Source of the DNA: Escherichia phage CR01
Length of the DNA: 45,236 bases
Sequence record: OR061068
Strand: one strand, 5' to 3'
Part shown: piece after piece, positions 1 to 45,236 of the stretch
Numbering within the stretch: the first letter of the stretch is position 1
Layout: the number at the start of each line of letters is the position of its first letter
Program-made: the position numbers and the translations under genes
Notes under the pieces: model-generated
What the model was told of the DNA's origin: nothing
Databases searched by the model: none
What the model saw: the letters and a program-made list of their open reading frames with translations, nothing else

Positions 1-50
1 CCGTAAAGTTCTTTGATGGCGCGTACAACGTTTGCAGTAGCTTTGTTCAT
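1..50 (-). CDS. 5' part of a 72-aa early protein gene that wraps across the window ends (continues at 45071..45236); paralog of 32971..33189
   Basis: ATG at 50..48; reverse complement reads MNKATANVVRAIKELYG, matching the N-terminus MNKATASVVSAIKEVYG of the 32971 ORF; 50 nt here plus 166 nt at the right end = 72 codons exactly. Confidence 0.6.
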   Translation of the reverse strand, partial: MNKATANVVRAIKELY

Positions 51-61
51 TTCCAAATTCC

Positions 62-115
62 TTATCTCTCGTTTTGATGTAATGAATAGTACCCTATTAT
101 ATTGGGGTGCGCAAA
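62..115 (-). promoter_or_regulatory. conserved early promoter/operator cassette, copy driving the wrap-around gene
   Basis: Reverse complement TTTGCGCACCCCAATATAATAGGGTACTATTCATTACATCAAAACGAGAGATAAGGAATTT immediately precedes the ATG; contains TATAAT, palindrome AATAG-N4-CTATT and an AAGGA ribosome-binding site; near-identical copies at 9808-9870, 43428-43495 and 32905-32970. Confidence 0.5.
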
Positions 116-386
116 CTATTTATTTACCTATTCCAGTTATTCCACCGAATTGTAAATGTTGGAATAAACTATTCGAATAGTTGACTTTTCACTAAAAATA
201 TGATAAGCTCCACCTGAGCTTGTGAAGTATGAACAAGCGACCGCGGCGCGGGCAGGTAACGGAGCCGGACGTTAAGTCCGAGTGTAGTTACGCTGACGCG
301 TTCGGAAGGGCCATACTCTATTGCTTGTGTAAAAAGTACCGGGTTTACTGAGATTACGCCGTTTCTATGTTTAAATGATAAGGACT

Positions 387-416
387 AGCGCCCCGCTTTA
401 AGGCGGGGCTTTACTT
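387..416 (+). terminator. rho-independent terminator-like hairpin
   Basis: Stem GCCCCGC / GCGGGGC with loop TTTAAG followed by a T-rich tract. Confidence 0.4.
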
Positions 417-432
417 ATCGAGAAAGGGAAAC

Positions 433-819
433 ATGAATCTTAAAGCAACTGTCGTAGCAGGAGCATGTTTCATCATCCTGGCTTACGCACACGGCATCTA
501 CCAGTACCGCGCTGGTTGGGGCGAAGGCCGCGCTAATCTCGTTTCGCAGCAACAGCAGAAAGCACAGGCTGAGTTAGCGAAGAAAACACAACGGCAGCAG
601 CAGGATGAATCAAAGGCAGCCGCCGCTGACAACGAAGGCAAGACGAAATCAGAGGTAATTACCCGTGAAGTCGTTAAGTACATTAAAACGCCTGGTCGCA
701 GCGTGTGCACTTTTGACGATGCTCGCGTCCTGCTCAAGTCCCGCGCCGTCGCCAACGCCAATTCCATCTCCGGATACGACGATGATGCAGCCACCGTGCA
801 AACTGGCCACGCCAAGTAG
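433..819 (+). CDS. i-spanin (Rz-like inner membrane spanin)
   Basis: 128 aa; N-terminal TM segment, Q/A/K-rich coiled-coil periplasmic region; contains an embedded out-of-frame lipoprotein ORF. Confidence 0.6.
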   Translation: MNLKATVVAGACFIILAYAHGIYQYRAGWGEGRANLVSQQQQKAQAELAKKTQRQQQDESKAAAADNEGKTKSEVITREVVKYIKTPGRSVCTFDDARVLLKSRAVANANSISGYDDDAATVQTGHAK

Positions 820-928
820 CGATGCTGACCAGGACTTAGCTATTGACGTTCAGAACGCCGAATGCGTGCGGCAACTGCGTCTGAAAGTGTTCATGTTGCA
901 GGACTACGTGAGGAATATTCTGGAATAG
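665..928 (+). CDS. o-spanin (Rz1-like outer membrane lipoprotein), overlapping and extending beyond Rz
   Basis: Signal peptide MKSLSTLKRLVAACALLTMLAS followed by lipobox Cys (LASC) and a Pro-rich mature region; starts in a different frame inside the i-spanin gene. Confidence 0.55.
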   Translation: MKSLSTLKRLVAACALLTMLASCSSPAPSPTPIPSPDTTMMQPPCKLATPSSDADQDLAIDVQNAECVRQLRLKVFMLQDYVRNILE

Positions 929-1009
929 TTGCCTTGCATGTTGGAATAATTTATTCTTGACATGTAAATCCGGGGGCCCGGATTCCAACGTCCAGGGGAC
1001 ATACTGACT

Positions 1010-1711
1010 ATGAATCGTTTTTTACGTTATCCGTTCCAGGAAGAAGCTGGAGCAGAAGATAAAGCCGGTGGCGGTGACGCGCCGAAAATGTTCACAGCCG
1101 AAGAAGTTCAGGCGCTGATTGAGAAAGAAGTTGCCGGGCTTAAGGCCAATCAGGAAGCATTGCTGGCGGAGAAGAAAGAAGCCGCTCGCAAAGCAAAAGA
1201 GGCTGAAGAAGAACGGCAGCGCGCACACCAGGAGGCGTTAAAAGCCGCTGGTAAGATGGACGAGTTTGAAAAGACGATTCGTAGCCAGTATGACCCGGTG
1301 TTAGCCGAGAAAGATGGTCGCATCTCCAAAATGGCAGAGCGCATCCTCGGCAGCGAACGTAAAGCGGTGTTAGGCTCTTTCGCGGGGGACTTTATTACCC
1401 CGGAAGCAGTGGACATTCTTGCGCCGTTCGTCAAGACTGAGTTCGAAGGCGATGATGTGGTTACTAAGTTTGTCGGCGCAGACGGCAACGTAATCACGAC
1501 TGACCCGGAACAGTTCCGCAAATACCTGCGCGAACACAAAGCGTTTTCGCATTTGATTAAAGCAAATGCAGCTTCCGGCGGCGGGGCTTCCGGTAGCAAA
1601 GGCGGCGGGGCCGCACCAGCGTTTAAAGACATGAGTGAAGCGGAGCGTTTAGCTCTGTATAAATCGAACCCTGCCGAATTTGAGCGGCAACTTAAAGCCC
1701 TGAGGAAATAA
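1010..1711 (+). CDS. putative capsid scaffolding protein
   Basis: 233 aa, highly charged coiled-coil (EAARKAKEAEEERQRAHQEALKAAG), immediately upstream of the major capsid gene. Confidence 0.45.
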   Translation: MNRFLRYPFQEEAGAEDKAGGGDAPKMFTAEEVQALIEKEVAGLKANQEALLAEKKEAARKAKEAEEERQRAHQEALKAAGKMDEFEKTIRSQYDPVLAEKDGRISKMAERILGSERKAVLGSFAGDFITPEAVDILAPFVKTEFEGDDVVTKFVGADGNVITTDPEQFRKYLREHKAFSHLIKANAASGGGASGSKGGGAAPAFKDMSEAERLALYKSNPAEFERQLKALRK

Positions 1712-1713
1712 TA

Positions 1714-2762
1714 ATGGCAATTACTACTATCGGCGATATCGTAACTGGCAACATCCCGGTCCTGGCGTCTTACATGACCGAGGACCCGGTAGAAAAACCG
1801 CGTTCTTCCAGTCTGGTATTCTGACCCCGACTCCATACGCTGCCGAGATTGCCCGCGGCTCGTCCAACATCGCTAACATCCCTTTCTGGAAAGCGATTGA
1901 TACTTCTATTGAGCCTAACTACTCGAACGACGTATACCAGGACATCGCAACCCCGCGTAACGTGCAGACCGGCGAGATGATGGCGCGCGTTGCATACCTG
2001 AACGAAGGCTTCGGCCAGGCAGACCTGACTGTAGAACTGACCAGTCAGAATCCGCTGCAATCCGTAGCGTCCCGTCTGGATAACTTCTGGCAGCGCCAGG
2101 CGCAACGCCGTCTGATTGCTACCGCGCTCGGTCTGTACAACGACAACGTAGCCGCTACCGATGAATACCATACGCAGAACGATATGGTTATCGACGTGTC
2201 TGCTTCTCTGGGCTTCGACGCTGGCGCATTCATCGACGCTACCCAGACTATGGGCGATGCGCTGATGGGCAACGGCGGTGAAGTGCTGGGCGCTATCGCG
2301 ATGCACAGCTTCGTTTATGCGCAGGCGCGTAAGCAGCAGCTTATCGACTTCATCAAAGATGCTGACAACGACACCCTGTTCGCCACCTACCAGGGCTACC
2401 GCGTGATTGTTGACGACAGCATGACCGTAGTTGGCTCCGGCTCGAGCCGTAAGTTCATCTCCATCATCTTCGGCAACGGCGCTATCGGTTACGGTGAAGG
2501 TAATCCGTCCAACCCGCTGGAATACGAGCGCGAAGCATCTCGCGGTAACGGCGGCGGCGTTGAAACCCTGTGGACCCGTAAGACCTGGTTGCTGCACCCA
2601 CTGGGCTACAGCTTCACCAGTGCGGTAATCACCGGCAACGGCACCGAGACTGTAGCCCGCTCTGCTTCCTGGCAGGACCTGGCGAACGCCTCCAACTGGA
2701 ACCGTGTTGTTGAACGTAAGCACGTACCTATTGCCTTCCTGGTAACTGGTGTCGGTGCTTAA
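1714..2762 (+). CDS. major capsid protein, interrupted by an apparent frameshift near the N-terminus
   Basis: ATG at 1714 reads MAITTIGDIVTGNIPVLASYMTEDPVEK then hits a stop at 1822; the -1 frame is open from ~1794 to 2762 (track ORF 1962..2762); A5 run at 1793-1797; followed by a terminator. Confidence 0.6.
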
Positions 2763-2777
2763 GGTTAAGCTATAATC

Positions 2778-2802
2778 GAGAGGGACTTCGGTCCCTCTTT
2801 TC
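2778..2802 (+). terminator. rho-independent terminator after the capsid gene
   Basis: GAGAGGGAC-TTCG-GTCCCTCTTTTC hairpin plus T-run. Confidence 0.6.
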
Positions 2803-2823
2803 ATTTACTAAGAGGATTCCTAA

Positions 2824-3165
2824 ATGGCAGACGTATTGAAACGACGCACCACCGGCGTCTCCGCTGACGCCCCGGGTGCCAAGATTGACATGGTGACTAT
2901 TTCTCCTGCGTCTTTCTCGTCCGCGCTGGCGGCTACTACCTCCGTTACCGCAGGCGAAACCATGACACTGACCGTAACCGTAACTGGCGGTCTGGAGCCG
3001 TATTCCTACCAGTGGTATAAGAACAACAACGCCATCGCCGGGGCTACCGAGGCCACCTATGCTAAAGCGTCGACCACTACCGCCGATTCAGGCACGTATA
3101 AAGTGGTTGTTCACGATGCGTATGGTAATATTATCTCCAGCAGCACCGTAGCAACTGTGTCTTAA
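2824..3165 (+). CDS. Ig-like domain protein (candidate capsid decoration protein)
   Basis: 113 aa; motifs TLTVTVTGG, YQWYKNNNAI, DSGTYKVVV typical of Ig-like I-set/Big domains; sits directly after the capsid gene. Confidence 0.5.
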   Translation: MADVLKRRTTGVSADAPGAKIDMVTISPASFSSALAATTSVTAGETMTLTVTVTGGLEPYSYQWYKNNNAIAGATEATYAKASTTTADSGTYKVVVHDAYGNIISSSTVATVS

Positions 3166-3201
3166 TACAACGGCCCTTCGGGGCCGTAATAAGGAAAGGT
3201 C

Positions 3202-3381
3202 ATGGCAGATAATTATGTAATCCGCGAAAAGTACACCCACGTTGACGTTGTTGACGGTCAGGTAATGCCTGTTCGCGGTGTGGTAGAAGTGGACGAACTG
3301 GTTGCGACTCAACCGGACAACGAAGAAGCGCACAACAACGGCGGTGGTACTAAGCGTCGTCGCCGTAAGTCAGAGGAATAG
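3202..3381 (+). CDS. hypothetical small protein (59 aa), basic C-terminus
   Basis: ATG 3202 with ribosome-binding site AAGGAAAGG; ends GGGTKRRRRKSEE; below the ORF-track length cutoff. Confidence 0.35.
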   Translation: MADNYVIREKYTHVDVVDGQVMPVRGVVEVDELVATQPDNEEAHNNGGGTKRRRRKSEE

Positions 3382-3384
3382 TAC

Positions 3385-3537
3385 ATGAATATCGTGCGCC
3401 GCTTGCTCTGTACCCACAAATACCGAACGGTAAGAGTCGCGTATGGTGACGAGATAATTGGTAGAAATTACAAGCGATATTGCCAAGAGTGCACAAAATG
3501 CGGCGCAATCAGATACGTGGGTGGTGATAAATGTTAA
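3385..3537 (+). CDS. hypothetical small Cys-rich protein (50 aa, zinc-ribbon-like)
   Basis: CTHK...CQECTKC...C arrangement; start overlaps the preceding stop region. Confidence 0.3.
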   Translation: MNIVRRLLCTHKYRTVRVAYGDEIIGRNYKRYCQECTKCGAIRYVGGDKC

Positions 3538-4039
3538 TTGTAGAAACAGGTCAAATTGTAGATGGGGCCGATTCGTACATCTCGCTAGCTGACGCCCGCG
3601 CGTTAGCGGCTAATTATGGCCTTGAGTTACCTGCCGACGACCCCGCGGCGGAAGTAGCTCTGCGCAACGGTGCTACTTATGTCGGGCTTGCAGAACCACA
3701 GATGTGCGGCCGCCGTGTGTCGGCCGAACAGTCTCTTGCATACCCTCGCACGGGGTAACATTGAATGGCTTCCCTGTAGCTAACAACACCATTCCGAAAC
3801 AGGTGATTCTTGCGCAGGTAATCGCAGCCGCTACATATGGCTCCGGCACAGAAGTGCGGGCTAACTCGGACGGTCGCTCCGTGCAGACTGAGCGTGTCGA
3901 GGGTGCGGTCACAGTGACGTACTTCAACAACGGCAGCAGTGGCGCTACGACCGCGATTACCGCCGCTGACGACGCCTTACGCCCGTTACTGTGTGGTGGT
4001 CTTAACAATGGCTTCTCATTTAATGTGTACCGGGGTTAA
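3531..4039 (+). CDS. head-tail connector-like protein, frameshifted at G-run 3752-3755
   Basis: Track ORFs 3531..3758 and 3704..4039 join in one frame if one G is added to GGGG; N-terminus ISLADARALAANYGLELPADDPAAEV resembles gp6-like head-tail connector proteins. Confidence 0.4.
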
Positions 4040-4041
4040 AA

Positions 4042-4656
4042 ATGGCGAAGACTAAATCAGAGATGTTCACCCTCATCGGCGCGAATCTCCCCGATAACAC
4101 CAACGGTGCCATCACACCCGCGAAGCTACGCGAGGTAATGACGCAGATGGCGGACTCACCTATTTACGCCACTCCCGGTGTTAAAGAGGTTGAAGTTCTC
4201 CGCGCAGCGTCGACCGTGATACAAGTGCCCACCGCAACGAACACGGCGTTGCAGTTAACTTTTGGAGCTGCACAGGGTAGCGCATCCGACCCTGTAATGA
4301 TTAATGCCGCGGGGCTGGTTACGTTCAACACCGCGGGTAACTATGCCGTTCGCATCAAGTTACAGGCTGGGCGCACGGGGGCTAGCGGAACGTCTATCCT
4401 GTTATCACGCCTTCTTCTGAACGGCGCTCAGTACGGCTCGCCCGCAGCTACTAAACTGGTAAGCGCGGATACCACAATCCCGATTGAGTCTCGCGTCGTT
4501 ATTAACCCGACCGCAGGCCAGACGTTTGCCGTTCAGATTATGCGGGATAGCGCCGGGAGTAACTTCGGCGGCGTATACCCGCAAGCGGCTACGGTAACTG
4601 CATGGGGCACAGCACCATCTGCGCTACTGGTTATTTCGAGACTGGAGGCTGCGTAA
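4042..4656 (+). CDS. hypothetical virion structural protein
   Basis: 204 aa ORF in the head-tail gene block; Ala/Thr/Gly-rich. Confidence 0.35.
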   Translation: MAKTKSEMFTLIGANLPDNTNGAITPAKLREVMTQMADSPIYATPGVKEVEVLRAASTVIQVPTATNTALQLTFGAAQGSASDPVMINAAGLVTFNTAGNYAVRIKLQAGRTGASGTSILLSRLLLNGAQYGSPAATKLVSADTTIPIESRVVINPTAGQTFAVQIMRDSAGSNFGGVYPQAATVTAWGTAPSALLVISRLEAA

Positions 4657-4787
4657 TGCGAAAAATAATTAATATGTGGATTAACTCTGATTTTTTGTGG
4701 AAGTACGAATTTTTGGTATCAGTGTTTGCGCTGGTATCAACAACAGCTCTAATTATATTTTTAGCGGTTTGCGGGGAGTCAACATGA
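4656..4787 (+). CDS. small AT-rich membrane protein ORF (43 aa) inside the structural module
   Basis: ATG overlaps the upstream stop (TAATG) and its own stop overlaps the next ATG (ATGA); one hydrophobic helix FLVSVFALVSTTALIIFLAV; local AT content visibly higher than the flanks. Confidence 0.35.
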   Translation: MRKIINMWINSDFLWKYEFLVSVFALVSTTALIIFLAVCGEST

Positions 4788-5143
4788 GCACCGCTTTCAG
4801 CAAACGTATGCAGGGCGTGGGTACACGCCTGCTAACCAAATTCGGCAGCACAGTATCTCTGGTTCGCGCTGGCTCGAAAGTGTGGGATGAAGTTCTCGGT
4901 GAATGCGTCTGGTCCGCCGACGAAGTGTTGCCTTTGAAGGCCGTTCCGGTTCCGGTAAACGCGGGGCTGGTTAACGGTGCGACGATTCAGGCTGACGACA
5001 TGATTGTTAAAGCGGATTACAGCGTCGTTCCGAAGATGGAAGACAAGGTGCAATTCGGCGGCGAGCAATGGTCTGTCGTAGCTATCGAGAAGAAGATGGT
5101 TAACGATGATGTCGTGGCCTACTTTATCCAGGTGAGAAAATGA
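4784..5143 (+). CDS. putative head closure / head-tail joining protein
   Basis: 119 aa from ATG 4784 (the track ORF extends spuriously upstream to 4697); position between connector and neck genes. Confidence 0.4.
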   Translation: MSTAFSKRMQGVGTRLLTKFGSTVSLVRAGSKVWDEVLGECVWSADEVLPLKAVPVPVNAGLVNGATIQADDMIVKADYSVVPKMEDKVQFGGEQWSVVAIEKKMVNDDVVAYFIQVRK

Positions 5144-5640
5144 GTTTCGCGCTTGATGTCTCTAAGTTCGTCGAAAAGGCGAAGAAGAATCCCGAGAAGG
5201 TGATGCGCCAGGTGTCTATCAAGCTGTTTTCCGCTATCATAAAGGCGAGTCCGGTAGATACTGGTCGCTTTCGTATGAACTGGATGGCCTCTGGCGGTAC
5301 TCCTGCTTCCGGCACAAGTCAAGGTACTGACCCTAGCGGAGCTAACGCGATAGGCGCTATGGTTTCTACTGTGTCAGGCTTACCCGACTGGAGCGAGTTC
5401 ACCCTGACAAATAACCTGCCGTATGCGGAAGTTATAGAGTTTGGAGGTTACGCTACCGGCTTCCATGGCCCTAAGCGCCCTTCTAACTTAGGCTCTAAAT
5501 TTGTTGGCCCATTGAGGCCGAAAGCGCCCAGCAGAACAACCACAGACGGATATTCCCTTCAGGCTCCGCAAGGTGTTGTCCGGGTTAACGTTCAGCGATT
5601 CAATAAACTGCTCGAAGAAGAAGCGAGGAAGTATAAATAA
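5140..5640 (+). CDS. HK97 gp10-like neck / tail completion protein
   Basis: 166 aa containing a VDTGRFRMNW motif (DTGxLR-type motif of the HK97 gp10 family). Confidence 0.45.
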   Translation: MSFALDVSKFVEKAKKNPEKVMRQVSIKLFSAIIKASPVDTGRFRMNWMASGGTPASGTSQGTDPSGANAIGAMVSTVSGLPDWSEFTLTNNLPYAEVIEFGGYATGFHGPKRPSNLGSKFVGPLRPKAPSRTTTDGYSLQAPQGVVRVNVQRFNKLLEEEARKYK

Positions 5641-6053
5641 TGGGCTACTTTGAGGACTTAACCAAAGCGTTTGATGTGCCGCTGGTAGCCTTCGGAACAA
5701 CCAACGGCATCAAGGTGGCGCTTGAAAACATCGACGCGCCGACGTCAACCGATACACCGTATCTGGCGAGTTACATGTTGCTGGCAGATACGGAACAGGC
5801 TGACTTATTCTTCACCGAGCAACGTTCTGGTATTTATCAGGTCGACATTAACTACGCATCGGTGAAAGGTAGCGCGCCAATCAATAAAATGGCAGACTTA
5901 CTTAACACGGCGTTTAAAGCAGGTAAGTCATTTTCACGTAACGACATCTGCGCCGAGGTTCAATCGGTTAGCCTGGGGCCACTGATTGTAGAAAACGGAT
6001 GGGCCAAAAGACCATTGTCAATTAACTTTATCGCATTCACCAAGAGGCTGTGA
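5640..6053 (+). CDS. putative tail terminator protein
   Basis: 137 aa ORF immediately upstream of the major tail gene; start overlaps the preceding stop. Confidence 0.35.
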   Translation: MGYFEDLTKAFDVPLVAFGTTNGIKVALENIDAPTSTDTPYLASYMLLADTEQADLFFTEQRSGIYQVDINYASVKGSAPINKMADLLNTAFKAGKSFSRNDICAEVQSVSLGPLIVENGWAKRPLSINFIAFTKRL

Positions 6054-7222
6054 ATATGGCTACAACTCCTTTTAAGGGCGCGAATACCGCGCAATTCTAT
6101 GTGGCGGAAGTCACCCCGGGCGTAACACCGACTAACCCGGTCTGGTCACCGTTGCGTAACACTGGCGGTGTTCCTGCTATCACCCGCGACACGCTGACCT
6201 CCAACGAACTGGACGGCAGCCGTGAAACTACATCCATCCGCACCGGTAACAAACAGGTTAGCGGTGAATACGCGATCGAGCTTAGCTCGAAAAGCCAGGA
6301 TGACTGGCTGGCTGGTGCTTTAGGCTCTACGTGGCAATCCGGTGTTTCCCTGTCCAGTCTGTCGATTACCGTCGCACCCGCAGGCAAGACGTTCACACGC
6401 GCTACCGGCAGTTTTATCACTGACGGAGTTGGGGTAGGCGACCTGATTGCATTTACCGATTTAACAGGCGATAACGCAAAACCATTTATTGTTACTGCAG
6501 TAACGGCTACGGTTGTTACTGGTGCTGGCATCCAACACACCCTGACCACCGAGACAAAAACTAGTAAGGCTAAAACCGGCGACACGCTGGAAACCGGTAA
6601 CACGTGTAAGACGTTCTCTATCCTTACCTGGTACAAAGGCCAGTGCGGCGGTACTAACGCGTACACGTTAACCAAAGGCGTGGAAGTTTCTGGTTTTACC
6701 ATCGAACAGGCTGTTAACGCGATGGTAACTGGCAGCTTCCCATTCATCGGTCGCAGTCAGGAGATTCTCACTACGCCGCCGACCGGTTCCAACTTCTCAT
6801 CTGTTACTTTTGGTGATGAGCCGTTCTCCTCGGTTGACGTTTCTGTGTTCGACGGTTCTACGCCGTTGCGTTGTGATAGCCTGACCATCACCAACGATAA
6901 CAGCGCGTCGGCGCAGTTCGAACTCGGCAACACTAACGTAGCGTTTGTGGAGCGTAGCCGCGCGGCTAACACCTTCTCCATCTCCGGTAAGCTGTACGAC
7001 ATGGCGATGATTCAGAAGTTTATCAACGAACAGCAGGTAGAGATTAACTCTATTCTGGCGGGGGTAAACGGGGCTATGTCTTTCAGTTTAAAACGCGCAG
7101 AGCTTACGGCGGTCACACCAGAGATTGGCGGACCCGAGTCAATCACTCAGTCCATTGAAGGCCAGGCTACCGGCAACCAATACCAGTCGTCTATTGTCAT
7201 CCAGCGTATCACCTACCCATAA
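6050..7222 (+). CDS. putative major tail (tube) protein
   Basis: 390 aa Thr/Gly/Ser-rich protein positioned before the tail chaperone and tape measure genes; followed by a strong terminator. Confidence 0.5.
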   Translation: MNMATTPFKGANTAQFYVAEVTPGVTPTNPVWSPLRNTGGVPAITRDTLTSNELDGSRETTSIRTGNKQVSGEYAIELSSKSQDDWLAGALGSTWQSGVSLSSLSITVAPAGKTFTRATGSFITDGVGVGDLIAFTDLTGDNAKPFIVTAVTATVVTGAGIQHTLTTETKTSKAKTGDTLETGNTCKTFSILTWYKGQCGGTNAYTLTKGVEVSGFTIEQAVNAMVTGSFPFIGRSQEILTTPPTGSNFSSVTFGDEPFSSVDVSVFDGSTPLRCDSLTITNDNSASAQFELGNTNVAFVERSRAANTFSISGKLYDMAMIQKFINEQQVEINSILAGVNGAMSFSLKRAELTAVTPEIGGPESITQSIEGQATGNQYQSSIVIQRITYP

Positions 7223-7225
7223 AAC

Positions 7226-7252
7226 TAAGGCCCCGAAAGGGCCTTTTTCTTA
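7226..7252. terminator. bidirectional rho-independent terminator
   Basis: AAGGCCCCGAAAGGGCCTTTTTC: GC hairpin flanked by A-run upstream and T-run downstream; lies between convergent genes 6050..7222 (+) and 7250..7804 (-). Confidence 0.65.
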
Positions 7253-7804
7253 CAAACCTAATTTTAAAGCAATGTCTATAACGTTCGATTTAACATCACC
7301 TGGTATGATGTAGGTATCGTAATCTTTTACACCATCAACGCCATACAGATAACCACGGCTGTCCCCCTCAAATGTATAGCCTTCTCGGTGCAAGCGAACG
7401 ATTCTTACATCATGACCCGCGGCGACGATAGGGGCTACTTCACTGGCGAATCCACCGTCGGACACTACAAAAACTTCGTTGCCGTCTGGCAAGTTTTCAG
7501 CAAGATACTTACCGAAATAATCATCACCGAATACCGGTTTAATGAATTGCTCAGAAACGGCAATCATGAACTGACGACGGGACAACCCATTAAGAAAACC
7601 CTCTGGCTTTTCTTTCCGTGCCCGGTCGTCGTAGCCGTCGAGAAATTCGCGGTAAGCATCCGGGCCTAACGCTGCCAAAGCAATATCGAACATTGGATTC
7701 TTGAAACTGGTAGTTCCTTTCGCAAAGCCCATTTCTACCAGCGCCATAGCAAGTGTGTCTTTCCCGCAACCCGCCGGACCATTAAGAATAATTACCTTAG
7801 CCAT
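7250..7804 (-). CDS. P-loop kinase, dNMP kinase-like (T4 gp1-like) or polynucleotide kinase-like
   Basis: 184 aa; Walker A GPAGCGKDT at residues 8-16; downstream RRQFMIAV and VFVVSDGG...VRIVRLHREG segments resemble the T4 gp1 family as recalled; start overlaps the upstream stop (TAATG). Confidence 0.5.
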   Translation of the reverse strand: MAKVIILNGPAGCGKDTLAMALVEMGFAKGTTSFKNPMFDIALAALGPDAYREFLDGYDDRARKEKPEGFLNGLSRRQFMIAVSEQFIKPVFGDDYFGKYLAENLPDGNEVFVVSDGGFASEVAPIVAAGHDVRIVRLHREGYTFEGDSRGYLYGVDGVKDYDTYIIPGDVKSNVIDIALKLGL

Positions 7805-8289
7805 TATTTATCACTCCCGTGTGATTTTAAGTGTGTAGAGTTACCGTTACAGTCGTATCCAGTGACAGCGTGTGTGGTTATGCCGAGGCCTCGGAAATGC
7901 TTAATTACCGCCGGAGAATCATCGAATGCACACAAGATTCTCTCCAGCCCGATAGCACGCAACACCTCTTCTTTAATTGCGATGTCTTTTCTGTTGTCGT
8001 GTTTGCTGCGCATGATTAGCTGATAAAATTCGACGCGGTGGCGCTGCAACCACATTCTGGTTTCTTTTTCTGCATCATCACTACGGCCCGTTAAAATAAT
8101 AACGGCGTAGCGACGATTGAGGGCGTTACACAGTTCGATGTTATCTCTAATTGGTTCATCATCTTTGCACGCCATGTTAAAGGGCTTCCACGCCCACGTT
8201 TCGTTGTAGTTATCTTTCGGCAGCAGGTGCAAACGATGCGTACCATCAGCCAATGTCCCATCTAAATCGAAAATTACAATATCTTTCAT
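7804..8289 (-). CDS. HAD-superfamily phosphatase, T4 Pnk 3'-phosphatase-like
   Basis: 161 aa; motif I FDLDGTLA (DxDGT), motif II ILTGRSDD, RKD lysine motif, motif IV AFDDSP; order and spacing match the phosphatase domain of T4 polynucleotide kinase as recalled. Confidence 0.55.
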   Translation of the reverse strand: MKDIVIFDLDGTLADGTHRLHLLPKDNYNETWAWKPFNMACKDDEPIRDNIELCNALNRRYAVIILTGRSDDAEKETRMWLQRHRVEFYQLIMRSKHDNRKDIAIKEEVLRAIGLERILCAFDDSPAVIKHFRGLGITTHAVTGYDCNGNSTHLKSHGSDK

Positions 8290-9035
8290 CCCAGCATCTC
8301 CGGTGAAATAGTTAAACGTGCGACCTCGCCGTATTCGGCGCTATAAGTAATTACATTTGCACTACGGCCTGACATCCATCCGCCGCGGGAGGCGTAGGCA
8401 TCTTTAGCCGCCAGGGTGCGGTGTTGCTCAACAATCATGTTACGGCTTTCTACAATCTTTTGATGGTGGAGATGCCCGACATGTGCGTAACTGTACTCGC
8501 TTTCGCCAAATGCTTTTCTGAACTTAGCTATCATAATTGGCTCGACCACCTCAAACCGGCATTTATGCCCGTGTGTAAAGAACAGCGTCGTTTTGCCGTG
8601 TTGCACCATCTTGTAAACATCCGGCGACGTATCGACGAACACACGAGGCTCGTTGTCGTATAGCGTACTGAACATCTCAGCCAACCAAATCATACCTGAT
8701 TCGTCATGGTTCCCTTGCACGATAAGCAGGCGAACATTTTTATGTTTAACCAGAGCCATATCGACAACACGGCGGACCATACGAATCATGTAGCGGACCA
8801 GTTTCTGATAGCGCGTATCCGCGTCAAGAACATGACCACTCGCTGGCGTAACGGCATCCAGACTATCAAAGTGCGCGAAGTCACCAAGAAGGTTAATAAC
8901 CCCTGTTCCCGCATCTGGCGCTTTCTGAAACGCAGCATCAAACCACCGAGAGAACAGGTCTTCTGCAATCTTCATATCCCAGTCATCGCCGCTCTCGTCG
9001 GCCCATGCCAGCATACCGAGATGGAAATCAGACAC
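8286..9035 (-). CDS. calcineurin-like metallophosphoesterase (Mre11/SbcD-like), probably the C-terminal part of a fusion with the upstream HTH ORF
   Basis: Motifs SDFHLG (DxH), GDFAHFD, GNHDE, THGH, GHLHH in canonical order; annotated start is GTG with no beta-strand before the DxH motif, while the upstream frame is open. Confidence 0.6.
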   Translation of the reverse strand: MSDFHLGMLAWADESGDDWDMKIAEDLFSRWFDAAFQKAPDAGTGVINLLGDFAHFDSLDAVTPASGHVLDADTRYQKLVRYMIRMVRRVVDMALVKHKNVRLLIVQGNHDESGMIWLAEMFSTLYDNEPRVFVDTSPDVYKMVQHGKTTLFFTHGHKCRFEVVEPIMIAKFRKAFGESEYSYAHVGHLHHQKIVESRNMIVEQHRTLAAKDAYASRGGWMSGRSANVITYSAEYGEVARLTISPEMLG

Positions 9036-9412
9036 AGTGTAAAGGTTGAGTAGCTTGTCGTCTCGTTTGGTGCGAACGGCTTTAACAGGAGCAACGGGGT
9101 AATCTCCGACTTCATGCCCTCGATTACGGCCTTCATTAACTCGACCTGACGTTCCGCATCGGTGTCGGTCTTAACCCATTGCAGTTTAGTGTTGCCTAAC
9201 TCGTCCACAAGTGACGATGTTCCTTTAATCTTGTAGCCATCTGGCACAAGGTGGCTAACGTCCCGCCCGTGGCCTACGCCTTTCTTAGCCAGCTTCGCTT
9301 TACGGATGCGAATAACGCGGTCTGAGATGCCGTATTTACGGGCGATGTCGATATTCTTCATACCGGCGTTCAATTCTTCCTGTAACTGTTCGTCGGTTAT
9401 TTTCTTCCGGGC
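8972..9412 (-). CDS. HTH DNA-binding protein (N-terminal part of a probable HTH-metallophosphoesterase fusion)
   Basis: ATG 9412 with ribosome-binding site GAGGAAG; HTH-like DEQLQEELNAGMKNIDIARKYGISDRVIRIRKAK; the C-terminal 20 residues look non-native; adding one C at C-run ~9096-9099 joins this frame to the phosphoesterase. Confidence 0.45.
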   Translation of the reverse strand, partial: ARKKITDEQLQEELNAGMKNIDIARKYGISDRVIRIRKAKLAKKGVGHGRDVSHLVPDGYKIKGTSSLVDELGNTKLQWVKTDTDAERQVELMKAVIEGMKSEITPLLLLKPFAPNETTSYSTFTLCLISISVCWHGPTRAAMTGI

Positions 9413-9480
9413 CATGCTTACTTCCTCGTGTTTAGGATTTGTCCTATTTAACCACAGTGCATTCATTTAAATAAAGGCGA

Positions 9481-9807
9481 CTATTTACTTTCCGCGCCTA
9501 TCGCCCACCCGGTCATCACCATTTGCAGGCGGGTGGCTGTCAGTAGGCTGTAAAACGCGTCTCCGTTTTTCTCTACCGAACGTATTACAGAGTATGTTAC
9601 GGCTTGCGGAGGCAGGCCCGATTTACCAACCCCTACGGCAGCCTCACACTCGCGAACGGTAGAGTCCTTAAATGCCTTTACAATAGTAGGGTCGGCTTTA
9701 TCGAGCACACCAGAAGTCATAAGAACAGATTCACTAAATACCTGTTCGCACGGGGACCCAAAAGCAGCAAAAGACATAAACCCCAGAGCTAATACTAATT
9801 TACGCAT
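9481..9807 (-). CDS. small secreted/periplasmic protein (108 aa), first gene of the moron operon
   Basis: N-terminal signal peptide MRKLVLALGFMSFAAFG; gene sits immediately downstream of a conserved early promoter cassette. Confidence 0.5.
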   Translation of the reverse strand: MRKLVLALGFMSFAAFGSPCEQVFSESVLMTSGVLDKADPTIVKAFKDSTVRECEAAVGVGKSGLPPQAVTYSVIRSVEKNGDAFYSLLTATRLQMVMTGWAIGAESK

Positions 9808-9870
9808 AATTATTTCCTCAGTAAGTTACAGGTGAATAGTACCCTATTATATTGGGGTGCGCAAGTAGTG
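9808..9870 (-). promoter_or_regulatory. conserved early promoter/operator cassette driving the moron operon
   Basis: Reverse complement CTTGCGCACCCCAATATAATAGGGTACTATTCACC...GAGGAAATAATT-ATG; near-identical to the copies at 62-115 and 43428-43495. Confidence 0.5.
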
Positions 9871-9971
9871 TGTTAGAATAAGTTTGCGCCTAGTGTCGCA
9901 CACGAAAAGCGGGTGGTTCCCGTCTGGCGCGTCAACCTTAACTTGTAACCTCTTAACCAAAGGATTAAATA

Positions 9972-10388
9972 ATGAAACTCTCTGATTTTTATTTTGCGGA
10001 CCGCCATGCTGCTGGCACTAAAATGCCCATCCTTCTGCCTAGCGGTAAAGATTCCGGTGAATGGTTGCAAGTCATCGGCCCTGATTGTGACGCTGGCGTT
10101 CGTGCTGGCCGTGCCTATACAACGGCAATTCGACGCCTTACGGAAGAACTTGCGCCGTTAGATAAAGAGTGCGAGGCACTGAATAACTGGGCGCGCTATA
10201 ACGATGAGAAGGGCTGGCGGGTGATGGACTTGAACAAGCAGCTTGCCGTTGAAATCGTCACCGGTTGGTCGTTCGACGAACCTTTCAGCAAAGAGGCACT
10301 GGCTAACCTGTTCGACCAGTACAGTGGGCTGGCGGAGGCCGTAGTTAAGCATCACACCGACAGTCGCGAGAAACTCTCGGAAAAGTAA
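9972..10388 (+). CDS. tail assembly chaperone (lambda G-like)
   Basis: 138 aa ORF immediately upstream of the tape measure gene; ends at a GAAAAG slip site with an open -1 frame downstream. Confidence 0.55.
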   Translation: MKLSDFYFADRHAAGTKMPILLPSGKDSGEWLQVIGPDCDAGVRAGRAYTTAIRRLTEELAPLDKECEALNNWARYNDEKGWRVMDLNKQLAVEIVTGWSFDEPFSKEALANLFDQYSGLAEAVVKHHTDSREKLSEK

Positions 10389-10750
10389 AAGCGCTGTATG
10401 AATTTGCGCAATGGTGCTTTGTCGACCGCCACAAACGTAAGCAATTCGACGACATAGCGGCAGGCCACCAGGCGGCTTTGATTGCAATGGGCGTGATTAA
10501 AGAACCGCAGATGAAAGAAGCGACGGGGCCTGAATGCCCCGTTTCTCTTATCGACGTGTTCGAGAAATACCGCGCCATTAAATTCCTACAGCGCGAAACA
10601 GATGATACTATCGTCATAATCCCGCGCGATGCGCTCAAATGGCAAGATTTGGTAGCGTTTCGTGATGTCGCCGGTTACGGCATAAGTTTGTTCGAAGCCG
10701 AGGTTATCATGGGCTTAGACGGAATATTTGAGGGCAGAGAAGATGGCTGA
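10379..10750 (+). CDS. T-extension of the tail assembly chaperone (G-T product via -1 frameshift)
   Basis: The -1 frame is open from 10349 through 10750 with no start codon until 10478; overlaps the G stop; conserved G/GT arrangement before tape measure genes. Confidence 0.45.
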   Translation, partial: GKVKALYEFAQWCFVDRHKRKQFDDIAAGHQAALIAMGVIKEPQMKEATGPECPVSLIDVFEKYRAIKFLQRETDDTIVIIPRDALKWQDLVAFRDVAGYGISLFEAEVIMGLDGIFEGREDG

Positions 10751-13054
10751 TACGGCTTCCCTAATTGCCAGAGTAAAAACAGAAGGCGCCGACGTAGCCG
10801 CCAAACAGCTTGACGCTATGGCGGCATCCGCAGACCGGGCGGATACCGCGGTAAACAAGCTGACTCCGGATGTCAATAAAGTTAACACAGCTACCTCTAA
10901 AGCAGCCTCTGACGGTTTCGCTAAGTTCCGTAACGCCGCCGGGCAGGTGGGCTTCCAGGTACAGGACATGGTTGTCCAGTTGCAGTCCGGCACGTCTGCA
11001 TTCGTAGCAATCGGGCAACAAGGCTCGCAGCTTGCAGGTGCTTTCGGCCCCGGTGGCGCGGTGCTCGGGGCTGTAATTGCTCTTGCGTCTGCTGTTGGCG
11101 GCGTCCTGTACAAATCGCTAACCGAAGCCGAAGGTAGTTCAAAAGACCTCGAAACCGCACAGAAACAGTTAAAAGATACTTTCCAGCAAACGGCATCTGG
11201 CTCTCTCGAACTGACAGACGGCCTCATCCAGCTTACCCAAATAAGCCGAGAAGCGGCAGAGACTCAGCTTGCTCTGGCTAAGGCTAACGCGGACCTTATC
11301 GCGCAGCAAACAGCTAAAGCTGTTCGTGAGGACGCAGAATCATGGGAAACGTGGAAAGCCTCCACGGCGTCGGCGATTAGCCAGTACGATGCACTGGTCT
11401 CTAAGGGTGCGGATGTAGGCGACACGTTAGAAAAACTAGGCGGCACTTACGAGGGTAACATCGTAGGCGTCAACATGCTGGCGCAGAATATCGCGGAGCT
11501 TAGCAGTAAGTTCGGGGTTAACCGTGACCAGGCGCTGGAGATGATAGCGGCGCAGAGCGCGTTTAACAAAGAGCCAACCGCGGAGAATGCCCGCCGCATC
11601 GCCGATGTGTTTACCGACTGGCTGGGTAACACAAAACAGTTGAACCCGGAGCTTATCCGCCTCACCGATAATGCCAACAAGAACGCCACGGCACTGGAAA
11701 ACGCAGAGAAGTCAGCAAACGCGGCGGCAGAGGCCCAAAAGAATCTTGGTCGTAACGTCAACTCAACCACGCAGAGATTCCAGGAACAGAACGAAGCTAT
11801 CGTCAAGAATCAGCAAATTGCCATCTTAAGCGACCGTGAGCGCATCAGGGCGCAAGCTGAGATGGATAAACAAGCGTTCGCTAAACGTGAAGCTGTCACC
11901 AAAGAACAGATCGCCGCGTATAATGCCGCTCGTGACACGGAAGCACAGCAAGACATCGCCCGCATCGACGCTACCGAAAAAGCGAAGGCAGACCGTGAGG
12001 CTAAATCGAACGAGAAACGTCTGGCGGCGCAGGCCAAACGTGAAGAAACGGCGGCACAACGCCAGAAGAAAGCTGCGGAAGATTTCCTCGCTACGGTTGA
12101 CCGTACAACCGGAGATGAAATTTCTCGCATCACGGCGGCCGAAGAGCAGAAACTGGCGAAACTTGAAGAGTTCAACCGCGCCGGAACGATAAGCCAGCAG
12201 CAGTACGAAAACGCCAAAACTCAGATTATGCTCACAGCTGAGCAGGCCAGACAGGAAGAACTGGATAAGAAAAGAAAAGAGCAGCAGGAAAAGCAGCAGA
12301 AAGGCGAGGACTTCATGGCGCAGATTATGGGTCAGAATGCTGCCGAGCTTGAGCTTCTTGACATCCAGGAACAGCAAAAGCTGGCGGTCGCGGATAAGTA
12401 CCGAGAACAGGGGCTTATTAGCGAGAAGCAGTATCAGGCCGCGCTTAACGCCATCAACGAGCAGTACGCCACGAAGCGTGCCGACGCAACGGCAACCGCC
12501 TTCGGTAACATGGCTTCAAACATCGGTTCGGCTTTGGGGAGGCTTCCGGCGCGTACAAGGCATTCGCTATCGTACAGGCCACTATAGCCACATACACAGC
12601 AGCTATTGAGGCTTATAAGTCAACGGCCGCTATCCCTGTAGTTGGCCCGTTCCTGGCCCCCGTAGCCGCTGCCGCTGCCGTTGGGGCGGGTATGGCGCAG
12701 GTTTCCGCTATCCGGTCCGCGCGTGAACAGGGCGGACAGTTATCCGCAGGGCAGGCTTCCACCATCGCTGAACGCGGTAAACCCGAAGTTATCATGCCCG
12801 CTGGCGCATCGCGTGTGCGCACCGCGCAGCAGATGAAAGAAATTATGGGGCAAAACGGGTCTTCTTCCGGCCCGTCTAATGTTACTATCGTAAACAACAC
12901 GAGTTCTCAAATCGGCAACGTATCCACTGAGCAAGATGATGAAGGCCGTCTACGCATCATCATCGAAGAGCAAGTGGCCGCCTCTTTGCAGAACAGTAAC
13001 AGTAAGATTAGCAAGGCCCGCAAGGCCACAAGAAACGCGCCGGGGTTTAAATAA
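10743..13054 (+). CDS. tail tape measure protein, frameshifted at G-run ~12536-12539
   Basis: Long Ala/Gln/Glu-rich coiled-coil ORF 10728..12587; the C-terminal frame 12692..13054 joins if one G is added to GGGG; fused reading gives a hydrophobic Ala/Gly-rich segment. Confidence 0.7.
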
Positions 13055-14444
13055 TGAGCGACTTATATTTCCCACGTAGCCTTAAGCCTATTGTGTCGAA
13101 AGGCTACTCAATGACCAGACGCAACAACGTCTGGAGTGTCGATTTAGCCGGTGGCGGAGTGCGTCAAGGCCGTGACACGTATTATGATGTGTTCCCAATA
13201 AGCGTAACCCTGATTACATCCGCAATGGGGCGGCAGGCGTTTCTGTCGTTCCTCGAGAAAGTCGATGGTGGCGCGTCAAGTTTCTGGATGGCGCACGACT
13301 TCGGCATGGGTATTGAGGATTATCAAGTCACCATTACATCCACCGTCGCCGAGTCCACCGAAGACGGGATTAACTGGACAATTACTTTCACGGCAACCGC
13401 TGAGAAATCACCGTTCCAGGACCTTGAGAACCAGTGTCTGATTAACAATCTGCCAGATTTGTATGGCTGTTATGGTGATTGCCTGGGCAGTTTCCTGAAA
13501 ATATACGCGAACTATGAAACGACGTTCCCGCGTATCTGGAGTGACGAAGGCCCCGCCGGTTATCCGCCGATTAACCTTCTGGCGTCGACTCTTGATAGCC
13601 GCATTGTGTATGACGGGCCACAGGTTTACTACATCAACAGAAATGGCAATCTTGTGCAGTCCGCCGCCAATGAATGGCCTCTTACGTTCATTGATGGTGT
13701 TGCGGTTGGGCGAGTTCCTCCTGAAAATGCTGCAGAAAATATAATAATTGAGTCTTCAAACATAACTGATGCGTCGTGGGATAAGCAGAGGACAACAGTG
13801 AGCTATGACGGAAGCCTGGTTTTATCTTTCGCCGTTACCCCAGATGAAAACACGGGCGTCCACACCATTAATCAGACAGTTCATGCGCAAATTCTAGAAG
13901 GTGAAAAATACACATTCAGTGTTTTTTTAAGGCTAATGGGTATAATTTTGCCAGGCTCCGCGCGGCAAATCAGGATACTACGCACATCTCTTCCGCGATA
14001 GTAGACCTCACATCCGGGACTATTGTCGATGGCGAAGCATATTCCACAATAACATCTATAGGAGGCGGATGGTATCGAGTTACTGAAACTATAACGGCAC
14101 CACCCGGCGGGTTTGACGGCCTCAATCTGTCGATGTGGATTTACGAAACAGCAACAATATCATCGTTTCCAGGGGATGGGGTTAGTGGCATTCTCGCATC
14201 CACTCCACAAATAGAAAAAACAGAGTTCTCCACGTCCCCAATAGTAACTGAATCGTCATCAGTAACACGCCCATCCGCAGGTGCAAAAGTAGCAATGAAT
14301 GGCGCAATAAGCATCGACATAACCTATTCCGACGGCTCTGTGGTAAACGTTCAGGCTGTTGACGGTTATGCCGCCATCCCCCAAGCGGATTCTTCGTGGG
14401 GCAGTAAATACATCACTCGTATCGACTTTAATGTGGGCGGTTAA
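13054..14444 (+). CDS. minor tail protein (distal tail protein-like), frameshifted at T-run 13922-13928
   Basis: Track ORFs 13054..14001 and 14133..14444 join in one frame when one T is added to the T7 run. Confidence 0.4.
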
Positions 14445-14447
14445 TTT

Positions 14448-14963
14448 ATGAGTCAGGAATCAGTAGAAGCAGCCTATCGCCGTAAGCTGGCCTCAAACCC
14501 CGACGGCGAGATGGACTACATCACGTTGCAAATCAGCCACCCGTTGCTGTCAAAGACGTACTATCTTGTGCGCGGGTTGCAGGAGCTTACAGCAACGCTG
14601 GAGACAGGAGAAACAATCACGTTCGAACCAACCCCGATGGAAGCGTCGGGTGCTTCGAACAATAGTGATATGGACCAGACGACGACGTTTACTCTACCTG
14701 ATATTCTCAATCAACTGGATGATGAGATGGATAAAATCCCGATGAGTAACACCGAGTTGCCGAAGTTTATTTTTCGCCGTTACGTCAGCACAGACCTGTC
14801 TTATCCAGCTGACGGCCCTGTCGTGTATGAGTTGCAGGCTATAAACCAAGAGAAGGGTGAGTTCTCTGCGGATGTCGGTACACCTATGCTGAACCAACGA
14901 AGCACTGGTATACTGATGACACCTAAAGAGATACCGTTATTACGCGGCCTGTTGACCACATGA
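14448..14963 (+). CDS. minor tail protein
   Basis: 171 aa ORF in the lambda-like tail tip gene order. Confidence 0.35.
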   Translation: MSQESVEAAYRRKLASNPDGEMDYITLQISHPLLSKTYYLVRGLQELTATLETGETITFEPTPMEASGASNNSDMDQTTTFTLPDILNQLDDEMDKIPMSNTELPKFIFRRYVSTDLSYPADGPVVYELQAINQEKGEFSADVGTPMLNQRSTGILMTPKEIPLLRGLLTT

Positions 14964-15325
14964 ATATTAACGACTACACGGGCATACCTTACGACTTTCG
15001 CAAACGCAATTGCTGGCATCACGTGCGCATTGTCCGCGCGGATGCCGGGTTAGAAACACCGGCGTTCGACGTTACAAGCCCAACGGCAATTAACGAAGCG
15101 TTTGACGAAGGCCACCGTGACACGAAGGGGCTTACGAAGATTGATAAGCCTGAAAACTTCTGCGCGGTGCTTATGGGGTATCGACGCGGCGGTCGTATCG
15201 TGTGGCATGCGGGGGTTTACTTCGACGGGATGGTGAGTCATTGCGAGCTTGCTTCACGTCAGGTGCGGCTTGACAGGCTGGCGGACCTCAGAGACACGTA
15301 CACGGAGATTGAATTTTGGCGATAA
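14960..15325 (+). CDS. tail assembly protein, NlpC/P60-like (lambda K C-terminal domain-like)
   Basis: 121 aa; Cys-His motif NCWHHV and later His/Cys (WHAGVYFDGMVSHCE); synteny with the K position. Confidence 0.4.
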   Translation: MNINDYTGIPYDFRKRNCWHHVRIVRADAGLETPAFDVTSPTAINEAFDEGHRDTKGLTKIDKPENFCAVLMGYRRGGRIVWHAGVYFDGMVSHCELASRQVRLDRLADLRDTYTEIEFWR

Positions 15326-17874
15326 TCCTGCACTACACGCGAAACGCTGATGGCGCTTTCGACCGTACAAAACACGTCGGGACGCCGATGGAGTTTGTCG
15401 TTAACCGTATTCCTGACGGCGTGCCTGTGCGCGTCTACCTCGGCGAAATTGGTGATGATACAGACGTAACGGACGACTTCGATGCGCTTAAAGACGAGGA
15501 CGCCGTGTACCACATTATTGAGGGAGCGGGTAGCGGGGCGCTTGGTGCCGTTAGTAAGGTATTTGGTTTTATCCTTAAGCCAATTGCCAAGTTGTTCGGC
15601 CTTAACACAGCCACCAACGCCAACTACACGGCGACTAACAACCAGACAACATCACCAAATAACAGCCTCACAGACCGCTCCAACAAACCACGCCCTTACG
15701 AGCGCTCTTATGACATCTGCGGGACTGTACAGACAATCCCTAACGACCTGATGCAGACGTATAAGGCGTTCAACTCCACCGGTGCTTTGCTGGAGTATTC
15801 ATACTACGACGCAGGGCGCGGGCATCTGTATATTGAGGCTGATGGCGTCACGGAAGGTGACACCCTGATAAGCGACATCACAGGTTCCTCTGTTGCCGTG
15901 TATGCGCCGTATACGTCGCCGAACAACACCACATCTCCGCAACTACAAATCGGCGACGTCATTGACCAGAAACTCTATGTGACATACTCCAACGACGACG
16001 TTGACGGTATTGTACTGAAAGCTCCAAACGACATTGGGGCTAACCCAAGCGCCGACGGGAAAGTTCGTTATGACTCGTCAACTAAAATAGGCTACATATA
16101 TGATAGCTCTGGGGATTCCGCCTTCACCGAGTTTCTTAACGTCGGAGACATCGCGGTCTTAACTGAATTTTGGGTTAAGGACGTTGCCGTTTTAGACGGG
16201 GAGTTTGAAGTTCTTTACGTGGACGATTTTGAGGTGAGAATAGCTACAGGCGGTACTAACCAATGGCCTAACCTCGGAAGCACCACCTACAACCTGACCG
16301 AGCAATCAATCACGTTTATCGGGCCTAAAGACACTTATGAACCCTCGCTTTCAGACTGGTACTACATGGTGCGGGGAGAAGTTGACCGGGTGCTCGTTAA
16401 CGTTGCAGGGCAAAACGGTCTCTACAAATACGACGGCGGCTATAACCGCACCAGCGTAACCGTAGAACTCCAGTACCAGATGATTGATTCTCAACGCAAC
16501 CCGTTGAGCGATATCTACACGGTACAGGCTACGATTACCGGTAATAGCACGGATTACGTCGGTACGACCATTTATGGGCAGTTGCCTACCGCATCGCGTT
16601 TCCGCGCCCGTATGCGCCGTATAACGAATTTTGATAAGGACTACGACGGAACGGTAAGCGACGAGATAACCTTCATCAACCTTTATGGGCAATCACTCGA
16701 CACCACCCCACACTACGGCAACAGAACTACCGTACATTGCGCCCGTAAACAGACGCCACGTGCCGCCAGCATAGACAACCCGGAACTGCGCATGATTGCG
16801 ACCGAGATGTGCTACAAATACTTAGGCAATGGGGTGTTCGATACAGTAATGTCGCCAAATACCCAGGCTGTGCAGTCACTAATTCGACTGGCGCGCGACC
16901 CTGCAGTGGGCAATCTGGAACTGACGACGGCAAACATGGACAAGTTACTTGCTGTGCAGGAAGAAATTGAGTCCTATTTTGGTAGCGAATTGGCCGGGCA
17001 ATTCTGCTACACATTCGACGACTACGACACCACGATGCAGGACATCGTCCAGACCATAGCGGAAGCCGTGTTCTGCACCGCGTACCGTAAAGGCGCGGAT
17101 ATTATGCTGCGATTCGACCGTCCGGTTGCGGGGCCTGAAATGGTGTTCACCCACCGCAGTAAAACGACCGGTACGGAGAAATGGACGCGCACGTTCAATG
17201 ATTCCACGACATACGATAGCCTTTCGTTCTCGTACATTGACCCGGATACAAACGTACAGGAAACGATTTATATCCCGGAAGAACTCGGCGCAAACACCGA
17301 GGAATACGAATCGAAGGGTGTACGCAACTACCAACAGGCATATTGGCTGGCGTGGCGTCGATACCAGCGCAACGCGTTAAGTAAAGTTGTCGTAGAGTTC
17401 GAAGCCACTGAAGAAGGCGCGCTCGCCACACCCGGCGGTGTAATCAGCGTGGTTAAAGGTTCACGTATCGCGCCACAGGACGGCTATGTTGTTGCCGTTA
17501 ATGGGCTTACGTTGACGCTGTCTCAGCCTATTACGTTTACTCCCGGTGACGACCACTCCATCATCCTCAAGAAGCGCGATGGCTCCGTGCAGAGTATTTC
17601 TGTTATCAAAGGAAGCCACGACCGCGAAGTGATTATGCTCTCCGCGCCGGAGGAGGCAATCTACACGGGGAATAGCGCACTAAAAACTGAGTTTTCATTC
17701 GGCAACGAAGCAAGGCATAATGCTCAGAAGATAGTTGTTTCTTCAATCGACCCGGGCGACGACCGCACGGTCAAGATTACGGGCTACAACTATGACGACG
17801 GATTCTATAAATACGACGGCGTCGCGCCATACGGCAGCGGTTTCTCCGACGGATTCAGCAATGGTTTTAATTAA
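15316..17874 (+). CDS. tail tip / host specificity protein (J-like), N-terminal region I-like
   Basis: 852 aa ORF after the K-like gene; N-terminal Gly-rich GSGALGAVSKVFGF segment. Confidence 0.5.
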   Translation: MAIILHYTRNADGAFDRTKHVGTPMEFVVNRIPDGVPVRVYLGEIGDDTDVTDDFDALKDEDAVYHIIEGAGSGALGAVSKVFGFILKPIAKLFGLNTATNANYTATNNQTTSPNNSLTDRSNKPRPYERSYDICGTVQTIPNDLMQTYKAFNSTGALLEYSYYDAGRGHLYIEADGVTEGDTLISDITGSSVAVYAPYTSPNNTTSPQLQIGDVIDQKLYVTYSNDDVDGIVLKAPNDIGANPSADGKVRYDSSTKIGYIYDSSGDSAFTEFLNVGDIAVLTEFWVKDVAVLDGEFEVLYVDDFEVRIATGGTNQWPNLGSTTYNLTEQSITFIGPKDTYEPSLSDWYYMVRGEVDRVLVNVAGQNGLYKYDGGYNRTSVTVELQYQMIDSQRNPLSDIYTVQATITGNSTDYVGTTIYGQLPTASRFRARMRRITNFDKDYDGTVSDEITFINLYGQSLDTTPHYGNRTTVHCARKQTPRAASIDNPELRMIATEMCYKYLGNGVFDTVMSPNTQAVQSLIRLARDPAVGNLELTTANMDKLLAVQEEIESYFGSELAGQFCYTFDDYDTTMQDIVQTIAEAVFCTAYRKGADIMLRFDRPVAGPEMVFTHRSKTTGTEKWTRTFNDSTTYDSLSFSYIDPDTNVQETIYIPEELGANTEEYESKGVRNYQQAYWLAWRRYQRNALSKVVVEFEATEEGALATPGGVISVVKGSRIAPQDGYVVAVNGLTLTLSQPITFTPGDDHSIILKKRDGSVQSISVIKGSHDREVIMLSAPEEAIYTGNSALKTEFSFGNEARHNAQKIVVSSIDPGDDRTVKITGYNYDDGFYKYDGVAPYGSGFSDGFSNGFN

Positions 17875-17886
17875 AGAGGACTCTAT

Positions 17887-19332
17887 ATGTCAAGCGGATG
17901 CGGTGACGTTTTAAGCCTGGCGGATTTACAGATCGCCAAAAAACACCAGATTTTCGAAGCCGAGGTTATCACAGGTAAATCCGGCGGGGTTGCTGGGGGC
18001 GCGGATATTGATTACGCGACCAATGCTGTTACGGGTCAGGCACAGAAAACGCTACCTGCTGTGTTGCGCGACGCTGGCTTTTCTCCCGTGTCGTGGGATT
18101 TCTCAACCGGCGGAACGTTAACAGTTAACGACCGCGATAAAGTTGTCTATGACCCTGTAAGTAAAACATGGTACTCGTACTTGGGAACACTACCGGTTAC
18201 GGTTCCAGCGGGTTTTAATCCTGTTGGCAACGCAGACTGGAGACCGCAGACAGACCCGGATTTGCGTACGGAGTTAGGGTCCGCCCAAGGTGCCGATATG
18301 ATCGGACTCCCGCAAGGTGGTACTGTGGCGCAAGGGGTAGATGTGGTAACGCCCGCTATGTTTGGCGCTATTGGCGACGGCGTTGCAGATGACTCAGTTG
18401 CAATACAGGCCGCAATGGATTATTGCCAGATTAACAATAGAAAGCTAGTCATTCCATCCCGGCGCTATCGAATCACCAAGCCATTGCTATATCGCAACCA
18501 GGGATTTTATAACTATGAGATTGAAGGGCACGGAGGTGCTGCTGTACTTATCATGGATTCTCTGGAAAAAACTGGAATTACCGCACCTGATGCCTTTGGC
18601 GATGATTTTAACGTTAACGCCGCGATGGTAGTTCTGAATGACACTAACCAGAGTAAGTATTGCCGCATTAGTGGATTGCGCTTCGAATCACCAGTTGGTG
18701 CTGAATACGCTATTTATGTTGGGCAAACCGAGAATAGCTATATCCATGACTGCTTTTTTACTGGGTTCACATTTGGATGGTACGACATTGGATCATGGAT
18801 ATGCCGGATAGAGCGATGTGTCGCGCGCAGTATTGTAGATACTGGTTTTTTCAAGAAGACTGGGACGAGTACTAATATCAGTGAATGCTATGCGGACCAG
18901 ATGGAGCGAGGGTATTATTTAGGCGGTGGGTATTCGTCGATAGTAAATTGCGCATGTGATAAGACCACGCGCTGGGGTTATTACTTTAAAGGCGGCCCTG
19001 CAGGAACCGATTTAGCTACGTTCAGTATGAAAGGGTGCGGCTCAGAGCAATCAGGTGCAGATTCAGTATTCTACGTGGACGGCTTGGTTTCGCTAAGCAT
19101 AGAAGACCATAACGCGTTCAACGATCCTTCTTTATCCGCCGCGCCAGCTGCATTACTTAGCATGGCTTCGAATACATCATATTCACAAGTTGTGCTGAAA
19201 AATATTAGAACAGTAAATGTAGATACATTAATTTTGGATGCTGCTGACCATAATTATTTTGATTTAACAAACGTCACATGTCGTAGCGCCATGTCTAAAG
19301 AGTTTTACTTAGGAGTAATTCAAGAGTTTTAA
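17887..19332 (+). CDS. tailspike / tail fibre with pectate-lyase-like beta-helix domain (candidate polysaccharide depolymerase)
   Basis: 481 aa; motif FGAIGDGVADDSVAIQAAMDYC typical of pectate lyase-3 / beta-helix glycosidase folds used by phage depolymerases. Confidence 0.55.
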   Translation: MSSGCGDVLSLADLQIAKKHQIFEAEVITGKSGGVAGGADIDYATNAVTGQAQKTLPAVLRDAGFSPVSWDFSTGGTLTVNDRDKVVYDPVSKTWYSYLGTLPVTVPAGFNPVGNADWRPQTDPDLRTELGSAQGADMIGLPQGGTVAQGVDVVTPAMFGAIGDGVADDSVAIQAAMDYCQINNRKLVIPSRRYRITKPLLYRNQGFYNYEIEGHGGAAVLIMDSLEKTGITAPDAFGDDFNVNAAMVVLNDTNQSKYCRISGLRFESPVGAEYAIYVGQTENSYIHDCFFTGFTFGWYDIGSWICRIERCVARSIVDTGFFKKTGTSTNISECYADQMERGYYLGGGYSSIVNCACDKTTRWGYYFKGGPAGTDLATFSMKGCGSEQSGADSVFYVDGLVSLSIEDHNAFNDPSLSAAPAALLSMASNTSYSQVVLKNIRTVNVDTLILDAADHNYFDLTNVTCRSAMSKEFYLGVIQEF

Positions 19333-19341
19333 AAAGGACGT

Positions 19342-19721
19342 ATGATGGCACGCGATTTATTACTAGCAACGACCAAGTTGGTATTGGATTTACGGAATCT
19401 GATATCGTTGACGGATGGACAGATCTCACTTTATCTGGGTTGCGAAATGGGCAGTTTGTAATTAGAAGGTCTATATCCGTATCTAGGACTTCGGGAGACG
19501 CTGGTGCGGCAGTTGTAACACTCCCTTTTAATATGAACACCAATTACACTGTTGCAGCTACGCTTGAAGGTACATTCAGTCAGCTGCAATCCATTTGCCC
19601 TGTGTTCAGTGTTACAGATAAAACATCATCTAGTTTTTCCTTGTGTGCGTCATCGGCAAAAGGCAACACTTCATGGTCGGCTATAACTGTTGAAGTTATT
19701 ATATATGGGTTAAAAGCTTAA
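19342..19721 (+). CDS. tailspike-associated hypothetical protein, apparently frameshifted near 19437-19446
   Basis: ATG 19342 opens a 39-codon frame ending at 19461; track ORF 19440..19721 continues in the -1 frame; the two join if one base is added to a short homopolymer. Confidence 0.3.
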
Positions 19722-19723
19722 AA

Positions 19724-19750
19724 CTAAGGCCCCAAACGGGGCCTTTTCTC
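19724..19750. terminator. bidirectional rho-independent terminator separating late (+) and replication (-) blocks
   Basis: AAGGCCCCAAACGGGGCCTTTTCTC hairpin with flanking A- and T-runs. Confidence 0.65.
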
Positions 19751-19887
19751 TACTCTTCCGATAACTTCTCCAGTACAAACGCCAGTTGCGCATTAGCGGC
19801 ATCTCTCTGTTGCCGTAGTCGTAGAACCTCCTCCTCAAGTTCCTTGATACGTTTTTGCAATGCCGGAATCGGTGCTATGATGTTCAT
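19750..19887 (-). CDS. small coiled-coil protein (45 aa)
   Basis: ATG overlaps the stop of the Toprim gene (ATGA); reads MNIIAPIPALQKRIKELEEEVLRLRQQRDAANAQLAFVLEKLSEE. Confidence 0.3.
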   Translation of the reverse strand: MNIIAPIPALQKRIKELEEEVLRLRQQRDAANAQLAFVLEKLSEE

Positions 19888-20399
19888 CTGGTAAATTTCC
19901 TCGCAAGATACGTTATTTCTTCTTCACAAAGTTCATCAAGGTCGTTTGACACAAATCCTCTGGTGAATGTTTTGCTGAACTTTAAGCCAGCTTTATCATT
20001 GTCGCCCGCGCACACCCAGTCATACGGCAAAAGTGACATTTGCTGCCGTAGGTCGGTTGGTATATTTGACCCAAGTGCGCTTACGGCATTGAACCCGCAA
20101 TTCATCAAAGCAACAGCCTTAAATATGCTTTCGGTAACAAATACGGTCCCGCTTTCCGGAAGGTATTCCAACCCCCATAAACAAGGTCTTGTTGTTCTGG
20201 TGAAGTACCGCGCGTCTTTAGGGTTTTTACAGTTCTTTTCAGCATGTGGCTTGTAATGCTGGTATCCGCGAAGCCTACCATCAAACCCCCACAGGTAAAA
20301 TGTAGCTACTCCAGAGCCTAAGACTACACGTAAACGGTCAGCGTCAAAACCTCGTGACAGCAGATGCACCTTAAGTAGTAACTCCTCGCAATCCATCAT
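19884..20399 (-). CDS. Toprim-domain protein
   Basis: 171 aa; conserved Glu (VFVTESIF) and DxD (VCAGDNDKAG) motifs in Toprim spacing; start overlaps the SNF2 helicase stop. Confidence 0.4.
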   Translation of the reverse strand: MMDCEELLLKVHLLSRGFDADRLRVVLGSGVATFYLWGFDGRLRGYQHYKPHAEKNCKNPKDARYFTRTTRPCLWGLEYLPESGTVFVTESIFKAVALMNCGFNAVSALGSNIPTDLRQQMSLLPYDWVCAGDNDKAGLKFSKTFTRGFVSNDLDELCEEEITYLARKFTR

Positions 20400-21820
20400 T
20401 TCTTACCTCGTCTCTTCATGTAATTAAGCAATTCTTCCTGGACCGATTTCTTCTCGTCGGTACGCGCGGCAACAACCTCGTCCAGCGTATCTTTAGCAAC
20501 GATATGATAGAGGAACACCGGTCGCTCGTGACCCGCCTGTTTCTGGCGTACAGGGCCTATGCGCTCGACAACCTGCAAATAGTGCTCAAGGTTCCAGCCT
20601 TGCGAGATGAATGCCAGATGATGCCCTCCGTCCTGTAAATTCAAACCATGGCCGGCTGACGCGGGGTGAACGCATAAGATTTCGATTTCCCCGCGGTTCC
20701 ACGCTTCCATCTGCTTATTACCCTTCGCACCTTTGGCAAACGCCTGCGCCTGAGGGAATCGCTTAAGGATGCGCTCCAGTTCGTGCTTGAACTGATAAGC
20801 CACCAGTAACGTAGCGCCCTGTAACTCCTCAACGATGGACTCCAGCGCATCCAGTTTCGTGTCGTGCACTTTCTCCCAGTCTTTCGTTGCTTCTCCGTCT
20901 GGCCCCGATACATATACAGCGCCGGATGCAATCTGTAGGCACTTCGACGTCTTAGCTGCAGCGTTAGCCGCTTCGACTTCTCCGCTCTCCAGTTCCGCGA
21001 ATAATTTCTCCTCCATATCGATGTACGCCTGACGCGCTTTCTTCGGCAGGTCGATTTCAACCGGTACAATAATCGGTGCTTCGCACCCGAACCACTCGGC
21101 GGCGTCAATCGTGAGACTAATGTCCTTCATCTTCTGGTGAATTTCATTATCCGCACCAGGGCGCGCATGATACTCCCGCGCCATAGCCGATTTGCCTTTC
21201 TGCACCGAGTTAAACCAGCGGTCGGTGAATGCGGTGTATGAAGACCCCAGGCGCTCGCCAGCGTCGATAAACCAGTTCTGGCCCCACAAATCCTTGAGGC
21301 CGTTAGGTGATGGTGTACCTGTAAGGTTAATGAAACGCTTAACCTTACCGAACGCCACTTTGCTTAGCGCCTTCGCCCGCTTGCTTCCGCCAGAACGGCT
21401 GCGGAAAGATTTAAGCTTCGTGCTTTCATCGGCAACGATAACAGTAAATGGCCAGTCGTCTTTGCCGTAGTAGTCAATCAGCCACTCGATAACTTCGTAG
21501 TTCGTGCACACCACGTTAGCGTCTGACTCCAGCGCCGCGATGCGGCGCTTCTCCGAACCAGTTGCATCGACGACACGAAGACACGGGAAACCCCACTTAG
21601 TTTGTTCTGCGGGCCACGTGCCAGATGCAACTCGCAATGGGGCAAGGATTAACACTCGGTCGTCGTCATTAAGTTGGCCATTGCGGAACAGTCGATTGAG
21701 AACCCACATCGTCGACGAGGTCTTGCCGCCGCCCATACCGCACCAGATATTGCAACGTGGGTGCTGTAGCATAAACGACGTCATTATTTTCTGATATTCC
21801 CTGCGCCTAAACTTACTCAT
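20396..21820 (-). CDS. SNF2-family helicase/ATPase
   Basis: 474 aa; Walker A GMGGGKTS, DEXH-like VIVADESTKLK, C-terminal helicase-like region. Confidence 0.7.
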   Translation of the reverse strand: MSKFRRREYQKIMTSFMLQHPRCNIWCGMGGGKTSSTMWVLNRLFRNGQLNDDDRVLILAPLRVASGTWPAEQTKWGFPCLRVVDATGSEKRRIAALESDANVVCTNYEVIEWLIDYYGKDDWPFTVIVADESTKLKSFRSRSGGSKRAKALSKVAFGKVKRFINLTGTPSPNGLKDLWGQNWFIDAGERLGSSYTAFTDRWFNSVQKGKSAMAREYHARPGADNEIHQKMKDISLTIDAAEWFGCEAPIIVPVEIDLPKKARQAYIDMEEKLFAELESGEVEAANAAAKTSKCLQIASGAVYVSGPDGEATKDWEKVHDTKLDALESIVEELQGATLLVAYQFKHELERILKRFPQAQAFAKGAKGNKQMEAWNRGEIEILCVHPASAGHGLNLQDGGHHLAFISQGWNLEHYLQVVERIGPVRQKQAGHERPVFLYHIVAKDTLDEVVAARTDEKKSVQEELLNYMKRRGKK

Positions 21821-22313
21821 GCCTTGAACTCCCCGAAGTATATTTCCGCGGCTCTTTGGTATACGCGCGACGCTTCTTCTATAGTATCAAAATAGCCAAG
21901 GTGGATGTATTTGTTATTGACGCCTATTCTGGCGCGCCACCTGCCAGAGGATATTTGGTAAACCCCTATCGCGCCGCTAGTGTTATGTGATGAGCAGTCT
22001 CGGTTCTGAATCTGCTGGCTCCTGGCTGCTGGCCTTATATTATTTATGGCGTTATTAGCCCTGTTACGGTCTTTATGGTCAAGCTCACCGTTATGATATT
22101 CTCCGTAGACGAAAGCCCATGCCAGATGGTGGGCTTTTATTCTTACACCGGAGACTGTAATAACTATGTATCCTTTGTCGTTTGGCCCTCCGGCTACCTC
22201 CCCGCATTTCTCCCTTTAATGCTTACTTTTCGTGTAAATATACCTGTTTCGGGGTCATAGTTAAGAAGACGTTTCGCCTCCTCAATATCAGGCCTTCTTG
22301 TTAATTTGTTCAT
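21817..22313 (-). CDS. HNH homing endonuclease with AP2-like DNA-binding domain, frameshifted at C-run 22200-22203
   Basis: Not in the ORF track because it is split; N-terminal MNKLTRRPDIEEAKRLLNYDPETGIFTRK, then after adding one base KAHHLAWAFVYGEYHNGELDHKDRNRANNAINNIR (HNH) and GVYQISSGRWRARIGVNNKYIHLGYFDTIEEASRVYQRAA (AP2-like); ATGA overlaps with both neighbours. Confidence 0.6.
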
Positions 22314-22501
22314 TTCAGCACCAGAACTAATTCCTTACGCCCGAACGCCGTAACGTTACCGGTTACATCTTCGATAACCAGTTTACCGTTCGACTCGACG
22401 TACACCGTATCAACGGCAACAGGTCGGCGCGTCTTAACGTTGAAAATCATGTCGCCAGGTACGATGTCACGTGCTGGTTTGCGGTCATATTCGTGTTTCA
22501 T
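22310..22501 (-). CDS. hypothetical protein (63 aa)
   Basis: Track ORF; downstream of promoter-like copy at 22534-22562. Confidence 0.35.
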   Translation of the reverse strand: MKHEYDRKPARDIVPGDMIFNVKTRRPVAVDTVYVESNGKLVIEDVTGNVTAFGRKELVLVLK

Positions 22502-22531
22502 TTCTCAATTCCTTATATTGTTGGTGTAGGA

Positions 22532-22831
22532 CTAACTATAATAGCTCGCTATTAGGTCGTCAACCTGTTTAAACGAACCAACGACAAAAACATTAGCACC
22601 GCGTTTACACATCCGCTCATGCTCCCGTAACTGGTGCGGGTCTGGCTTCGTGTTTTCGTCTTTCTTCACCTCGACGAACCAGATGATGCCACCAGGGAGA
22701 ATTGCCAGCAGGTCGGGGGCGCCGGAACGTCCTTCGTAGGAGAGCTTACGAACGAGGCCCCCAATGGCCTCGAATCGGTCTTTGCGTATTTCTGAATCTT
22801 GCCTTCCGGGGTCACAGCAAAGGCTCCGCAT
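22532..22831 (-). CDS. VRR-NUC domain nuclease
   Basis: About 99 aa from ATG 22831; motif RSGAPDLLAILPGGIIWFVEVKK (PD...E-x-K). Confidence 0.5.
   Translation of the reverse strand: MRSLCCDPGRQDSEIRKDRFEAIGGLVRKLSYEGRSGAPDLLAILPGGIIWFVEVKKDENTKPDPHQLREHERMCKRGANVFVVGSFKQVDDLIASYYS
22534..22562 (-). promoter_or_regulatory. sigma70-like promoter with operator palindrome
   Basis: Reverse complement TTGACG-ACCTAATAGCGAGCTAT-TATAGT; contains AATAG-N5-CTATT. Confidence 0.45.
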
Positions 22832-23006
22832 CCGGGTTACGCAGGAAGTACGCTTGATAGATGTCGTGTTCCGAATAGTAAACACCTTTGTGTGTGCACC
22901 CCGCACAAACGTCACTAAAGAACCCATCACCCATTACCATGATAAATTCCCATTCCGGCATATCCACTAACGCAGCTAGTTTCTTACTAAATGGCTTGTT
23001 ACTCAT
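22812..23006 (-). CDS. hypothetical Cys-containing protein (64 aa)
   Basis: ATG 23006 (MSNKPFSKK...); contains CAGCTHKG; overlaps the VRR-NUC start by ~20 nt. Confidence 0.3.
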   Translation of the reverse strand: MSNKPFSKKLAALVDMPEWEFIMVMGDGFFSDVCAGCTHKGVYYSEHDIYQAYFLRNPDAEPLL

Positions 23007-23209
23007 AATACGCACCCCTCACGTTTCGTATGCTCAATACCACAGCGCGGACAGATTCGACAGTCTTCTTCATAGAACCAGTAAATTTTCATTCCAGCAC
23101 CCACAGATAAATTGCGATGAACATGCCCAACACGGCTACCATCATGCCGTATTGGCCCTCGTGACAGTAGACACCGGCGGCGAACCCCGCCAGTACCGCG
23201 ATAATCAGT

Positions 23210-25409
23210 TTACTTAGCATAACGTTTTAACTCCTGACCTTCCGCTACAAGAGGGAACCCCTCGGCCCACTCCGGCAACGCACACATTAATTTTTCCAGT
23301 TCAGCCACCGTGTACTCAGGTGTGTCCGGAGTTTCACACACTAATTCATCGTGTACCGAAAGCACGATGGGGTACCCGCCGCCCTCAACATTAATCATCG
23401 CATATGCGAGCAAATCACGGCACAGCGCCTGAACAATGTTTTCGCAGGCTTTGCCGCCGTGGGTGTACAGGGTAGTCCATTGGCGGGTTAACTGGTTTTC
23501 ACCCTGATACTTGATTCGCACATTCGTGTTTACCCGTCCGTCTTCGTCTGTTTCCTTTGTCACACTAACGCCGATTCCCGGATACGAGAGGATGCGACCC
23601 GACGGCAACTCCATACACAACCACCAACCAGGAACCTTCCTGCCGGATGAATCAAATTCTACAGTACGCCATATGCGGATAGCACGCTCGCCATTCTTGC
23701 GCAGATGCGCCCCGCCCAAAATTCACGACCAGGATTACGAACAGCAGCTAAAATTCCGTCTTTAAGGTCGCGCCAGAAAGCTACTGTTTCAGGGTGGGAC
23801 TCCCGCCACATACGCTTGATAGCGTCGCAGGTACGCCACACTTTCTTATCAAGAATATACGATGGTCGGTCATCCTTTTCACCGGGATGTGGCGGTCGCT
23901 TTGCTTCCTGAATACGCGCCCACTCATACCCACGTGCGGTAGCAGCCCAGATGTGGTCGGGGAAAGTCCCGTCCATTGTTTTTGCCATCTCAATAAGGTC
24001 AAGACCTAAGTTTTTAGCAAACGTAACGAACGCTCCGACGCCCCCTCATAGCCGAGGCCAAGCTCGCAAGCCTTGCCTATCTGTCTGATTTCCTTGAAGT
24101 TTTTCTTAATATCATCTGGGTCCATGCCAAACATCTTACCCGCGGTTACACAGTAAATATCCAACCCGGCGCGGAACGTATCAAGCGCGGTTTCCTCCCC
24201 AGCCAGCCACGCAAGCCCGCGACCTTCAACGTTAGAGTAGTCAGCAACAACAAACTTATGCCCTTCTTCCGGTATGATGCAGCTACGCACAGTAGATGCC
24301 GTCAGTTTTGCCACATCGAAACGGCGATGCGCTCGGCCCTTAAGTAACGCTGAAATGCCTTTATCCAGTTCATCATCGTGATAGTACCCGCGTGCGAGAT
24401 TCTGCGGCTGGAAGCCTTTACCCGCCCATCGCAGAGTACGTTTTGCCCCGCCATACTGTAAACAACCGCGACGGCGGTCGTCCGACGAGCGGCCTAACAG
24501 CAGCGGGTTATATTTCGTTGATGCGGTGGACGCGGCCCCGAGGCGCATTTCGATAATCGTGCGGGCGTCGTCAGGTAAATCATCGTCCGCCAGCAGGTCA
24601 TGAAGCGTTGACTTCTGCGCGTTGTGGATGCGGTGCGCGGGGGCGAGTTCACGCAGAATCGGCAGAAAGTCTTTACCGGTAAGCGAGCCGCCGTATTTGC
24701 GTTGGGCTTCTTCCTGTAACTGTGCCTTGTGCTTCTCCACGGCTTCAATCGCGGCTTCCGCCAGTGCAACGTCAACCTTAAACCCACGGTCATTGATTAA
24801 CTGGTCAAGTTCCAGTACACGGTCCTCGAACTCGGAGTTACCCCAACGCGGCAGCTTATGAAAGACTTCACGCATCGCGGTGATGTCGCTCACGGCGTAC
24901 TTGATGAACAGCGCCCACTCGTCCGGGTGTGTTTCGGCGGTGTAACGGCGGATTTTGTAGTTCTTCGGTGTAGGTTTGGAGAAACGCTGAATCAGCGCCT
25001 TGCCGCGTTTATCTTTCGCGTTGTCCGCGGATACACACAACACTTCGCACAATGCATCGAGCGACCCCGGCAGCGCGTGGCGAAACGCCCAAATCATCGT
25101 ATCAATGGTGTTGCTTACCGGAATATCAAAGCCCCAGCAGTGCTTCATGATGAGCCTGTCGAACATTGAGCCGTTGTGCCACACCATCTTAATGCGGCTG
25201 TTCGGCTTAACCAGACGGCGTAGTGCGCGGTGCAAATCACCCGGCATGTCGCTGCTGTCGGTGCAATCCCATACCTGCACAGGCTCGTCGTCAAAAGCAT
25301 AGGTACAGATTAGCACTTCGGTAGTTGGGTGTTCGGCATAAGCGTAGGAGCCGACTTTCTTTAAATCGGCTTCGGAGAATGTTTCAAAGTCCAGGTATAA
25401 GTAGCTCAT
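23210..25409 (-). CDS. family A DNA polymerase with 3'-5' exonuclease domain, split by two homopolymer frameshifts
   Basis: N-terminal exonuclease motif LYLDFETFS; pol motif B-like RQIGKACELGLGYEG; motif C SVHDELV; frame changes at C5 run 24041-24045 and C4 run 23710-23713 are each repaired by adding one base. Confidence 0.8.
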
Positions 25410-25426
25410 TATTTTTGACCCTTAGT

Positions 25427-25450
25427 AAAAAGGCCCAATGAAGGGCCTTA
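25427..25450 (-). terminator. intrinsic terminator/attenuator hairpin between the SSB-like and DNA polymerase genes
   Basis: On the minus strand AAGGCCCTTCATTGGGCCTT followed by TTTTA. Confidence 0.4.
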
Positions 25451-25468
25451 GTTAAATTGATTCAGATA

Positions 25469-26095
25469 TTAGCGGCGACGACGTTCGCGGCGCGGTGCTT
25501 CATCTTCTTCATCGTCTTCCAGGTCATCGACGCTTGCAGCGACTTTAGAACCGCCGAACGCTTTACCTTCGCCGACGTATTTAATCGCCAGCAGGTTAAC
25601 GCCGAGAACTTTATATTTCTGGCTGAACCAGATTTCAACGCTTACATTAGCAACGCAGCCGCTGTAAACCTGTTCACCTTCAATCTGTTCGCCGTCTACA
25701 TTGAAGTCCTGCTCTACCTGAGTCTCGCCTTTTTTAGAGGTTACAATAAGCGGCTGTTTCTGCGCCTTCGCTTTGAAGTAGAAGCCTTCCGGGAAGTCTT
25801 CAAACGGATTGTCGCGCTCTGCAATATCTTTAATCGCGCATTTATCCATGTGCTTACCTTCGCCGTAGTTGGACTTCATCCATTTCTCTGCGGCGGCTGC
25901 GCCTAATGCTTCTTCGACTACAGCGTAAACGGTATCGTAGAGCGCATCGATTTGAGCATGGTCCGACGGCAGGATAATGGTTGCACTGTACTGGCCTTTG
26001 GTGATTGAGCCATCATCGTTTTCACGGTCTTTTTCGCGTTCAAATACGTTAACCCATGCAGTGTTTACTTTACGCAGATTTAATTTCAGTCCCAT
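25469..26095 (-). CDS. putative ssDNA-binding protein with acidic/basic C-terminal tail
   Basis: 208 aa; C-terminus DDLEDDEEDEAPRRERRRR; adjacent to the Cas4-like nuclease. Confidence 0.35.
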   Translation of the reverse strand: MGLKLNLRKVNTAWVNVFEREKDRENDDGSITKGQYSATIILPSDHAQIDALYDTVYAVVEEALGAAAAEKWMKSNYGEGKHMDKCAIKDIAERDNPFEDFPEGFYFKAKAQKQPLIVTSKKGETQVEQDFNVDGEQIEGEQVYSGCVANVSVEIWFSQKYKVLGVNLLAIKYVGEGKAFGGSKVAASVDDLEDDEEDEAPRRERRRR

Positions 26096-26149
26096 CTTAA
26101 TTTCTCGCTTTTCAGTTTCGTTTACTCCGGGAGCTGCCCGGCCAGTGAT

Positions 26150-26182
26150 TAGAAATATAATAGCTAACTATTCAGGTGTCAA
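26150..26182 (-). promoter_or_regulatory. sigma70-like promoter with operator palindrome upstream of the SSB-like gene
   Basis: Reverse complement TTGACA-CCTGAATAGTTAGCTAT-TATATT; contains AATAG-N4-CTATT. Confidence 0.5.
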
Positions 26183-26460
26183 CCCTTCCAGCCAGTTATT
26201 TTCTCAACTATCTCAATATACTTGTTTGGCCATTTCATGTTGTTTATGAAACGTAACGCCTGTGTCTTCCACGATTTGTCATTCAGGATGGCTTCGATGT
26301 CGCGTGTTCGCATTAGGCATATCGTAAGGCACGCTATGATAAATGTTGGTATCATTAGCGGCGACATAAGAACCCAGAAAATAATACACGCCACAAAACC
26401 GCCAATTACTCTGAACATTTTACGAATCATTCCAAATCCTCCTCTGTTACCTGATTCCAC
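26179..26460 (-). CDS. small membrane protein (93 aa)
   Basis: Two hydrophobic segments (VIGGFVACIIFWVLMSPLMIPTFIIACLTICL). Confidence 0.35.
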   Translation of the reverse strand: MESGNRGGFGMIRKMFRVIGGFVACIIFWVLMSPLMIPTFIIACLTICLMRTRDIEAILNDKSWKTQALRFINNMKWPNKYIEIVEKITGWKG

Positions 26461-27533
26461 TCAGGACGTTTGTCGTCCGCCGTTGCGACGCATGGCGCGC
26501 CTGGTTTACGGGTAATGAAGTCTTTCAGTTCTTCTTCCGGTATTACTTTAACCGCTTCGGTCGGCGTCATGAGCACTTCTTTGGTCAGCTTGCCGCCGTA
26601 TTTCTCGGCCACTTTCTCTGCGTCTTTCCACGCGCGATTACCCGGCCGACCCTCAACCAGCTTGTACCCCGGTACTTTCTTGCCAGAATGCAACGCGGCG
26701 GCCATAGCTTTCTCGACCTTGTCGATGTGCTGGCGCAACAACGGCAACTTCTCATACTCAGCCACGAGTTGCTCCGGTGTAAGTTCCAGTGCGAAATCGT
26801 CCTCCAGTTCTTCCGCCAGCGCCGCGTTAACCGTCTTTGTACGCGCTGCGCACTGTTCTGAGAACCGACACCACTGACAGCCGTCGACAGACGGCCTGAA
26901 GTCCGACGCTTTCAGGTTCTTCTTGCCGCGGGAATACGCATCAAGCGCTAACAGTGCCCGTTTCTGCGCAAACTTAGCGAACAGTTCCAGACCTTCAACC
27001 GAGATGTCCCACTCCGACGCACCGCCAGCGTACGGCTGGAAGATGACCAGACGGACAACTGTGATGTTATAACGTCTCTTGAGTCGGCGATAAACACCGA
27101 GAGCGTAAAGCATAAGCTGCTTGTTTTCTTTCGCTTCGACACGATGCCGTCCAGTTTTCAGGTCGCCGATAATGAGCATGTGATCGTCGGTGTTCGCCAG
27201 CTCCTGAACGGCAACAAGGTCAGCGGTTCCGAACGTCTCGACACCTTCATACCCAGGATGCAATACCTCAGTAAGATTGACTCGCATTTCCAGCTTGGCG
27301 TAAGTCGCTACGTCGATAATCGCTTTGCAGTAGTCTGTGTACTTGCGCACCTGCTCAATCATATCCGCCGTAATCAGTACCGCGCCTTTCATCGGGCTGA
27401 TTAGCGCCTTAATCTGGCCTTTACCTTCATCAAGCACGTAAGCACCGACTTCGCGCTCTAACGGCAGCGCAGTACCGCGTATATAGGCGTTGAGATGTAC
27501 CTCAGCTATTGTATGCATAGCTGTGCCTAACAC
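26427..27533 (-). CDS. PD-(D/E)xK nuclease, Cas4/RecB-like
   Basis: 368 aa; GTADLVAV, IIGDLKTG and QLMLYAL motifs plus a Cys cluster CQWCRFSEQC. Confidence 0.5.
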   Translation of the reverse strand: MLGTAMHTIAEVHLNAYIRGTALPLEREVGAYVLDEGKGQIKALISPMKGAVLITADMIEQVRKYTDYCKAIIDVATYAKLEMRVNLTEVLHPGYEGVETFGTADLVAVQELANTDDHMLIIGDLKTGRHRVEAKENKQLMLYALGVYRRLKRRYNITVVRLVIFQPYAGGASEWDISVEGLELFAKFAQKRALLALDAYSRGKKNLKASDFRPSVDGCQWCRFSEQCAARTKTVNAALAEELEDDFALELTPEQLVAEYEKLPLLRQHIDKVEKAMAAALHSGKKVPGYKLVEGRPGNRAWKDAEKVAEKYGGKLTKEVLMTPTEAVKVIPEEELKDFITRKPGAPCVATADDKRPEWNQVTEEDLE

Positions 27534-27663
27534 GGCAGCTTTGCCGGACGTGTTAGGAATATCTTTTCACAGGCCAGTGATGCACTGCACGCCAGCCACT
27601 TTTTAGCACCTGACGGCGATAGTAATGCGTGCACATCGTTATTGCCGCCGCGTTCTTTTAGAA

Positions 27664-28026
27664 TCATCGTAAACTCTCCAAATACAAGTTTAATGCCTGT
27701 AACTGTTCTTCTGTGGGAATGAAAGAATCATCGCGGTGTAAGTCGCTTAACTGTTGCAACATTCCTGCGAACTTACGTCTTGCGTCGACAGCGACCATGT
27801 GATGCTTTTCACTTTTGTATATTAATGTTTTCGGGTAATCCTCAAGCCTGCCAGACGATTTATTCACTCGGAGCGCCCGAGCTTCATGCGCAATGTGTAT
27901 GTACTTTTTACCGTTTTGTAGCACAGTAGCTACACCGCTGTTCTTTCTGCGGTCGCCGACGGTATAAACTTTGTCGCCGCTGCGCAAATTAAGCCACCAT
28001 TTATCAGTCATGCTCTGTTCTCCCAC
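27664..28026 (-). CDS. hypothetical protein (120 aa)
   Basis: Track ORF in co-directional operon. Confidence 0.3.
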   Translation of the reverse strand: MGEQSMTDKWWLNLRSGDKVYTVGDRRKNSGVATVLQNGKKYIHIAHEARALRVNKSSGRLEDYPKTLIYKSEKHHMVAVDARRKFAGMLQQLSDLHRDDSFIPTEEQLQALNLYLESLR

Positions 28027-28280
28027 TGGTCAATTAAATGTCTGGTCTTATGGTCGCAGTGCATAGCCCACCCATACATCGACTCGAAGACATAAAAGTC
28101 AGGTTTGGCGAATGTCGTGCGCTTAATCTGCGACACGTGACGGCCTATATCTTTAGGCCGCGGTACTTTGCCTAAGTACGCCATCTCTTCCATCTGGTGC
28201 GCACCCGACGGCGCACGCAACAGCCACAGAGCCTCTGTGTTATCCCGCCTGTCCACGGCAAGGTAGAGTTGGTAAATCAT
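28008..28280 (-). CDS. hypothetical protein (90 aa)
   Basis: Track ORF in co-directional operon. Confidence 0.3.
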   Translation of the reverse strand: MIYQLYLAVDRRDNTEALWLLRAPSGAHQMEEMAYLGKVPRPKDIGRHVSQIKRTTFAKPDFYVFESMYGWAMHCDHKTRHLIDQWENRA

Positions 28281-28591
28281 TGTGCCTTCTCCTGCATTTC
28301 CAGAAAGACTATCATGGCCGCGCGGAGTGGCTTGCCATAGGCAACACCCACTTCTGTATCGTCGTCGTTAAATAAATCCCGAGCGTTTGACGTCGCACAC
28401 GGCATTGTCGGGTTATCTAAAATAAGGCTGATGTTGTTTTCTTCAATAATAGGCCACGCATCCTCTATCCGATTACAATAGTCTACCGCCCCAGAAGCTA
28501 ACTCCATCTGATGTCCTCGAGAAACATCGCCGTATAGCGTACGGCTAACCCGTGCATTAATTTCTATGTCTGTTAAATTTTCGTAGTTCAT
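28277..28591 (-). CDS. hypothetical protein (104 aa)
   Basis: Track ORF; start overlaps the downstream gene. Confidence 0.3.
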   Translation of the reverse strand: MNYENLTDIEINARVSRTLYGDVSRGHQMELASGAVDYCNRIEDAWPIIEENNISLILDNPTMPCATSNARDLFNDDDTEVGVAYGKPLRAAMIVFLEMQEKAQ

Positions 28592-28634
28592 AATTCCGAC
28601 CCTCAGTTAAAGCGGCCCGAAGGCCGCCAGATAG

Positions 28635-29153
28635 TTATTCTTCTTCGAAATACTTGTTCTTGATTGCCGTCAGGCGCTCCAGGTATTCAGCCAGGTCTTC
28701 GTCTTTAATCGCGGCAATCTTCATCTTCTTACCGGTGAACTCCTCCAGCAGTTCATCGGAATCATCGCACGCAGCATCACTCGGACCTTCATTAATCGCA
28801 TCGTCGATAGCCTGAATCTGGTCACGAAGAGACTGGTAATCGACCTCTTCTTTCTCTTCTTCTGGTTCTGGAGTCGGCTCCTCTACTTTGGCCTTACGCG
28901 GCTTGCGCTTCGGCTTCTCTTCTTCTGCTGGTTTAGTGTCAACGGTGTCTTCACCTTCAACAGGGATTTCTTTTGTTGCTTCTTTCGCAACAGTGGTCTC
29001 GATTGTTGCGGTTTCTGCGACACCACTGTCGACGTCTTTACCATATGGCGCCGTGATAGCCTTCGGCAGTTCGGTACGGCGTGCACTGTTCGCAGCAATC
29101 AGTTCATGCGCAACTACGAAACGTTCCAGTAATTTTAAGAATTGTTCTAACAT
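28635..29153 (-). CDS. hypothetical acidic low-complexity protein (172 aa)
   Basis: Central EEEKPKRKPRKAKVEEPTPEPEEEKEE region. Confidence 0.3.
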   Translation of the reverse strand: MLEQFLKLLERFVVAHELIAANSARRTELPKAITAPYGKDVDSGVAETATIETTVAKEATKEIPVEGEDTVDTKPAEEEKPKRKPRKAKVEEPTPEPEEEKEEVDYQSLRDQIQAIDDAINEGPSDAACDDSDELLEEFTGKKMKIAAIKDEDLAEYLERLTAIKNKYFEEE

Positions 29154-29175
29154 TTGTTTCTCCTGTTTATTTAGG

Positions 29176-29412
29176 TTACTCGCCGTCGCCTTCTGTAAGG
29201 CTATCGTCTATTAATTCAAATTTACCGTTTGAGTGTTGGATAGCTTCTTGCCCGCAATGGTCGCAAACCACCAGTTTATCGAATCCGTCAAACTCGTCCC
29301 CGACTACGCAAGAAAGTACAAATTTATGTTTTGTACATACTTCTTGCGGTTCACCGAAAATTGCCCGGAAACATTTAGCTATAGCTCCTGTGATTATGTT
29401 CATATCTGTCAC
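29176..29412 (-). CDS. hypothetical Cys-containing small protein (78 aa)
   Basis: Five Cys/His positions (C..C..C..C-DHC); ribosome-binding site GAGAGG before ATG; directly downstream of a consensus promoter. Confidence 0.35.
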   Translation of the reverse strand: MTDMNIITGAIAKCFRAIFGEPQEVCTKHKFVLSCVVGDEFDGFDKLVVCDHCGQEAIQHSNGKFELIDDSLTEGDGE

Positions 29413-29525
29413 CTCTCGTTTTGTATGGGCTAACTATAATAGCGAACTATTCACTTGTCAATGGGCTTTTCTAAAATAATTAATATGGTACTATTCACAT
29501 ATCAACTGACTAAGGAGTAATTGAC
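29413..29525. promoter_or_regulatory. divergent promoter region with two operator palindromes
   Basis: Minus direction TTGACA-N17-TATAGT around AATAG-TTCG-CTATT; plus direction a second TACTATTCA copy and ribosome-binding site AAGGAG before ATG 29526. Confidence 0.6.
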
Positions 29526-29741
29526 ATGCAACCATCTGAACTAGGCATCCGTGTAGAACAGCGCCGTAAAGAACTCGGCATCTCCCAGCGCCGTCTGGCT
29601 GTGCTGACCGGGGTTTCCCAGGGCGCAATTAACCAGCTTGCACTCGGTGTAACTCAGGACGTCCGCCCAGCAACGCTGTTTAAACTGGCGGAAGTGCTGG
29701 AAGTAGACGCCAAGTGGCTGGCGCTAGGTGAAGGGGCTTAA
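29526..29741 (+). CDS. XRE/Cro-like helix-turn-helix transcriptional regulator
   Basis: 71 aa; HTH signature LGISQRRLAVLTGVSQGAINQL; only + strand gene inside the minus-strand replication block. Confidence 0.65.
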   Translation: MQPSELGIRVEQRRKELGISQRRLAVLTGVSQGAINQLALGVTQDVRPATLFKLAEVLEVDAKWLALGEGA

Positions 29742-29757
29742 CGCCCCTTTCTTTTAC

Positions 29758-32014
29758 CTACTCCAAATCCTCCTCTGTCACCACCAGCATTTCATTCGGT
29801 TCGTATATTGTCTTCGGCCTTAATCTGTCCCCCATCTTTTCGGGTATCCGGTATGTGCCGGGGACAACTTCACCGTTAACATCACATCCGAGCATCAACT
29901 CCCCGTCTTTCAGCATCTTCTCGAGATGATGGTTGGTGATGGCGTGGTCCCCCGAGTTCGCCACTATCTGCCGTTGGGTAAAACCTCGTCCGGTGTCGTC
30001 GGACTGTTGCAGGTCTTCCAGCGCGGCGAGTATTGATTCCTTACGCCCTTCATCCTTCCCGCGTTTTACAGCATTATTTACGTTTTCTTTACCTTCTTTA
30101 GTTAACCCTTCTTCCCGCTCCTTCTCCTCGTCAGTTTTGAACGGCTCGAAGCCCCACGGCATCAGCACAAGCGCCTTGTGCGGCTCAGGCAGATCGAGGT
30201 TTACGATTGTGCCGTATTCCTCTGTGCTACCGAGGAACTCAACCGCACGGTATTCTTTCGGAGGCGGGGCTTCACGGAACTGTACCGACTCCAGAACCAT
30301 GCCAACCGTTTTCTGTTGAGGCCCATGCTTAAATTTCGAGTGGTATACGTTTATCTGGCGGCCGGTAGCGCGCTCAATTGTCAGCTCCACATCAACACCG
30401 GCATACAGCGCCCCGCTACCACGGGCTTTCTTTCCACCCTTAGGCGTATGGTGGACGACACCCACAGCGGCTTTAGTTGCGTCGCGTACTTTTTAAGGAT
30501 GGCGATAACTTTACCCATGCCAATTGCAGTTGATGAACTGTTCTCGTCGAACTTGTCAATTGTCAGGGCCAGCGTCTGGTTGAGGGTATCGAACGCGACC
30601 ATACCAATAGGCTCGTCCCCTGCAGCTTCACGCATCCTGCGGATTAGCGCGGGGATTTTTTATCACCATGCGCGGCGAGCACCTCACCCATATCAATGAC
30701 ATGTACGTAATCTTTACCTTCCTCGCCGTATTTAGCCGCGAGCGCGTCAATACGTGTGCGTGTAGCTGCGCCTCCCTCACCGTCGATATAGAAATGGTGG
30801 CAACGCTGGGTATCCGCCCCGGCAAACCGGTATCCGGCGGCGCTCAGGTACATCATCCCCAGCGTATAGAACGATTTGTACGTGCCGGATTCCCCAACAA
30901 TATCCCAGATACAATCTGACGGCATGTACCCCTCAACGACGAAATCAGCCTTTACCGGTTCCGGTAGCTCGTCCTCTTCTGAGTCATCATCGTCTTCCAG
31001 GTCGTCGAGGCTGCATGAAACAGATTCACGCGCACCCCATCCGATAGCCCCGGCGACTTCACTGAACGGCAGCCCAGTCGCATCACACGCGTATTTCCAC
31101 ACCTCTTTCGGCGACATGCCTTCGGTTGCCGTGATGTCGGTGTCGTGAATCATCGTTACGTTCGGCGCTTCATATCCCTCGCGCGGGAAGCATAGCAGGA
31201 AGTCGTCCGGACGCGGCGTCGGGTCGCTGTAGTTCTCTGCGTGTTCCGGTGTAGCTGGCATTTTTAGTCCGCGCGGCGTCATGATGCCACCGTACTCGAA
31301 CGCCAGTGCCTCAAACGCATCAGTAAACGCAGTGCGCAGTTCTTCCGGTATCTGGTAGTCAGATGCGCTGCTGATGTCAACGGCTGGGACGCCTTCCAGT
31401 AACTCATCAGGGTCAATCAGGTCGTTGCGGCGCGACCAGATAACAGTAGAGCCAACTGGCGGCAGGTACATCGGCTGCGACAGAGTGAACCCGCTGCGGT
31501 CCGCGCCCATGCCTTTGAAGAAGTGCTCCAGTAATCCATGGCGAACACGGATGATGTCGCCACCTTCAACCGGGCGGGCCAGCGGCATGACGACGCGAAA
31601 GCGCGGCGACTCGTCGGTATGTGATGCCGTGGTGTAGAGACACATCGCCTGGCGGCTGCGCTTAACCAGGCGCACCGCTTCCTGATACTCTTCCGGCGTT
31701 GTGCTGTCGAAGTCCAGGTACGCCAGCGACGATTTGCTTACAGACGCATCACAGCGATAGAAGAAGCCTTTGCGCGCCTGCTTAAAGTCACCGGTTTCCG
31801 GGTCTTTTACGGTGCTGTGCGTAGAGTCGCACGCGGCAGTGATATACCCCGGCGCGGTCTTAGGGCTAATCCCGTCACGAACGGCATCGAGCGGCTGGAT
31901 TAACTCTTTCAGGTCGTCCAGTGTTGCCGTGTGGGTAGTTCTGACGTTTATATCCTTTTTCTCTGCCCGCGCGTTGCGACGTGACCACGAGTAGGATAAA
32001 ATTACATCGGACAT
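29758..32014 (-). CDS. DNA primase-helicase (primase-like N-domain plus RecA/DnaB-like C-domain), split by two homopolymer frameshifts
   Basis: N-domain LAYLDFDS (DxD-type); P-loop-like GESGTYKS; C-region VVHHTPKGGKKARGSGALYAG resembles the DnaB H4 motif; frame changes at T6 run 30656-30661 and T5 run 30490-30494 repaired by adding one base. Confidence 0.6.
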
Positions 32015-32302
32015 GTTGTATATTCCTTAAGCAAGTAATTTGGCCTCGGCGTTCACCGCGTCGGGGCTTTCTTTTATTCCAGGTCTTCTAAAGTAGCGGT
32101 CATTCCGCGAACTTCGGCAACAGCACTATATTTCCCGCCAACATTTTTCACGACACCAGATTTAACCAGTACCTTCAACGACCCTTCAATAATGGCGGAA
32201 CTATAGTACCTAAAATAACTACGGCGCAAGTCCATAACGCTGCACGACCCTTTTTACAGGTTAATGAAACGACTGCCGTAAATACGCGGGACTGGAACTC
32301 GG

Positions 32303-32506
32303 TCATTTTACATTCTCCTTAATCCACGCTTCCACTTTCTCCAGGTCGAAAGTACCCGGCTGCCGGCGGCCCATAATACGGATACAACAATCCGGGAACT
32401 TCCCACTCTTTAACCAGTTATTCAGCGTGCGACGGGTAACCCCAATACGCTCGGCTACTTCATTCTGTGTCATTCTCAAACCCCCATTATCAGTTAACGA
32501 AACCAA
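32303..32506 (-). CDS. AlpA/excisionase-type HTH DNA-binding protein
   Basis: 67 aa; MTQNEVAERIGVTRRTLNNWLKSGKFP; preceded by a TTGATT-N17-TATACT promoter-like sequence. Confidence 0.55.
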   Translation of the reverse strand: MVSLTDNGGLRMTQNEVAERIGVTRRTLNNWLKSGKFPDCCIRIMGRRQPGTFDLEKVEAWIKENVK

Positions 32507-32509
32507 GTA

Positions 32510-32970
32510 TACATTGCGAATAATGGGAAATCAAACATAATCGCACCTATTGACATTAAGAAAATCTTCGTTTAAGGTGCTTCTATATCTTAGTTACTTT
32601 GATTCCTGTTCACCTTGTAAAACCCGCCGAAAACGAGCGCCCAACGCGAAGTGTTAGGCGGCAGTTTACTGAACATTCGAATTATCGTAACTTTCCTTCC
32701 TAAGTATCTCCGGTTGCCCTGGGCAAGCTCTATTCCCATCGGCGGAATATATCTTAAGTATCTGATTTTCTTAAAGTGCCGTAGATTCGCAACCGTAAAA
32801 ATGTAACGATTATTGGGCAGGCTTAGGGCCTGCCCTTTAGTTACCAAGTAATAAGAATAAAGGCACAACCCTACCTGAAGAATCACAACGGCAACGTAAC
32901 TATTCTCTTGCACACCCCAACATAATAGGTTACTATTCACTTATCGAAACGAGACATAAGGAATTTAGCA
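32510..32970. promoter_or_regulatory. 460-bp non-coding control region with divergent promoters and a terminator-like hairpin (candidate origin / ncRNA locus)
   Basis: No convincing ORF; TTGACA at 32552 with -10-like element; hairpin GGGCAGGC-TTAG-GGCCTGCCC plus T-tract at ~32816-32842; conserved cassette at 32905-32970. Confidence 0.45.
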
Positions 32971-33189
32971 ATGAACAAAGCGACTGCAAGCGTAGTTTCC
33001 GCAATCAAAGAAGTTTACGGCATCGATATTTCAGAGCGCGTAATTATCGGGAACAAACGCAGCTTCTTTACGTTCGACACCGACGGAATGGATGAAAATG
33101 ATTTTAACAACGTACAACGTTTCGCCAACGGTAAAGGGCTTCGTAACGAGCCTGCTGGTTACAAGAAATTCGCTATCTACTTTAAATAA
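32971..33189 (+). CDS. 72-aa early protein, paralog of the wrap-around gene
   Basis: MNKATASVVSAIKEVYGIDISERVIIGNKRSFFTFDTDGMDENDFNNVQRFANGKGLRNEPAGYKKFAIYFK; same length and ~80% identical to the wrap-around product; same promoter-leader cassette. Confidence 0.6.
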   Translation: MNKATASVVSAIKEVYGIDISERVIIGNKRSFFTFDTDGMDENDFNNVQRFANGKGLRNEPAGYKKFAIYFK

Positions 33190-33198
33190 GACAAAGGG

Positions 33199-33393
33199 GT
33201 GAGGGTTATGTTTAAGAAAGGTCAGTTGGTTAGGGATAAATTTAGCGGCGATTTATTCACTGTAATAGAGTCGAAGCTAATGTGGTTCGGTTTTGTTGAG
33301 GTTAATAGCGTAGCTGGGTTTGGTAAGGGACTGCTCCGTAAATGTGATTTAACACTCATCGGCAACAATTTTAAATTCAAAGGGGCGAAGTGA
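33199..33393 (+). CDS. hypothetical early protein (64 aa)
   Basis: Track ORF; ribosome-binding site AAAGGGGTGAGGG before ATG. Confidence 0.4.
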   Translation: MRVMFKKGQLVRDKFSGDLFTVIESKLMWFGFVEVNSVAGFGKGLLRKCDLTLIGNNFKFKGAK

Positions 33394-33632
33394 TGGAAGA
33401 ATTAATTTGCGTGAAAAGTAAATTAGCGGAGTTTAAGTCAGGACGTTTGTACAGCGGTTATTCAACACCTGATTACGATTATGTTATTGGTGAAACAGGA
33501 TGCGAATGGGTAGTTGACCAGTTCGGAGATGATGAGTTCGGTATATTTGATGGTGGACTGAGAGCCTCATTCACAACGGCATCGAATCATGATGCTCGTG
33601 CCGACGACTCTGAGGGAGGTTGCCGTGAATAA
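33390..33632 (+). CDS. hypothetical acidic early protein (80 aa)
   Basis: Track ORF with overlapping start/stop. Confidence 0.35.
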   Translation: MMEELICVKSKLAEFKSGRLYSGYSTPDYDYVIGETGCEWVVDQFGDDEFGIFDGGLRASFTTASNHDARADDSEGGCRE

Positions 33633-33898
33633 TTACCCGTTTATTTTAATTGTCAGCGCCGTTTATGCGGTGCACGCGTTGTGGGGGTTGGTGTGGTAGC
33701 CGCGGGATATGCTGTACATCTCTATTGTGATTGCGATGAGTGTAATTCAAAACAATGGAGTATGCCGGACTCAGGGAGTATACCGGGGAAACGTGGTCCG
33801 AGTGTGCAAGGCAAGCAAGGTCCGACGGTTGGGTGATAAGCAAAGACAGAACACGGTGCTATGCCCCTGGGCACAATGTTAGACGCAGGAGTTGAGTT

Positions 33899-34090
33899 AT
33901 GAAAAATTATGATGCGACTAAGTTTGACCAGGCGTTACTAATTAACAAGTTCTATGAAAGATACCCTTTGTCTGAGTTTAAAACAGATTCTGAAAGAGCC
34001 GAAGCACTTGGATATTTTATGGCTGGCGCCGAGTTGCAAAGGCTTGGAGATTTCATAGTGTACCCTGACTTAGAAGACGATGAGGACTAA
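33899..34090 (+). CDS. hypothetical acidic early protein (63 aa)
   Basis: Track ORF; C-terminus PDLEDDED. Confidence 0.35.
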   Translation: MKNYDATKFDQALLINKFYERYPLSEFKTDSERAEALGYFMAGAELQRLGDFIVYPDLEDDED

Positions 34091-34093
34091 GTT

Positions 34094-34285
34094 ATGAGAA
34101 TTCGTATAACAGAGGTGAACAGTTTTCAACCCGCACACTATGGTGACCATCCCCTATACCATTTTGGCGTGGCCGTCGGGGATGAGTTTGAGGTTGTAGA
34201 TGTGCATGGGTACGGGTTTATCGTCGAAACTGATGATGGACCGTTATTCATTAGACGTGGTGAATGTGAAGTTCTGGAGGACTAA
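34094..34285 (+). CDS. hypothetical acidic early protein (63 aa)
   Basis: Track ORF. Confidence 0.35.
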   Translation: MRIRITEVNSFQPAHYGDHPLYHFGVAVGDEFEVVDVHGYGFIVETDDGPLFIRRGECEVLED

Positions 34286-34435
34286 GTTATGAGAGAAGCA
34301 TTCGAACGGTGGGCTGTCGTCGAGGGTCTGCCGGTTAACAAAGGTTCAAAGAAAGAGTACCTGAACGTTAAGACGCGTCTAGCGTGGCGGGCGTGGAAAG
34401 CTGGTGTGCAAGCTGTGATGAATACGAGGTGAGAT

Positions 34436-34636
34436 ATGGGTAAGTGGATTAAGTGCAGTGAGCAGATGCCCGCTCCTTTCTCTCATGTACTTGTGACTGA
34501 TGGGGGAGAGGTTGAGATTAAATGGTTCGATGATGATTCGGATGAGTGGGATAGTTGGGATGAATTCAACTCTGTCATAGACAACGAGGATATAACGCAC
34601 TGGAGGAAATTGCCTAAACCGCCGAAACTGGTGTAA
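34436..34636 (+). CDS. DUF551-like small protein
   Basis: 66 aa; N-terminal GKWIKCSEQMP and C-terminal ITHWRKLPKPP match the DUF551 pattern common in enterobacterial prophages. Confidence 0.5.
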   Translation: MGKWIKCSEQMPAPFSHVLVTDGGEVEIKWFDDDSDEWDSWDEFNSVIDNEDITHWRKLPKPPKLV

Positions 34637-34771
34637 CAGGTCAATAGTTTACTATTTGACTGAGTGACTTACGCTGCTACACAGCAGCGTACAACTTTAG
34701 ATTAGTGTCGTCAAAAAGCGACACTTTCACCGAACGCAACAATAGAAGCGATTATTGCAGGAGATGCAACA

Positions 34772-35002
34772 ATGAAACTAACGAAACGACAGGCAGAGAC
34801 CCTACGGGAAATAGCGAACGGCAGAACTATGCTCATGGGCAGGTTCGACCGTTACTGGTGGCAAGATTCTGATGAGTTATGCACTATGGTCGCCAGACGC
34901 CTCCGTAGTAAAGGGCTTATAAGAACCGTGTACCTCAATGCTGCTCGTGATGTGGTTCAGATAACCGGAGCGGGTGAAAGCGAGTTACTAAAACACCAAT
35001 AA
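34772..35002 (+). CDS. hypothetical protein (76 aa)
   Basis: Track ORF preceded by a promoter-like region and two hairpins. Confidence 0.35.
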   Translation: MKLTKRQAETLREIANGRTMLMGRFDRYWWQDSDELCTMVARRLRSKGLIRTVYLNAARDVVQITGAGESELLKHQ

Positions 35003-35071
35003 AATTTACTTGCACACTGAGATAGAATAGACTACTATTCATTTACACAAACGAGAGGAGAGAGAGAGAAT

Positions 35072-35449
35072 ATGAGTAACAAAAACGAAGTATTCGAGTA
35101 CCTGATTGACCAGCTACGGCAGCAGGTAAATAACAACCAGTGCGAAGACCTGGCGCATGAGGTGCAGTCACTTAAGAATCAGTTGCGTGATGCGTCGGCG
35201 CAGATTAAGGAGTTGCATATTGCTTTGGCTACAGCTACCGGTGACGTAGAGGCGTACAAACTTATCCGTAAAGGTGGGCGCATTTCTGATGGTCAGAGCT
35301 ACGTAGTAGGTGAACACGGACCTGAGCAATCTGGTTGCTGTAAGGAAGACGTGAGGCTGTCTGTATGCCAGTGCGTTCCTGCCCACTGCGGAACTTACCA
35401 CGGCAATATCGTAGTCTGCGATAACCGCGGCGGGGTTATACCCGAATGA
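35072..35449 (+). CDS. hypothetical coiled-coil / Cys-rich protein (125 aa)
   Basis: Track ORF; preceded by a conserved promoter cassette copy (35005-35071) and ribosome-binding site GAGAGGAGAG; C-terminal CCKEDVRLSVCQCVPAHC. Confidence 0.4.
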   Translation: MSNKNEVFEYLIDQLRQQVNNNQCEDLAHEVQSLKNQLRDASAQIKELHIALATATGDVEAYKLIRKGGRISDGQSYVVGEHGPEQSGCCKEDVRLSVCQCVPAHCGTYHGNIVVCDNRGGVIPE

Positions 35450-35649
35450 CCAGCATCTTATTTATATGGGTGTTGCACGCGGGCCAGATGCACCTCGCGG
35501 CATCAGAAACGTTTTACTCGATGGAGGCGTGCCAGTCAGCGGCACGCGCCGCAGAGAACGCGCACTTCCTGTTTCAGGGCGACAAGCCCAACGATTCAGA
35601 GGTACGCGCTATCTGCTCACCTAAGCGACTTGGTAAACAGGAGAAGTGA
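35446..35649 (+). CDS. hypothetical protein (67 aa)
   Basis: Track ORF. Confidence 0.3.
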   Translation: MTSILFIWVLHAGQMHLAASETFYSMEACQSAARAAENAHFLFQGDKPNDSEVRAICSPKRLGKQEK

Positions 35650-35855
35650 TTGTGGTACAGAGATATTCTAAGTATGGGTCTGACAACCATTTCATTGACC
35701 GCCACGGGAAGTGGGTTAAGTTTGAGGACTACCAGAATCTTGACCTAAAGCTGTTGGAAGTTGAAGCCGAGTTACAGAAATACAAAGACCAGTTCCCGGA
35801 TTACGTCGAGTGCGCGAACTGTGGGTCAGTTACACATGTGGAAGGGGTGGAGTGA
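35646..35855 (+). CDS. hypothetical protein (69 aa) with C-terminal CxxC
   Basis: Track ORF. Confidence 0.3.
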   Translation: MIVVQRYSKYGSDNHFIDRHGKWVKFEDYQNLDLKLLEVEAELQKYKDQFPDYVECANCGSVTHVEGVE

Positions 35856-36148
35856 TGTCTCTTGCAACTGACATCCTGAAACGAAGCGGCCTTGCGCCGC
35901 TGTCGCCGAGAGCAAACACACGAATATACAAGCGCTGCCGTAATGCGCTGTACCCTGAGATTCAGGCCAGGCGCAAAGCTATCCGAGCCTGCGGATTCCA
36001 GAACGGGAAGGCCGTGAATCTCGGTGAGTTTAAAACACAGGAACGCGCCGCTATCGCTAATCGGCTATTTAATTACTGGAAATCGCTGGGGTACGATGAT
36101 ATTCCAACGAAACCGCAGAGACGACAATACATCTGGAGACACAAATGA
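35855..36148 (+). CDS. hypothetical basic protein (97 aa)
   Basis: ATG 35855 overlapping the upstream stop (TGATG); Arg/Lys-rich. Confidence 0.35.
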   Translation: MSLATDILKRSGLAPLSPRANTRIYKRCRNALYPEIQARRKAIRACGFQNGKAVNLGEFKTQERAAIANRLFNYWKSLGYDDIPTKPQRRQYIWRHK

Positions 36149-36585
36149 CGACTATCGCGTTTGACGGAAAGACAATGGCCTGTGACACACGTGTTGTGTG
36201 CGGGAGTAACTGCTACAACACAGACACAAAGATATACGAGAATGATACTTATGTTATAGGGGTAGCGGGTGATGCTGGAGTTGGCACTATGCTTATCGAC
36301 TGCCCGTATATCCTCCAGGCCAGACCATACGAATTCGATTTCGAAGCCCTGGTGTTCGTGAAAGACACAGAAAAGGTGTACAAAGTCGCGTTCTATAAAT
36401 CATGGGATTGTGCACTTAGTTCAGTTATTCCGGTTGCTGATGTGTACGCCGCCGTGGGGTCTGGCTCGCCATATGCATTAGCCGCTATGGAGTGCGAATA
36501 TTCGGCGCATGGCGGCGTAGCCGTTGCATCGAAGTTCGACACTAACACCGGCGGCAAGATTATTACCAAACAACTATTAGGATAA
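36145..36585 (+). CDS. HslV/proteasome beta-subunit-like Ntn-hydrolase
   Basis: 146 aa; starts MTTIAFDG (Thr directly after Met), VIGVAGDAGVG and AAVGSGSPYALAAMEC align with the E. coli HslV motifs TTIVSV, VIAGFAGG and IAIGSGGPYAQAAARA as recalled. Confidence 0.45.
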   Translation: MTTIAFDGKTMACDTRVVCGSNCYNTDTKIYENDTYVIGVAGDAGVGTMLIDCPYILQARPYEFDFEALVFVKDTEKVYKVAFYKSWDCALSSVIPVADVYAAVGSGSPYALAAMECEYSAHGGVAVASKFDTNTGGKIITKQLLG

Positions 36586-36644
36586 TTCCTACCCGTGGTA
36601 TCCTCCAGTTACTGCATACTTAATACGCACCTGGAGGATTCATC

Positions 36645-36953
36645 TTGGATAAATTTACTGAAACAGTGACGGGGTGGCTTCTCGCTGCCGCGCTAGCCGG
36701 AGGGGTCATCGGACTACGACAACATAAGTCCGCTATTTCCGGCCCTATCGACGGCTTCTGCTTTATTGCAACCGGCTTCACTTGCGCAGTATTTGGCGCG
36801 CCTCTCGCAGCTCAATGGTTTGGAATCACGGGCGACCGTGAAATCGCCGGGTTGGGCTTCATTATCGCCATTCTCTGGATGCCTATCTATTCCCGTCTCT
36901 CTGGTATCGTCGCCGGAGAATACATCGCACGTCGAGGAGGCACAGATGAATGA
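36645..36953 (+). CDS. putative holin
   Basis: 102 aa with multiple TM segments, directly upstream of the endolysin. Confidence 0.5.
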   Translation: MDKFTETVTGWLLAAALAGGVIGLRQHKSAISGPIDGFCFIATGFTCAVFGAPLAAQWFGITGDREIAGLGFIIAILWMPIYSRLSGIVAGEYIARRGGTDE

Positions 36954-37218
36954 ACTATTCTGGTTCGGCGGTATGCTGGCAATCGGGGGCACATCGCTGT
37001 TTAATGTGTACCACCCCAGCGTGGACGACGGGCTGTTTGGTCGGGTGCTCTATATCCTGACCGCTATCGTCTGCGTCGCCGGATGCATCCACCTGTTACA
37101 GGGCAGCATGTCCCCGACGTTGCCGGAGACGTTAATCACATTAGTTGCGCTGCGCCAGATTCGTCAGGCGTGGCTGTCATACGGAGGGCATAAGCGTGTC
37201 TCGAAACATTTCAGATAA
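36950..37218 (+). CDS. second small membrane protein (holin/antiholin-like)
   Basis: ATG 36950 overlapping the holin stop (ATGAATGA); two hydrophobic segments. Confidence 0.4.
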
Positions 37219-37681
37219 TGGGCTGCATTTCACCGCCGCGTGGGAGGATTTCCGCGGAACTGCGTATCGTGCTACGCCTGACGAGAAGTACCTTACTATT
37301 GGCTATGGTCACTACGGGCCTGACGTAACACCTGGTAAGACCATCACCCCCGGACAAGGCCTCCTGTTACTGAATCGCGATATGGCTAAGGCCGTAGCTG
37401 CGGTTGACGCAGCAGCACACCATTCACTGACACAGGCTCAGTTTGACGCGGTGTGTGACCTGGTGTATAACGCCGGAGCAGGTGTGATTGCCGCTACTAC
37501 AGGCACAGGTAAGGCGCTGCGTTCCGGTGACATCGCTACGCTGCGTGCTAAGCTGGCGCTGTTCATTAACCAGAACGGCAAACCATTACTTGGTCTGCGC
37601 CGCCGTACCGCCGGACGTCTGGCGCTGTTCGACGGTAAACCGTGGCAAGAGGCTGAGGCTATTGGGAGGGCTGTTAAATGA
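37196..37681 (+). CDS. endolysin, phage lysozyme (GH24, T4/P22 lysozyme-like)
   Basis: GTG 37196 preceded by ribosome-binding site GGAGGG; WEDFRGTAY...TIGYGHYG and QFDAVCDLVYNAG resemble P22/lambda-type lysozymes as recalled. Confidence 0.7.
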   Translation: MSRNISDNGLHFTAAWEDFRGTAYRATPDEKYLTIGYGHYGPDVTPGKTITPGQGLLLLNRDMAKAVAAVDAAAHHSLTQAQFDAVCDLVYNAGAGVIAATTGTGKALRSGDIATLRAKLALFINQNGKPLLGLRRRTAGRLALFDGKPWQEAEAIGRAVK

Positions 37682-37810
37682 TGGACGAATACGAAGGCGT
37701 TTAGTAAACTTACTTCCACGCTGTTTGTGCTTGCACACTAAGCCCTGGTAAACCTGAAGCAGCAGCCCAAGCGGTGGAGACTGCGTAGGGTTCAGGGGCT
37801 TATGACCGAA

Positions 37811-37839
37811 ACCCGGACCGCGAATCCGGGTTTTATTTT
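37811..37839 (+). terminator. rho-independent terminator after the lysis genes
   Basis: ACCCGGACCGCGAATCCGGGTTTTATTTT. Confidence 0.6.
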
Positions 37840-37913
37840 ACCAATTGACACCCGAGACTAATCCGACGATACTTAAATCACCTCCTGTTCCATCCCTCTA
37901 CTATCCAGTTTTA

Positions 37914-37944
37914 TCCCGGCCCTGACCCAGCCGGGATTTTTTTA
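37914..37944 (+). terminator. second rho-independent terminator
   Basis: TCCCGGCCCTGACCCAGCCGGGATTTTTTTA. Confidence 0.55.
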
Positions 37945-38173
37945 TCTATTTTCTGCAATGACTAGTTGACTATTACCTACGACCCTATTATATTTACTCC
38001 ATCGACAACGAGAACGGAGTAGAGAAGATGAAAATCACAGATATCGAAGCCTTCAAAGACGCACAACTGATGGCACGCATCGCCGTTGGTAACCTGAGCA
38101 ACAGCATTCCAGCGGACGCGTTCTGGTTCGCCGCGATGCAGACACTGAAAGCAGCTTATGCAGGAGAGAAGAA

Positions 38174-38371
38174 ATGAAAGTTAAAGCCGCTAAAATTCTC
38201 TGGTTAGCCACCCTTGACTATGTGACAGAGGGTAAAGTGTATGATGTATACAACCCGACAGCTACTGGTTTCGGTTATATAGTCTCCGACGACGACTGCG
38301 ATATTTTCATAGACTTTGGTAACGATGAAGGTGATGGTTTCCACGGCGTTAAATGGGAGGTTGTAGAATGA
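38174..38371 (+). CDS. hypothetical acidic protein (65 aa)
   Basis: Track ORF; part of a string of ATGA/TAATG-coupled small ORFs 38028-39714. Confidence 0.35.
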   Translation: MKVKAAKILWLATLDYVTEGKVYDVYNPTATGFGYIVSDDDCDIFIDFGNDEGDGFHGVKWEVVE

Positions 38372-38519
38372 GCGAACAAGGTCAAGTAAGCCAACCATTA
38401 CGAGTAGGCCGCAAAGTTAGTCACACCCCGTTCCCTACACGCGAGGAACTGATGAAACGTAACAGTTTCCCTGGGCCGGACAAGAACAAGTATCTCAATC
38501 GCATGTGGGGAGAGAAGAA

Positions 38520-38717
38520 ATGACTGACCGCGAATACGAAAAGATGATGGTAGAGGCTGTTAACGGCGGCGTAGACATCAGCCACGTGATGCACGTCCTG
38601 AATACTAAAATCGCTGTAGCTGAACAAATGGTAGAGTCGCTTTACGAGACACGTCGTGAACTGATTAACCGCTTCAACCTTAACAAAGCCTCCGGTGATG
38701 GGTATGAAAGCGCCTGA
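38520..38717 (+). CDS. hypothetical protein (65 aa)
   Basis: ATG 38520 overlapping the upstream stop. Confidence 0.3.
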   Translation: MTDREYEKMMVEAVNGGVDISHVMHVLNTKIAVAEQMVESLYETRRELINRFNLNKASGDGYESA

Positions 38718-38886
38718 GCCAGTAGTTATAGATGGCGTCTTGTGGAAACCCTACTCGGTTAACCATATCGACGCCGACGGGAAGAAGTTCAGCTTCTACA
38801 TTTTTGCAATTAGCCGTGAGCACGCTGCGTGTGTAGTAGACGATATACGAGAAACGGCGTGGCTTGGCGATGAGATAGTGGGGTGA
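38695..38886 (+). CDS. hypothetical protein (63 aa)
   Basis: Track ORF. Confidence 0.3.
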   Translation: MMGMKAPEPVVIDGVLWKPYSVNHIDADGKKFSFYIFAISREHAACVVDDIRETAWLGDEIVG

Positions 38887-39137
38887 GAGCATGAGTCTTG
38901 AGGTTGTTATAAGTCTGGTTGGTCTTAGTTACTTCATTGGGCTATTGGTCGGTTTTCTGTGGGGTAGATACTAATGTTCAGCGACATCAACGCAGCAATC
39001 GAAGAAGCAATCTGGCGTCGCTACAACGGCGAGCAGCAACGGCACTTCTGCCTGGTGCAACGGGGTAACATGATTGCCGTAGTGCAGGACCGCGATAACA
39101 AATATCCGAATGCGATGTGGACAACGAGGAATTTCTT

Positions 39138-39335
39138 ATGATGAAACGTTTCTTTATCAGTTATGCCTGGACAAGCGTCGCAGGAACTGGCTTCGGCAAC
39201 TGTACGGCGTCACCAGAAAAAGGTGAAAAACTTACAGTAAAGGATATTCGATCGATTGAATCAGATGTGGCCTCGCGTATGCCACCCAACTCGAAGGTTG
39301 CAATTATATCCATAGTGGAGATTGCTGCAGAATGA
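39138..39335 (+). CDS. hypothetical protein (65 aa)
   Basis: ATG 39138 overlapping the upstream stop. Confidence 0.3.
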   Translation: MMKRFFISYAWTSVAGTGFGNCTASPEKGEKLTVKDIRSIESDVASRMPPNSKVAIISIVEIAAE

Positions 39336-39568
39336 TTACCAGCATTCCGAACCTGATAAAAGAATACGGCACGATGGCGGAGACATGCCGACAAACCGGC
39401 ATCAACGAAATGACGATTGCGAAGTACAGCAAAGACGTTGACTGCGAGCGCCACGTAATTTATAACAACCGTCTTATGACGCACGTTAAGACAAGCCCGG
39501 TGTTATTCACGCGCAGGGGCATCACTAAAACTGAGCAACGTATTGCTAAAGAGGAGAGTGGGGAATGA
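39332..39568 (+). CDS. hypothetical protein with HTH-like segment (78 aa)
   Basis: AETCRQTGINEMTIAKYSKD resembles a helix-turn-helix. Confidence 0.3.
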   Translation: MITSIPNLIKEYGTMAETCRQTGINEMTIAKYSKDVDCERHVIYNNRLMTHVKTSPVLFTRRGITKTEQRIAKEESGE

Positions 39569-39840
39569 TTGAGTTTGATGATGTTTTATTTGAGGAATAC
39601 CGCGGAACGGTGTTTTTGACTGTGATGTACGGTGTTTACTCAAAGTCCTTTAACGGGTTTTCGAAAGCAGATTGCATAAATCAATTACTGCAATGGGTGG
39701 TAAGCCGAAAATAGCCACACCACAAGCCCTCTACGGAGGGCTTTTCTGTACATCCCGCCCAATCCCCTTATATAATCCCTTTAGACGCGTAGGGCGCGTC
39801 TGGTGCGCTCTGATGGTCAGACGCATATGCAAGGGATTCT

Positions 39841-40386
39841 ATGAAGCTGAAACTTAAGCAGCCATCGCCAGAGGTGGTGCAAGCGGCACATGAAGAAGCT
39901 GTTAGCGCAAACCGTCGTCGTAAACGACCGCGCGGCAAACAGAGCCTTTACCAGTCATCCCGTAATTCCGCCGCGTTGTGGGACCCGGACTATTGCGACG
40001 CGTTAATCGAGTTCTTCGACCGAAACTCATGGGAACTTGTGCCTACGTCTAAGGGTGACGAACGCCCGCTGATTCAGGATAAACCGCCGTCACTGGCCCG
40101 CTTCGCCTTGCACATCGGCGTCACTATCCCGATTATTAAGCTGTGGCTGCGTGAGATTCCCGCATTTGCCGAAGCCTATGAAACAGCGCAGGCACTTGAA
40201 GAGGCATACTTCACCGAGACAGGGGCCGCCGGTATTTCTGCTACGTTTGCCGCCGCTAAACTGGGTCTCAGCAAAGAGAAACCGGTTGAATCCACCGAAG
40301 AAACAGCACCGACTGAGATTATTTTCAGTGTCGCGGAGCCTGTAGGTAAAATCGTAACAACGAATATGGGCGAGGTAGAGGAATGA
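39841..40386 (+). CDS. terminase small subunit
   Basis: 181 aa ORF immediately upstream of and overlapping the large terminase gene; basic N-terminus. Confidence 0.5.
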   Translation: MKLKLKQPSPEVVQAAHEEAVSANRRRKRPRGKQSLYQSSRNSAALWDPDYCDALIEFFDRNSWELVPTSKGDERPLIQDKPPSLARFALHIGVTIPIIKLWLREIPAFAEAYETAQALEEAYFTETGAAGISATFAAAKLGLSKEKPVESTEETAPTEIIFSVAEPVGKIVTTNMGEVEE

Positions 40387-41631
40387 GTATTCAGCTATCC
40401 GCGCCACAGGCACTGTTCCTGAATTGCGATAACAAGTACAAAGCCTATGTCGGCGGCTTCGGTAGCGGCAAGACATTCGTCGGATGTCTCGACCTGCTTA
40501 CGTTTATGCTCAAGCACCCCGGTACGCGCCTGGGCTACTTCGGCCCGACATACCCGGCCATACGTGACATCTTCTACCCGACATTCGAGGAAGCGGCTAA
40601 CCTGCTTGGCCTTGATGTGCTGGTTAAATCCGGCGACAAAGAAGTCGTTGTAACTCGCGGTAAGACTGTGCTCGGGACCGTTATCTGCCGTTCTATGGAT
40701 AACCCCGGCTCGATAGTCGGCTTCAAAATCGCGGCTGCGGTCGTGGATGAGCTGGACGTATTGAGCCGTGAGAAAGCCGAGCTGGCGTGGAACAAAATCG
40801 TAGCCCGCATGCGTCTGGTTATCCCGGGGTAATTAACCACATCTCCGTCACCACGACTCCGGAAGGGTTCAAGTTCGTTTACGCCAAGTTCAAGGAGAAC
40901 CCGACGCCGAGTTACTCAATGGTGCAGGCGTCCACTCACGAGAACGCCAGATTCCTGCCGCCGGATTACATTAGCTCGCTGACTGAGACTTACCCGGCGC
41001 AACTGATTAACGCGTATCTGAACGGTGAGTTTGTCAACCTGACATCCGGAAGCGTGTATTACGCATACGACCGACGCAAGCACCGCAGCAAAGAGACAAT
41101 TCAACCGGGCGACACGCTGTACATCGGGCAGGACTTCAACGTTACGAAGAACGCCAGCGCCGTGTATGTGCAGCGTAAAGATGGATGGCACGCGGTTGCA
41201 GAACTGAAGGGCCTGTTCGATACGCCGGACACCGTGCGCGTAATTACCGAGAAGTGGAAGTCACAAGGCCACCGCATCGTCGTTTACCCCGACGCTAGCG
41301 GCAAGAACCGTAAGACAAACTCGGCGTCAATCTCTGATATTGCATTACTCCAGCAGGCGGGTTTCGATGTTCGCGCTAAATCAGCCAACCCCCGGTTAAA
41401 GACCGCGTTTTAGCCGTGAACACCGCGCTGGAAAAAGGTAAGCTGTGGGTTAATGACCACTTATGTCCTGAGATAGCCAAGACGCTGGAACAGCAGGCAT
41501 ACGACGATAACGGAGAGCCGGCTAAAGACGGCGTCATTGACCATATGGCTGATGCTCTCGGCTATCCTGTAGTTTATGAGATGCCGGTGGTTAAACCAGT
41601 AATCAACATCCCGGTGACTTTCGCACTTTAA
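40383..41631 (+). CDS. terminase large subunit, split by two homopolymer frameshifts
   Basis: Walker A VGGFGSGKTF and Walker B AAVVDELD; three successive frames (40383..40832, 40787..41413, 41416..41631) join when one base is added at G-run ~40826-40829 and C-run ~41388-41392. Confidence 0.75.
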
Positions 41632-41643
41632 GAGGATTATTAA

Positions 41644-43112
41644 ATGTTAACTATGAACGGTCAGAATCAGGGTGTTAAGACAAAACACCGGGAATGGCTG
41701 CATCACTTCGATAAATGGCAGAAGGTGCGCCACGCACTGGAGGGCGACCTTATCCGCTATCTGCGCAACGTCGGGAAGAACGAGCCGGACCCGACCTACG
41801 CGGCACAGCGCCAGGAAGAATACGAGAACGGGGCTATCTGCTATAACTTCACCAAGCGCACCCTGGCGGGGATGGTTGGGTCGGTGATGCGCAAAGACCC
41901 CGAACAGATTATTCCGCCTGAGCTTGAGTACCTGTTACGTAACGCCGACGGTTCTGGTGTCGGGCTGTGGCAGCACGCGCAGGATACTTTGATGGAGATT
42001 GACTCGGTGGGCCGTGGCGGGTTGCTGGTGGACGCCCCGGAGACAGCCGCGGCAACGGCGGCAGAACAGAACGCGGGGCTATTAAACCCGGTCATTGCAT
42101 TCTATACCGCAGAGAACATCATAAACTGGCGACTGACCCGCGTTGGTTCAGTTAACCGTGTGACGATGGTCGTGCTGCGTGAGGTGTGGGAATACTCGGA
42201 ACCGGGCGCAGAGTTCGAAACAAAGTTCGGTGAGCAATACCGCGTTCTCGATTTGATTGATGGTCGCTACCGCCAGCGCATTTACCGCTTCGATGCCGAA
42301 GGTGGTGCGCAGGGTGAAGTAATCGAAATATTCCCTGAACTTGGTGAACAGTTGCGCGGCAAAATCCCGTTCACGTTCATTGGGGCGAGCAACAACGACG
42401 CCACTATAGACGATGCACCTTTGCTGCCGTTGGCTGAGCTCAATATCGGACATTTCCGCAACAGCGCGGACAATGAGGAGTCCAGCTTCGTTGTAGGGCA
42501 GCCCACCCTGTTCATTGCCCCAGGTGAGAACATGAGCATGGAACAGTGGAAAGAGGCCAACCCTCACGGCGTCCGCACGGGGTCGCGTTCAGGCCACAAC
42601 ATTGGTTACGGCGGCAATGCGTTTCTGGTTCAGGCAGGGAGAACAACCTCGCCAAACAGAACATGCTGGATAAAGAGAATCAGGCGATTCAGATTGGTGC
42701 GCAGCTTATCACCCCGACGCAGCAAATCACCGCTGAATCGGCCCGTCTGCAACGTGGTGCTGATACTTCAGTTATGGCAACAATCGCACGTAACGTAAGC
42801 ATGGCGTACACTGATGCGCTGCGCTGGGTGGCTGCGATGCTTGGGCTGCGTGAAGGCACAGAGATTGAGTTCAAGCTGAATATGGAGTTCTTCCTGCAAC
42901 CGATGACCGCTCAGGACCGTGCTCAGTGGATGGCGGATATTAACGCGGGTCTGTTACCGGCTACCGCTTATTATGCTGCGTTGCGCAAGGCAGGTGTAAC
43001 TGACTGGACGGACGAGGACATTCAGAACGCTATTGAGGACGCACCTCTGCCGTTGGGTGCTGTTACTCAGGTGGCTGGAGAGATTCCGCAGTCGGCGCAA
43101 CAACAGGAGTAA
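41644..43112 (+). CDS. portal protein, frameshifted at G-run ~42637-42639
   Basis: Track ORFs 41644..42798 and 42546..43112 join with one added G; position between TerL and the head morphogenesis gene. Confidence 0.6.
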
Positions 43113-43116
43113 ATAG

Positions 43117-43140
43117 AAAGGCCCCTTAAGGGGCCTTATC
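43117..43140. terminator. bidirectional rho-independent terminator
   Basis: AAAGGCCCCTTAAGGGGCCTT followed by T-rich tract; between convergent portal (+) and 43146..43427 (-). Confidence 0.6.
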
Positions 43141-43145
43141 TTTCT

Positions 43146-43427
43146 TTATACAAATATGAATCCATTGCTGGAAGAGGTGTATCGGGTGGTGCCGTTTTTC
43201 GTTTCGGGCCAACAGATATATGAGCGACCATGATACTCTACCCACCAAAGTTCTACATCGGCATCCCCATTAGGTCGCGTCAACCACCCGTGGTGCAGCC
43301 AATACTTGCGCCCTATTTTAAATATGCCTTCTTCGCATGAAGGCCTGCAACAGGCGACGCACTCTACTTGAACACCATCAACATGCACACATGTCATATG
43401 TAAATTACTGTTTGAATATTTAGCCAT
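43146..43427 (-). CDS. Cys-rich small protein (93 aa) driven by a conserved early promoter cassette
   Basis: MAKYSNSNLHMTCVHVDGVQVECVACCRPSCEEG...; lone minus-strand gene inside the late region. Confidence 0.5.
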   Translation of the reverse strand: MAKYSNSNLHMTCVHVDGVQVECVACCRPSCEEGIFKIGRKYWLHHGWLTRPNGDADVELWWVEYHGRSYICWPETKNGTTRYTSSSNGFIFV

Positions 43428-43495
43428 TTCTAAATTCCTTATCTCTCGTTTTGATGTAATGAATAGTACCCTATTATATTGGTGTCTGCAAATAT
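43428..43495 (-). promoter_or_regulatory. conserved early promoter/operator cassette
   Basis: Reverse complement TTTGCAGACACCAATATAATAGGGTACTATTCATTACATCAAAACGAGAGATAAGGAATTTAGAA-ATG. Confidence 0.5.
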
Positions 43496-43535
43496 TATTT
43501 TTATGCGTTACACTGTCTATACTACAGGAGGGCTT

Positions 43536-44578
43536 ATGAGCTTACTTACATCCCTAATCAGCCACCAGATATGGCTACAACGCGCCGCATCCGGTGAAGT
43601 GAAAGACCTCGCACCGTTTATTAAGGAGATGCGGGACGAAATCAAACGGCAGGTGCTGTTATTCGGCGACGACGGGCGAAGCACTGCGCGACTGAATAAA
43701 CTGTTACGCGACCTCGAAGAAGCACTGACAGGGCTTACAGGTGACTGGCAAACAAAGCTGACAGAAGACCTTAAGGAACTGGCGGCGTATGAGGCGGAGT
43801 GGAACGTAAAGGCACTGACCGCCAACGTAGACGCGGAGTTTGTTACACCTACCGCCGAACAGGTGTGGGCTGCTGCCGAGTTTCAACCGCTCTCATTGAG
43901 CGACAAGCCTGTTGATTTCTCTAAGCTGATGACCGGCTGGGGCGAAACAGAAGTCGAGCGCCTGGTAACCGGCGTTAAGATGGGCTTTGTACAAGGCCAA
44001 ACCACACGGCAGATTGTTAAGAATGTCGTAGGCGCTGGCGGACTGGCCGACGTCTCTGAGCGTAACGCCGCTACCGTCATCCGCACCGCGCTGTCCCACG
44101 TGTCTAACGAAGCCCGTAACGAGACGTACCGCCAGAACGAAGACATCATCGAGAAGTACGAGTGGGTGTCGACGCTAGACAGCCGTACCAGTACGATTTG
44201 CAGAGCCAGAGACGGAATGACGTGGGAAATCGGTAAAGGGCCAATGCCCCCGCCCATCCGAACTGCCGGTCGTGCACGGCTCCGGTAATCAGTTCAGAGT
44301 TCGATTTCCTGGATAAAGGTGCAAAGCGAGCGGCTAAAGGTGCGGACGGCGGTACTCAGGTAAGCGCAGACACCACCTATTACGAGTTCCTGAAGCAACA
44401 ACCGTCGTGGTTTATCGATGAAGCGCTCGGCCCGGTGCGAGGCAAGATTTTCCGTAACAGCGGTATATCACCGGAAGAGTTTCGCGTAATATCTGTAGAT
44501 GGTTTCGGGAATCCGCTGACGCTTAAGCAGATGGCGGAACTCGATAAACGTGTTGCTGATTATCTGAAAGGGGAATAA
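43536..44578 (+). CDS. head morphogenesis protein (phage Mu F-like), frameshifted at C-run ~44247-44255
   Basis: ATG 43536 with ribosome-binding site AGGAGGG; adding one C gives MPPPHPNCRSC, the PPxHxNCRC signature of Mu F / SPP1 gp7 family proteins, and extends the frame to 44578. Confidence 0.6.
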
Positions 44579-45039
44579 TGATGGGCTTTTTCAAAGTAAC
44601 TGATGTACCGTCACGTCGCGTAGTCCAGTTTGCTCGTGTGTCAGGCTCCGGTGAGAACGTGGTGTCTATTGGGGATGAAAGTGTACTGGGTACGCCGGTA
44701 GATGATATGCCGTTTGCAGATAAAACCGGTATTGCGTTACCCGCGGCGGGCATGCTTTATGAGATTCCGTATCTGGCGGACGCTGGCGATGTGTATTTCT
44801 CTGTGCAACCGAAAGACGCTGAACTGGTTGACGGCAGCGCGACTATCACTGTCGAAGTTAAGGCAGGTAAAGCGCCGTATACGCTGACCTGGTACAAAGA
44901 CGGTAAGGAAGTAGTAAACGCCCCGGAAGAGGCTTTGTCTCTGACGGTTAATGCAGTTGGTGAATACTTCGTTAAAGTTACTGACGCCGATGGGGTAGAG
45001 GCGGTAAGCAAAGCGGCAAAGGTTACTAAGCCAGAATGA
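44578..45039 (+). CDS. Ig-like domain protein (second; candidate virion decoration/accessory protein)
   Basis: 153 aa; TLTWYKDGKEV and GEYFVKVTDADG motifs typical of Ig-like domains. Confidence 0.45.
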   Translation: MMGFFKVTDVPSRRVVQFARVSGSGENVVSIGDESVLGTPVDDMPFADKTGIALPAAGMLYEIPYLADAGDVYFSVQPKDAELVDGSATITVEVKAGKAPYTLTWYKDGKEVVNAPEEALSLTVNAVGEYFVKVTDADGVEAVSKAAKVTKPE

Positions 45040-45040
45040 T

Positions 45041-45070
45041 AAAAGGCCCCATTACGGGGCCTTAGTTTTA
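45041..45070. terminator. bidirectional rho-independent terminator
   Basis: AAAAGGCCCCATTACGGGGCCTTAGTTTTATTT between convergent genes. Confidence 0.6.
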
Positions 45071-45236
45071 TTTGAAGAATATCGCGAATTTCTTGTAACC
45101 CGCTGGCTCGTTGCGCAGACCGTGTTCGTTAGCAAAACGTTGTACATTGTTAAAGTCATTTTCACCCATTCCGTCCGTATCGAACGTAAAGAAATTACGT
45201 TTGTTCCCGATAAGCACACGGCTTGTGATATCAATG
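45068..45236 (-). CDS. 3' part of the wrap-around 72-aa early protein gene (start at 50..1)
   Basis: Reverse complement reads IDITSRVLIGNKRNFFTFDTDGMGENDFNNVQRFANEHGLRNEPAGYKKFAIFFK-stop, collinear with residues 18-72 of the 32971..33189 product. Confidence 0.6.
   Translation of the reverse strand, partial: IDITSRVLIGNKRNFFTFDTDGMGENDFNNVQRFANEHGLRNEPAGYKKFAIFFK

What the first reader, a model, noticed from the sequence alone, without database searches (positions are those of the whole stretch)
62..115. Conserved ~60 bp promoter-leader cassette with AATAG-N4-CTATT palindrome repeated across the genome
A near-identical cassette (TTGCRC-ACCCCAA-TATAATAGG-TACTATTCA...AAACGAGAGATAAGGAATTT-ATG) precedes the wrap-around gene (62-115), the moron operon (9808-9870), the Cys-rich gene (43428-43495, all minus-oriented) and gene 32971 (32905-32970, plus-oriented). 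Shorter versions carrying the same palindrome, sometimes inside a consensus sigma70 promoter (TTGACA-N17-TATAGT), occur at 22534-22562, 26150-26182, 29430-29460, 29480-29500, 34641-34663 and 35005-35071. Conservation extends through the 5' leader and ribosome-binding site, so regulation may also act on the RNA. The palindrome looks like an operator for a dimeric regulator; the XRE protein (29526..29741) or AlpA-like protein (32303..32506) are candidates.
Basis: seen in the sequence. Interest (0 to 1): 0.6.

Follow-up and report, generated by a model that had tools for sequence, protein, structure and literature searches.

The report
Shared operator inside phage promoters
A 14-base palindrome (AATAG-N4-CTATT) sits inside the core of almost every promoter of this virulent E. 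coli phage and is most likely the docking site of the phage's own Cro-like repressor: a real regulatory feature of a familiar kind, and one already noticed (but misread) in the literature.

Summary
AATAG-N4-CTATT occurs 9 times exactly against 0.03 expected, plus 3 intergenic one-mismatch copies. Every copy lies between genes or at a gene end. The window is a complete Kagunavirus-like phage (Guernseyvirinae, 98% identical to phage M01).

The palindrome is embedded in host sigma-70-type promoters. In eight main promoters it fills the spacer (-35, N4-5, AATAG-N4-CTAT|TATRKT). In the "cassettes" it also overlaps the -10 of a second, opposite promoter (TTGCRC-N17-TACTAT). The near-identical cassettes are therefore two-way promoter modules. 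Their better sigma-70 match faces away from the small minus-strand genes, towards the head, tail and replication operons.

Across 30-44 distinct relatives per site, the arms are 99% conserved, the central four bases 75% and the flanks 91%.

The best candidate reader is the 71-aa 434-Cro-like XRE protein (29526-29741). Its homologues in other phage lineages sit next to lineage-specific palindromes, several with the same 5-N4-5 geometry. The AlpA-like protein is disfavoured: two relatives lack it yet keep perfect palindromes.

The leader shows no RNA structure. The motif was published as seven "phage RNA polymerase promoters", but no phage polymerase was found. Binding and repression are inferred, not shown.

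The parts
85..98 (.). Operator palindrome AATAGTACCCTATT (module 1)
   Evidence: Exact match; the same 14-mer occurs at 9835 and 43462.
74..103 (+). Outward promoter TTGATG-N18-TATATT with the palindrome in its spacer. It faces the spanin, scaffold and head genes (433 onward).
   Evidence: Promoter scan; CTATTATRKT motif; gene functions.
86..114 (-). Inward promoter TTGCGC (114-109), N17, TACTAT (91-86). The right arm of the palindrome forms the -10. It would drive the wrap-around gene (45068..50).
   Evidence: Read from the sequence. Below the scan threshold (-35 matches 3 of 6). Supported by constant spacing to AACGAGAG and by conservation of the -35-like hexamer across genera.
51..73 (-). 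Unstructured purine-rich leader: AACGAGAG (73-66), Shine-Dalgarno AAGGA (63-59), start codon at 50-48
   Evidence: minimum free energy 0 kcal/mol.
9825..9864 (.). Two-way module 2: palindrome 9835-9848; plus-strand promoter GTTACA-N17-TATATT (9825-9853) towards the tail genes; minus-strand promoter TTGCGC-N17-TACTAT (9864-9836) towards the operon 9807..7250
43451..43491 (.). Two-way module 3: palindrome 43462-43475; plus-strand promoter TTGATG-N18-TATATT (43451-43480) towards the head-morphogenesis and Hoc-like genes; minus-strand promoter TTGCAG-N17-TACTAT (43491-43463) towards the Cys-rich gene 43427..43146
   Evidence: The full unit is present in only 5 related records.
32908..32947 (.). 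Two-way module 4 (early/replication divergence): palindrome 32924-32937; plus-strand promoter TTGCAC-N17-TACTAT (32908-32936) towards the early genes from 32971; minus-strand promoter TCGATA-N17-TATGTT (32947-32919) towards the AlpA-like and primase-helicase operon
   Evidence: The whole cassette is 95-100% conserved in 38 distinct sequences.
35010..35039 (+). One-way promoter TTGCAC-N17-TACTAT with palindrome 35026-35039. There is no opposite -10 here and no divergent gene.
22535..22563 (-). Promoter TTGACG-N17-TATAGT with palindrome 22540-22553 in the spacer
26154..26182 (-). Promoter TTGACA-N17-TATATT with palindrome 26159-26172 in the spacer. It precedes the Gp2.5-like SSB gene.
29433..29461 (-). 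Promoter TTGACA-N17-TATAGT with palindrome 29438-29451 in the spacer, divergent from the XRE gene
   Evidence: The intergenic region is almost invariant in 38 sequences.
29482..29495 (.). Imperfect operator AATATGGTACTATT just upstream of the XRE gene, downstream of a candidate promoter TTCACT-N16-TAAAAT (29450-29477)
29526..29741 (+). XRE gene: 71-aa 434-Cro-like helix-turn-helix protein, the proposed operator reader. Terminator-like hairpin at 29730-29750.
   Evidence: Pfam HTH_3 E 2e-12; 434 Cro E 8e-6; recognition helix the same in all but one (L028) of about 40 Kagunavirus loci.
37961..37994 (+). Promoter TTGACT-N17-TATATT with imperfect palindrome ACTAGTTGACTATT (37961-37974) over the -35 and a half-site CTATT joined to the -10. 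It heads 38028 onward (small genes, terminase, portal).
34643..34656 (.). Orphan palindrome AATAGTTTACTATT with no recognisable promoter, just before a hairpin
32303..32506 (-).
   Evidence: Replaced by unrelated genes in L016 and L030.
43118..43137 (.). Two-way terminator closing the Cys-rich unit. Equivalent hairpins at 45043-45063 and 7227-7245 close the other two reverse-oriented units.

Best explanation
AATAG-N4-CTATT is a 14-bp operator built into the core of the phage's host-sigma-70 promoters.

In eight main promoters the operator fills the spacer: -35, N4-5, AATAG-N4-CTAT|TATRKT. Together these head all the long operons on both strands. At four divergent junctions the same palindrome also overlaps the -10 (TACTAT) of a weaker promoter on the other strand (TTGCRC-N17-TACTAT). 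One bound dimer would therefore cover two back-to-back promoters whose inferred starts lie about 30 bp apart.

The near-identical cassettes are such two-way modules. Three of them sit at the promoter end of reverse-oriented gene units, each closed at the other end by a two-way terminator. The outward promoter would restart transcription of the interrupted head or tail operon.

The most likely reader is the 71-aa 434-Cro-like XRE protein (29526-29741), acting as a dimer that blocks RNA polymerase. This would give genome-wide negative feedback or shut-off, including on its own gene.

Shown: motif enrichment, placement in promoter-like sequence, the conservation pattern, and the family of the protein. 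Inferred: that these sequences are active promoters, that XRE binds, and that binding represses.
For: - Enrichment: 9 exact sites against 0.03 expected, and the top palindrome in the genome.
- Placement: CTATTATRKT occurs 8 times against 0.2 expected, each time oriented towards a long operon. The best sigma-70 matches coincide with palindrome sites. Six promoters annotated in the Jerseyvirus PVP-SE2 record coincide with palindrome sites.
- Operator-like conservation: in alignments selected by homology rather than by motif (30-44 distinct sequences, 5 sites), the arms are 99% conserved, the centre 75% and the flanks 91%. The left arm is conserved although it lies in a spacer.
- The palindrome is separable from promoter function. 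Cornellvirus keeps TTGACA/TATAGT at orthologous promoters but has a degenerate palindrome.
- XRE matches 434 Cro over residues 6-68 (E 8e-6). 434 Cro binds 14-bp operators with contacted outer bases and an uncontacted centre (my own knowledge).
- The XRE gene sits beside one perfect and one imperfect operator. Its recognition helix is the same in all but one of about 40 Kagunavirus loci.
- XRE homologues in other lineages lie next to, or share the locus with, lineage-specific palindromes. L060 has AATAC-N4-GTATT, a symmetric G>C / C>G change; L082 and L086 have TGTAG-N4-CTACA next to the gene; L080 has GTATA-N6-TATAC three times around the gene; L071 has TTAGC-N2-GCTAA in three promoter spacers, 3-6 kb from the gene.
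- AACGAGAG starts 12-13 nt after the inferred -10 in both architectures, which supports the -10 assignments.
Against: - There are no binding or transcript-start data.
- Kagunavirus and Jerseyvirus share the palindrome, yet their XRE recognition helices differ (QGAINQL against QSLITHL). Cornellvirus has a Jersey-like helix (QSAISHL) but lacks a clean palindrome.
- The IMG/VR loci were fetched through XRE, so its constant presence there is partly circular.
- An operator in nearly all promoters, the structural ones included, is hard to reconcile with simple early shut-off.
- The inward promoters have a weak -35 (3 of 6) and fall below the scan threshold.
- The only RNA-seq study of a relative puts XRE in the 'middle' class and the AlpA-like gene in the 'early' class.
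Confidence: 0.5

Rival explanations
1. The palindrome is a loading site for a processive antiterminator or other polymerase-modifying factor, as with lambda Q at its QBE or AlpA at its ABE. The AlpA-like HTH_17 protein (32303-32506) would bind between -35 and -10 and ride with RNA polymerase through the many internal terminators.
For: [quoted passage not shown]
- A terminator-like hairpin at 390-409 separates the promoters at 74-103 and 181-209 from the first structural gene.
- 23 terminators are predicted in a relative.
- The AlpA-like gene is among four early genes in K1B4 RNA-seq.
- A conserved AACGAG lies in the initial transcribed region.
Against: - The AlpA-like gene is replaced by unrelated genes in L016 and L030, which keep perfect palindromes.
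- Its recognition helix varies (VTRRTLNNW, VTRQTINNW, VSTMTLNRW) among genomes with the same palindrome.
- It has no significant match to solved AlpA structures.
- The ABE is not palindromic.
- AACGAG lacks the final T of a -10-like pause element.
- No terminator directly follows most of these promoters.
Confidence: 0.08
2. The palindrome is an operator, but its reader is another protein: an unannotated small phage protein or a host transcription factor.
For: - The XRE recognition helix differs between the two genera that share the palindrome.
- Many small phage ORFs have no annotation.
- The Kagunavirus and Jerseyvirus hosts (E. coli, Salmonella) are close relatives.
Against: - Cornellvirus also infects Salmonella but lacks the palindrome.
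- Of the ORFs shared by Kagunavirus and Jerseyvirus and absent from Cornellvirus, only the AlpA-like protein, the one scanned that has a DNA-binding domain, is already disfavoured.
- I know of no E. coli factor with this consensus (own knowledge, not searched).
- The exact promoter-plus-palindrome pattern occurs almost only in 40-45 kb Guernseyvirinae contigs.
Confidence: 0.22
3. No dedicated regulator exists. The palindrome is a by-product of promoter sequence (an extended -10, CTATTATAnT, mirrored where promoters are two-way) spread by duplication of promoter cassettes.
For: - The right arm is fused to the -10 in eight promoters.
- The cassettes have clearly been duplicated and recombined.
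- Four sites are two-way junctions where symmetry could serve two -10 elements.
Against: - The left arm is 89-100% conserved in the one-way promoters, whereas the adjacent spacer bases are 47-100% and mostly lower.
- An orphan palindrome at 34643 has no promoter.
- Lineage L060 has a symmetric double change, AATAC..GTATT, that keeps the dyad.
- Cornellvirus promoters persist without the dyad.
Confidence: 0.1
4. These are promoters for a phage-encoded RNA polymerase, as stated for fBC-Eco01 (consensus tgAATAGTa-ccTATTat-T).
For: PHIRE reported seven such sites, and the authors assigned them to a phage polymerase (PMC9825357).
Against: - No RNA polymerase gene is annotated in Bas73, PVP-SE2, PSDA-2, Shemara or Otaku.
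- The long window ORFs that were scanned or have annotated counterparts in relatives match tail, replication or packaging proteins, none a polymerase.
- The sites carry canonical sigma-70 hexamers.
Confidence: 0.01

Closest known systems
Phage 434 (and P22/lambda) Cro-operator system
   Same: A roughly 70-aa helix-turn-helix protein homologous to 434 Cro. A 14-bp dyad operator with conserved outer bases and a variable centre. Operators overlap core promoters, one pair in a divergent region next to the regulator's own gene.
   Different: No cI partner or integrase was annotated in relatives, and these phages are reported as virulent, so there is no lysogeny switch. Operators are single and spread over about 12 promoters across the genome, not a tandem OR1-3 array. 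The arm sequence differs (AATAG against ACAA). Binding is untested.
Lambda Q / P. aeruginosa AlpA antiterminator loading elements (QBE, ABE)
   Same: A DNA element placed between the -35 and -10 of sigma-70 promoters. The phage carries a small AlpA-like helix-turn-helix gene and many internal terminators.
   Different: The element here is a perfect dyad. No Q family member was identified, and the AlpA-like protein has no significant match to solved AlpA structures. The AlpA-like gene is dispensable for keeping the palindrome. There is no canonical sigma-dependent pause element.
Morons (self-contained promoter-gene-terminator accessory units in phage genomes)
   Same: Reverse-oriented gene units bounded by a promoter cassette and a terminator. 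Their presence varies: the Cys-rich unit is in 5 of about 500 relatives, and the slot at 45068..50 holds different genes in M01 and Bas73.
   Different: The promoter cassette is two-way and carries the genome-wide operator, so it would also restart the interrupted structural operon. One unit is a four-gene nucleotide-metabolism and repair operon rather than a host-fitness gene.
PHIRE 'phage promoters' reported for Kagunavirus genomes (fBC-Eco01, Golestan)
   Same: For fBC-Eco01 it is the same motif, with published consensus tgAATAGTa-ccTATTat-T. Both papers report seven sites per genome.
   Different: The fBC-Eco01 paper assigns them to a phage RNA polymerase that does not appear to exist. Neither passage read mentions the dyad, its position inside sigma-70 promoters, the two-way arrangement or a candidate binding protein. 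The Golestan motif sequence was not seen.

Membership tests
Sigma-70-type bacterial promoter | -35 and -10 hexamers (at least 9 of 12 matches, A2 and T6 in the -10) separated by 16-18 bp | tested here: met
   22563-22535, 26182-26154, 29461-29433, 37966-37994, 74-103, 9825-9853 and 43451-43480 were found by the scan. 32947-32919 (TCGATA-N17-TATGTT) and the inward TTGCRC-N17-TACTAT promoters were read by eye; the latter match only 3 of 6 in the -35.
Sigma-70-type bacterial promoter | A transcription start about 7 nt downstream of the -10 | not testable with these tools
   No 5'-end data are available. The only RNA-seq paper on a relative gives gene-level timing.
Cro/CI-type (434-like) repressor-operator system | An HTH_3/XRE DNA-binding protein homologous to Cro or CI | tested here: met
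   Pfam HTH_3 E 2.3e-12; 434 Cro and 434 repressor E 8e-6 to 1.5e-5 over residues 6-68.
Cro/CI-type (434-like) repressor-operator system | A dyad-symmetric operator of about 14-17 bp overlapping core promoter elements, with conserved arms and a variable centre | tested here: met
Cro/CI-type (434-like) repressor-operator system | Part of a lysis-lysogeny switch: a cI partner, tandem operators between divergent cI and cro, and an integration module | tested here: not met
   No cI or integrase in the annotations of relatives. Operators are single and dispersed. This places it as 'works like' rather than as a member of a lambdoid immunity region.
Cro/CI-type (434-like) repressor-operator system | Specific binding of the protein to the operator | not testable with these tools
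   The only support is comparative: homologues with lineage-specific palindromes next to the gene or in the same locus.
Q/AlpA-type antiterminator loading element | An element between -35 and -10 of the target promoter | tested here: met
Q/AlpA-type antiterminator loading element | A cognate Q or AlpA family protein that co-occurs with the element | tested here: not met
   The HTH_17 protein has no significant PDB match to AlpA (best E 0.12-0.48). It is absent from L016 and L030, which keep the palindromes, and its helix is variable.
Q/AlpA-type antiterminator loading element | A -10-like sigma-dependent pause element in the initial transcribed region, with a terminator downstream | tested here: inconclusive
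   AACGAG lies at about +5 but lacks the terminal T. A terminator-like hairpin lies at 390-409 only for the first structural operon.
Phage-RNA-polymerase promoter (claim in PMC9825357) | The phage encodes its own RNA polymerase | tested here: not met
   None in five annotated relatives. None among the long window ORFs that were scanned or have annotated counterparts; not every long ORF was scanned with Pfam.
MerR-type spacer-binding activator site | A dyad in an over-long (19-20 bp) spacer | tested here: not met
   The spacers are 17-18 bp.
Moron-type accessory unit | Own promoter and terminator, with presence varying among close relatives | tested here: met
   Terminators at 43118-43137, 45043-45063 and 7227-7245. 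The Cys-rich unit is in 5 records, while the cassette alone is in about 45 more. The gene in the slot differs in M01 and Bas73.
Structured cis-regulatory RNA leader | A stable or conserved RNA fold, or an Rfam family | tested here: not met
   Leaders have a minimum free energy of 0 kcal/mol, no better than shuffles. No Rfam match at gathering threshold.

The most novel reading that the evidence does not exclude
The dyad is not a simple repressor site. It is the docking point at which a phage factor converts host RNA polymerase at every major promoter of a virulent siphophage (Q/AlpA-like processive antitermination, or a switch that picks one direction of each two-way module). A single 14-bp element would then set both the direction and the terminator read-through of essentially all phage transcription.
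Probability: 0.1. Interest if true: 0.7.

Novelty: new member of a known kind. Interest (0 to 1): 0.4.

Why it matters
Kagunavirus and Jerseyvirus phages are widely isolated for therapy and biocontrol and have been proposed as models for synthetic biology. Their transcription programme is essentially unstudied, and at least one published note on this motif assigns it to a phage polymerase for which no gene was found.

If a single Cro-like protein reads one operator placed in nearly every promoter, that gives a compact handle on these phages: one protein and one 14-mer to tune or switch all phage gene expression. It would also explain how reverse-oriented accessory units can be inserted into the late operons without silencing them, because each brings a two-way promoter.

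It is not a new principle. Operators in promoter cores and Cro-like repressors are textbook material.

Tried and rejected
The first phyletic comparison favoured it: present in Kagunavirus and Jerseyvirus, absent from Cornellvirus, like the palindrome. It was rejected after Otaku showed palindrome relics without it, L016 and L030 showed perfect palindromes without it, and its recognition helix proved variable.
- The 63-aa protein 22310-22501 (97% identical across genera). Its conservation matches that of the neighbouring helicase (98%), probably a shared mosaic block, and it has no DNA-binding signature.
- TATAAT, 7 bp after TTGCRC, as the cassette -10. No -35-like hexamer lies 16-18 bp upstream at any site.
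- AACGAGR as a genome-wide motif: 13 against 11.5 expected. It is meaningful only by position.
- RNA-level regulation: no fold and no Rfam match.
- Searching for the promoter-plus-palindrome pattern outside this subfamily. 78 IMG/VR stretches matched, nearly all from 40-45 kb contigs. Four single hits on contigs of other sizes are consistent with chance.
- Literature searches for functional work on Guernseyvirinae promoters or repressors found only genome reports and one gene-level RNA-seq paper.
- XRE homologues in a temperate Yersinia phage and in Serratia phage Otaku gave no AATAG dyad next to the gene.
- No structure prediction was run. Only single-chain models were available, which would not address DNA specificity.

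Full report
**What the window is.** The 45,236-bp window is a complete genome of a Kagunavirus-like siphophage (Guernseyvirinae). It is 98% identical to Escherichia phage M01 over the first 20 kb and about 90% identical to BASEL phages Bas70-76. No RNA polymerase, cI repressor or integrase is annotated in Bas73 or in the Jerseyvirus PVP-SE2. The long window ORFs that were scanned, or that have annotated counterparts in relatives, match tail, replication or packaging proteins.

**Checking the observation.**
- AATAG-N4-CTATT occurs exactly nine times, at 85, 9835, 22540, 26159, 29438, 32924, 34643, 35026 and 43462. The expectation is 0.03, and none of 100 shuffles reaches nine.
- It is by far the commonest 5-Nx-5 palindrome in the window, and also in Bas73.
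- With one mismatch there are 14 sites against 1.0 expected.
- All exact copies lie between genes or at gene ends.

**Anatomy: two promoter architectures share the dyad.**
- Spacer type. The sites at 22563-22535, 26182-26154 and 29461-29433 (all minus strand) read TTGACA/G-N4-AATAG-N4-CTAT|TATAGT or TATATT. The palindrome lies in a 17-bp spacer and its last T starts the -10. These are the best sigma-70 matches in 20-40 kb (11, 11 and 10 of 12).
- Cassette type, inward promoter. The cassettes read TTGCRC-N10-AATAGnnTACTATT. TTGCRC and TACTAT are 17 bp apart, so the right arm forms the -10.
- Cassette type, outward promoter. The other strand of the same cassettes has the spacer-type layout. The scan finds TTGATG-N18-TATATT at 74-103 and 43451-43480 and GTTACA-N17-TATATT at 9825-9853. 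I read TCGATA-N17-TATGTT at 32947-32919 by eye.
- The composite CTATTATRKT occurs eight times against 0.2 expected. Each copy points towards a long operon: plus strand at 94, 9844, 37985 and 43471, and minus strand at 22535, 26154, 29433 and 32919.
- The plus-strand promoters precede identified structural genes. 74-103 precedes the spanin, scaffold and head genes. 9825-9853 precedes the tail chaperone and tape-measure genes. 43451-43480 precedes the head-morphogenesis and Hoc-like genes. 37966-37994 precedes the terminase and portal genes.

The cassettes are therefore two-way modules whose inferred starts lie about 30 bp apart, with one dyad spanning both promoter cores. Three observations support the weaker inward promoters:
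- Site 35026 has the same TTGCAC-N17-TACTAT layout but no opposite -10, and no divergent gene lies there.
- The -35-like hexamer is kept across genera (TTGACG or TTGCAG in Jerseyvirus).
- AACGAGAG begins 12-13 nt after the inferred -10 in both architectures.

**Why the cassettes are so alike.**
- The wrap-around gene (45068..50, minus strand, 72 aa) with its promoter is an 82% nucleotide / 85% protein copy of the early gene 32971-33189. Its promoter and leader are 92% identical over 78 bp to those of the Cys-rich gene.
- Three reverse-oriented units share one plan: a two-way terminator (7227-7245, 43118-43137, 45043-45063), then minus-strand gene(s), then a two-way cassette.
- The Cys-rich unit occurs whole in only 5 related records, while its cassette part matches about 45 more.
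- M01 and Bas73 carry a different gene in the wrap-around slot.
- The 'moron operon' encodes a signal-peptide protein, an exonuclease (split in this window), a polynucleotide kinase and a dNMP kinase.
- The leaders fold to 0 kcal/mol, and the window has no Rfam match. I see no basis for RNA-level control.

**Is the dyad a protein site?**
- I aligned five promoter regions from relatives chosen by homology rather than by motif (30-44 distinct sequences each). The arms are 99% conserved, the central four bases 75% and the flanks, which include the -35 and -10, 91%.
- In the one-way promoters the left arm is 89-100% conserved, although it lies in a spacer that sigma-70 does not read. The four bases between it and the -35 range from 47% to 100% and are mostly lower.
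- Jerseyvirus keeps the dyad at orthologous promoters (3 exact plus 7 one-mismatch sites, most of them at promoter-like positions). Six promoters annotated in that record coincide with these sites.
- Cornellvirus (Shemara, PSDA-2) keeps TTGACA/TATAGT at orthologous positions, but the dyad is degenerate (ATTAG-N4-GTATT) and is not enriched.
- The dyad is therefore separable from promoter function and specific to certain lineages, as expected for an operator.
- The exact promoter-plus-dyad pattern in IMG/VR is found almost only on 40-45 kb contigs of this subfamily.

**Which protein reads it?**
- The XRE protein (29526-29741) is an HTH_3 protein (E 2e-12). It matches 434 Cro and 434 repressor over residues 6-68 (E about 1e-5). 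From my own knowledge, 434 operators are 14-bp dyads with contacted outer bases and an uncontacted centre, which is the pattern seen here.
- The gene forms its own unit between a perfect dyad (29438), an imperfect one (29482) and a terminator-like hairpin (29730-29750). That intergenic region is almost invariant in 38 distinct sequences.
- I fetched 80 IMG/VR loci using an XRE alignment. The dyad is enriched only in Kagunavirus-type loci (helix GVSQGAINQLALG in all but L028) and Jerseyvirus-type loci (GVSQSLITHLATG in all but L055).
- Other XRE lineages carry their own palindromes in the same locus. L060 has AATAC-N4-GTATT, a symmetric G>C and C>G change. L082 and L086 have TGTAG-N4-CTACA at -69 of the gene, with two more just downstream in L086. 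L080 has GTATA-N6-TATAC three times around the gene. L071 has TTAGC-N2-GCTAA in three promoter spacers, 3-6 kb from the gene.
- Against XRE: the helix differs between the two genera that share the dyad, and Cornellvirus has a Jersey-like helix without a clean dyad. The only dyad difference I found is the flanking base, which is T in all exact Jerseyvirus sites and G or T in Kagunavirus.
- The loci were selected through XRE, so its universal presence there is partly circular.

**The AlpA-like protein.** This HTH_17 protein (32303-32506) looked attractive at first. It is absent from Cornellvirus, and its HTH region is identical between the window and the Jerseyvirus PVP-SE2. Four results count against it:
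- Contigs L016 and L030 replace it with unrelated genes yet keep perfect dyads.
- Its recognition helix varies among Kagunavirus alleles.
- Otaku has dyad relics without it.
- It has no significant match to solved AlpA structures.

**Mechanism, stated with its limits.** The most likely reading is that an XRE dimer binds the dyad and blocks sigma-70 polymerase. At two-way modules one dimer would cover both promoters. The result would be genome-wide negative feedback that includes the XRE gene itself.
- Shown: enrichment, placement in promoter-like sequence, the conservation pattern and the protein family.
- Inferred: promoter activity, binding and the direction of the effect.
- The main rival by position is a Q/AlpA-type loading site, since QBE and ABE also lie between -35 and -10 (PMC7969949). 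A terminator-like hairpin at 390-409 does precede the first structural gene. However, no cognate factor survives the tests above.
- The K1B4 RNA-seq paper, combined with its gene table, places the AlpA-like gene among four early genes and XRE in the middle class. That fits a feedback role for XRE but is gene-level data of limited resolution.

**Comparison with what is known.** The motif itself is published. PHIRE found seven sites in fBC-Eco01 with the consensus tgAATAGTa-ccTATTat-T, and the authors assigned them to a phage RNA polymerase (PMC9825357). Golestan also lists seven PHIRE promoters. The gene content seen here contradicts that assignment. I found no functional study of promoters or repressors in this subfamily within the searchable library.

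**Verdict.** This is a real, strongly non-random regulatory element of a familiar kind: a Cro-type operator inside host-type promoters. It has two less usual features. It appears at nearly every promoter of a phage reported as virulent, and it forms part of two-way promoter cassettes that bound reverse-oriented accessory units. Interest is moderate.

Noticed in passing
window 161-175 and 943-957 (also 128-146): A second, unrelated conserved dyad, GGAATAA-N2-TATTC (6 hits at up to 2 mismatches against 0.86 expected). At 943-957 it abuts a TTGAC hexamer directly (958-963, with no recognisable -10); at 161-175 the hexamer lies 5 nt away (TTGACT-N17-TAAGCT at 181-209). The two copies flank the spanin genes and precede the scaffold gene. 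A GAATA-N3-TATTC core is also present in Bas73 and in Cornellvirus-type genomes that lack the AATAG dyad. It may be a late-promoter or activator site.
   Followed up: partly
window 390-409 (+): A strong terminator-like hairpin (8-bp stem, 7 GC pairs) lies between the promoters at 74-103 and 181-209 and the first structural gene at 433. A small conserved ORF (229-351) sits in between. The layout recalls the lambda PR'-tR' arrangement.
   Followed up: no
window 45068..45236 + 1..50 (-) versus 32971-33189 (+): Dispersed duplication of a whole promoter-plus-gene unit: 291 bp at 82% nucleotide identity, proteins 85% identical (72 aa, PHROG 7673 'internal head protein'). One copy sits in the early region and one is reverse-oriented among the head genes.
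   Followed up: yes
window 43118-43495: The Cys-rich gene unit (two-way terminator, gene 43146-43427, two-way cassette) lies between the portal and head-morphogenesis genes. It is found whole in only 5 related phage records and is absent from Bas73.
   Followed up: yes
window 8286-9466; 29758-32014; 40787-43112; 1714-2762: Several genes that are single ORFs in relatives are split here: the exonuclease, the primase-helicase, the terminase/portal region and the major capsid gene. The closest record, M01, is fragmented in the same way. Frameshifts from sequencing error are likely.
   Followed up: partly
window 26105-26119 (-), just downstream of the promoter at 26182-26154: Hairpin CCGGG-CAGCT-CCCGG at the start of the leader of the Gp2.5-like SSB gene, conserved in Jerseyvirus, Cornellvirus and Otaku. 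It has no U-run, and its folding energy is not exceptional (z 0.3). It may be a 5' stabiliser or an autoregulatory site.
   Followed up: partly
loci L016 (3627-4209) and L030 (12559-13144): In two Kagunavirus contigs the AlpA-like gene slot upstream of the primase-helicase gene is occupied by a 149-aa protein and a 47-aa Cys-rich (CxxC...CxxC) protein. This suggests interchangeable alleles of a function linked to the replication module.
   Followed up: partly
window 34643-34656: An orphan perfect dyad with no promoter hexamers, just upstream of hairpin TACGCTGCT-ACAC-AGCAGCGTA. In Jerseyvirus the order is reversed: the hairpin with a T-run comes first, then a degenerate dyad.
   Followed up: partly
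window 20396-21820 and 22310-22501: The helicase and the small gene upstream of it are 97-98% identical to the Jerseyvirus PVP-SE2 proteins, as close as or closer than to the Kagunavirus Bas73 (96-97%). This points to a recently exchanged mosaic block between genera.
   Followed up: no

What the first reader, a model, noticed from the sequence alone, without database searches (positions are those of the whole stretch)
1790..1800. At least 15 single-base homopolymer frameshifts break essential genes; probably sequencing errors
Major capsid (A5, 1793-1797), head-tail connector (G4, 3752-3755), HTH-phosphoesterase (~9096-9099), tape measure (G4, ~12536), minor tail protein (T7, 13922-13928), tailspike-associated ORF (~19440), HNH endonuclease (C4, 22200-22203), DNA polymerase (C4 23710-23713 and C5 24041-24045), primase-helicase (T5 30490-30494 and T6 30656-30661), TerL (~40826 and ~41388), portal (~42637) and the Mu F-like protein (~44253) each change frame at a homopolymer. 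Every one is repaired by adding one base to the run, and the repaired products recover conserved motifs (for example PPxHPNCRC). A systematic undercall of homopolymer length, typical of pyrosequencing, semiconductor or nanopore data, is the simplest explanation; a viable phage cannot carry all of these. Gene calls made on the raw sequence will fragment these proteins.
Basis: seen in the sequence. Interest (0 to 1): 0.5.

Follow-up and report, generated by a model that had tools for sequence, protein, structure and literature searches.

The report
Nanopore homopolymer errors fragment phage genes
The broken genes are real in the sequence but are nanopore consensus errors, one base lost from short runs of the same letter, in an unpolished assembly of a viable E. 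coli phage (CR01), so this is a data-quality problem and not biology.

Summary
The window is a complete Kagunavirus genome. Every break is a net loss of one base at a run of identical bases. Six more one-base deficits lie between genes, and there is no one-base excess anywhere.

- **Repair:** adding one base per site restores full-length products that match relatives in length (capsid 349/349, polymerase 733/733, helicase 752/752, TerL 416/416), with no internal stops.
- **Selection:** codons downstream of the breaks show the same purifying-selection signature as codons upstream.
- **Run length:** the break rate rises steeply with run length, from 0.1% of 3-mers to 9% of 5-mers, 43% of 6-mers and the single 8-mer.
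- **Provenance:** length (45,236 bp), GC content, a 481-aa "tailspike" and exact RAST coordinates identify the window as Escherichia phage CR01 (OR061068; Sci Rep 2023;13:23040). It was sequenced only on MinION (SQK-LSK109), basecalled with Guppy and assembled with Flye, with no short-read polishing reported. The phage is plaque-purified and has a burst size of 117.

The feature is an artefact, not a defective genome and not recoding.

The parts
1793..1797 (+). A5 run in the major capsid gene (1714-2762). Relatives have A6. Frame 1 to 3.
   Evidence: The A5 allele is in 0 IMG/VR contigs and the A6 allele in 10. RAST split the gene into 1714-1824 and 1977-2762.
3752..3755 (+). G4 run in the head-tail connector gene (3531-4039). 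AMO has G5; other relatives have CGGTG. Frame 3 to 2.
9096..9099 (-). G4 on the + strand (C4 in the gene's sense) in the HTH-metallophosphoesterase gene (9415-8289). M01, UTEC10 and BUCT825 have 5.
   Evidence: Metallophos match
12536..12539 (+). G4 run in the tape measure gene (10743-13054). M01 and AMO have G5. Frame 3 to 2.
   Evidence: repaired length 770 aa, same as Bas76 and M01
13922..13928 (+). T7 run in the 463-aa minor tail gene (13054-14444). Ivi has ATTTTTT (8 positions). M01 and AMO share the same T7.
19312..19313 (+). GG in the tailspike gene (17887-19721). M01, AMO and UTEC10 have GGG. The break truncates the 611-aa product to the published 481 aa.
22200..22203 (-). C4 on the + strand in the HNH homing endonuclease gene (22313-21820). 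fFiEco03 has C5 and TUMS_E19 has CCCCA. Shared with M01.
   Evidence: HNH_3 match
22781..22783 (-). T3 on the + strand in the VRR-NUC-type nuclease gene (about 22815-22535). Four clean relatives have T4. Shared with M01.
23710..23713 (-). C4 on the + strand in the family A DNA polymerase gene (25409-23213). fFiEco03 has C5.
24041..24045 (-). C5 on the + strand in the DNA polymerase gene. UTEC10 has C6; fFiEco03 and TUMS_E19 have CCTCCC. Shared with M01.
   Evidence: The DNA_pol_A match runs through the repaired site.
27564..27567 (-). T4 on the + strand in the DUF2800/PD-(D/E)XK nuclease gene (27667-26430). All four relatives have T5.
   Evidence: DUF2800 matches residues 13-402 after repair.
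30490..30494 (-). T5 on the + strand in the primase-helicase gene (32014-29761). BUCT825 has T6; others have TTCTTT.
30656..30661 (-). T6 on the + strand in the primase-helicase gene. BUCT825 has T7.
   Evidence: AAA_25 matches residues 349-528, across both repaired sites.
32251..32255 (-). T5 on the + strand in the 77-aa replication protein gene (32306-32077). UTEC10 and BUCT825 have T6. Shared with M01.
40826..40829 (+). G4 in the large terminase gene (40383-41631). Relatives have GGGTG or GGTG. Frame 3 to 2.
   Evidence: RAST split the gene into three CDS.
41389..41393 (+). C5 in the large terminase gene. UTEC10, BUCT825 and AMO have C6. Frame 2 to 1.
   Evidence: Terminase_6N and Terminase_6C matches are continuous after repair.
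42637..42639 (+). G3 in the portal (DUF4055) gene (41644-43112). M01 and BUCT825 have G4. Frame 1 to 3.
44247..44251 (+). C5 in the Mu F-like minor capsid gene (43536-44578). BUCT825 has C6 and UTEC10 has CCCCCT. Repair restores PPAHPNCRSC.
426..428 (.). Intergenic G3 in the ribosome-binding region upstream of the 433 ATG. All eight relatives carry one more base (GGGG or GGAG).
972..976 (.). Intergenic G5 upstream of the scaffold gene. Relatives have GGGTGG or G6.
7239..7241 (.). G3 in the right arm of the terminator hairpin after the tail tube gene. The left arm is GGCCCC and the right arm GGGCC. All relatives have GGGGCC.
29752..29755 (.). Intergenic T4 in a terminator T-tract. All four relatives have T5.
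37937..37943 (.). Intergenic T7. BUCT825 has T8 and UTEC10 has T9. Shared with M01.
39833..39835 (.). G3 in the ribosome-binding region of the small terminase gene. All four relatives have G4.

Best explanation
The window is the deposited nanopore-only assembly of the viable lytic Kagunavirus Escherichia phage CR01. R9.4.1-generation reads (SQK-LSK109, Guppy) systematically under-report the length of runs of identical bases. Because the bias sits in most reads, high coverage (248x) and Flye's own polishing do not remove it, so the consensus keeps a one-base deficit at a subset of runs. In coding sequence each deficit shifts the frame, so gene callers split or truncate the gene: RAST gave 95 features against 72-77 in clean relatives.

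- **Shown:** the deficits, their uniform direction, their dependence on run length, the restoration of full-length conserved proteins by adding one base, the sequencing method, and the phage's viability.
- **Inferred:** the true run length at each site. No reads were available.
For: 1. **Break census.** 18 coding breaks, all net -1. UTEC10, BUCT825 and the repaired window have none.
2. **Intergenic sites.** Six more one-base deficits and no excess. One leaves a terminator hairpin with arms GGCCCC and GGGCC.
3. **Run-length dependence.** Break rate by true run length is 3: 0.1%, 4: 0.5%, 5: 9%, 6: 43%, 7: 50%, 8: 1 of 1. For 15 of 18 in runs of 5 or more, p = 2.5e-27.
4. **Repair.** Adding one base per site gives ORFs equal in length to relatives, with no internal stops: 349/349, 376/376, 770/770, 611/611, 165/165, 733/733, 413/413, 752/752, 416/416, 347/347. 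Single Pfam domains then run through the repaired sites.
5. **Selection downstream.** Downstream of the first break in each gene, 2,790 codons show 103 amino-acid differences against 499 synonymous ones, and 81% of base differences are at codon position 3. Upstream the figure is 78%.
6. **Allele survey.** The capsid A5 allele occurs in 0 IMG/VR contigs and the A6 allele in 10.
7. **Provenance.** The paper reports 45,236 bp, GC 50.9%, 248x, a 481-aa tailspike, and RAST coordinates identical to the window's ORFs. It used MinION SQK-LSK109, Guppy and Flye with four polishing rounds, and reports no short-read polishing.
8. **Viability.** The phage is plaque-purified with a burst of 117 PFU/cell.
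9. **Sister genome.** M01, from the same study at only 21x, has at least 29 breaks, both insertions and deletions. Five of the window's coding sites and one intergenic site show the same deficit in M01, as expected for context-specific systematic error.
10. **Literature.** Homopolymer frameshifts in long-read-only phage assemblies, fixed by short-read polishing, are documented in PMC10438801.
Against: - No reads or independent high-accuracy sequence of this isolate were available, so no individual site is proven erroneous.
- Two sites are very short runs (GG at 19312, T3 at 22781), where homopolymer undercalling is uncommon.
- At six sites some relatives have a different base rather than a longer run, so the missing base is not certain.
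- Six deficits shared with M01 (five coding, one intergenic) could in principle be inherited real alleles in accessory genes (HNH, VRR-NUC). M01 is a draft from the same run and is not an independent witness.
Confidence: 0.97

Rival explanations
1. A few of the 24 deficits are genuine sequence differences of this phage lineage, while the rest are errors. Candidates are the intergenic sites, the HNH homing endonuclease, the VRR-NUC nuclease, and the T7 tract of the minor tail gene (a slipped-strand, phase-variable tract).
For: - Five coding sites (13922, 22200, 22781, 24041, 32251) and one intergenic site (37937) are identical in M01.
- Homing endonucleases are dispensable.
- Intergenic run lengths vary naturally among relatives: T8 against T9 at 37937, and GGGTGG against G6 at 972.
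Against: - The shared set includes the DNA polymerase (24041) and the replication protein, which are not dispensable.
- M01 comes from the same MinION study at 21x and is full of errors, so sharing reflects the same systematic bias.
- HNH and VRR-NUC keep 95-98% and about 90% amino-acid identity to relatives downstream of the break, which gives no sign of decay.
- All 24 deficits go in the same direction.
Confidence: 0.08
2. The frameshifts are real mutations and the sequence represents a defective or decaying phage genome, or a non-viable variant.
For: Taken at face value, the sequence lacks intact capsid, portal, terminase, polymerase, helicase, tape measure and tailspike genes.
Against: - The isolate forms plaques, was triple purified, and has a 15-min latent period and a burst of 117.
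- There are no nonsense substitutions, no insertions and no larger indels in the 13 repaired genes I examined.
- Selection downstream of the breaks is indistinguishable from upstream.
- Decay would not place 15 of 18 lesions in the 1% of bases that lie in runs of 5 or more.
Confidence: 0.01
3. The breaks are decoded by recoding. Either programmed -1 ribosomal frameshifting or transcriptional slippage at the runs yields full-length proteins from the deposited sequence.
For: - All breaks need the same correction (re-reading one base) and sit at runs, where slippage is physically possible.
- 'Correction' of indels by slippage is known at long A/T runs (reviewed in PMC5009743, listed but not read here; otherwise my own knowledge).
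Against: - Relatives encode the same proteins in a single uninterrupted frame at every site, so no frameshift signal is conserved.
- Runs are 2-7 bases and half are G or C runs. This is well below the roughly 9 A/T usually needed for efficient transcriptional slippage (my own knowledge).
- I did not scan the sites for slippery heptamers or downstream stimulatory structures. The one site I examined by eye (capsid, GAAAAAC) is not a canonical X XXY YYZ heptamer.
- Structural proteins such as the capsid need near-stoichiometric full-length synthesis.
Confidence: 0.005

Closest known systems
Systematic homopolymer-deletion errors in Oxford Nanopore R9.4.1 long-read-only assemblies
   Same: - All errors are one-base deletions at runs of identical bases, and the rate rises with run length.
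- They survive high coverage and long-read polishing, and they split polymerase and tail genes into several annotated CDS.
- PMC10438801 describes the same behaviour for phage genomes, including a polymerase split into three annotations by two homopolymer errors.
   Different: Nothing substantive. Two sites involve very short runs (GGG to GG, TTTT to TTT), and several sit in G/C runs of only 4-5, which is the low end for this error type.
Escherichia phage M01 (OR061069) and vB_Eco_AMO_3701M (PQ474795)
   Same: - These are the nearest records (98% and about 92% nucleotide identity), with the same gene order.
- Both are fragmented by frame breaks: at least 29 and at least 25.
- M01 comes from the same study and platform.
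   Different: - M01 (21x) has both insertions and deletions, mostly at other sites.
- The window (248x) keeps only the systematic deletions.
- AMO has M01's exact length and CDS coordinates, with 3,204 substitutions and no indels, so its breaks appear to be inherited from M01.
Clean Kagunavirus genomes (UTEC10, BUCT825, fFiEco03, NTEC3, Bas76)
   Same: Collinear genomes with 90-100% amino-acid identity in the affected proteins.
   Different: They show no frame breaks in the same census (tested for UTEC10 and BUCT825) and have 72-77 annotated CDS, against 95 RAST features for CR01.
Programmed -1 frameshift in tail assembly chaperone genes (lambda G/GT type)
   Same: The window has the usual chaperone pair upstream of the tape measure gene (9972-10388 in frame 3, 10394-10750 in frame 2). 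This is the one place where a biological -1 shift is expected.
   Different: That arrangement is conserved and 100% identical in amino acids to Bas76. The 18 breaks have no counterpart in any relative.

Membership tests
Nanopore (R9.4.1) homopolymer undercall artefact | Indels are one-sided: bases are missing from the consensus and none are added. | tested here: met
   18 of 18 coding breaks and 6 of 6 intergenic discrepancies are one-base deficits, with no excess.
Nanopore (R9.4.1) homopolymer undercall artefact | Errors lie in runs of identical bases and their frequency rises with run length. | tested here: met
   Rates are 0.1%, 0.5%, 9%, 43%, 50% and 100% for true run lengths 3 to 8; p = 2.5e-27.
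Nanopore (R9.4.1) homopolymer undercall artefact | The sequence was produced from nanopore reads alone, without short-read polishing. | tested here: met
   The window matches CR01/OR061068 in length, GC content and RAST coordinates. Methods were MinION SQK-LSK109, Guppy and Flye with four polishing rounds only.
Nanopore (R9.4.1) homopolymer undercall artefact | Restoring one base gives intact, conserved genes that are still under purifying selection. | tested here: met
   Repaired products have full length, no internal stops, and 81% of differences at codon position 3 downstream of the breaks. Pfam domains are continuous across the sites.
Nanopore (R9.4.1) homopolymer undercall artefact | Raw reads or independent accurate reads show the longer run. 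| not testable with these tools
   Reads are not public; the paper says raw data can be shared on request.
Programmed ribosomal frameshifting or transcriptional slippage | The frameshift site is conserved in relatives, which share the two-frame architecture. | tested here: not met
   Every relative encodes each protein in one frame, with one more base at the site.
Programmed ribosomal frameshifting or transcriptional slippage | A long A/T run (about 9 or more) for transcriptional slippage, or a canonical slippery heptamer with a stimulatory structure. | tested here: not met
   Run-length criterion: runs are 2-7 bases long and 11 of 18 are G or C runs. Heptamers and downstream structures were not scanned; only the capsid site was checked by eye and is not canonical. 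The thresholds are from my own knowledge.
Pseudogenes of a decaying or defective phage | A mixed spectrum of lesions (nonsense, insertions, larger deletions) and relaxed selection after the lesion. | tested here: not met
   There are no stops, insertions or larger indels in the 13 repaired genes, and the pattern of differences is the same downstream as upstream. The phage is viable.
Phase-variable homopolymeric tract (slipped-strand contingency locus) | A long tract in a host-interaction gene whose length varies within a population. | tested here: inconclusive
   Only the T7/T8 tract in the minor tail gene (13922-13928) is a candidate. M01 has the same length and Ivi has ATTTTTT. No population data are available.

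The most novel reading that the evidence does not exclude
The T7 tract in the minor tail gene (13922-13928), identical in CR01 and M01, could be a genuine slipped-strand tract. It would switch the C-terminal 170 residues of a tail-tip protein on and off in the phage population, while all other breaks are sequencing errors.
Probability: 0.03. Interest if true: 0.4.

Novelty: not a real feature. Interest (0 to 1): 0.07.

Why it matters
The breaks tell us nothing new about phage biology. They matter for anyone using this record.

- **Gene calls:** annotation on the raw sequence splits 15 genes. RAST gave 95 features against 72-77 in clean relatives.
- **Published analysis:** the source paper used a 481-aa "tailspike" as a receptor-binding protein for its machine-learning host-receptor prediction. 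That protein is the 611-aa tailspike truncated at the 19312 error.
- **Error propagation:** another GenBank record (vB_Eco_AMO_3701M) carries the exact length, coordinates and frame breaks of the sister draft M01.

The record should be polished with accurate reads, or the 18 coding sites should be treated as frameshift-corrected in any comparative work.

Tried and rejected
- **Source contig lookup.** I searched for the window's own contig through the exact product of the truncated TerL fragment. It returned four unrelated metagenome contigs that happen to end at TerL codon 149. They carry normal GGC/GGT-GT sequence and not the deletion, so this says nothing about provenance.
- **Fetching OR061068.** The record is not in the phage collection. 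I established identity from the paper's text and its supplementary RAST table instead.
- **Six-frame census.** I ran stop-to-stop frames of 17 reference loci against the window to look for further coding breaks. The extra flags were non-coding frames, gene junctions or intergenic indels. No new coding break appeared.
- **Pairwise blastn gap census.** Against the clean references this gave many paired insertion/deletion artefacts in divergent stretches. I kept only gaps supported by two or more references and confirmed them by multiple alignment.
- **First literature search.** A search for Kagunavirus with homopolymer and frameshift returned only general papers.
- **Rejected explanations.** I considered recoding, pseudogenisation and phase variation and rejected them as explanations for the whole set (see rivals).

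Full report
**What the window is.** A megablast search against GenBank phages shows a complete, collinear Kagunavirus (Guernseyvirinae) genome. The nearest records are Escherichia phage M01 (98% identity) and vB_Eco_AMO_3701M (about 92%). Many clean E. coli Kagunavirus genomes lie at 88-94% identity. An ORF that runs across the two ends of the window shows that it is a circularly permuted whole genome.

**Checking the observation.** I translated the annotated CDS of two clean relatives, UTEC10 and BUCT825, and aligned them to the window with tblastn. For regions those two do not cover, I added fFiEco03, TUMS_E19, Ivi and Bas76. The frame changes are always in the direction expected if the window lacks one base: 1 to 3, 3 to 2 and 2 to 1 on the plus strand, and the equivalent on the minus strand.

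- An automated census gave 17 such breaks in the window, all deletions. It gave none in UTEC10 or BUCT825. The eighteenth break (VRR-NUC) fell below the census identity filter but is clear.
- For each break I computed the interval in which the shift must lie, from the stops of the two frames.
- I then aligned the nucleotides with up to eight relatives. In each case the window has a one-base gap at a run of identical bases.

- The tailspike break is at 19312-19313 (GG in the window, GGG in three relatives), not about 19440. It truncates the tailspike itself.
- Multiple alignments also show six intergenic one-base deficits, at 426-428, 972-976, 7239-7241, 29752-29755, 37937-37943 and 39833-39835.
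- One intergenic site sits in a terminator hairpin. Its left arm is GGCCCC and its right arm only GGGCC, while all relatives have GGGGCC.
- No site shows an extra base.

**Is it more than chance?** All 18 coding breaks go in the same direction (p = 3.8e-6), or 24 of 24 with the intergenic sites. After repair, 15 of the 18 lie in runs of five or more bases, which hold 1.08% of the genome (p = 2.5e-27). The fraction of runs affected rises with run length: 0.1% of 3-mers, 0.5% of 4-mers, 9% of 5-mers, 43% of 6-mers, one of two 7-mers and the only 8-mer.

**Are the genes alive?** I inserted one base at each of the 18 sites.

- The repaired genome gives ORFs of the same length as in relatives, with no internal stop: capsid 349/349, phosphoesterase 376/376, tape measure 770/770, tailspike 611/611, HNH 165/165, polymerase 733/733, DUF2800 nuclease 413/413, primase-helicase 752/752, TerL 416/416 and Mu F 347/347.
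- The break census on the repaired genome finds nothing.
- Single Pfam domains run through the repaired junctions: Terminase_6N 22-226, Terminase_6C 248-395, DUF4055 259-398, Phage_Mu_F 147-246, DNA_pol_A 371-476, AAA_25 349-528 and DUF2800 13-402.
- Downstream of the first break of each gene, 2,790 codons differ from the closest clean relative by 103 amino-acid changes and 499 synonymous changes, with 81% of base differences at codon position 3. Upstream, the figures are 135 and 635 over 3,261 codons, with 78% at position 3. The out-of-frame parts are therefore under the same purifying selection as the in-frame parts.
- There are no nonsense mutations, insertions or larger deletions in these genes.
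- The restored Mu F motif reads PPAHPNCRSC.
- A 32-nt exact search of IMG/VR found no contig with the capsid A5 allele and ten with the A6 allele.

**Provenance.** A search for the accession of the nearest record led to Sci Rep 2023;13:23040 (PMC10754912).

- The paper describes the "CR phage" (Escherichia phage CR01, OR061068) as a circular 45,236-bp contig at 248x with 50.9% GC. It is 97% similar to the M phage (M01) and has receptor-binding candidates of 828 aa and 481 aa ("tailspike").
- The window is 45,236 bp with 50.86% GC. Its ORF 17887-19332 encodes 481 aa.
- The paper's supplementary RAST table lists CDS at coordinates identical to the window's ORFs. These include a capsid split into 1714-1824 and 1977-2762, and a terminase split into 40383-40832, 40919-41413 and 41416-41631. 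The window is therefore that record, with the same origin.
- Methods were MinION only, SQK-LSK109, Guppy, Porechop, fastp and Flye with four polishing iterations, annotated with RAST. No Medaka or short-read polishing is reported.
- The phage was triple plaque-purified, with a 15-min latent period and a burst of 117 PFU/cell. The biological phage is fully functional.

**Mechanism.**

- Shown: the deficits, their direction, their dependence on run length, the intactness of the underlying genes, the platform and the phage's viability.
- Inferred: nanopore reads of that generation under-report run length in most reads. The error is therefore systematic rather than random and survives 248x coverage and consensus polishing.
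- This explains the contrast with M01. The window keeps only deletions at runs, whereas M01 at 21x has at least 29 breaks of both signs. It also explains why five coding sites and one intergenic site carry the same deficit in both drafts.
- The behaviour is documented for phage genomes, including a polymerase split into three annotations by two homopolymer errors and corrected only by short-read polishing (PMC10438801).

**Rivals.**

- A defective genome is contradicted by the phage's viability, by the absence of any other lesion type and by normal selection downstream of the breaks.
- Recoding is contradicted by the single-frame architecture of every relative at every site, and by run lengths of 2-7 bases, most of them G or C runs.
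- A mixed picture, in which a few deficits are real, cannot be excluded without reads. Candidates are the intergenic sites, the dispensable HNH or VRR-NUC genes, and the T7 tract in the minor tail gene. I give this about 8%. It would not change the verdict on the set.

**Comparison with known things, and novelty.** This is a standard, well-described artefact of unpolished nanopore assemblies. It is not a biological feature.

**Practical consequences.**

- The annotation is inflated and fragmented.
- The receptor-binding-protein analysis in the source paper used a tailspike that lacks its C-terminal 130 residues.
- Such errors propagate. vB_Eco_AMO_3701M has exactly M01's length and CDS coordinates, 3,204 substitutions biased to third codon positions, no indels, and at least 25 of the same kind of breaks. 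It appears to be a consensus built on the M01 draft.

Noticed in passing
L002 (PQ474795.1) against L001 (OR061069.1), whole length: vB_Eco_AMO_3701M is labelled a complete genome. It has exactly M01's length (45,294 bp) and identical CDS coordinates. It differs by 3,204 substitutions, mostly at third codon positions, and by no indel. It carries at least 25 frame breaks. It looks like a reference-guided consensus built on the error-laden M01 draft, which would mean the indel errors were inherited.
   Followed up: partly
L001 (M01, OR061069.1): M01 comes from the same study at 21x coverage. It has at least 29 frame breaks, 15 insertions and 14 deletions, mostly at sites where the window is intact. 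Its divergence from the window is patchy: 0-1 mismatches in some 1.5-kb bins and 80-127 in others, nearly all at third codon positions. The two are distinct mosaic relatives, or M01 is a mixed consensus.
   Followed up: partly
window, whole genome; PMC10754912: The source paper assigns the CR phage to Myoviridae from TEM (31.6-nm head, 24-nm non-contractile tail). The genome is a Kagunavirus with a tape measure gene, a tail tube gene and no sheath gene among the annotated or matched genes, which is a siphovirus layout. It is 98% identical to the M phage, which the paper calls Siphoviridae. Morphology and genome disagree.
   Followed up: no
window 17887-19332 (and through 19721): The 481-aa 'tailspike' that the source paper used as a receptor-binding protein for host-receptor prediction is the 611-aa tailspike truncated by the 19312 error. 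The C-terminal 130 residues are encoded in the next frame.
   Followed up: yes
window 9972-10388 and 10394-10750: The tail assembly chaperone pair sits upstream of the tape measure gene, in frames 3 and 2, and is 100% identical in amino acids to Bas76. This is the one place where a biological -1 frameshift (lambda G/GT type) would be expected. The first gene ends ...TCG GAA AAG TAA. I did not test for a slippery site or a fusion product.
   Followed up: no
window 1150-1836 and 1770-2804, minus strand: Long antisense ORFs lie opposite the scaffold and capsid genes. They fuse into one 551-codon open frame once the A5 run is repaired. This is almost certainly a by-product of the codon bias of the sense genes, and a reminder that ORF length alone is not evidence of a gene.
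   Followed up: no
L009-L012 (Logan and ENA metagenome contigs): Four unrelated metagenome contigs end within 0-2 nt of TerL codon 149, the same place as the window's first TerL break. They carry the normal sequence there. This is probably a graph branch point where conserved sequence meets variable sequence. It is unrelated to the artefact.
   Followed up: partly
window 3385-3537: A small Cys-rich ORF (about 48 aa, containing CQECTKCG) sits between the 59-aa gene and the head-tail connector gene. It is present in M01 and apparently in one IMG/VR contig (L021), but absent from UTEC10 and BUCT825 at that position.
   Followed up: no
window 200-390: A non-coding stretch upstream of the 433 ATG is conserved in IMG/VR contig L014, with small indels. 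It ends in a hairpin-like GCCCCGC...GCGGGGC terminator. Its function is unknown.
   Followed up: no

What the first reader, a model, noticed from the sequence alone, without database searches (positions are those of the whole stretch)
7250..9870. Early-promoter-driven minus-strand operon inside the tail gene block: candidate nucleic-acid end-processing module
Between the major tail gene and the tail chaperone, where lambda-like phages have nothing, sits a co-directional, translationally coupled operon on the opposite strand, bounded by a conserved early promoter cassette (9808-9870) and a bidirectional terminator (7226-7252). It encodes a signal-peptide protein, an HTH protein that most likely continues into a Mre11/SbcD-like metallophosphoesterase (all five phosphoesterase motifs present), a HAD phosphatase with the T4 Pnk 3'-phosphatase motif pattern, and a P-loop kinase. 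A binuclear phosphoesterase plus a Pnk-type phosphatase plus a kinase is the enzyme set used for healing broken RNA or DNA ends (T4 Pnk, bacterial Pnkp), yet no ligase is present and the parts are separate and HTH-tethered. I do not recognise this arrangement as a described system. Plausible roles are repair of host nuclease damage (anti-defence), or host DNA breakdown with nucleotide-pool remodelling.
Basis: partly seen in the sequence, partly recalled or inferred. Interest (0 to 1): 0.8.

Follow-up and report, generated by a model that had tools for sequence, protein, structure and literature searches.

The report
Phage nuclease, phosphatase, dNMP-kinase gene cassette
This is a widespread, already catalogued phage gene cassette (a DNA-binding phosphoesterase, a small phosphatase and a deoxynucleotide kinase) that most likely breaks down DNA and recycles its nucleotides for the phage, not a new system for repairing broken RNA or DNA ends.

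Summary
On the minus strand, 7250-9807 encodes a signal-peptide protein, an HTH-metallophosphoesterase (MPE), a HAD phosphatase and a P-loop kinase. A 27-nt promoter-like cassette (four copies in the window) and a bidirectional terminator bound the block. The HTH/MPE split is a 1-nt homopolymer deletion; relatives have one 376-aa ORF.

The block is not new. About 270 phage records match it. The same MPE-HAD-kinase order occurs in Drexlerviridae (KLPN1, Rao1) and Autographiviridae (Era103 group), and has been noted in print.

The MPE is a core gene that usually occurs without the other two, whereas HAD and kinase travel together.

Best reading: DNA breakdown plus dNMP handling, like T5 A1/A2-Dmp-Dnk. 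The MPE and HAD functions remain untested.

The parts
9838..9864 (-). Conserved 27-nt promoter-like cassette TTGCGCACCCCAATATAATAGGGTACT. A possible reading is TTGCGC-N17-TACTAT; it also holds an internal TATAAT and the dyad ACCC..GGGT.
   Evidence: Four copies in the window against 0 expected. The aligned copies are each followed by an ATG about 30 nt downstream. The cassette is conserved upstream of the operon in 22 related loci. Timing and transcription start were not measured. The generic sigma-70 scan does not call it.
9481..9807 (-). First gene: a 108-aa protein with an N-terminal signal-peptide-like segment. It occupies a variable accessory slot.
   Evidence: ORF. PHROG 14165, unknown function; no Pfam, NCBIfam or PADLOC hit. 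Many relatives carry a 63-aa Imm_superinfect protein in this slot.
8286..9415 (-). HTH-metallophosphoesterase gene (PHROG 704, labelled 'DNA repair exonuclease'). In this window a 1-nt deletion at about 9095 splits it into ORFs 8972-9466 and 8286-9035.
   Evidence: K1H has one 376-aa ORF. The deletion lies in a C5 run. PHROG 704 at 6.8e-167 over the full length. AF2 pLDDT 93. Nearest solved folds are T. maritima Mre11, PolD DP1 and Rv0805. The five MPE motifs are invariant. The HTH is GerE-like but below threshold.
7804..8289 (-). HAD phosphatase of 161 aa with motifs DLDGT, ILTGR, K106 and FDDS. The core resembles the T4 Pnk phosphatase domain and the cap insertion resembles T5 Dmp.
   Evidence: Pfam HAD_PNKP 68 bits. 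PHROG 415 at 2.5e-65, the PHROG that also holds T5 Dmp at 3.6e-57. hhalign against T4 Pnk gives 97.9%, E 4e-13; against T5 Dmp 74%, E 3e-5. PDB sequence hits are Pnkp1 and T4 Pnk.
7250..7804 (-). dNMP kinase (DNK) of 184 aa with P-loop GPAGCGKDT (Lys15).
7227..7245 (.). GC-rich hairpin with T-runs on both sides, acting as a bidirectional intrinsic terminator between the convergent major tail gene and the kinase gene.
   Evidence: Called on both strands by the terminator scan.

Best explanation
The block is a composite accessory locus of a Kagunavirus-type phage. It is transcribed against the tail genes from a promoter-like cassette that recurs in the genome.

Its constant element is an HTH-tethered binuclear metallophosphoesterase. 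I infer that it is a DNA-directed nuclease that attacks DNA, most plausibly the host chromosome, and releases dNMPs.

Downstream lies a mobile two-gene unit.
- A dNMP kinase converts dAMP, dGMP, dCMP and dTMP to dNDPs, and host NDK then makes dNTPs for phage replication. This step is shown for a 51%-identical homologue.
- A HAD phosphatase of the Pnk-phosphatase/T5-Dmp family is inferred to dephosphorylate nucleotides. Candidates are 3'-phosphorylated or unwanted/modified dNMPs, or 3'-P ends that block exonucleolysis.

The enzyme logic parallels T5's A1 (MPE, host DNA degradation) + A2 (DNA binding) + Dmp (HAD dNMPase) + Dnk. Here it is compacted into one operon and geared to salvage.

The first gene, a secreted 108-aa protein, is an unrelated exchangeable moron.
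For: Kinase:
- It is 51% identical to R1DNK, which phosphorylates the four dNMPs in vitro. Deleting it lowers dATP in Rao1 infection.
- It has the GKD P-loop, and 1DEK is the top fold match.
- Rao1 carries the same MPE-HAD-DNK trio, gp56-58.

HAD:
- It belongs to the same PHROG as T5 Dmp.
- It shares with Dmp a cap insertion that T4 Pnk lacks.
- HAD and DNK are linked in 63 of 80 kinase loci.
- A stand-alone homologue is coupled to nrdB in a T4-like phage that also has a complete pseT.
- The Kongming study reports frequent co-occurrence of Dmp homologues with DNKs.

MPE:
- The catalytic motifs are invariant.
- The nearest folds are Mre11 and the PolD DP1 exonuclease.
- It has an N-terminal HTH.

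Precedents for phage MPEs that degrade host DNA:
- T5 A1.
- Mycobacteriophage Gp48.

Other points:
- Rao1 infection raises dAMP 2-3 fold.
- In phiEa100 the trio follows the gene-6-type exonuclease and endonuclease VII.
Against: - No activity of the MPE or the HAD has been measured.
- The MPE fold also resembles the cNMP phosphodiesterase Rv0805. Pfam scores are just below cut-off.
- Homology to T5 A1 is not demonstrated (hhalign 19%, 20 columns). There is none to A2.
- The MPE occurs without HAD and DNK in most loci, including half of the close relatives, so a shared pathway is not required.
- The HAD is closer in sequence to the T4 Pnk 3'-phosphatase domain than to T5 Dmp.
- Co-translated dNMP kinase and dNMP phosphatase would oppose each other unless their specificities differ.
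- Rao1 remains sensitive to Kongming although it has gp57.
- Host DNA degradation by Kagunavirus phages has not been documented here.
Confidence: 0.55

Rival explanations
1. Unlinked functions. The HTH-MPE is a core phage gene with its own role in phage DNA transactions, such as replication restart, recombination, end processing for packaging, or HTH-mediated regulation. The HAD-DNK pair is an independent nucleotide-supply accessory that inserted downstream of it.
For: - The MPE occurs alone in most of 80 loci and in half of the close Guernseyvirinae.
- It is persistent in 508 of 522 Drexlerviridae, while PNK and dNMP kinase are optional.
- It lies next to terS in Dhillonvirus and next to the lysis genes in Warwickvirus.
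- In 38 of 80 kinase loci, HAD and DNK have no MPE within 6 kb.
- In relatives, the slots on both sides of the MPE gene hold unrelated genes such as Rha/ANT and Imm.
Against: - The same MPE-HAD-DNK order recurs in three phage families, and all three genes show similar divergence.
- K1H already encodes a separate exonuclease, a Holliday junction resolvase and helicases.
- No partner such as Rad50/SbcC is present.
Confidence: 0.2
2. Counter-defence. The HAD, possibly with the MPE, removes nucleotide danger signals or their precursors that the phage's own nuclease and kinase create. Candidates are dAMP, m6dAMP and dIMP/dITP. This would blunt Kongming-, Metis- or PUA-Cal-HAD-type immunity, as T5 Dmp does.
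For: - T5 Dmp is a HAD of the same PHROG and is a proven anti-Kongming factor. Dmp homologues co-occur with DNKs.
- R1DNK-type kinases trigger Kongming.
- Host HAD MisB dephosphorylates m6dAMP.
- Metis and PUA-Cal-HAD sense m6dAMP released by phage-driven chromosome degradation.
- The HAD is translationally coupled to the kinase.
Against: - Rao1 carries the orthologous HAD gp57 and is still restricted by Kongming, and supplying T5 Dmp in trans protects it.
- Substrate specificity is unknown.
- There is no PADLOC or anti-defence family hit.
- The HTH on the MPE argues for DNA rather than small signals.
Confidence: 0.15
3. One reading: a split Pnkp-like end-healing set. The MPE would act as a 2',3'-cyclic phosphodiesterase or trimming nuclease, the HAD as a 3'-phosphatase and the kinase as a 5'-kinase. 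It would repair RNA or DNA cut by host nucleases, with sealing by a host or neighbouring ligase.
For: - The HAD is a bona fide relative of the T4 Pnk phosphatase domain and of Pnkp1.
- Bacterial Pnkp uses an MPE domain (established knowledge).
- In Era103-group phages a DNA ligase gene follows the trio directly.
Against: - There is no ligase in K1H or the window lineage.
- T7-like phages place the kinase beside ligase even without a HAD. From my own knowledge, T7 also keeps its dNMP kinase gp1.7 near ligase 1.3.
- A T4-like phage keeps this HAD in addition to a full PseT.
Confidence: 0.1

Closest known systems
Escherichia phage Rao1 gp56-gp57-gp58 (R1DNK), and the same cassette in Klebsiella phage KLPN1 and Erwinia phage phiEa100/Era103
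   Same: Same three genes in the same order and orientation. The kinase is 51% identical and the HAD 51% identical to the Rao1 proteins, and the MPE about 45%. Catalytic Lys15 is conserved.
   Different: The genomic position differs. Here the trio sits inside the tail module on the opposite strand; in Drexlerviridae it lies before the lysis genes; in phiEa100 it lies between endonuclease VII and DNA ligase. Only gp58 has been studied experimentally.
Phage T5 pre-early/early set: A1 (predicted metallophosphatase, host DNA degradation), A2 (DNA-binding), Dmp (5'-dNMP phosphatase), Dnk
   Same: Same enzyme classes: MPE, a DNA-binding module, a HAD phosphatase and a dNMP kinase. Dmp and the window HAD share PHROG 415 and a cap insertion. 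A1 is necessary and sufficient for chromosome digestion.
   Different: The HTH is fused to the MPE here. Homology to A1 is unproven and there is none to A2. T5 discards host nucleotides and separates Dmp and Dnk in time, whereas here the HAD and kinase are co-translated.
T4 polynucleotide kinase/phosphatase (PseT) and bacterial Pnkp1/Pnkp-Hen1 RNA repair
   Same: The HAD domain is homologous to the Pnk phosphatase domain (Pfam HAD_PNKP; hhalign 97.9%). Bacterial Pnkp also contains an MPE module.
   Different: There is no Pnk-type kinase domain, ligase, adenylyltransferase or Hen1. The HAD carries an extra cap insertion that T4 Pnk lacks.
T4 gp1 deoxynucleoside monophosphate kinase (PDB 1DEK)
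   Different: Only about 20% identity. The window protein is shorter (184 against 241 aa). R1DNK also accepts dAMP and dCMP; from my own knowledge, T4 gp1 is selective for dGMP, dTMP and hm-dCMP.
Mre11/SbcD nucleases and phage MPE nucleases (mycobacteriophage A10ZJ24 Gp48)
   Same: Binuclear MPE fold with all five motifs and a GDxxH motif II. T. maritima Mre11 is the top Foldseek hit. Gp48 is an early-expressed phage MPE that degrades host DNA.
   Different: No Rad50/SbcC partner and no evident capping domain, but an N-terminal HTH plus a beta-hairpin/helix module. Mycobacteriophages are not among the listed organisms in a tblastn at E 1e-3, so the relation to Gp48 appears to be at superfamily level only.
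Bacterial Metis (MisA MPE + MisB HAD) and PUA-Cal-HAD defence systems
   Same: Pairing of a calcineurin-like phosphoesterase with a HAD phosphatase acting around dNMP/dNTP pools.
   Different: Those are host immune systems with PUA sensor domains and a HAD_2-type phosphatase. The window proteins have no PADLOC hit. Homology was not tested because the sequences were not at hand.

Membership tests
T4-type Pnkp end-healing enzyme set | 5'-OH polynucleotide kinase domain of Pnk type (P-loop GxGKS/T with a catalytic Asp and an open acceptor channel) | tested here: not met
T4-type Pnkp end-healing enzyme set | HAD (DxDxT) 3'-phosphatase domain homologous to the Pnk C-terminal domain | tested here: met
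   Pfam HAD_PNKP 68.2 bits against a cut-off of 27.6. hhalign gives 97.9%, E 4e-13, over 134 columns. PDB hits are 4xrp and 5uj0.
T4-type Pnkp end-healing enzyme set | A partner ligase (Rnl1/Rnl2 or DNA ligase) in the same genome | tested here: not met
   No ligase is annotated in K1H. A ligase is adjacent only in Era103-group podophages.
T4-type Pnkp end-healing enzyme set | Activity on 3'-P / 5'-OH polynucleotide ends | not testable with these tools
   This needs enzyme assays.
Bacterial Pnkp-Hen1 RNA repair | Kinase-MPE-adenylyltransferase polypeptide with a Hen1 methyltransferase partner | tested here: not met
   The proteins are separate. Pfam, NCBIfam and PHROG show no adenylyltransferase or Hen1 domain in the operon.
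Phage dNMP kinase family (T4 gp1 / R1DNK; PHROG 139) | Profile membership and the GKD P-loop with the catalytic Lys | tested here: met
   PHROG 139 at 4.1e-45. G12, G14, K15 and D16 are invariant in 42 homologues. Mutating R1DNK Lys15 abolishes its function.
Phage dNMP kinase family (T4 gp1 / R1DNK; PHROG 139) | Whole-protein fold match to T4 dNMP kinase | tested here: met
Phage dNMP kinase family (T4 gp1 / R1DNK; PHROG 139) | Close homology to a biochemically characterised member | tested here: met
   51% identity over 172 aa, E 1e-63, to Rao1 gp58. Its dNMP kinase activity is described in bioRxiv 10.1101/2024.12.20.629578.
T5 Dmp-type HAD dNMP phosphatases (PHROG 415) | Same profile family and shared cap insertion after motif I | tested here: met
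   The window HAD scores 2.5e-65 and T5 Dmp 3.6e-57 in PHROG 415. hhalign gives 74%, E 2.8e-5, over 85 columns that include HR..P..N.AC..D.
T5 Dmp-type HAD dNMP phosphatases (PHROG 415) | 5'-dNMP phosphatase activity | not testable with these tools
   Pairwise similarity to Dmp is weak. The HAD is closer in sequence to T4 Pnk.
Mre11/SbcD nucleases | Five metallophosphoesterase motifs, including GDxxH and GNHD | tested here: met
   D130, H132, G178, D179, N236, H237, H282, G314 and H317 are invariant. H182, H284 and H315 are nearly invariant.
Mre11/SbcD nucleases | Profile or structure-level placement in the Mre11/SbcD family rather than in other MPE families | tested here: inconclusive
   Foldseek ranks TmMre11 first (E 3.8e-9), but PolD DP1, Rv0805, YfcE and LpxH follow closely. 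The profile search against PDB sequences gives E 0.28. Pfam Metallophos scores 20.9 against a cut-off of 21.5.
Mre11/SbcD nucleases | Rad50/SbcC ATPase partner | tested here: not met
   No such gene is annotated in K1H or beside the MPE in other loci.
T5 A1 host-DNA-degrading metallophosphatase | Detectable homology to A1 | tested here: inconclusive
   hhalign gives 19% probability over 20 columns around NHD..S.WL. A1 is in a different PHROG, 1745.

The most novel reading that the evidence does not exclude
The HTH-metallophosphoesterase (PHROG 704) is present in about 2000 sequenced phages and is core to T1-like, Dhillon-like and Jersey/K1G-like phages. It may be their long-unidentified host-chromosome nuclease.

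In this reading, the attached HAD is a selective dNMP phosphatase. It would strip danger-signal nucleotides (dAMP, m6dAMP, dIMP) from the salvage stream that the adjacent dNMP kinase feeds. The phage could then recycle host DNA while limiting activation of Kongming-, Metis- or PUA-Cal-HAD-type immunity.
Probability: 0.15. Interest if true: 0.6.

Novelty: already known. Interest (0 to 1): 0.25.

Why it matters
As a discovery it matters little. The cassette has been in GenBank since the K1G/K1H genomes. It is found in hundreds of phages of three families, and its kinase has been characterised as the trigger of Kongming immunity.

Three residual points have value.
- The PHROG 415 label 'polynucleotide kinase' covers a family that contains the T5 dNMP phosphatase, so thousands of phage annotations suggesting RNA/DNA end repair are probably wrong.
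- The HTH-MPE is a very widespread core phage gene with no tested function. It is a reasonable candidate for the host-DNA nuclease of T1-like and related phages.
- Phage nucleotide-salvage enzymes are now known to create the signals that several defence systems sense. The HAD-kinase pairing is therefore worth testing against those systems.

Tried and rejected
- Sequence searches of the kinase, alone and as a 42-sequence profile, against PDB sequences returned only P-loop matches. The question was settled by structure prediction with fold search, and by finding Rao1 gp58.
- The MPE profile against PDB sequences gave only marginal hits: GerE E 0.05, TmMre11 E 0.28.
- NCBIfam and PADLOC gave nothing useful for any of the four proteins.
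It was redone with 10 sequences.
- I looked for homology of the HTH-MPE to T5 A1 and A2. It is weak for A1 and absent for A2, so T5 is cited as a functional analogue only.
- I considered the HTH/MPE split as a programmed frameshift or a pseudogene. I rejected this because the window has 16 single-base deletions against M01, including breaks in the tape-measure gene.
- I considered the ligase adjacent to the trio in Era103-type phages as support for end healing. I rejected it as decisive, because the kinase sits beside ligase in T7-like contigs even without the HAD or MPE.
- Rfam and tRNA scans of the window found nothing.
- Literature searches on Kagunavirus/Guernseyvirinae found no functional study of this block.


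Full report
**What the window is.** The region 7100-10000 matches 270 phage records. The best is Escherichia phage M01 (99.4%), followed by the K1G/K1H group of Kagunavirus (Guernseyvirinae) at about 90%. In the RefSeq record of K1H the same block lies between the major tail gene and the tail assembly chaperone, on the opposite strand. Its genes are annotated as ATP-binding protein, polynucleotide kinase, DNA repair exonuclease and a hypothetical protein.

**Checking the observation.** The minus-strand ORFs are at the stated places.
- The MPE and HAD genes overlap as ATGA, and the HAD and kinase genes as TAATG. The first gene is about 65 nt from the MPE start, so only three genes are translationally coupled.
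- The HTH ORF (8972-9466) and the MPE ORF (8286-9035) form one gene. K1H has a single 376-aa ORF. The window lacks one C of a C5 run that M01 retains.
- Over 15 kb the window has 16 single-base deletions relative to M01. Some break the tape-measure gene, which no viable phage can lack. The split is therefore a sequence error.
- A 27-nt element at 9838-9864 recurs four times in the window (none expected by chance). Each copy lies about 30 nt before an ATG. It sits upstream of the operon in 22 related loci. It looks like a promoter, but its timing is unknown and the generic sigma-70 scan does not call it.
- The hairpin at 7227-7245 is called as a terminator on both strands.

**The kinase.**
- PHROG places it in family 139, dNMP kinase (4e-45).
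- The profile aligns with T4 gp1 over 72 columns beyond the P-loop, but with T4 Pnk only over the 24-residue P-loop. The gp1 sequence was verified.
- Decisively, the protein is 51% identical (E 1e-63) to gp58 of phage Rao1. That enzyme, R1DNK, phosphorylates dAMP, dGMP, dCMP and dTMP in vitro. Its function depends on Lys15, it contributes to dATP levels during infection, and it is the trigger of the Kongming defence system (bioRxiv 10.1101/2024.12.20.629578).
- Rao1 carries the same trio, gp56 HTH-MPE, gp57 HAD and gp58 kinase.

**The HAD phosphatase.**
- It passes Pfam's threshold for HAD_PNKP. It aligns with the whole phosphatase domain of T4 Pnk (97.9%, E 4e-13).
- Its PHROG, 415, is labelled 'polynucleotide kinase' but also contains T5 Dmp at full length (3.6e-57). 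Dmp is the experimentally established 5'-dNMP phosphatase.
- The family has a conserved insertion after the DxDGT motif (HR..LP..W..FN.A..D). Dmp shares it, and it is gapped in T4 Pnk.
- A T4-like Krischvirus keeps a 37%-identical stand-alone copy coupled to nrdB, although it also has a complete pseT and an RNA ligase.
- The substrate therefore cannot be read from homology. A nucleotide substrate is at least as likely as a polynucleotide end.

**The HTH-metallophosphoesterase.**
- It matches PHROG 704 over the full length.
- The family is large: 4607 cluster representatives and 2050 phage records.
- All five catalytic motifs are invariant in 77 diverse members.
- The model (pLDDT 93) shows a three-helix HTH, a beta-hairpin plus helix, and then the phosphoesterase domain.
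- The nearest solved folds are T. maritima Mre11, the PolD DP1 exonuclease, Rv0805 and M. jannaschii Mre11, with modest E-values. A nuclease is plausible but not proven.
- There is no Rad50/SbcC partner.

**Is the trio a unit?**
- Among 80 IMG/VR loci centred on the MPE, most lack HAD and kinase. About half of the close Guernseyvirinae lack them too. There the downstream slot holds a Rha/ANT protein or a 76-aa ORF, and the upstream slot an Imm_superinfect protein.
- The MPE stands alone before terS in Dhillonvirus and before the lysis genes in Warwickvirus.
- Among 80 kinase-centred loci, 25 have MPE-HAD-kinase in this order. Another 38 have HAD and kinase but no MPE within 6 kb. In 12 T7-like loci the kinase is directly followed by DNA ligase.
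- The trio in the same order occurs in Webervirus KLPN1 and in Erwinia phage phiEa100.
- A 2026 paper on Drexlerviridae reports the 'DNA repair exonuclease' as persistent in 508 of 522 genomes. It names PNK and dNMP kinase as the genes most often found right after it, and reads them as nucleotide supply (PMC13164509).

**Mechanism.** I read the locus as a core DNA-directed phosphoesterase plus a mobile HAD-kinase pair for handling dNMPs.
- The step dNMP to dNDP is shown by homology to R1DNK.
- The nuclease role of the MPE is inferred from its fold, its HTH and two precedents. In T5 the predicted metallophosphatase A1 is necessary and sufficient for host chromosome digestion. It acts beside the DNA-binding A2 and the HAD Dmp (bioRxiv 10.64898/2026.04.02.716235). 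Mycobacteriophage Gp48 is an early MPE that degrades host DNA (PMC12287305).
- Direct homology to A1 or A2 was not demonstrated.
- The role of the HAD is open. It could clean 3'-phosphates or remove particular dNMPs.
- Host systems now known to sense dAMP-derived or m6dAMP signals from chromosome degradation make a counter-defence role conceivable (Kongming, Metis, PUA-Cal-HAD). Against this, Rao1, which has the orthologous HAD, is still restricted by Kongming.

**Verdict.**
- The kinase is firmly a dNMP kinase.
- The HAD falls in the family of a 5'-deoxynucleotidase.
- The block is common at this position.
- The MPE does not fall in a cNMP phosphodiesterase family, so that criterion is not met.

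The open points are the untested functions of the MPE and the HAD.

Noticed in passing
window 1107-15996 (e.g. 1792, 9095, 12535, 13059, 13550, 13559): There are 16 single-base deletions relative to phage M01, several in homopolymer runs. They split the HTH-MPE gene and the tape-measure gene. In turn, M01 has three extra bases around window 8550-8576 that break its own MPE gene. Both records look error-prone.
   Followed up: yes
PHROG 415; T5 dmp at L170:124-858; window 7804-8289: T5 Dmp is a proven 5'-dNMP phosphatase. It belongs at full length to the PHROG labelled 'polynucleotide kinase', which also holds the window HAD. The label probably mis-annotates stand-alone HADs in more than 2000 phage genomes.
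   Followed up: partly
window 88-114, 9838-9864, 32908-32934, 43465-43491: A 27-nt cassette contains an internal perfect TATAAT and the dyad ACCC..GGGT. Three of the four copies also share the downstream leader and ribosome-binding site. It could be a regulated promoter or operator set. The binding protein is unknown, and the HTH of the MPE is one candidate.
   Followed up: partly
L016:5770-5961 and 7128-7358; L018:7472-8143: In close relatives the slots flanking the MPE gene hold other genes. An Imm_superinfect protein lies upstream. Downstream, a Rha/ANT antirepressor-like protein or a 76-aa ORF replaces the HAD and kinase. This marks an accessory-gene hotspot inside the tail module.
   Followed up: partly
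L171:3998-4474 (Krischvirus PHB13): A stand-alone HAD, 37% identical to the window HAD, overlaps the stop codon of nrdB. The same T4-like phage also encodes a full pseT and an RNA ligase nearby.
   Followed up: no
L147, L148, L153-L155, L157, L159-L161, L164, L166, L167: In about 44-kb T7-like contigs, the dNMP kinase homologue is directly followed by an ATP-dependent DNA ligase gene, often with overlapping stop and start codons. Nine of these 12 loci have no HAD or MPE.
   Followed up: no
window 9972-10388 and 10478-10750: The tail assembly chaperone appears as two ORFs. K1H annotates the pair as a joined (programmed frameshift) product. This is the usual G/GT arrangement and is unrelated to the finding.
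   Followed up: no
whole window: No tRNA genes, and no Rfam family at gathering threshold.
   Followed up: yes

What the first reader, a model, noticed from the sequence alone, without database searches (positions are those of the whole stretch)
8286..9412. HTH protein and metallophosphoesterase are probably one fused polypeptide
The phosphoesterase ORF starts at a GTG directly on the DxH motif (SDFHLG) with no preceding beta-strand, which is atypical for this fold. The frame is open upstream and reads KRDDKLLNLYTVSDFHLG, supplying the expected hydrophobic strand. Adding one C to the C-run at ~9096-9099 on the coding strand joins the HTH ORF (ATG 9412, good ribosome-binding site) to this frame, giving a ~376-aa HTH-nuclease/phosphoesterase fusion. 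The same single-base repair fixes about 15 other genes here. A DNA-binding domain fused to an SbcD-like phosphoesterase without an SbcC partner is unusual.
Basis: inference. Interest (0 to 1): 0.6.

Follow-up and report, generated by a model that had tools for sequence, protein, structure and literature searches.

The report
One phage nuclease gene, split by error
The two adjacent open reading frames are a single, already well-known phage gene (a DNA-binding helix-turn-helix domain fused to a metallophosphoesterase) that looks split only because this error-rich genome assembly lacks one C in a run of Cs, so the finding is correct but ordinary.

Summary
On the minus strand, an HTH ORF (ATG 9415) and a metallophosphoesterase (MPE) ORF (GTG 9035, directly before the DxH motif) overlap in different frames. 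Adding one C to the CCCC run at 9096-9099 joins them into a 376-aa protein.

Seven relatives differ from the window at this site by one gap column. Six of them have no other length difference and read an uninterrupted 1131-nt ORF. The codons there (ACC CCC, ACA CCC, ACA CCA) are synonymous Thr-Pro, which excludes conserved programmed frameshifting. The exact repaired protein exists in independent public assemblies.

The window is almost certainly Escherichia phage CR01, a Kagunavirus-like siphophage. Its assembly carries 24 isolated 1-nt deletions against 4 insertions relative to phage UTEC10. These break the major capsid, portal, large terminase, DNA polymerase and helicase genes, so the split is most likely a sequencing artefact.

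The fusion is not unusual. The protein matches PHROG 704 ("DNA repair exonuclease") end to end. It occurs unsplit in about 1,950 phage records and is a core gene of Drexlerviridae. All five MPE motifs are intact, and the fold is closest to the PolD-DP1, Mre11 and SbcD nucleases. It lacks a capping domain and a Rad50/SbcC partner. Its biochemical function is untested.

The parts
8286..9415 (-). The whole HTH-metallophosphoesterase gene as it stands in the window. It is 1130 nt including the stop, one base short of the 1131 nt found in relatives. Once repaired it encodes 376 aa.
   Evidence: single gap column against six intact relatives. (376-aa translations of the UTEC10 and K1H genes). (the exact repaired protein is in public assemblies).
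9096..9099 (-). C-run on the coding strand (G-run on the plus strand) that lacks one base. This is where the reading frame breaks, at Thr106-Pro107.
   Evidence: (event at 9100: GGGG- against GGGGG).
9421..9427 (-). Shine-Dalgarno-like GAGGAAG, 5 nt upstream of the ATG at 9415-9413.
   Evidence: read directly from the sequence. Relatives start at the same Met.
9284..9394 (-). N-terminal three-helix HTH DNA-binding domain, residues 8-44.
   Evidence: AF2 helices 8-16, 21-28 and 32-44. N-terminal segments of family members hit HTH_28, HTH_23, Sigma70_r4_2 (4e-11) and GerE (1e-9). The profile hits the DesR and NarL HTH domains in the PDB.
9104..9235 (-). Conserved middle module: a beta-hairpin (residues 61-85, motif KG.S.L....G....QWVKT) followed by a helix (87-104). 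It is specific to this family.
   Evidence: AF2 secondary structure. Conserved G74 and W80 in alignment A2.
8289..9062 (-). Metallophosphoesterase catalytic domain, residues 119-376. All five motifs are present: D130-x-H132, G178-D179, G-N236-H237-D, H282 and G314-H-x-H317.
8972..9095 (-). Out-of-frame tail of the annotated 164-aa 'HTH protein' (LLLLKPFAPNETTSYSTFTLCLISISVCWHGPTRAAMTGI*), produced only by the missing base.
   Evidence: The 164-aa product occurs once in 15 billion proteins, as WKW35163.1 of phage CR01.
7804..8289 (-). Downstream gene for a HAD-type polynucleotide 3'-phosphatase-like protein (161 aa). Its ATG overlaps the MPE stop codon (ATGA).
   Evidence: phrog_415 at 2.5e-65.
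7250..7804 (-). Downstream gene for a P-loop kinase-like protein (184 aa; dNMP-kinase PHROG). It is the last gene of the minus-strand cassette.
   Evidence: phrog_139 at 4.1e-45.
7227..7245 (.). Bidirectional terminator-like GC hairpin that closes the minus-strand cassette.
9481..9807 (-). First gene of the cassette: a 108-aa protein with a hydrophobic N-terminus and unknown function.
   Evidence: phrog_14165 at 5.5e-55.

Best explanation
Positions 8286-9415 on the minus strand hold one gene for a 376-aa protein. It has an N-terminal HTH DNA-binding domain, a family-specific beta-hairpin/helix module, and a catalytically intact binuclear metallophosphoesterase domain. It appears as two overlapping ORFs only because the deposited assembly (Escherichia phage CR01) lacks one C in the homopolymer at 9096-9099. 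That is a base-calling or assembly error, not a mutation or a recoding signal.

The protein belongs to the widespread phage family PHROG 704, annotated 'DNA repair exonuclease / metallophosphoesterase'.

Inferred mechanism, not shown: the HTH tethers the enzyme to DNA, and the MPE domain acts as a stand-alone, Rad50-independent, divalent-metal-dependent phosphodiesterase or nuclease on nucleic-acid ends. It is transcribed with the replication and nucleotide-metabolism accessory genes.
For: One gene:
- A single gap column separates the window from six intact relatives across 1130 nt. Synonymous Thr-Pro codons (ACC CCC, ACA CCC, ACA CCA) span the site.
- The exact repaired 376-aa sequence exists in independent assemblies, whereas the frameshifted 164-aa product exists only in CR01.
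- The top 120 homologues are all 376 aa, or 406/411 aa.
- PHROG 704 is matched end to end: residues 4-375 against profile positions 2-389 of 390, E 2.7e-166.
- 1,958 of 2,061 phage records cover at least 80% of the protein in one place, down to 29% identity.

Artefact:
- 11 other genes change frame, including the major capsid protein, portal, TerL (twice), DNA polymerase (twice) and helicase (twice).
- The window has 24 isolated 1-nt deletions against 4 insertions. Nine of the deletions fall in reference runs of at least 4 nt.
- The sister deposit M01, 98% identical, has CCCCC here but three different indels elsewhere in the same gene.

Function:
- MPE residues D130, H132, G178, D179, N236, H237, H282, G314 and H317 are invariant.
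- The AF2 model has pLDDT 92.1, with strand beta1 at 119-129.
Against: No reads are available, so a genuine inactivating 1-nt deletion in this probably non-essential gene cannot be strictly excluded for this one site.

Confidence: 0.93

Rival explanations
1. The 1-nt deletion is real. In phage CR01 the gene is a pseudogene, or it yields a free HTH fragment with a 41-aa nonsense tail, because the MPE is dispensable in the laboratory.
For: The gene is accessory in character. Its genomic neighbourhood varies. Fragmentary versions of it are annotated in several other deposited phage genomes (Salmonella phage 36, phiJLA23, Jk06, KpV79).
Against: The same assembly has the same kind of 1-nt deletion in indispensable genes: major capsid, portal, TerL, DNA polymerase and helicase. 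A plaque-forming phage cannot carry all of these, so the error rate of the assembly is enough to explain this site. The closest relative, M01, has five Cs here. The fragments in other deposits are equally compatible with sequencing errors.
Confidence: 0.05
2. Programmed recoding: a -1 ribosomal frameshift or transcriptional slippage at the C-run produces both a short HTH protein and the HTH-MPE fusion.
For: The two frames overlap at a homopolymer. A genuine programmed frameshift is annotated only about 600 nt away, in the tail assembly chaperone genes of relatives (joined CDS in K1G and K1H).
Against: All intact relatives read straight through in one frame. K1G, K1H and three metagenomic contigs have no homopolymer at the site (ACACCAG, ACACCCG). 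There is no X XXY YYZ slippery heptamer (A UUA CCC CGU). From general knowledge, four Cs are far shorter than the runs known to support transcriptional slippage. The exact in-frame protein exists elsewhere.
Confidence: 0.01
3. Two genuinely separate genes, as annotated in the deposit: a small HTH regulator and an MPE that starts at the GTG.
For: This is how the CR01 record annotates the HTH product (WKW35163.1). M01 is also annotated in two pieces, one of them labelled 'transcriptional regulator'.
Against: No homologue starts at the GTG. A GTG start removes strand beta1 of the MPE fold. The MPE frame has 46 open codons upstream with no start codon, and 22 of them match homologues. The M01 split lies at a different position, so it is an independent error. 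About 95% of the best 150 cluster representatives are full-length.
Confidence: 0.01

Closest known systems
PHROG 704 'DNA repair exonuclease' / 'metallophosphoesterase' of Guernseyvirinae and Drexlerviridae. Examples: K1G gp22 YP_009168802.1, K1H gp19 YP_009168851.1, UTEC10 WWY66523.1, KLPN1 gp56.
   Same: The architecture, length (376 aa) and gene position are identical. Identity to Kagunavirus relatives is 94-99%. The profile match is full-length.
   Different: Nothing beyond the missing base in this deposit. The family's name is an annotation, not a tested function.
Mre11 / SbcD nucleases (T. maritima Mre11 3qg5 and 4o43, S. aureus SbcD 7dog, E. coli SbcD 6s6v)
   Different: Sequence identity is only 12-17%. 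There is no capping domain and no Rad50-binding helices, because the chain ends with the MPE core. No SbcC/Rad50 gene is present in the genome. An N-terminal HTH plus beta-hairpin module takes their place.
PolD small subunit DP1, a 3'-5' proofreading exonuclease (5ihe)
   Different: Identity is 12%. There is no DP2 partner and no OB-fold domain. The phage carries its own family A DNA polymerase.
Mycobacteriophage A10ZJ24 Gp48 metallophosphoesterase (PMC12287305)
   Same: A phage-encoded stand-alone MPE with phosphodiesterase and nuclease activity that damages host DNA. This gives a functional precedent for a Rad50-independent phage MPE.
   Different: Gp48 starts directly at motif I (D10) and has no HTH. 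Homology beyond the superfamily level was not tested here. It is an analogy only.
Pseudomonas putida nuclease MPE (6nvo)
   Same: A stand-alone Mn-dependent MPE nuclease. Some database names for close homologues derive from it (P0034).

Membership tests
PHROG 704 (phage HTH-metallophosphoesterase, annotated 'DNA repair exonuclease') | Full-length match to the family profile | tested here: met
   Repaired protein residues 4-375 match profile positions 2-389 of 390, E 2.7e-166, 554 bits.
PHROG 704 (phage HTH-metallophosphoesterase, annotated 'DNA repair exonuclease') | N-terminal HTH and C-terminal MPE on one polypeptide of about 370-420 aa | tested here: met
   Met after adding one C, giving 376 aa. 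The architecture is shared by the 120 best homologues, by 142 of the 150 best cluster representatives and by 1,958 phage records.
Calcineurin-like metallophosphoesterase superfamily | Five metal-binding motifs: DxH, GD, GNH[DE], H, GHxH | tested here: met
   D130, H132, G178, D179, N236, H237, H282, G314 and H317 are invariant in 57 diverse sequences. All are present in the window translation.
Calcineurin-like metallophosphoesterase superfamily | Pfam Metallophos or Metallophos_2 score above the gathering threshold | tested here: inconclusive
Mre11/SbcD | C-terminal capping domain next to the nuclease domain | tested here: not met
   The AF2 model ends with the MPE core at residue 376. Only 186-193 residues align to Mre11 or SbcD chains of 319-362 residues.
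Mre11/SbcD | Rad50/SbcC ATPase partner encoded with it | tested here: not met
   No such gene appears among the 73 annotated genes of the collinear phage UTEC10, nor next to the gene in K1G, K1H, KLPN1, RcPeripeteia, VAP7 or Vibrio phage 49E27-1. The window's own ORFs were not scanned exhaustively.
Mre11/SbcD | Match to curated SbcD or Mre11 sequence models | tested here: not met
   NCBIfam returns no SbcD or Mre11 model. The PDB profile search gives T. maritima Mre11 at only E 0.29.
Programmed -1 ribosomal frameshift / transcriptional slippage site | Conserved slippery sequence, with relatives also needing the shift | tested here: not met
   Relatives are in frame, and four to five of the seven lack the homopolymer.
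Anti-phage defence proteins (PADLOC models) | Match to any defence-system protein model | tested here: not met
   No hits for the MPE or its three cassette neighbours.
Pnkp-type end-healing module (kinase + phosphatase, with or without phosphoesterase) | Obligate co-occurrence of the MPE with the HAD phosphatase and P-loop kinase genes | tested here: not met
   The trio is present in Guernseyvirinae and in KLPN1. It is absent in Rhodobacter and Vibrio phages. It is also absent in metagenomic relatives whose MPE is 99% identical; these carry a 76-aa ORF instead.

The most novel reading that the evidence does not exclude
PHROG 704 is a core gene of T1-like and K1G-like phages and occurs in more than 2,000 sequenced phages. 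It may be a mechanistically distinct, Rad50-independent DNA-end nuclease or phosphodiesterase that is guided by its own HTH. It might process phage replication or recombination intermediates, or attack host DNA as mycobacteriophage Gp48 does. No member has been characterised. This concerns the family, not the window. For the window itself, the only novel reading is that the 1-nt deletion is genuine.
Probability: 0.3. Interest if true: 0.4.

Novelty: already known. Interest (0 to 1): 0.1.

Why it matters
The main value is for annotation quality. It shows that the deposited CR01 genome, and its sister M01, carry many homopolymer deletions that fragment at least a dozen genes. ORF-level oddities in this window should therefore not be read as biology. 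The HTH-MPE protein is a very common, conserved and still uncharacterised phage enzyme. Knowing that it is one polypeptide with intact catalytic residues is a precondition for any functional work, but RefSeq annotation of related phages already reflects this.

Tried and rejected
- Sequence searches of the repaired protein and of a 57-sequence profile against PDB chains gave nothing significant.
- NCBIfam gave no family and PADLOC gave no defence model.
- Literature searches for the family found no functional study. The terms tried were phrog_704, 'DNA repair exonuclease' with Kagunavirus or Drexlerviridae, Guernseyvirinae with phosphoesterase, and metallophosphoesterase with HTH and phage. They returned only genome-announcement mentions and one pangenome statement.
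- The mycobacteriophage Gp48 paper is an analogy only, because Gp48 has a different architecture.
- I considered that the MPE forms an obligate end-healing module with the downstream HAD phosphatase and P-loop kinase. I rejected this because the neighbours are absent in distant phages and in 99%-identical relatives.
- I considered programmed frameshifting and rejected it on the alignment.
P0001, which is 99% identical, was used instead.

Full report
**What is in the sequence**

On the minus strand, an ORF at 8972-9466 encodes MNALWLNRTNPKHEEVS-MARKKITDEQLQ.... The Met used by relatives is the ATG at 9415-9413, preceded by GAGGAAG at 9427-9421. A second ORF, 8286-9035, starts at a GTG and reads M-SDFHLG..., so it begins two residues before the DxH metallophosphoesterase (MPE) motif.

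The two ORFs overlap by about 125 nt in different frames. The MPE frame is open for 46 codons upstream of the GTG and contains no start codon. Its last 22 codons read PVAPVKAVRTKRDDKLLNLYTV. Everything else in the description is accurate.

**Is it one gene?**

Megablast places the region in Kagunavirus-like (Guernseyvirinae) coliphages. In UTEC10, K1G and K1H the same interval is a single 1131-nt CDS of 376 aa, annotated 'metallophosphoesterase' or 'DNA repair exonuclease'.

A DNA alignment shows CCCC in the window against CCCCC in M01 and UTEC10, and ACACCAG in K1G and K1H. I then aligned the whole gene with seven relatives, including three metagenomic contigs that encode a 99%-identical protein. 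The window differs from all six intact genes by exactly one gap column, at the C-run. The codons spanning the site are synonymous Thr-Pro variants: ACC CCC, ACA CCC and ACA CCA. The frame therefore continues through this site under purifying selection, with or without a homopolymer.

An exact-sequence look-up settles the point. The repaired 376-aa protein, made by adding one C, is already present in independent public assemblies. The frameshifted 164-aa product occurs once, as WKW35163.1 'hypothetical protein [Escherichia phage CR01]', on a 45,236-nt contig, which is the length of the window. The window is therefore almost certainly the CR01 deposit.

**Artefact or biology?**

I mapped UTEC10 proteins onto the window with tblastn. 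Besides this gene, 11 genes switch frame:
- major capsid protein
- head-tail connector
- tailspike
- DNA polymerase (two breaks)
- a nuclease
- primase/helicase (two breaks)
- a replication protein
- large terminase (two breaks)
- portal
- minor capsid protein

At the DNA level the window has 24 isolated 1-nt deletions against 4 insertions relative to UTEC10. Nine of the deletions lie in reference homopolymers of at least 4 nt, and several others lie next to runs in the window. A plaque-forming phage cannot carry broken capsid, portal, terminase and polymerase genes, so these are assembly errors of the homopolymer under-calling type. The 9096-9099 deletion belongs to the same class.

The sister deposit M01 comes from the same accession batch, is 98% identical, is labelled 'partial genome' and has 104 fragmentary CDS. 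It has five Cs at this site but three other indels in the same gene, and it is split at a different place. That is the pattern expected from independent random errors.

Programmed recoding is excluded as a conserved mechanism. Relatives are in frame, most lack the run, and there is no slippery heptamer. Without reads I cannot strictly exclude a real 1-nt deletion at this one site. I give that about 5%.

**What the protein is**

The repaired protein matches PHROG 704 ('DNA repair exonuclease') end to end at E 2.7e-166. Other evidence on the size and uniformity of the family:
- The 5.8-billion-protein search found 2,373 homologues. The best 120 are all 376 aa, apart from a few of 406 or 411 aa.
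- tblastn against 50,697 phage records found 2,061 records, and 1,958 of them cover at least 80% of the protein in one place. They extend down to 29-31% identity in Vibrio phages and include Drexlerviridae, Casjensviridae and Ackermannviridae.
- An exhaustive HMMER scan found 4,680 clusters at 50% identity. The best 150 are nearly all 360-480 aa, with alignments that reach into the N-terminal region.
- A published pangenome analysis reports the 'DNA repair exonuclease' as persistent in 508 of 522 Drexlerviridae, often followed by polynucleotide kinase and dNMP kinase genes (PMC13164509).

The fused architecture is therefore the norm for a very large phage family, not an oddity.

**Anatomy**

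An alignment of 57 diverse members has invariant D130, H132, G178, D179, N236, H237, H282, G314 and H317. These are the five MPE metal-binding motifs, and all are present in the window.

AlphaFold2 gives a confident model (pLDDT 92.1, pTM 0.78) with these elements:
- three helices at 8-44 (the HTH)
- a lower-confidence linker
- a conserved beta-hairpin (61-85) and helix (87-104)
- the MPE sandwich, whose first strand is residues 119-129

N-terminal segments of family members hit many HTH Pfam families: HTH_28 in 18 of 52 members, Sigma70_r4_2 with a best E of 4e-11, and GerE at 1e-9. Their profile hits the DesR and NarL DNA-binding domains in the PDB.

**How it probably works (inferred)**

The protein lacks the Mre11/SbcD capping domain. 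No Rad50/SbcC gene is present in the collinear genome or beside the gene in any relative inspected. So it is not a member of the Mre11/SbcD family.

The best-supported reading is a stand-alone, metal-dependent phosphodiesterase or nuclease that its own HTH brings to DNA. I put about 0.55 on a nucleic-acid substrate. The small margin over non-nuclease MPEs is the main caveat.

A functional precedent for a Rad50-independent phage MPE nuclease is mycobacteriophage A10ZJ24 Gp48 (PMC12287305). That protein has no HTH, and homology beyond the superfamily level was not tested.

**Context**

The gene is the second of a four-gene minus-strand cassette inserted between plus-strand tail genes:
- a 108-aa protein with a hydrophobic N-terminus (9481-9807)
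- the HTH-MPE gene
- a HAD Pnk-phosphatase-like gene (7804-8289, with an ATGA stop/start overlap)
- a P-loop dNMP-kinase-like gene (7250-7804)
- a bidirectional terminator (7227-7245)

The MPE-HAD-P-loop trio recurs in Guernseyvirinae and in the Drexlerviridae phage KLPN1. It is absent in Rhodobacter and Vibrio phages. It is also absent in metagenomic relatives whose MPE is 99% identical; those carry a 76-aa ORF instead. The MPE therefore does not depend on these neighbours.

**Verdict**

The cause is an assembly error in an error-rich deposit. The resulting protein is an ordinary member of a known, already correctly annotated phage family whose biochemical function has not been tested. The window-specific interest is low.

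Noticed in passing
whole window; breaks near 1798, 3752, 19314, 23700, 24047, 27568, 30492, 30636-30680, 32256, 40829, 41394, 42639, 44252: Eleven other genes are split across reading frames relative to phage UTEC10: major capsid, head-tail connector, tailspike, DNA polymerase, a nuclease, primase/helicase, a replication protein, TerL, portal and minor capsid. Most breaks are 1-nt deletions at or next to homopolymers, and isolated deletions outnumber insertions 24 to 4. The assembly as a whole needs polishing.
   Followed up: partly
whole window: The window appears to be the GenBank deposit of Escherichia phage CR01. Its 164-aa frameshifted ORF product equals WKW35163.1, on a 45,236-nt contig. 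The sister record M01 (OR061069, 'partial genome', 104 fragmentary CDS) is 98% identical and has its own, different indels.
   Followed up: partly
window 38367-39719: This 1,353-nt block is 100% identical to the left end of phage UTEC10 (positions 1-1353), while flanking regions are only 90-96% identical. The junction at 39719/39720 corresponds to the UTEC10 genome ends. This suggests either a recent recombinational exchange (mosaicism) or a conserved terminal region.
   Followed up: no
window 9972-10750 (+ strand): These are the tail assembly chaperone genes: a 138-aa ORF at 9972-10388 and a downstream ORF to 10750. In RefSeq K1G and K1H the equivalent genes are annotated as a joined CDS, that is, a genuine programmed frameshift. 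It lies right next to the artefactual frameshift studied here.
   Followed up: no
L011-L013 (metagenomic contigs), positions 3484-3714 of L011: Relatives whose HTH-MPE protein is 99% identical lack the HAD phosphatase and P-loop kinase genes. They carry a 76-aa ORF between the MPE gene and the tail tube gene. The two downstream genes are therefore an exchangeable accessory module.
   Followed up: partly
window 8559-8576 (- strand), residues about 280-292 of the protein: The window reads FFTHGHKCRFEVVEPIM where UTEC10, K1G and K1H read FFHHGHKARFDAIEPVM. M01 has two extra bases and a premature stop in this stretch. The Thr variant is also present in the independent protein P0001, so it is a real polymorphism next to the motif IV histidine, not an error.
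   Followed up: partly
phage database record PQ474795.1 (Escherichia phage vB_Eco_AMO_3701M): This record has exactly the same length (45,294 nt) and the same hit coordinates (14389-15693) as M01, but it is only 87% identical to the window in this region. That is an odd coincidence and was not examined.
   Followed up: no
BFVD hits (Salmonella phage 36, phiJLA23, Jk06, KpV79): Several other published phage genomes annotate only 100-260-aa fragments of this same protein. This gene seems to be split repeatedly by sequencing errors in deposited genomes.
   Followed up: no

What the first reader, a model, noticed from the sequence alone, without database searches (positions are those of the whole stretch)
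9481..9807. Secreted small protein as first gene of the moron operon: candidate superinfection-exclusion or envelope factor
The protein has a classical signal peptide and is expressed from the early cassette ahead of cytoplasmic enzymes. Phage-encoded periplasmic or lipoproteins next to tail genes often block the receptor or DNA entry for superinfecting phages (the Cor and Imm-type proteins). Co-expression with nucleic-acid enzymes could instead mean it delivers or regulates them at the envelope.
Basis: inference. Interest (0 to 1): 0.4.

Follow-up and report, generated by a model that had tools for sequence, protein, structure and literature searches.

The report
Secreted phage protein in superinfection-immunity slot
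This small gene of an E. coli Kagunavirus phage makes an exported, all-helical protein of unknown function, and in sister phages the same genome slot holds a T4 Imm-type superinfection-immunity gene, so it is a good but untested candidate for a new protein family that blocks entry of competing phages.

Summary
Window 9481-9807 (minus strand) is a real 108-aa gene with a strong ribosome-binding site and dN/dS about 0.05 among 11 orthologues. It carries a classical signal peptide (MRKLVLALGFMSFAAFG|SPCE) and is the first gene of the leftward cassette between the tail tube and tail assembly chaperone genes of a Kagunavirus (100% identical to phage M01).

The family (phrog_14165) is small, found only in phages, and uncharacterised. 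It has no Pfam, NCBIfam or PDB relative. A confident AlphaFold model (pLDDT 91) is a five-helix bundle with no PDB match. All 35 relatives keep an export signal (25 signal-peptidase-I type, 10 lipobox) and two invariant cysteines.

The new result concerns the slot. In Kagunavirus and Jerseyvirus genomes that lack this gene, the same slot holds a T4 Imm-family membrane protein (PF14373) under the same conserved upstream region. The two genes never occur together. Other relatives carry other small secreted or membrane proteins there.

Cor-type receptor masking and delivery of the neighbouring enzymes are not supported. Early expression is unproven. No experiment exists for any family member. Interest is moderate.

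The parts
9481..9807 (-). CDS of the 108-aa precursor (phrog_14165 family); stop codon TAG at 9483-9481
9757..9807 (-). Signal peptide, residues 1-17 (MRKLVLALGFMSFAAFG); predicted signal-peptidase-I cleavage after A-F-G; no lipobox
   Evidence: export signal kept in 35 of 35 relatives
9484..9756 (-). Mature 91-aa periplasmic domain (9.7 kDa, pI 5.3); five-helix bundle in the AlphaFold model (pLDDT 91.3, pTM 0.81)
9748..9750 (-). Cys20 codon (mature residue 3), invariant in all 31 aligned homologues; inferred disulfide partner of Cys54
9646..9648 (-). Cys54 codon (mature residue 37), invariant; the Cys-Cys spacing is fixed at 34 or 37 residues across the family
9814..9819 (-). Shine-Dalgarno sequence GAGGAA, six bases before the ATG
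9846..9851 (-). Perfect -10 hexamer TATAAT, with a weak -35 (AACACA, 9874-9869, spacer 17). The surrounding sequence is conserved in phages carrying this gene and in phages carrying the Imm-type gene
9448..9831 (-). The exchangeable slot: the only segment here without DNA homology to Imm-type Kagunaviruses; conserved sequence lies on both sides
   Evidence: homology to L042 ends at 9447 and resumes at 9832
8972..9415 (-). Second gene, N-terminal helix-turn-helix part of the 'DNA repair exonuclease' (phrog_704). It is separated from the catalytic part by a frameshift in this window
8286..9035 (-). Metallophosphoesterase part of the same exonuclease gene (one 376-aa ORF in relatives)
7804..8289 (-). 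PNKP-type HAD phosphatase (PF25109, E 1e-18)
7250..7804 (-). P-loop protein resembling dNMP kinase (phrog_139); last gene of the cassette
7227..7245 (.). Two-way intrinsic terminator between the cassette and the tail tube gene
   Evidence: annotated the same way in phage Sciku
9972..10388 (+). Tail assembly chaperone gene, transcribed in the opposite direction from the slot gene (PF08748)

Best explanation
What the gene makes. The gene encodes a Sec-exported precursor. Signal peptidase I is predicted to cut it after residue 17. The product would be a soluble 91-residue, all-helical periplasmic protein held by one disulfide between Cys20 and Cys54. These steps are inferred from sequence and from conservation across relatives.

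How it is expressed. It is transcribed from a conserved promoter with a perfect -10 hexamer, as the first gene of the leftward accessory cassette inside the tail module. This is also inferred.

What it most likely does. It is one of several mutually exclusive occupants of a precisely bounded slot. In most sister phages that slot holds a T4 Imm-family inner-membrane protein. I therefore think it acts as a superinfection-exclusion factor. Once made in the infected cell, it would act from the periplasm on a step after adsorption. That step could be passage of the incoming phage's tape-measure or ejection conduit, or of its DNA, across the periplasm and inner membrane. It could also be a conserved host envelope component needed for that passage.

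In logic it would resemble T4 Spackle (a periplasmic, helical, disulfide-bonded protein) and TP-J34 Ltp (an exported helical protein that targets the tape measure protein). It would not resemble the receptor-masking lipoproteins Cor and Llp. The target and the phenotype are inferred, not shown.
For: 1. Export. The signal peptide is kept in 35 of 35 relatives, as a signal-peptidase-I type in 25 and as a lipobox in 10, even though its sequence has diverged.
2. Disulfide. Two cysteines are among only five invariant columns over 31 sequences, with fixed spacing. This fits a disulfide formed in the periplasm.
3. Slot replacement.
- Sciku_024 and phiWAO78-1 gp27 lie at the same position and match PF14373 Imm_superinfect at E 2.7e-13 and 1.3e-12, above the curated cut-off.
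- The phage collection holds 98 records with this protein and 366 with the Imm-type gene. No accession appears in both listed samples.
- About 34 plus about 85 E. coli-type records roughly equal the 116 Kagunavirus-like records found by flanking DNA.
- The window has no Imm-type gene anywhere.
- In 43 IMG/VR loci anchored on the chaperone gene, the slot holds this family in 14, the Imm family in 16, other secreted two-cysteine proteins in 5, other small membrane proteins in 3, nothing or something else in 5, and never both.
4. Shared regulation. Homology with Imm-type phages stops at 9447 and resumes at 9832. The upstream region with the -10 hexamer is conserved in both types.
5. Independence from the downstream enzymes.
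6. Accessory but functional. The gene is absent from most relatives, yet dN/dS is 0.05 where it is present. A 38%-identical allele sits between flanks that are 88-97% identical at the protein level (L002).
7. Precedent for soluble or tethered exported helical exclusion proteins: Spackle (PMC7677548); Ltp and its soluble derivative, and Glo of phage K139 (PMC3952083).
Against: - No experiment exists for any member of the family. Sharing a slot is guilt by position, and moron slots can hold unrelated functions.
- The Imm-family genes of these siphoviruses are themselves untested.
- There is no sequence or fold similarity to Spackle, Imm, Ltp, Cor or Llp.
- No tail-associated muralytic domain was found by Pfam in this phage's tail proteins, so a Spackle-type target is not evident.
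- The allele of this gene does not track the tape-measure type (L002; L028 versus L029). A strictly tape-measure-specific mechanism is therefore not supported by covariation.
- These phages are virulent, so any exclusion would work only during the short infection.
Confidence: 0.45

Rival explanations
1. An envelope modulator that serves the phage's own cycle rather than exclusion. A periplasmic factor might tune lysis timing in the way an antiholin or T4 RI does. It might instead protect the infected cell envelope, or inhibit a host periplasmic enzyme such as a murein hydrolase, a protease or Endonuclease I.
For: The protein is exported, small, helical and disulfide-bonded. The alternative occupants of the slot are all envelope proteins. 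The design resembles small periplasmic regulators such as the periplasmic domain of T4 RI; that comparison is from my own knowledge and was not tested here.
Against: The gene lies far from the lysis genes, which I place at the two ends of the window from the spanin-like ORFs at 433-928 and from the holin, lysozyme and Phage_lysis genes found at the matching position in related contigs. It is replaced by an Imm-family gene rather than by a lysis regulator. It has no homology to any known lysis regulator or enzyme inhibitor.
Confidence: 0.2
2. A counter-defence protein. It would neutralise a host or prophage barrier located in the envelope, for example a prophage-encoded exclusion protein or a membrane abortive-infection sensor.
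For: The gene is accessory, swappable and found only in phages. Very divergent alleles sit between conserved flanks (L002, 38% identity), which is typical of arms-race genes. No copy was found in 185,579 bacterial genomes.
Against: A protein made after DNA entry cannot rescue entry of its own genome. Within the Kagunavirus clade the gene is under strong purifying selection, not diversifying selection (dN/dS 0.05). It matches no PADLOC model.
Confidence: 0.13
3. Cor or Llp-type receptor masking. The protein would bind and inactivate an outer-membrane receptor so that related phages cannot adsorb irreversibly.
For: Ten distant family members carry a lipobox with Ser at position +2. By the Lol sorting rule (my own knowledge) this points to an outer-membrane lipoprotein, the location of Llp and Cor.
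Against: The window protein and all Kagunavirus and Jerseyvirus members lack a lipobox. Guernseyvirinae recognise capsule or O-antigen through tailspikes, and no protein receptor is known (PMC11990801). Nearly identical alleles (94-96%) occur in K1-capsule phages and in O16-antigen phages. The gene is not next to the receptor-binding genes.
Confidence: 0.07
4. It delivers or regulates the co-encoded nucleic-acid enzymes at the envelope.
For: Only co-transcription with the phosphoesterase, the phosphatase and the kinase in this window.
Against: Family members sit first in cassettes with none of these enzymes (L004, L005, L007, L009). Imm-type phages keep the same enzymes without this protein. 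By my reading of their sequences none of these enzymes has an export signal.
Confidence: 0.03
5. The protein is not exported, or the ORF is not functional.
For: No dedicated signal-peptide predictor could be run. The same crude rules also flag several ORFs that I take to be non-coding.
Against: dN/dS is 0.05. There is a strong Shine-Dalgarno sequence. Export signals are kept in 35 of 35 relatives, including a switch between signal-peptidase-I sites and lipoboxes, and the cysteine pair is invariant.
Confidence: 0.02

Closest known systems
T4 Spackle (Sp, gp61.3), a periplasmic superinfection-exclusion protein
   Same: Both are encoded by virulent phages and have a cleaved signal peptide. Both mature proteins are small (75 versus 91 residues), form compact all-helical bundles and have one disulfide with a cysteine close to the mature N-terminus (PMC7677548). 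In T4, Spackle works in the same process as Imm, and an Imm-family gene is the alternative occupant of this slot.
T4 Imm family (Pfam PF14373, phrog_1039)
   Same: It has the same genomic slot, the same conserved upstream region and the same orientation in sister Kagunaviruses and Jerseyviruses. The two are mutually exclusive. Both are small and targeted to the envelope.
   Different: Imm-type proteins are 63-aa proteins whose sequence is hydrophobic almost throughout, with no cleaved signal that I could see. This protein is a soluble exported helical domain. It does not match PF14373.
Ltp of Streptococcus phage TP-J34, an exported exclusion lipoprotein that targets the tape measure protein
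   Same: Ltp is an exported protein of a siphovirus that blocks DNA injection after adsorption. It exists as a lipid-anchored form, and an engineered soluble form is also active (PMC3952083). The present family likewise has lipobox members and soluble members.
   Different: Ltp comes from a temperate phage of a Gram-positive host and is expressed from the prophage. There is no homology or fold match. The allele of the present gene does not co-vary with tape-measure type.
Cor (T1, phi80, N15) and Llp (T5), receptor-masking outer-membrane lipoproteins
   Same: They are small exported phage proteins made during infection that protect against superinfection. Some distant members of the present family have a lipobox.
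   Different: This protein has no lipobox. Its phage group has no known protein receptor. It is not adjacent to the receptor-binding genes and matches no Pfam family.

Membership tests
phrog_14165 (uncharacterised phage protein family) | Full-length match to the family profile | tested here: met
   E 5.5e-55, residues 1-108 against profile positions 1-109 of 109. Distant members P0035, P0042 and L027 also match.
Sec/signal-peptidase-I secreted protein (general class) | Positively charged n-region, hydrophobic h-region of about 10-15 residues, small residues at -3 and -1, no lipobox | tested here: met
   MRK, then LVLALGFMSFAAF, then A-F-G|S. The features are kept in relatives. A dedicated predictor such as SignalP was not available, and export has not been shown by experiment.
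T4 Imm / Imm_superinfect (PF14373) | Match to the Pfam profile; small protein that is hydrophobic almost throughout | tested here: not met
   No Pfam hit at E up to 0.1, or up to 10 over 14 members. No hydrophobic stretch beyond the signal peptide reaches a mean Kyte-Doolittle value of 1.6 over 19 residues.
T4 Spackle | Sequence or fold similarity to PDB 6X6O, 6XC0 or 6XC1 | tested here: not met
T4 Spackle | Binds and inhibits a tail-associated lysozyme | not testable with these tools
   Pfam found no muralytic domain in the tail proteins of this window. A binding assay would be needed.
Cor / Llp receptor-masking lipoproteins | Lipobox with a lipid-modified cysteine; outer-membrane lipoprotein | tested here: not met
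   No [LVI][ASTVI][GAS]C motif is present, and Pro precedes Cys20. Ten distant homologues do have a lipobox.
Cor / Llp receptor-masking lipoproteins | The phage uses an outer-membrane protein receptor that the protein can mask | tested here: not met
   Tested only against the literature. Kagunavirus and Jerseyvirus depend on O-antigen or capsule through tailspikes, and no protein receptor is known (PMC11990801).
DUF3718 (the name given to the phage S4lw homologue in GenBank) | Match to the Pfam profile | tested here: not met
   No hit at E up to 10 for the S4lw protein itself or for 7 other relatives, nor for 14 members.
Superinfection exclusion proteins (functional class) | Expression alone reduces infection by the same or related phages at or before DNA entry | not testable with these tools
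   Only positional evidence exists: exclusive sharing of the slot with the Imm family.

The most novel reading that the evidence does not exclude
The protein founds a new fold family of periplasmic superinfection-exclusion proteins in virulent, glycan-targeting siphoviruses (Guernseyvirinae). It would be functionally interchangeable with T4 Imm-type proteins. It would block genome delivery in the periplasm through a target that is neither a receptor nor a tail lysozyme. The tube/chaperone intergenic slot would be a dedicated exchange site for at least five unrelated exclusion modules, all driven by one conserved promoter.
Probability: 0.4. Interest if true: 0.55.

Novelty: new variant of a known kind. 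Interest (0 to 1): 0.4.

Why it matters
Exclusion between virulent phages decides which phage wins in mixed infections and in therapeutic cocktails. Kagunaviruses and Jerseyviruses are widely isolated for therapy and biocontrol.

If this family is an exclusion factor, cocktails that mix phages carrying it with phages carrying the Imm-type gene could interfere with one another in predictable ways. The target would also reveal a periplasmic step of siphovirus genome delivery that is still poorly understood in phages that depend on surface glycans.

The slot is small and precisely bounded, with one conserved upstream region and interchangeable envelope genes. It is therefore a natural site for engineering and a compact system for comparing exclusion mechanisms. 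The hypothesis can be tested directly with available BASEL phages: Bas70, Bas71, Bas73 and Bas76 carry this gene.

Tried and rejected
- Sequence searches gave no named relative: Pfam, NCBIfam and PADLOC scans, and phmmer and profile searches of PDB sequences.
- Foldseek against BFVD found only the protein's own K1H orthologue and other uncharacterised phage proteins. Mycobacteriophage DUF732 hits were weak (probability 0.4 or less) and I did not rely on them.
- A 744-aa repeat protein in the profile search (P0029) looks to me like a repeat-driven false positive, and I set it aside.
- Profile-profile comparison with the 120-aa secreted slot proteins of the phage FSL SP-031 type gave only 15% probability. 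Together with a weak phrog_14165 hit (E 0.002) and BFVD matches to unnamed proteins of similar length, I treat them as possible remote relatives, not proven ones.
- Two scans of 185,579 bacterial genomes found no copy. A first attempt with alignment A3 had no usable conserved stretch.
- I considered that the gene co-varies with the tape measure protein. In Kagunavirus it is linked to a chaperone plus tape-measure N-terminal block. In Jerseyvirus only the slot gene is swapped, and L002 pairs the same tape measure with a 38%-identical allele. I rejected covariation as evidence.

Full report
**Identity of the window**

The region 9300-10000 is 100% identical to Escherichia phage M01. It is 93-96% identical to many Kagunavirus genomes of the subfamily Guernseyvirinae, including K1H, NTEC3 and BASEL Bas71 and Bas73. 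The finding lies in a minus-strand cassette (9807 down to 7250). The cassette interrupts the plus-strand tail module between the tube gene (6050-7222) and the tail assembly chaperone gene (9972-10388).

The ORF 9481-9807 (minus strand) encodes 108 residues: MRKLVLALGFMSFAAFGSPCEQ...GWAIGAESK. A GAGGAA ribosome-binding site lies six bases before the ATG.

It is a real gene:
- It matches phrog_14165 end to end (E 5.5e-55).
- It has homologues down to 23% identity.
- Mean dN/dS is 0.053 among 11 Kagunavirus orthologues, against 0.010 for the chaperone gene and 0.071 for the tube gene.

The N-terminus has the three parts of a Sec signal peptide that signal peptidase I would cut: the charged MRK, a 17-residue uncharged hydrophobic run, and A-F-G|S. 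There is no lipobox. My crude rules flag 11 of 192 ORFs of at least 60 aa. Of these I take only three to be real genes (my reading): two ORFs I read as spanins (433-819 and 665-928) and this one.

The stronger argument is comparative. All 35 full-length relatives and analogues keep an export signal although its sequence differs. Twenty-five have AxA-type sites. Ten have a lipobox (A[VF][LI]G-C-S) followed by a linker and then the conserved domain.

Only five alignment columns are invariant over 31 sequences. Two of them are the cysteines, C20 and C54, whose spacing is fixed at 34 or 37 residues. This fits a disulfide formed in the periplasm.

**What the protein looks like**

The mature domain has 91 residues, 9.7 kDa and pI 5.3. 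With a 31-sequence alignment, AlphaFold gives a confident model (pLDDT 91.3, pTM 0.81, all five models at 88 or above) with five helices.

No relative could be named:
- Foldseek against PDB gives nothing (best E 2.4).
- Sequence and profile searches of PDB, Pfam and NCBIfam are empty.
- The 'DUF3718' label on the phage S4lw homologue is not reproduced by Pfam, even for that protein.

The family is tiny. It has 10 representatives among 1.84 billion cluster representatives, one of which is a repeat-driven false positive, and 39 clusters in the larger collection. No copy was found in 185,579 bacterial and archaeal genomes. The two hits that carry Salmonella names come from contigs of 42-43 kb, which is phage size.

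**Genomic context is the informative part**

Every distant homologue I located lies in the same place: in the opposite-strand cassette between the tube and chaperone genes, and first or second in it. The rest of that cassette varies. It may hold the phosphoesterase plus other genes, a phiTE_015 protein, or only tiny ORFs. The secreted protein is therefore not tied to the nucleic-acid enzymes.

In Kagunavirus and Jerseyvirus genomes that lack the gene, the same slot holds a T4 Imm-family protein. Examples are Sciku_024 and phiWAO78-1 gp27, which match PF14373 at E 2.7e-13 and 1.3e-12 and phrog_1039 'immunity to superinfection' at E 1.9e-22.

Counts in the phage collection:
- The secreted protein occurs in 98 records: 64 Salmonella and 34 E. 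coli-type.
- The Imm-type gene occurs in 366 records: 263 Salmonella and about 85 E. coli-type.
- No accession is shared between the two listed samples.
- The two E. coli-type counts add up to about the 116 Kagunavirus-like records found with flanking DNA.
- The window has no Imm-type gene anywhere.

In an independent sample of 43 IMG/VR loci anchored on the chaperone gene, the slot holds:
- this family in 14;
- the Imm family in 16;
- other small secreted two-cysteine proteins in 5;
- other small membrane proteins in 3;
- nothing or something else in 5;
- never both genes together.

So 38 of 43 loci have a small envelope-targeted protein as the first gene reading away from the chaperone gene.

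The exchange is precise:
- DNA homology between the window and an Imm-type Kagunavirus stops at 9447 and resumes at 9832.
- In Jerseyvirus, L028 (this gene) and L029 (Imm-type) differ by the slot gene alone.
- L002 has a 38%-identical allele. Its replaced segment corresponds to window 9512-9873, and its flanking proteins are 88-97% identical.

The upstream region is conserved in both types, up to about 25 bases before the ATG. It includes a perfect -10 hexamer TATAAT (9851-9846) with a weak -35. The alternative genes therefore share their transcription signals.

Baig et al. listed 'tail assembly chaperone' and 'superinfection immunity protein' among the genes that distinguish phage P from phages G and L (PMC5582158). 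Here P carries the Imm-type gene, and G and L carry the secreted protein. In the papers I read, nobody had commented on the replacement gene.

**Interpretation**

The best-supported reading is an accessory envelope factor, most likely for superinfection exclusion, acting from the periplasm after adsorption. The support comes from three things:
- the exclusive sharing of a promoter and slot with the Imm family;
- the envelope targeting of nearly all alternative occupants;
- precedents for soluble or lipid-tethered exported helical exclusion proteins. These are T4 Spackle, a 75-residue helical bundle with one disulfide (PMC7677548), TP-J34 Ltp and its soluble derivative that targets the tape measure protein, and Glo of phage K139 (PMC3952083).

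Cor- or Llp-type receptor masking is unlikely. This protein is not a lipoprotein. Guernseyvirinae depend on capsule or O-antigen through tailspikes, and no protein receptor is known (PMC11990801). Alleles that are 94-96% identical also occur in K1-capsule phages and in O16-antigen phages.

A Spackle-type mechanism lacks an obvious target, because Pfam finds no muralytic domain in the tail proteins. A mechanism strictly specific for the tape measure protein is not supported by covariation.

Rivals that remain are a role in the phage's own lysis or envelope physiology, and counter-defence.

**Timing**

'Early' is unproven. The only temporal transcriptome of a Kagunavirus (K1B4, which carries the Imm-type gene) puts the Imm-type gene in a class with DNA polymerase and methylase genes, not with the structural genes (PMC12645636). 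That fits a separate promoter. The sampling (5-120 min) is too coarse to settle the question.

**Verdict**

The gene belongs to an uncharacterised, phage-only family with no recognisable fold relative. It sits in what looks like a dedicated exchange slot for small envelope proteins. The function is still an inference, but simple plating tests with available phages would settle it. I rate it a new variant of a known kind, of moderate interest.

Noticed in passing
window 9870-9945, with the Rfam match at 9886-9930 (+); L001 6584-6648 (+): The intergenic region between the slot gene and the chaperone gene contains a roughly 50-nt element, GCGCCAGACGGGAACCACCCGCTTTTCGTGTGCGACACTAGGCGC. It is nearly invariant across Kagunavirus and Jerseyvirus. 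It matches the Rfam int-alpA RNA motif (RF02996): 27.7 bits here, and 35.8 bits in Bas73, exactly the gathering score. RNAalifold finds two compensatory pairs. Its function is unknown. On the minus strand it also resembles a weak terminator.
   Followed up: partly
window 8286-9415 (-); single-base gaps relative to M01 at 8551, 8559, 8577 and 9096: The phosphoesterase ('DNA repair exonuclease') gene is a single 376-aa ORF in Bas73 and L002. Here it is split into a 147-aa helix-turn-helix part and a 249-aa catalytic part by single-base deletions relative to phage M01. This is either a pseudogene or an assembly error.
   Followed up: partly
window 10728-13054 (+), and other ORFs such as 1010-2762 and 40787-43112: The tape measure gene also looks split (619 aa plus 120 aa, against one 771-aa ORF in relatives). 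Several head and packaging genes look fragmented as well. This suggests an assembly with many indels rather than real biology.
   Followed up: no
window 10065-12140 (+): In Kagunavirus a second mosaic block lies next to the slot. It covers most of the chaperone gene, the second chaperone ORF and the first 300 or so codons of the tape measure gene. In phages carrying the Imm-type gene, the chaperone is only about 50% identical and the tape-measure N-terminus shows no detectable similarity. That N-terminus is 85% identical to the Jerseyvirus one.
   Followed up: partly
L004 8001-8366, L005 8001-8372, L007 8001-8360; Hafnia phage TS33 (OR844384) 29072-29422: A subgroup of the family begins MKRIT...[VFI][LI]G-C-SYVG, a lipobox with Ser at +2. 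These members are probably outer-membrane lipoprotein versions of the same domain. The only cultured phage found with a match to this subgroup is Hafnia phage TS33, and I did not check its lipobox.
   Followed up: partly
L039 3472-3834 (Salmonella phage FSL SP-031 type), L026, L038, L055, L057: These phages carry other 107-120-aa secreted two-cysteine proteins in the same slot. The design is the same: a cysteine 2-3 residues after the predicted cleavage site in four of the five loci (12 in L055), a second cysteine 33-39 residues later, and a C-terminal G-[YF]-A-[FY]-G-E in all but L055. Homology cannot be demonstrated (hhalign probability 15%; phrog_14165 E 0.002).
   Followed up: partly
window 433-819 and 665-928 (+): An overlapping pair of ORFs that looks like a spanin pair. 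The first has an N-terminal membrane anchor. The second, partly overlapping it in another frame, has a lipobox (LLTMLAS-C). They were found by the signal-peptide screen and have only a weak Pfam hit.
   Followed up: no

What the first reader, a model, noticed from the sequence alone, without database searches (positions are those of the whole stretch)
21817..22313. Free-standing HNH-AP2 homing endonuclease wedged between SNF2 helicase and neighbouring genes
The gene is missed by the ORF track because it is split at a C-run. After repair it shows a clear HNH core (HHLAW...DHKDRNRANNAINNIR) and an AP2-type DNA-binding domain. It is tightly packed with ATGA overlaps on both sides, typical of homing endonucleases that invade operons next to replication genes. 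If the frameshift is real, it is a decaying selfish element.
Basis: partly seen in the sequence, partly recalled or inferred. Interest (0 to 1): 0.4.

Follow-up and report, generated by a model that had tools for sequence, protein, structure and literature searches.

The report
Known phage homing endonuclease, misassembled
This is an ordinary, already-annotated HNH-AP2 homing endonuclease gene of Kagunavirus/Jerseyvirus-type phages, and its apparent frameshift is almost certainly one of many single-base homopolymer errors in this genome assembly, not a sign of gene decay.

Summary
On the minus strand, 22313..21817 encodes a 165-aa protein in two frames, split at a G4 run (C4 at 22200-22203 on the + strand), with ATGA overlaps to the upstream 63-aa gene and the downstream SNF2 helicase. 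The repaired protein has an I-HmuI-like HNH (His-Asn-Asn) nuclease domain and a C-terminal AP2 domain.

The window is a Guernseyvirinae phage, about 98% identical to Escherichia phage M01. Relatives such as fFiEco03 carry the same gene intact (498 nt, G5), annotated "putative homing endonuclease". Other relatives have the slot empty or filled with different cargo. All seven HE+ alleles share a private variant of helicase nt 13-21. This fits a mobile homing endonuclease gene.

The "decaying element" reading is not supported. The window has at least 12 uncompensated 1-nt deletions, nearly all homopolymer contractions. They also break the terminase, portal, capsid, DNA polymerase (twice), primase-helicase and tailspike genes. 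Against a closely related (95.5% nt) short-read contig with all these genes intact, 6 of 26 runs of 5 nt or more are contracted, including 3 of 6 C runs. The repaired protein is residue-for-residue identical to an intact protein in that contig.

Verdict: known element, frameshift an assembly artefact (about 0.85). Low interest.

The parts
22200..22313 (-). 5' segment of the endonuclease gene: ATG (22313-22311) plus codons 1-38 (MNKLTRRPDIEEAKRLLNYDPETGIFTRKVSIKGRNAG). As assembled, this frame runs on to a TAG at 22196-22194, giving a 39-aa ORF.
   Evidence: tblastn residues 1-38, 100% identical to fFiEco03 and to the L076 protein
22200..22203 (-). Homopolymer at the frame break: G4 on the coding strand (C4 on +). 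It is G5 in every other copy of the gene except the sibling record M01.
21817..22200 (-). 3' segment of the endonuclease gene: codons 39-165 (EVAGG...GEFKA) plus a TGA at 21819-21817. It holds the HNH/HNN nuclease core (H62, D79, H80, N88, N92, N104) and the AP2 domain (about residues 113-160). There is no internal canonical start codon.
22310..22501 (-). Upstream 63-aa gene (PHROG 4879, unknown function). Its TGA overlaps the endonuclease ATG (ATGA). It is the conserved left border of the insertion slot.
20396..21820 (-). SNF2-family DNA helicase (474 aa). Its ATG overlaps the endonuclease TGA (ATGA). It is the conserved right border of the slot.
21773..21808 (-). Helicase nt 13-48: a sequence variant that co-segregates with the endonuclease. 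Nt 13-21 are AGGCGCAGG in 7/7 HE+ alleles, against CAAAGGCGC or ATCCGTCGA in the HE- alleles. Inferred to be a co-conversion tract and/or a cleavage-immune target variant.
22535..22563 (-). Sigma-70-like promoter match (TTGACG-17-TATAGT) upstream of the 63-aa gene. It is the likely promoter for the 63-aa gene / endonuclease / helicase operon. A phage promoter is annotated at the equivalent place in fBC-Eco01.
   Evidence: consensus match only

Best explanation
The locus is an intact-in-reality, free-standing homing endonuclease gene of the HNH(HNN)-AP2 class. It encodes 165 aa: an I-HmuI-like N-terminal beta-sheet domain and His-Me-finger nuclease domain, fused to an AP2 DNA-binding domain.

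The gene sits as a precise ORF-sized insert (498 nt in intact copies) between a conserved 63-aa gene and the SNF2 helicase of a Kagunavirus/Jerseyvirus-type phage. It appears to be co-transcribed and translationally coupled with both neighbours through ATGA overlaps.

Inferred mechanism: during mixed infection the enzyme binds and nicks or cuts the endonuclease-free allele near the 63-aa-gene/helicase junction. Recombinational repair from the endonuclease-carrying genome then copies in the gene together with roughly the first 50-100 nt of the helicase gene. The carrier genome is protected by the insertion itself and by the private substitutions at helicase nt 13-36.

The apparent frameshift (G4 instead of G5 at 22200-22203) is a homopolymer-contraction error of this assembly. 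It is neither a biological mutation nor a recoding signal.
For: Identity of the protein:
- Pfam HNH_3 above its cutoff, AP2 at 32.0 bits, PHROG 99 at E=2.7e-60.
- phmmer hits the AP2 domain of WRI1 (7wq5) at E=2e-7 and aligns DHKDRNRANNAINNIR to the I-HmuI motif DHKDGNKDNNLSTNLR.
- Among 44 homologs, D79, H80, N88, R94 and N104 are invariant, and H62 and N92 are at least 90% conserved.
- The AlphaFold model of the 98%-identical intact homolog has pLDDT 92.
- Foldseek's top hit is I-HmuI 1u3e (prob 1.0, 104 columns). Plant AP2 domains match at 0.6-0.9 A rmsd over 45-49 residues.

Mobility:
- The same gene occurs in only 39 of about 450 related phage records.
- Among 68 IMG/VR loci the slot holds this gene (5 loci), a 62%-identical homolog (L051), an unrelated HNH-AP2 (L035), nothing (13 loci), or other cargo of about 680-1150 bp in the rest, including a C5-methylase.
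- All 7 HE+ alleles share helicase nt 13-21 AGGCGCAGG, which none of the 39 HE- alleles has.
- The first 100 nt of helicase are 92-100% identical among HE+ genomes, against 72-77% to the four empty-slot genomes profiled. Beyond +100 nt there is no difference.

Artefact:
- fFiEco03, L012, L041 and L076-78 all have G5. Only the window and M01 have G4.
- The window has frame breaks in TerL (2), portal, MuF, MCP, metallophosphoesterase, DNA pol (2), nuclease and primase-helicase (2), and in tailspike and VRR-NUC.
- Every uncompensated indel against the short-read contig L076 is a deletion in the window, and eight of the ten are 1-nt homopolymer contractions. Of runs of 5 nt or more, 6 of 26 are contracted, and 3 of 6 C runs.
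- One contraction shared with M01 lies in the essential DNA polymerase (24043), so sharing with M01 does not make a deletion real.
- Flanking protein identity is 100% and 99% on the two sides of the break.
- The truncated 39-aa product exists nowhere in the gene collection except in M01.
Against: - No reads are available, so the G4 call cannot be disproved directly.
- M01, the closest record, has the same G4. That would fit a real inherited mutation if M01 were an independent, accurate assembly, but it is visibly error-ridden, with DNA polymerase annotated in 6 pieces.
- Cleavage activity, the target site, and nick versus double-strand break are all inferred, not shown.
- The HE-associated helicase variant could partly reflect shared ancestry and not co-conversion.
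- The AP2 hit is 1.3 bits under Pfam's gathering score.
Confidence: 0.85

Rival explanations
1. The single-G deletion is a real mutation. The gene is then a freshly inactivated homing endonuclease at the start of the decay phase of the homing cycle, making only a 39-aa N-terminal peptide.
For: - G4 is seen in both the window and M01.
- Degenerating HNN-AP2 genes are documented in other phages (PMC2248197).
- SS3e carries a frame break elsewhere in the same gene (L041; P0055 is 133 aa).
- The 3' frame has no start codon, so a real deletion would abolish the nuclease.
Against: - The same error class breaks at least 10 other genes in the window, including essential ones.
- Half of the comparable C runs of 5 nt or more are contracted.
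- A contraction shared with M01 also breaks DNA polymerase.
- There is no second lesion and no relaxed-selection signal: 100% and 99% aa identity on the two sides, and an exact match to intact P0048 after repair.
- The truncated product is absent from all other assemblies.
Confidence: 0.1
2. The two-frame arrangement is functional. The full-length endonuclease would be made by -1 ribosomal slippage of tRNA-Gly on G GGG, just before a rare AGG codon and a UAG stop. This would keep a toxic nuclease at low level.
For: - From the sequence alone: a -1 slip on GCG-GGG-A would give exactly the canonical ...NAGEVAGG... protein.
- AGG is a rare codon in E. coli, and a stop follows it (general knowledge).
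Against: - The arrangement is not conserved. All 47 homologs are single ORFs of about 160-250 aa.
- Every other copy of this gene has G5 in one frame.
- There is no canonical X XXY YYZ heptamer.
- No downstream stimulatory structure was looked for, because non-conservation already argues against it.
- The artefact explanation accounts for the break fully.
Confidence: 0.02
3. The gene is intact but is not a homing element. It would be a domesticated nuclease or DNA-binding protein serving the phage, for example in replication or recombination next to the helicase, in host DNA degradation, or in exclusion of competing phages.
For: - It is embedded by translational coupling in the replication operon.
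- Nuclease genes at exchange boundaries can act in phage-phage competition (PMC10448857, listed, abstract only).
Against: - Its patchy presence (39 of about 450 relatives), the empty alleles, and the replacement by unrelated cargo at the same slot argue against any required function.
- The HE-linked flank variant is the classical homing signature.
- Competitive exclusion would be a consequence of the same cleavage activity, not a true alternative.
Confidence: 0.05

Closest known systems
FE3_035 (QNO11673.1) 'putative homing endonuclease' of Escherichia phage vB_EcoS_fFiEco03, and its orthologs in Salmonella phages SE2, S4lw, TUMS_E4/E6/E15/E19 and others
   Same: Same gene at the same position between the 63-aa gene and the SNF2 helicase. 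Nucleotide identity is 98.8% for fFiEco03 and 94-96% for the Salmonella phages. Same 165-aa length, with the same ATGA overlaps in fFiEco03.
   Different: Only the one missing G in the G5 run, plus a few substitutions. The window copy is annotated or visible only as a 39-aa stub, as in M01.
I-HmuI (PDB 1U3E), the intron-encoded HNH homing endonuclease of Bacillus phage SPO1
   Same: N-terminal beta-sheet DNA-binding domain plus a His-Me-finger nuclease with a D-H...N...N motif. It is the top structural match (Foldseek prob 1.0, 104 aligned columns, 26% identity). I-HmuI is a strand-specific nicking enzyme (established knowledge), so nicking is plausible here.
   Different: I-HmuI is intron-encoded and ends in two helices plus a helix-turn-helix domain. 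This protein is free-standing and ends in an AP2 domain. Sequence similarity is weak (phmmer E=0.23).
HNN-AP2 free-standing endonucleases of phages (Xanthomonas phages Xp10/OP1/Xop411, T5, T1, RB43), as in Lee et al. 2007 (PMC2248197) and Magnani et al. 2004
   Same: Same domain architecture (HNN-type HNH without zinc-binding cysteine dyads, followed by AP2). Same free-standing habit, patchy distribution, and tendency to degenerate.
   Different: Different phage lineage and insertion site. Here the insertion site is well defined and carries a linked flank variant, whereas the Xoo phage genes showed no conserved flanks.
Plant AP2/ERF DNA-binding domains (AtERF1 1GCC, TEM1 7ET4, WRI1 7WQ5)
   Same: Three-stranded sheet packed on a helix. 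35% identity and 0.6-0.9 A rmsd over 45-49 residues.
   Different: Here the domain is the targeting module of a nuclease, not a transcription factor.

Membership tests
HNH / His-Me finger endonuclease, HNH_3 (PF13392), I-HmuI-like | Profile match above the curated threshold | tested here: met
   HNH_3 33.9 bits against a cutoff of 24.8; PHROG 99 'HNH endonuclease' E=2.7e-60. NCBIfam gave no hit.
HNH / His-Me finger endonuclease, HNH_3 (PF13392), I-HmuI-like | Catalytic Asp-His general base and Asn metal/structural ligands (H-N-N motif) | tested here: met
   D79, H80, N88 and N104 are invariant, and H62 and N92 at least 90% conserved, in 44 homologs. All are present in the window's 3' frame. 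The motif aligns with the I-HmuI motif.
HNH / His-Me finger endonuclease, HNH_3 (PF13392), I-HmuI-like | Beta-beta-alpha-metal fold | tested here: met
   AlphaFold model of the 98%-identical intact homolog: pLDDT 92, pTM 0.80. Foldseek top hit is 1u3e, prob 1.0, E=1.3e-3. The model is of the homolog, not of the frameshifted window product.
HNH / His-Me finger endonuclease, HNH_3 (PF13392), I-HmuI-like | Metal-dependent DNA nicking or cleavage | not testable with these tools
   Needs an enzyme assay.
AP2/ERF DNA-binding domain (PF00847) | Profile match above the curated threshold | tested here: inconclusive
   32.0 bits against a gathering score of 33.3 (E=1.6e-7). phmmer to the WRI1 AP2 domain gives E=2e-7. 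Many homologs carry a precomputed PF00847 hit.
AP2/ERF DNA-binding domain (PF00847) | Three-stranded antiparallel sheet plus C-terminal helix fold | tested here: met
   The model has strands 118-120, 126-132 and 135-142 and helix 145-163. Foldseek to 7et4, 7et5 and 1gcc gives prob 1.0, rmsd 0.6-0.9 A, 35% identity.
Free-standing homing endonuclease gene (HEG) | Presence/absence polymorphism at one locus among close relatives, with a precise ORF-sized insertion | tested here: met
   Present in 39 of about 450 related records. The empty site in fBC-Eco01 and 13 IMG/VR loci joins the 63-aa gene directly to helicase. The insert is bounded by a repeated ATGA.
Free-standing homing endonuclease gene (HEG) | Flank variant or co-conversion tract linked to the gene | tested here: met
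   Helicase nt 13-21 is private to 7/7 HE+ alleles and absent from 39 HE- alleles. The identity excess is confined to the first 100 nt or less of helicase. This is correlative only.
Free-standing homing endonuclease gene (HEG) | Site-specific cleavage of the endonuclease-free allele and super-Mendelian inheritance | not testable with these tools
   Requires in vitro cleavage assays and phage crosses.
Decaying HEG / pseudogene | The inactivating lesion is real and accompanied by further degeneration | tested here: not met
   There is a single lesion, of the same class as at least 12 artefactual deletions (nearly all homopolymer contractions) elsewhere in the window. The repaired protein is identical to intact P0048. 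Whether the G4 call itself is real cannot be tested without reads.
Programmed -1 ribosomal frameshift gene | Two-frame organisation and slippery site conserved among homologs | tested here: not met
   All homologs are single ORFs. G5 is in frame in all other copies.

The most novel reading that the evidence does not exclude
The G4 allele would be real in the M01-type phage lineage, with full-length endonuclease still made at low level by -1 slippage on G-GGG before the rare AGG codon and the UAG stop. That would be a frameshift-attenuated homing endonuclease caught between activity and decay.
Probability: 0.02. Interest if true: 0.4.

Novelty: already known. Interest (0 to 1): 0.08.

Why it matters
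Biologically it matters little. This endonuclease family, its domain architecture and even this exact gene are already annotated in related phages.

The practical value is as a quality flag. The window, like its GenBank sibling M01, carries systematic homopolymer contractions that split many genes. Any "split gene", "pseudogene" or "frameshift" finding in this window should be treated as an artefact until shown otherwise.

A minor positive result is a clean definition of the insertion site and of a helicase 5'-end variant of about 35-50 nt linked to the endonuclease. This gives a concrete candidate target site for anyone wishing to test homing in Kagunavirus or Jerseyvirus phages.

Tried and rejected
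- NCBIfam scan of the repaired protein: no hit.
- tblastn of the endonuclease against the whole window: no paralogs, only the two halves of this gene.
- phmmer against PDB for the nuclease half was weak (I-HmuI E=0.23). I therefore relied on the fold search.
- Programmed frameshifting was considered and rejected for lack of conservation.
- I considered that sharing of G4 with M01 proves a real mutation. I rejected this because M01 is itself fragmented and shares a contraction inside the essential DNA polymerase.
- I considered an HK97-type packaging HNH. I rejected this on gene position, the AP2 fusion and the patchy distribution.
- The first multiple-alignment attempt at an identity profile failed on empty bins. 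I redid it pairwise.
- Literature searches found no paper on this specific gene. They found only general reports of homing endonucleases and inteins in Jerseyvirus/Guernseyvirinae phages and of HNN-AP2 genes in other phages.
- The promoter/terminator scan gives only consensus-level support for an operon promoter.

Full report
**What is in the sequence**

The feature lies on the minus strand. An ATG at 22313-22311 opens a frame encoding MNKLTRRPDIEEAKRLLNYDPETGIFTRKVSIKGRNAG. As assembled, this frame runs into AGG-TAG (stop at 22196-22194), giving a 39-aa ORF.

One base back, the -1 frame continues from 22200 as EVAGGPNDKGYIVITVSGVRIKAHHLAWAFVYGEYHNGELDHKDRNRANNAINNIR...GEFKA, ending at a TGA at 21819-21817. 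The break coincides with C4 at 22200-22203 (G4 on the coding strand). The 127-codon downstream frame has no in-frame ATG, GTG or TTG, which explains why ORF listing misses it.

The start overlaps the stop of a 63-aa gene (22310-22501) in ATGA. The stop overlaps the start of the 474-aa SNF2 helicase (20396-21820) in ATGA.

**What the protein is**

- The repaired 165-aa sequence hits Pfam HNH_3 (33.9 bits, cutoff 24.8) and AP2 (32.0 bits, 1.3 below the cutoff).
- It hits PHROG 99 'HNH endonuclease' at E=2.7e-60.
- phmmer against PDB sequences finds the AP2 domain of WRI1 (E=2e-7). It also aligns DHKDRNRANNAINNIR with DHKDGNKDNNLSTNLR of I-HmuI.
- A database search found 47 homologs, all single ORFs, nearly all of about 160-190 aa. 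In an alignment of 44 of them, D79, H80, N88, R94 and N104 are invariant, and H62 and N92 nearly so. This is the cysteine-free 'HNN' variant of the HNH motif.
- An AlphaFold model of the 98%-identical intact homolog P0001 is confident (pLDDT 92, pTM 0.80).
- Its best PDB match is I-HmuI (1u3e, prob 1.0, 104 columns). The C-terminal 45-49 residues superpose on plant AP2 domains at 0.6-0.9 A rmsd.
- HNN-AP2 free-standing endonucleases are a long-known phage gene class (PMC2248197, which also cites Magnani et al. 2004).

**Genomic context and mobility**

The window is a Guernseyvirinae (Kagunavirus-like) phage. It is 98% identical over 25 kb to Escherichia phage M01 (OR061069, 'partial genome').

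- Phage fFiEco03 carries the same gene intact (498 nt, FE3_035, annotated 'putative homing endonuclease, HHpred to I-HmuI') in exactly the same place.
- fBC-Eco01 lacks it. There the 63-aa gene is followed directly by the helicase.
- Only 39 of about 450 related phage records contain the gene.

Among 68 IMG/VR loci retrieved through the helicase, the slot varies:
- this gene in 5 loci;
- a 62%-identical homolog in a distant clade (L051);
- an unrelated HNH_3+AP2 gene (L035);
- nothing in 13 loci;
- about 680-1150 bp of other cargo in the rest, such as a 309-aa C5-cytosine methylase or a 227-aa ORF.

All seven HE+ alleles share AGGCGCAGG at helicase nt 13-21. None of the 39 HE- alleles has it; they read CAAAGGCGC or ATCCGTCGA. 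The first 100 nt of helicase are 92-100% identical among HE+ genomes, but only 72-77% between the window and the four empty-slot genomes profiled. Further into the helicase and in the upstream gene, HE+ and HE- genomes are equally similar.

This is the classical pattern for a homing endonuclease gene: a precise insertion, patchy cross-lineage distribution (Escherichia and Salmonella phages), and a short linked flank that may be both a co-conversion tract and the immune version of the target. The activity itself is inferred, not shown.

**Is the frameshift real?**

Every other copy of the gene examined has G5. Only the window and M01 have G4. The aligned lengths are 498 nt for the intact copies and 497 nt for M01 and its twin record.

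The window is full of the same kind of lesion. Against fFiEco03 proteins, frame breaks occur in:
- terminase large subunit (2);
- portal;
- MuF-like head protein;
- major capsid protein;
- metallophosphoesterase;
- DNA polymerase (2);
- DUF2800 nuclease;
- primase-helicase (2).

Three-way alignments show that these are 1-nt deletions, nearly all in homopolymer tracts. One of those shared with M01 lies inside the essential DNA polymerase (24043).

The exact repaired 165-aa sequence exists in public data as P0048 (DAG81160.1). Two roughly 44-kb contigs from the Logan assemblies of public sequencing runs (taken here to be short-read data) encode it. They have the same gene order as the window and are 95.5% identical to it in nucleotides over 13.5 kb. 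All their genes are intact, including a 734-aa DNA polymerase and a 165-aa endonuclease.

Against that reference, every uncompensated indel is a deletion in the window, and eight of the ten are 1-nt homopolymer contractions:
- endonuclease: C5 to C4;
- VRR-NUC: T4 to T3;
- DNA polymerase: C5 to C4 and C6 to C5;
- nuclease: T5 to T4;
- tailspike: G3 to G2;
- two further runs: T5 to T4 and T6 to T5.

Six of 26 comparable runs of 5 nt or more are contracted, including 3 of 6 C runs. Protein identity is 99-100% on both sides of most breaks (100% and 99% at the endonuclease). The 39-aa truncated product is found nowhere in the 153-billion-gene collection except in M01.

The frameshift in the endonuclease is therefore one of a class of assembly errors. 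I put about 0.85 on artefact, about 0.10 on a real recent inactivation, and about 0.02 on functional -1 slippage. That last option is mechanically possible at G-GGG-AGG-UAG but is not conserved in any homolog.

**Mechanism (shown versus inferred)**

Shown here:
- domain architecture, catalytic motif and fold;
- the precise insertion site;
- the presence/absence polymorphism;
- the linked helicase 5' variant;
- the operon-like packing.

Inferred:
- transcription from the sigma-70-like promoter at 22563-22535 (consensus match only);
- translational coupling through the ATGA overlaps;
- binding through the N-terminal sheet and the AP2 domain;
- single-metal HNH nicking or cutting of the empty allele near the junction;
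- gene conversion that carries the gene plus roughly the first 50-100 nt of helicase.

**Comparison with known families, and novelty**

The gene is an ortholog of an already annotated gene (FE3_035 and many 'HNH/homing endonuclease' entries in Jerseyvirus and Kagunavirus genomes). It belongs to the known HNN-AP2 class. Nothing about it is new. The finding's one potentially interesting twist, decay by frameshift, is best explained by sequence quality. Interest is low (0.08).

Noticed in passing
whole window; e.g. 1794, 9096, 19314, 22781-22784, 23710, 24041-24046, 27564, 29752, 30492, 32251, 39833, 40826, 41392, 42639, 44249: The assembly carries at least 12 uncompensated single-base deletions, nearly all homopolymer contractions. 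They split the terminase large subunit (2), portal, MuF head protein, major capsid protein, metallophosphoesterase, tailspike, VRR-NUC, DNA polymerase (2), DUF2800 nuclease and primase-helicase (2). Any split-gene finding in this window should be treated as an artefact.
   Followed up: yes
window 23210-25409 (- strand): DNA polymerase I appears as three ORFs (25409-24006, 23988-23659, 23719-23210). It is a single 733-734-aa gene in fFiEco03 and in the short-read contig L076. The breaks are C6 to C5 at about 24041 and C5 to C4 at about 23710.
   Followed up: yes
window 22532-22930 (- strand): The 132-aa ORF is a VRR-NUC / Holliday-junction-resolvase-like gene. It is 94 aa in relatives. Its N-terminus is mis-extended by a T4 to T3 contraction at 22781-22784, which M01 shares.
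   Followed up: partly
window 17887-19721 (+ strand): The tailspike (611 aa in L076) is split into a 481-aa ORF and a 93-aa ORF by a G3 to G2 contraction at about 19314.
   Followed up: partly
window 19884-20399 (- strand); L010, L026, L029, L032, L034, L035, L044 at about 4431-4883: There is a second variable slot immediately downstream of the helicase. The window, L076 and L077 carry a 171-aa Toprim/primase-like ORF there (PHROG 849). fFiEco03 has a small hypothetical gene. Several IMG/VR relatives carry a different HNH-AP2 endonuclease, about 28-35% identical to the one studied.
   Followed up: partly
L038, L039, L040, L043, L060 (and L054): helicase residues 33/34: Relatives have an insertion of about 1 kb that splits the helicase between residues 33 and 34 in the P-loop (GMGGGKT|S). 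This is consistent with the 'intein-containing helicase' annotated in several Salmonella phages. It lies only about 100 nt from the endonuclease insertion site, so the helicase 5' end is a multi-element hot spot.
   Followed up: no
L008 2325-3008; L019 2079-3008: Alternative cargo occupies the same slot between the 63-aa gene and the helicase. One is a 309-aa C5-cytosine DNA methylase (PF00145, E=5.6e-17). The other is a 227-aa ORF with no Pfam match.
   Followed up: partly
GenBank PQ474795.1 (L006) versus OR061069.1 (L004): Phage vB_Eco_AMO_3701M has exactly the same length (45294 bp) and CDS coordinates as M01. Yet it differs by 675 substitutions and no indels over the 6.5 kb compared. This is an odd pattern and suggests the two records are not independent, high-quality assemblies.
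   Followed up: partly
L041 (Salmonella phage SS3e, AY730274) 2506-3001: The SS3e copy of the same endonuclease has its own frame break near residue 124-128 (499 nt; deposited protein 133 aa). I did not resolve whether this is genuine decay or an old sequencing error.
   Followed up: no
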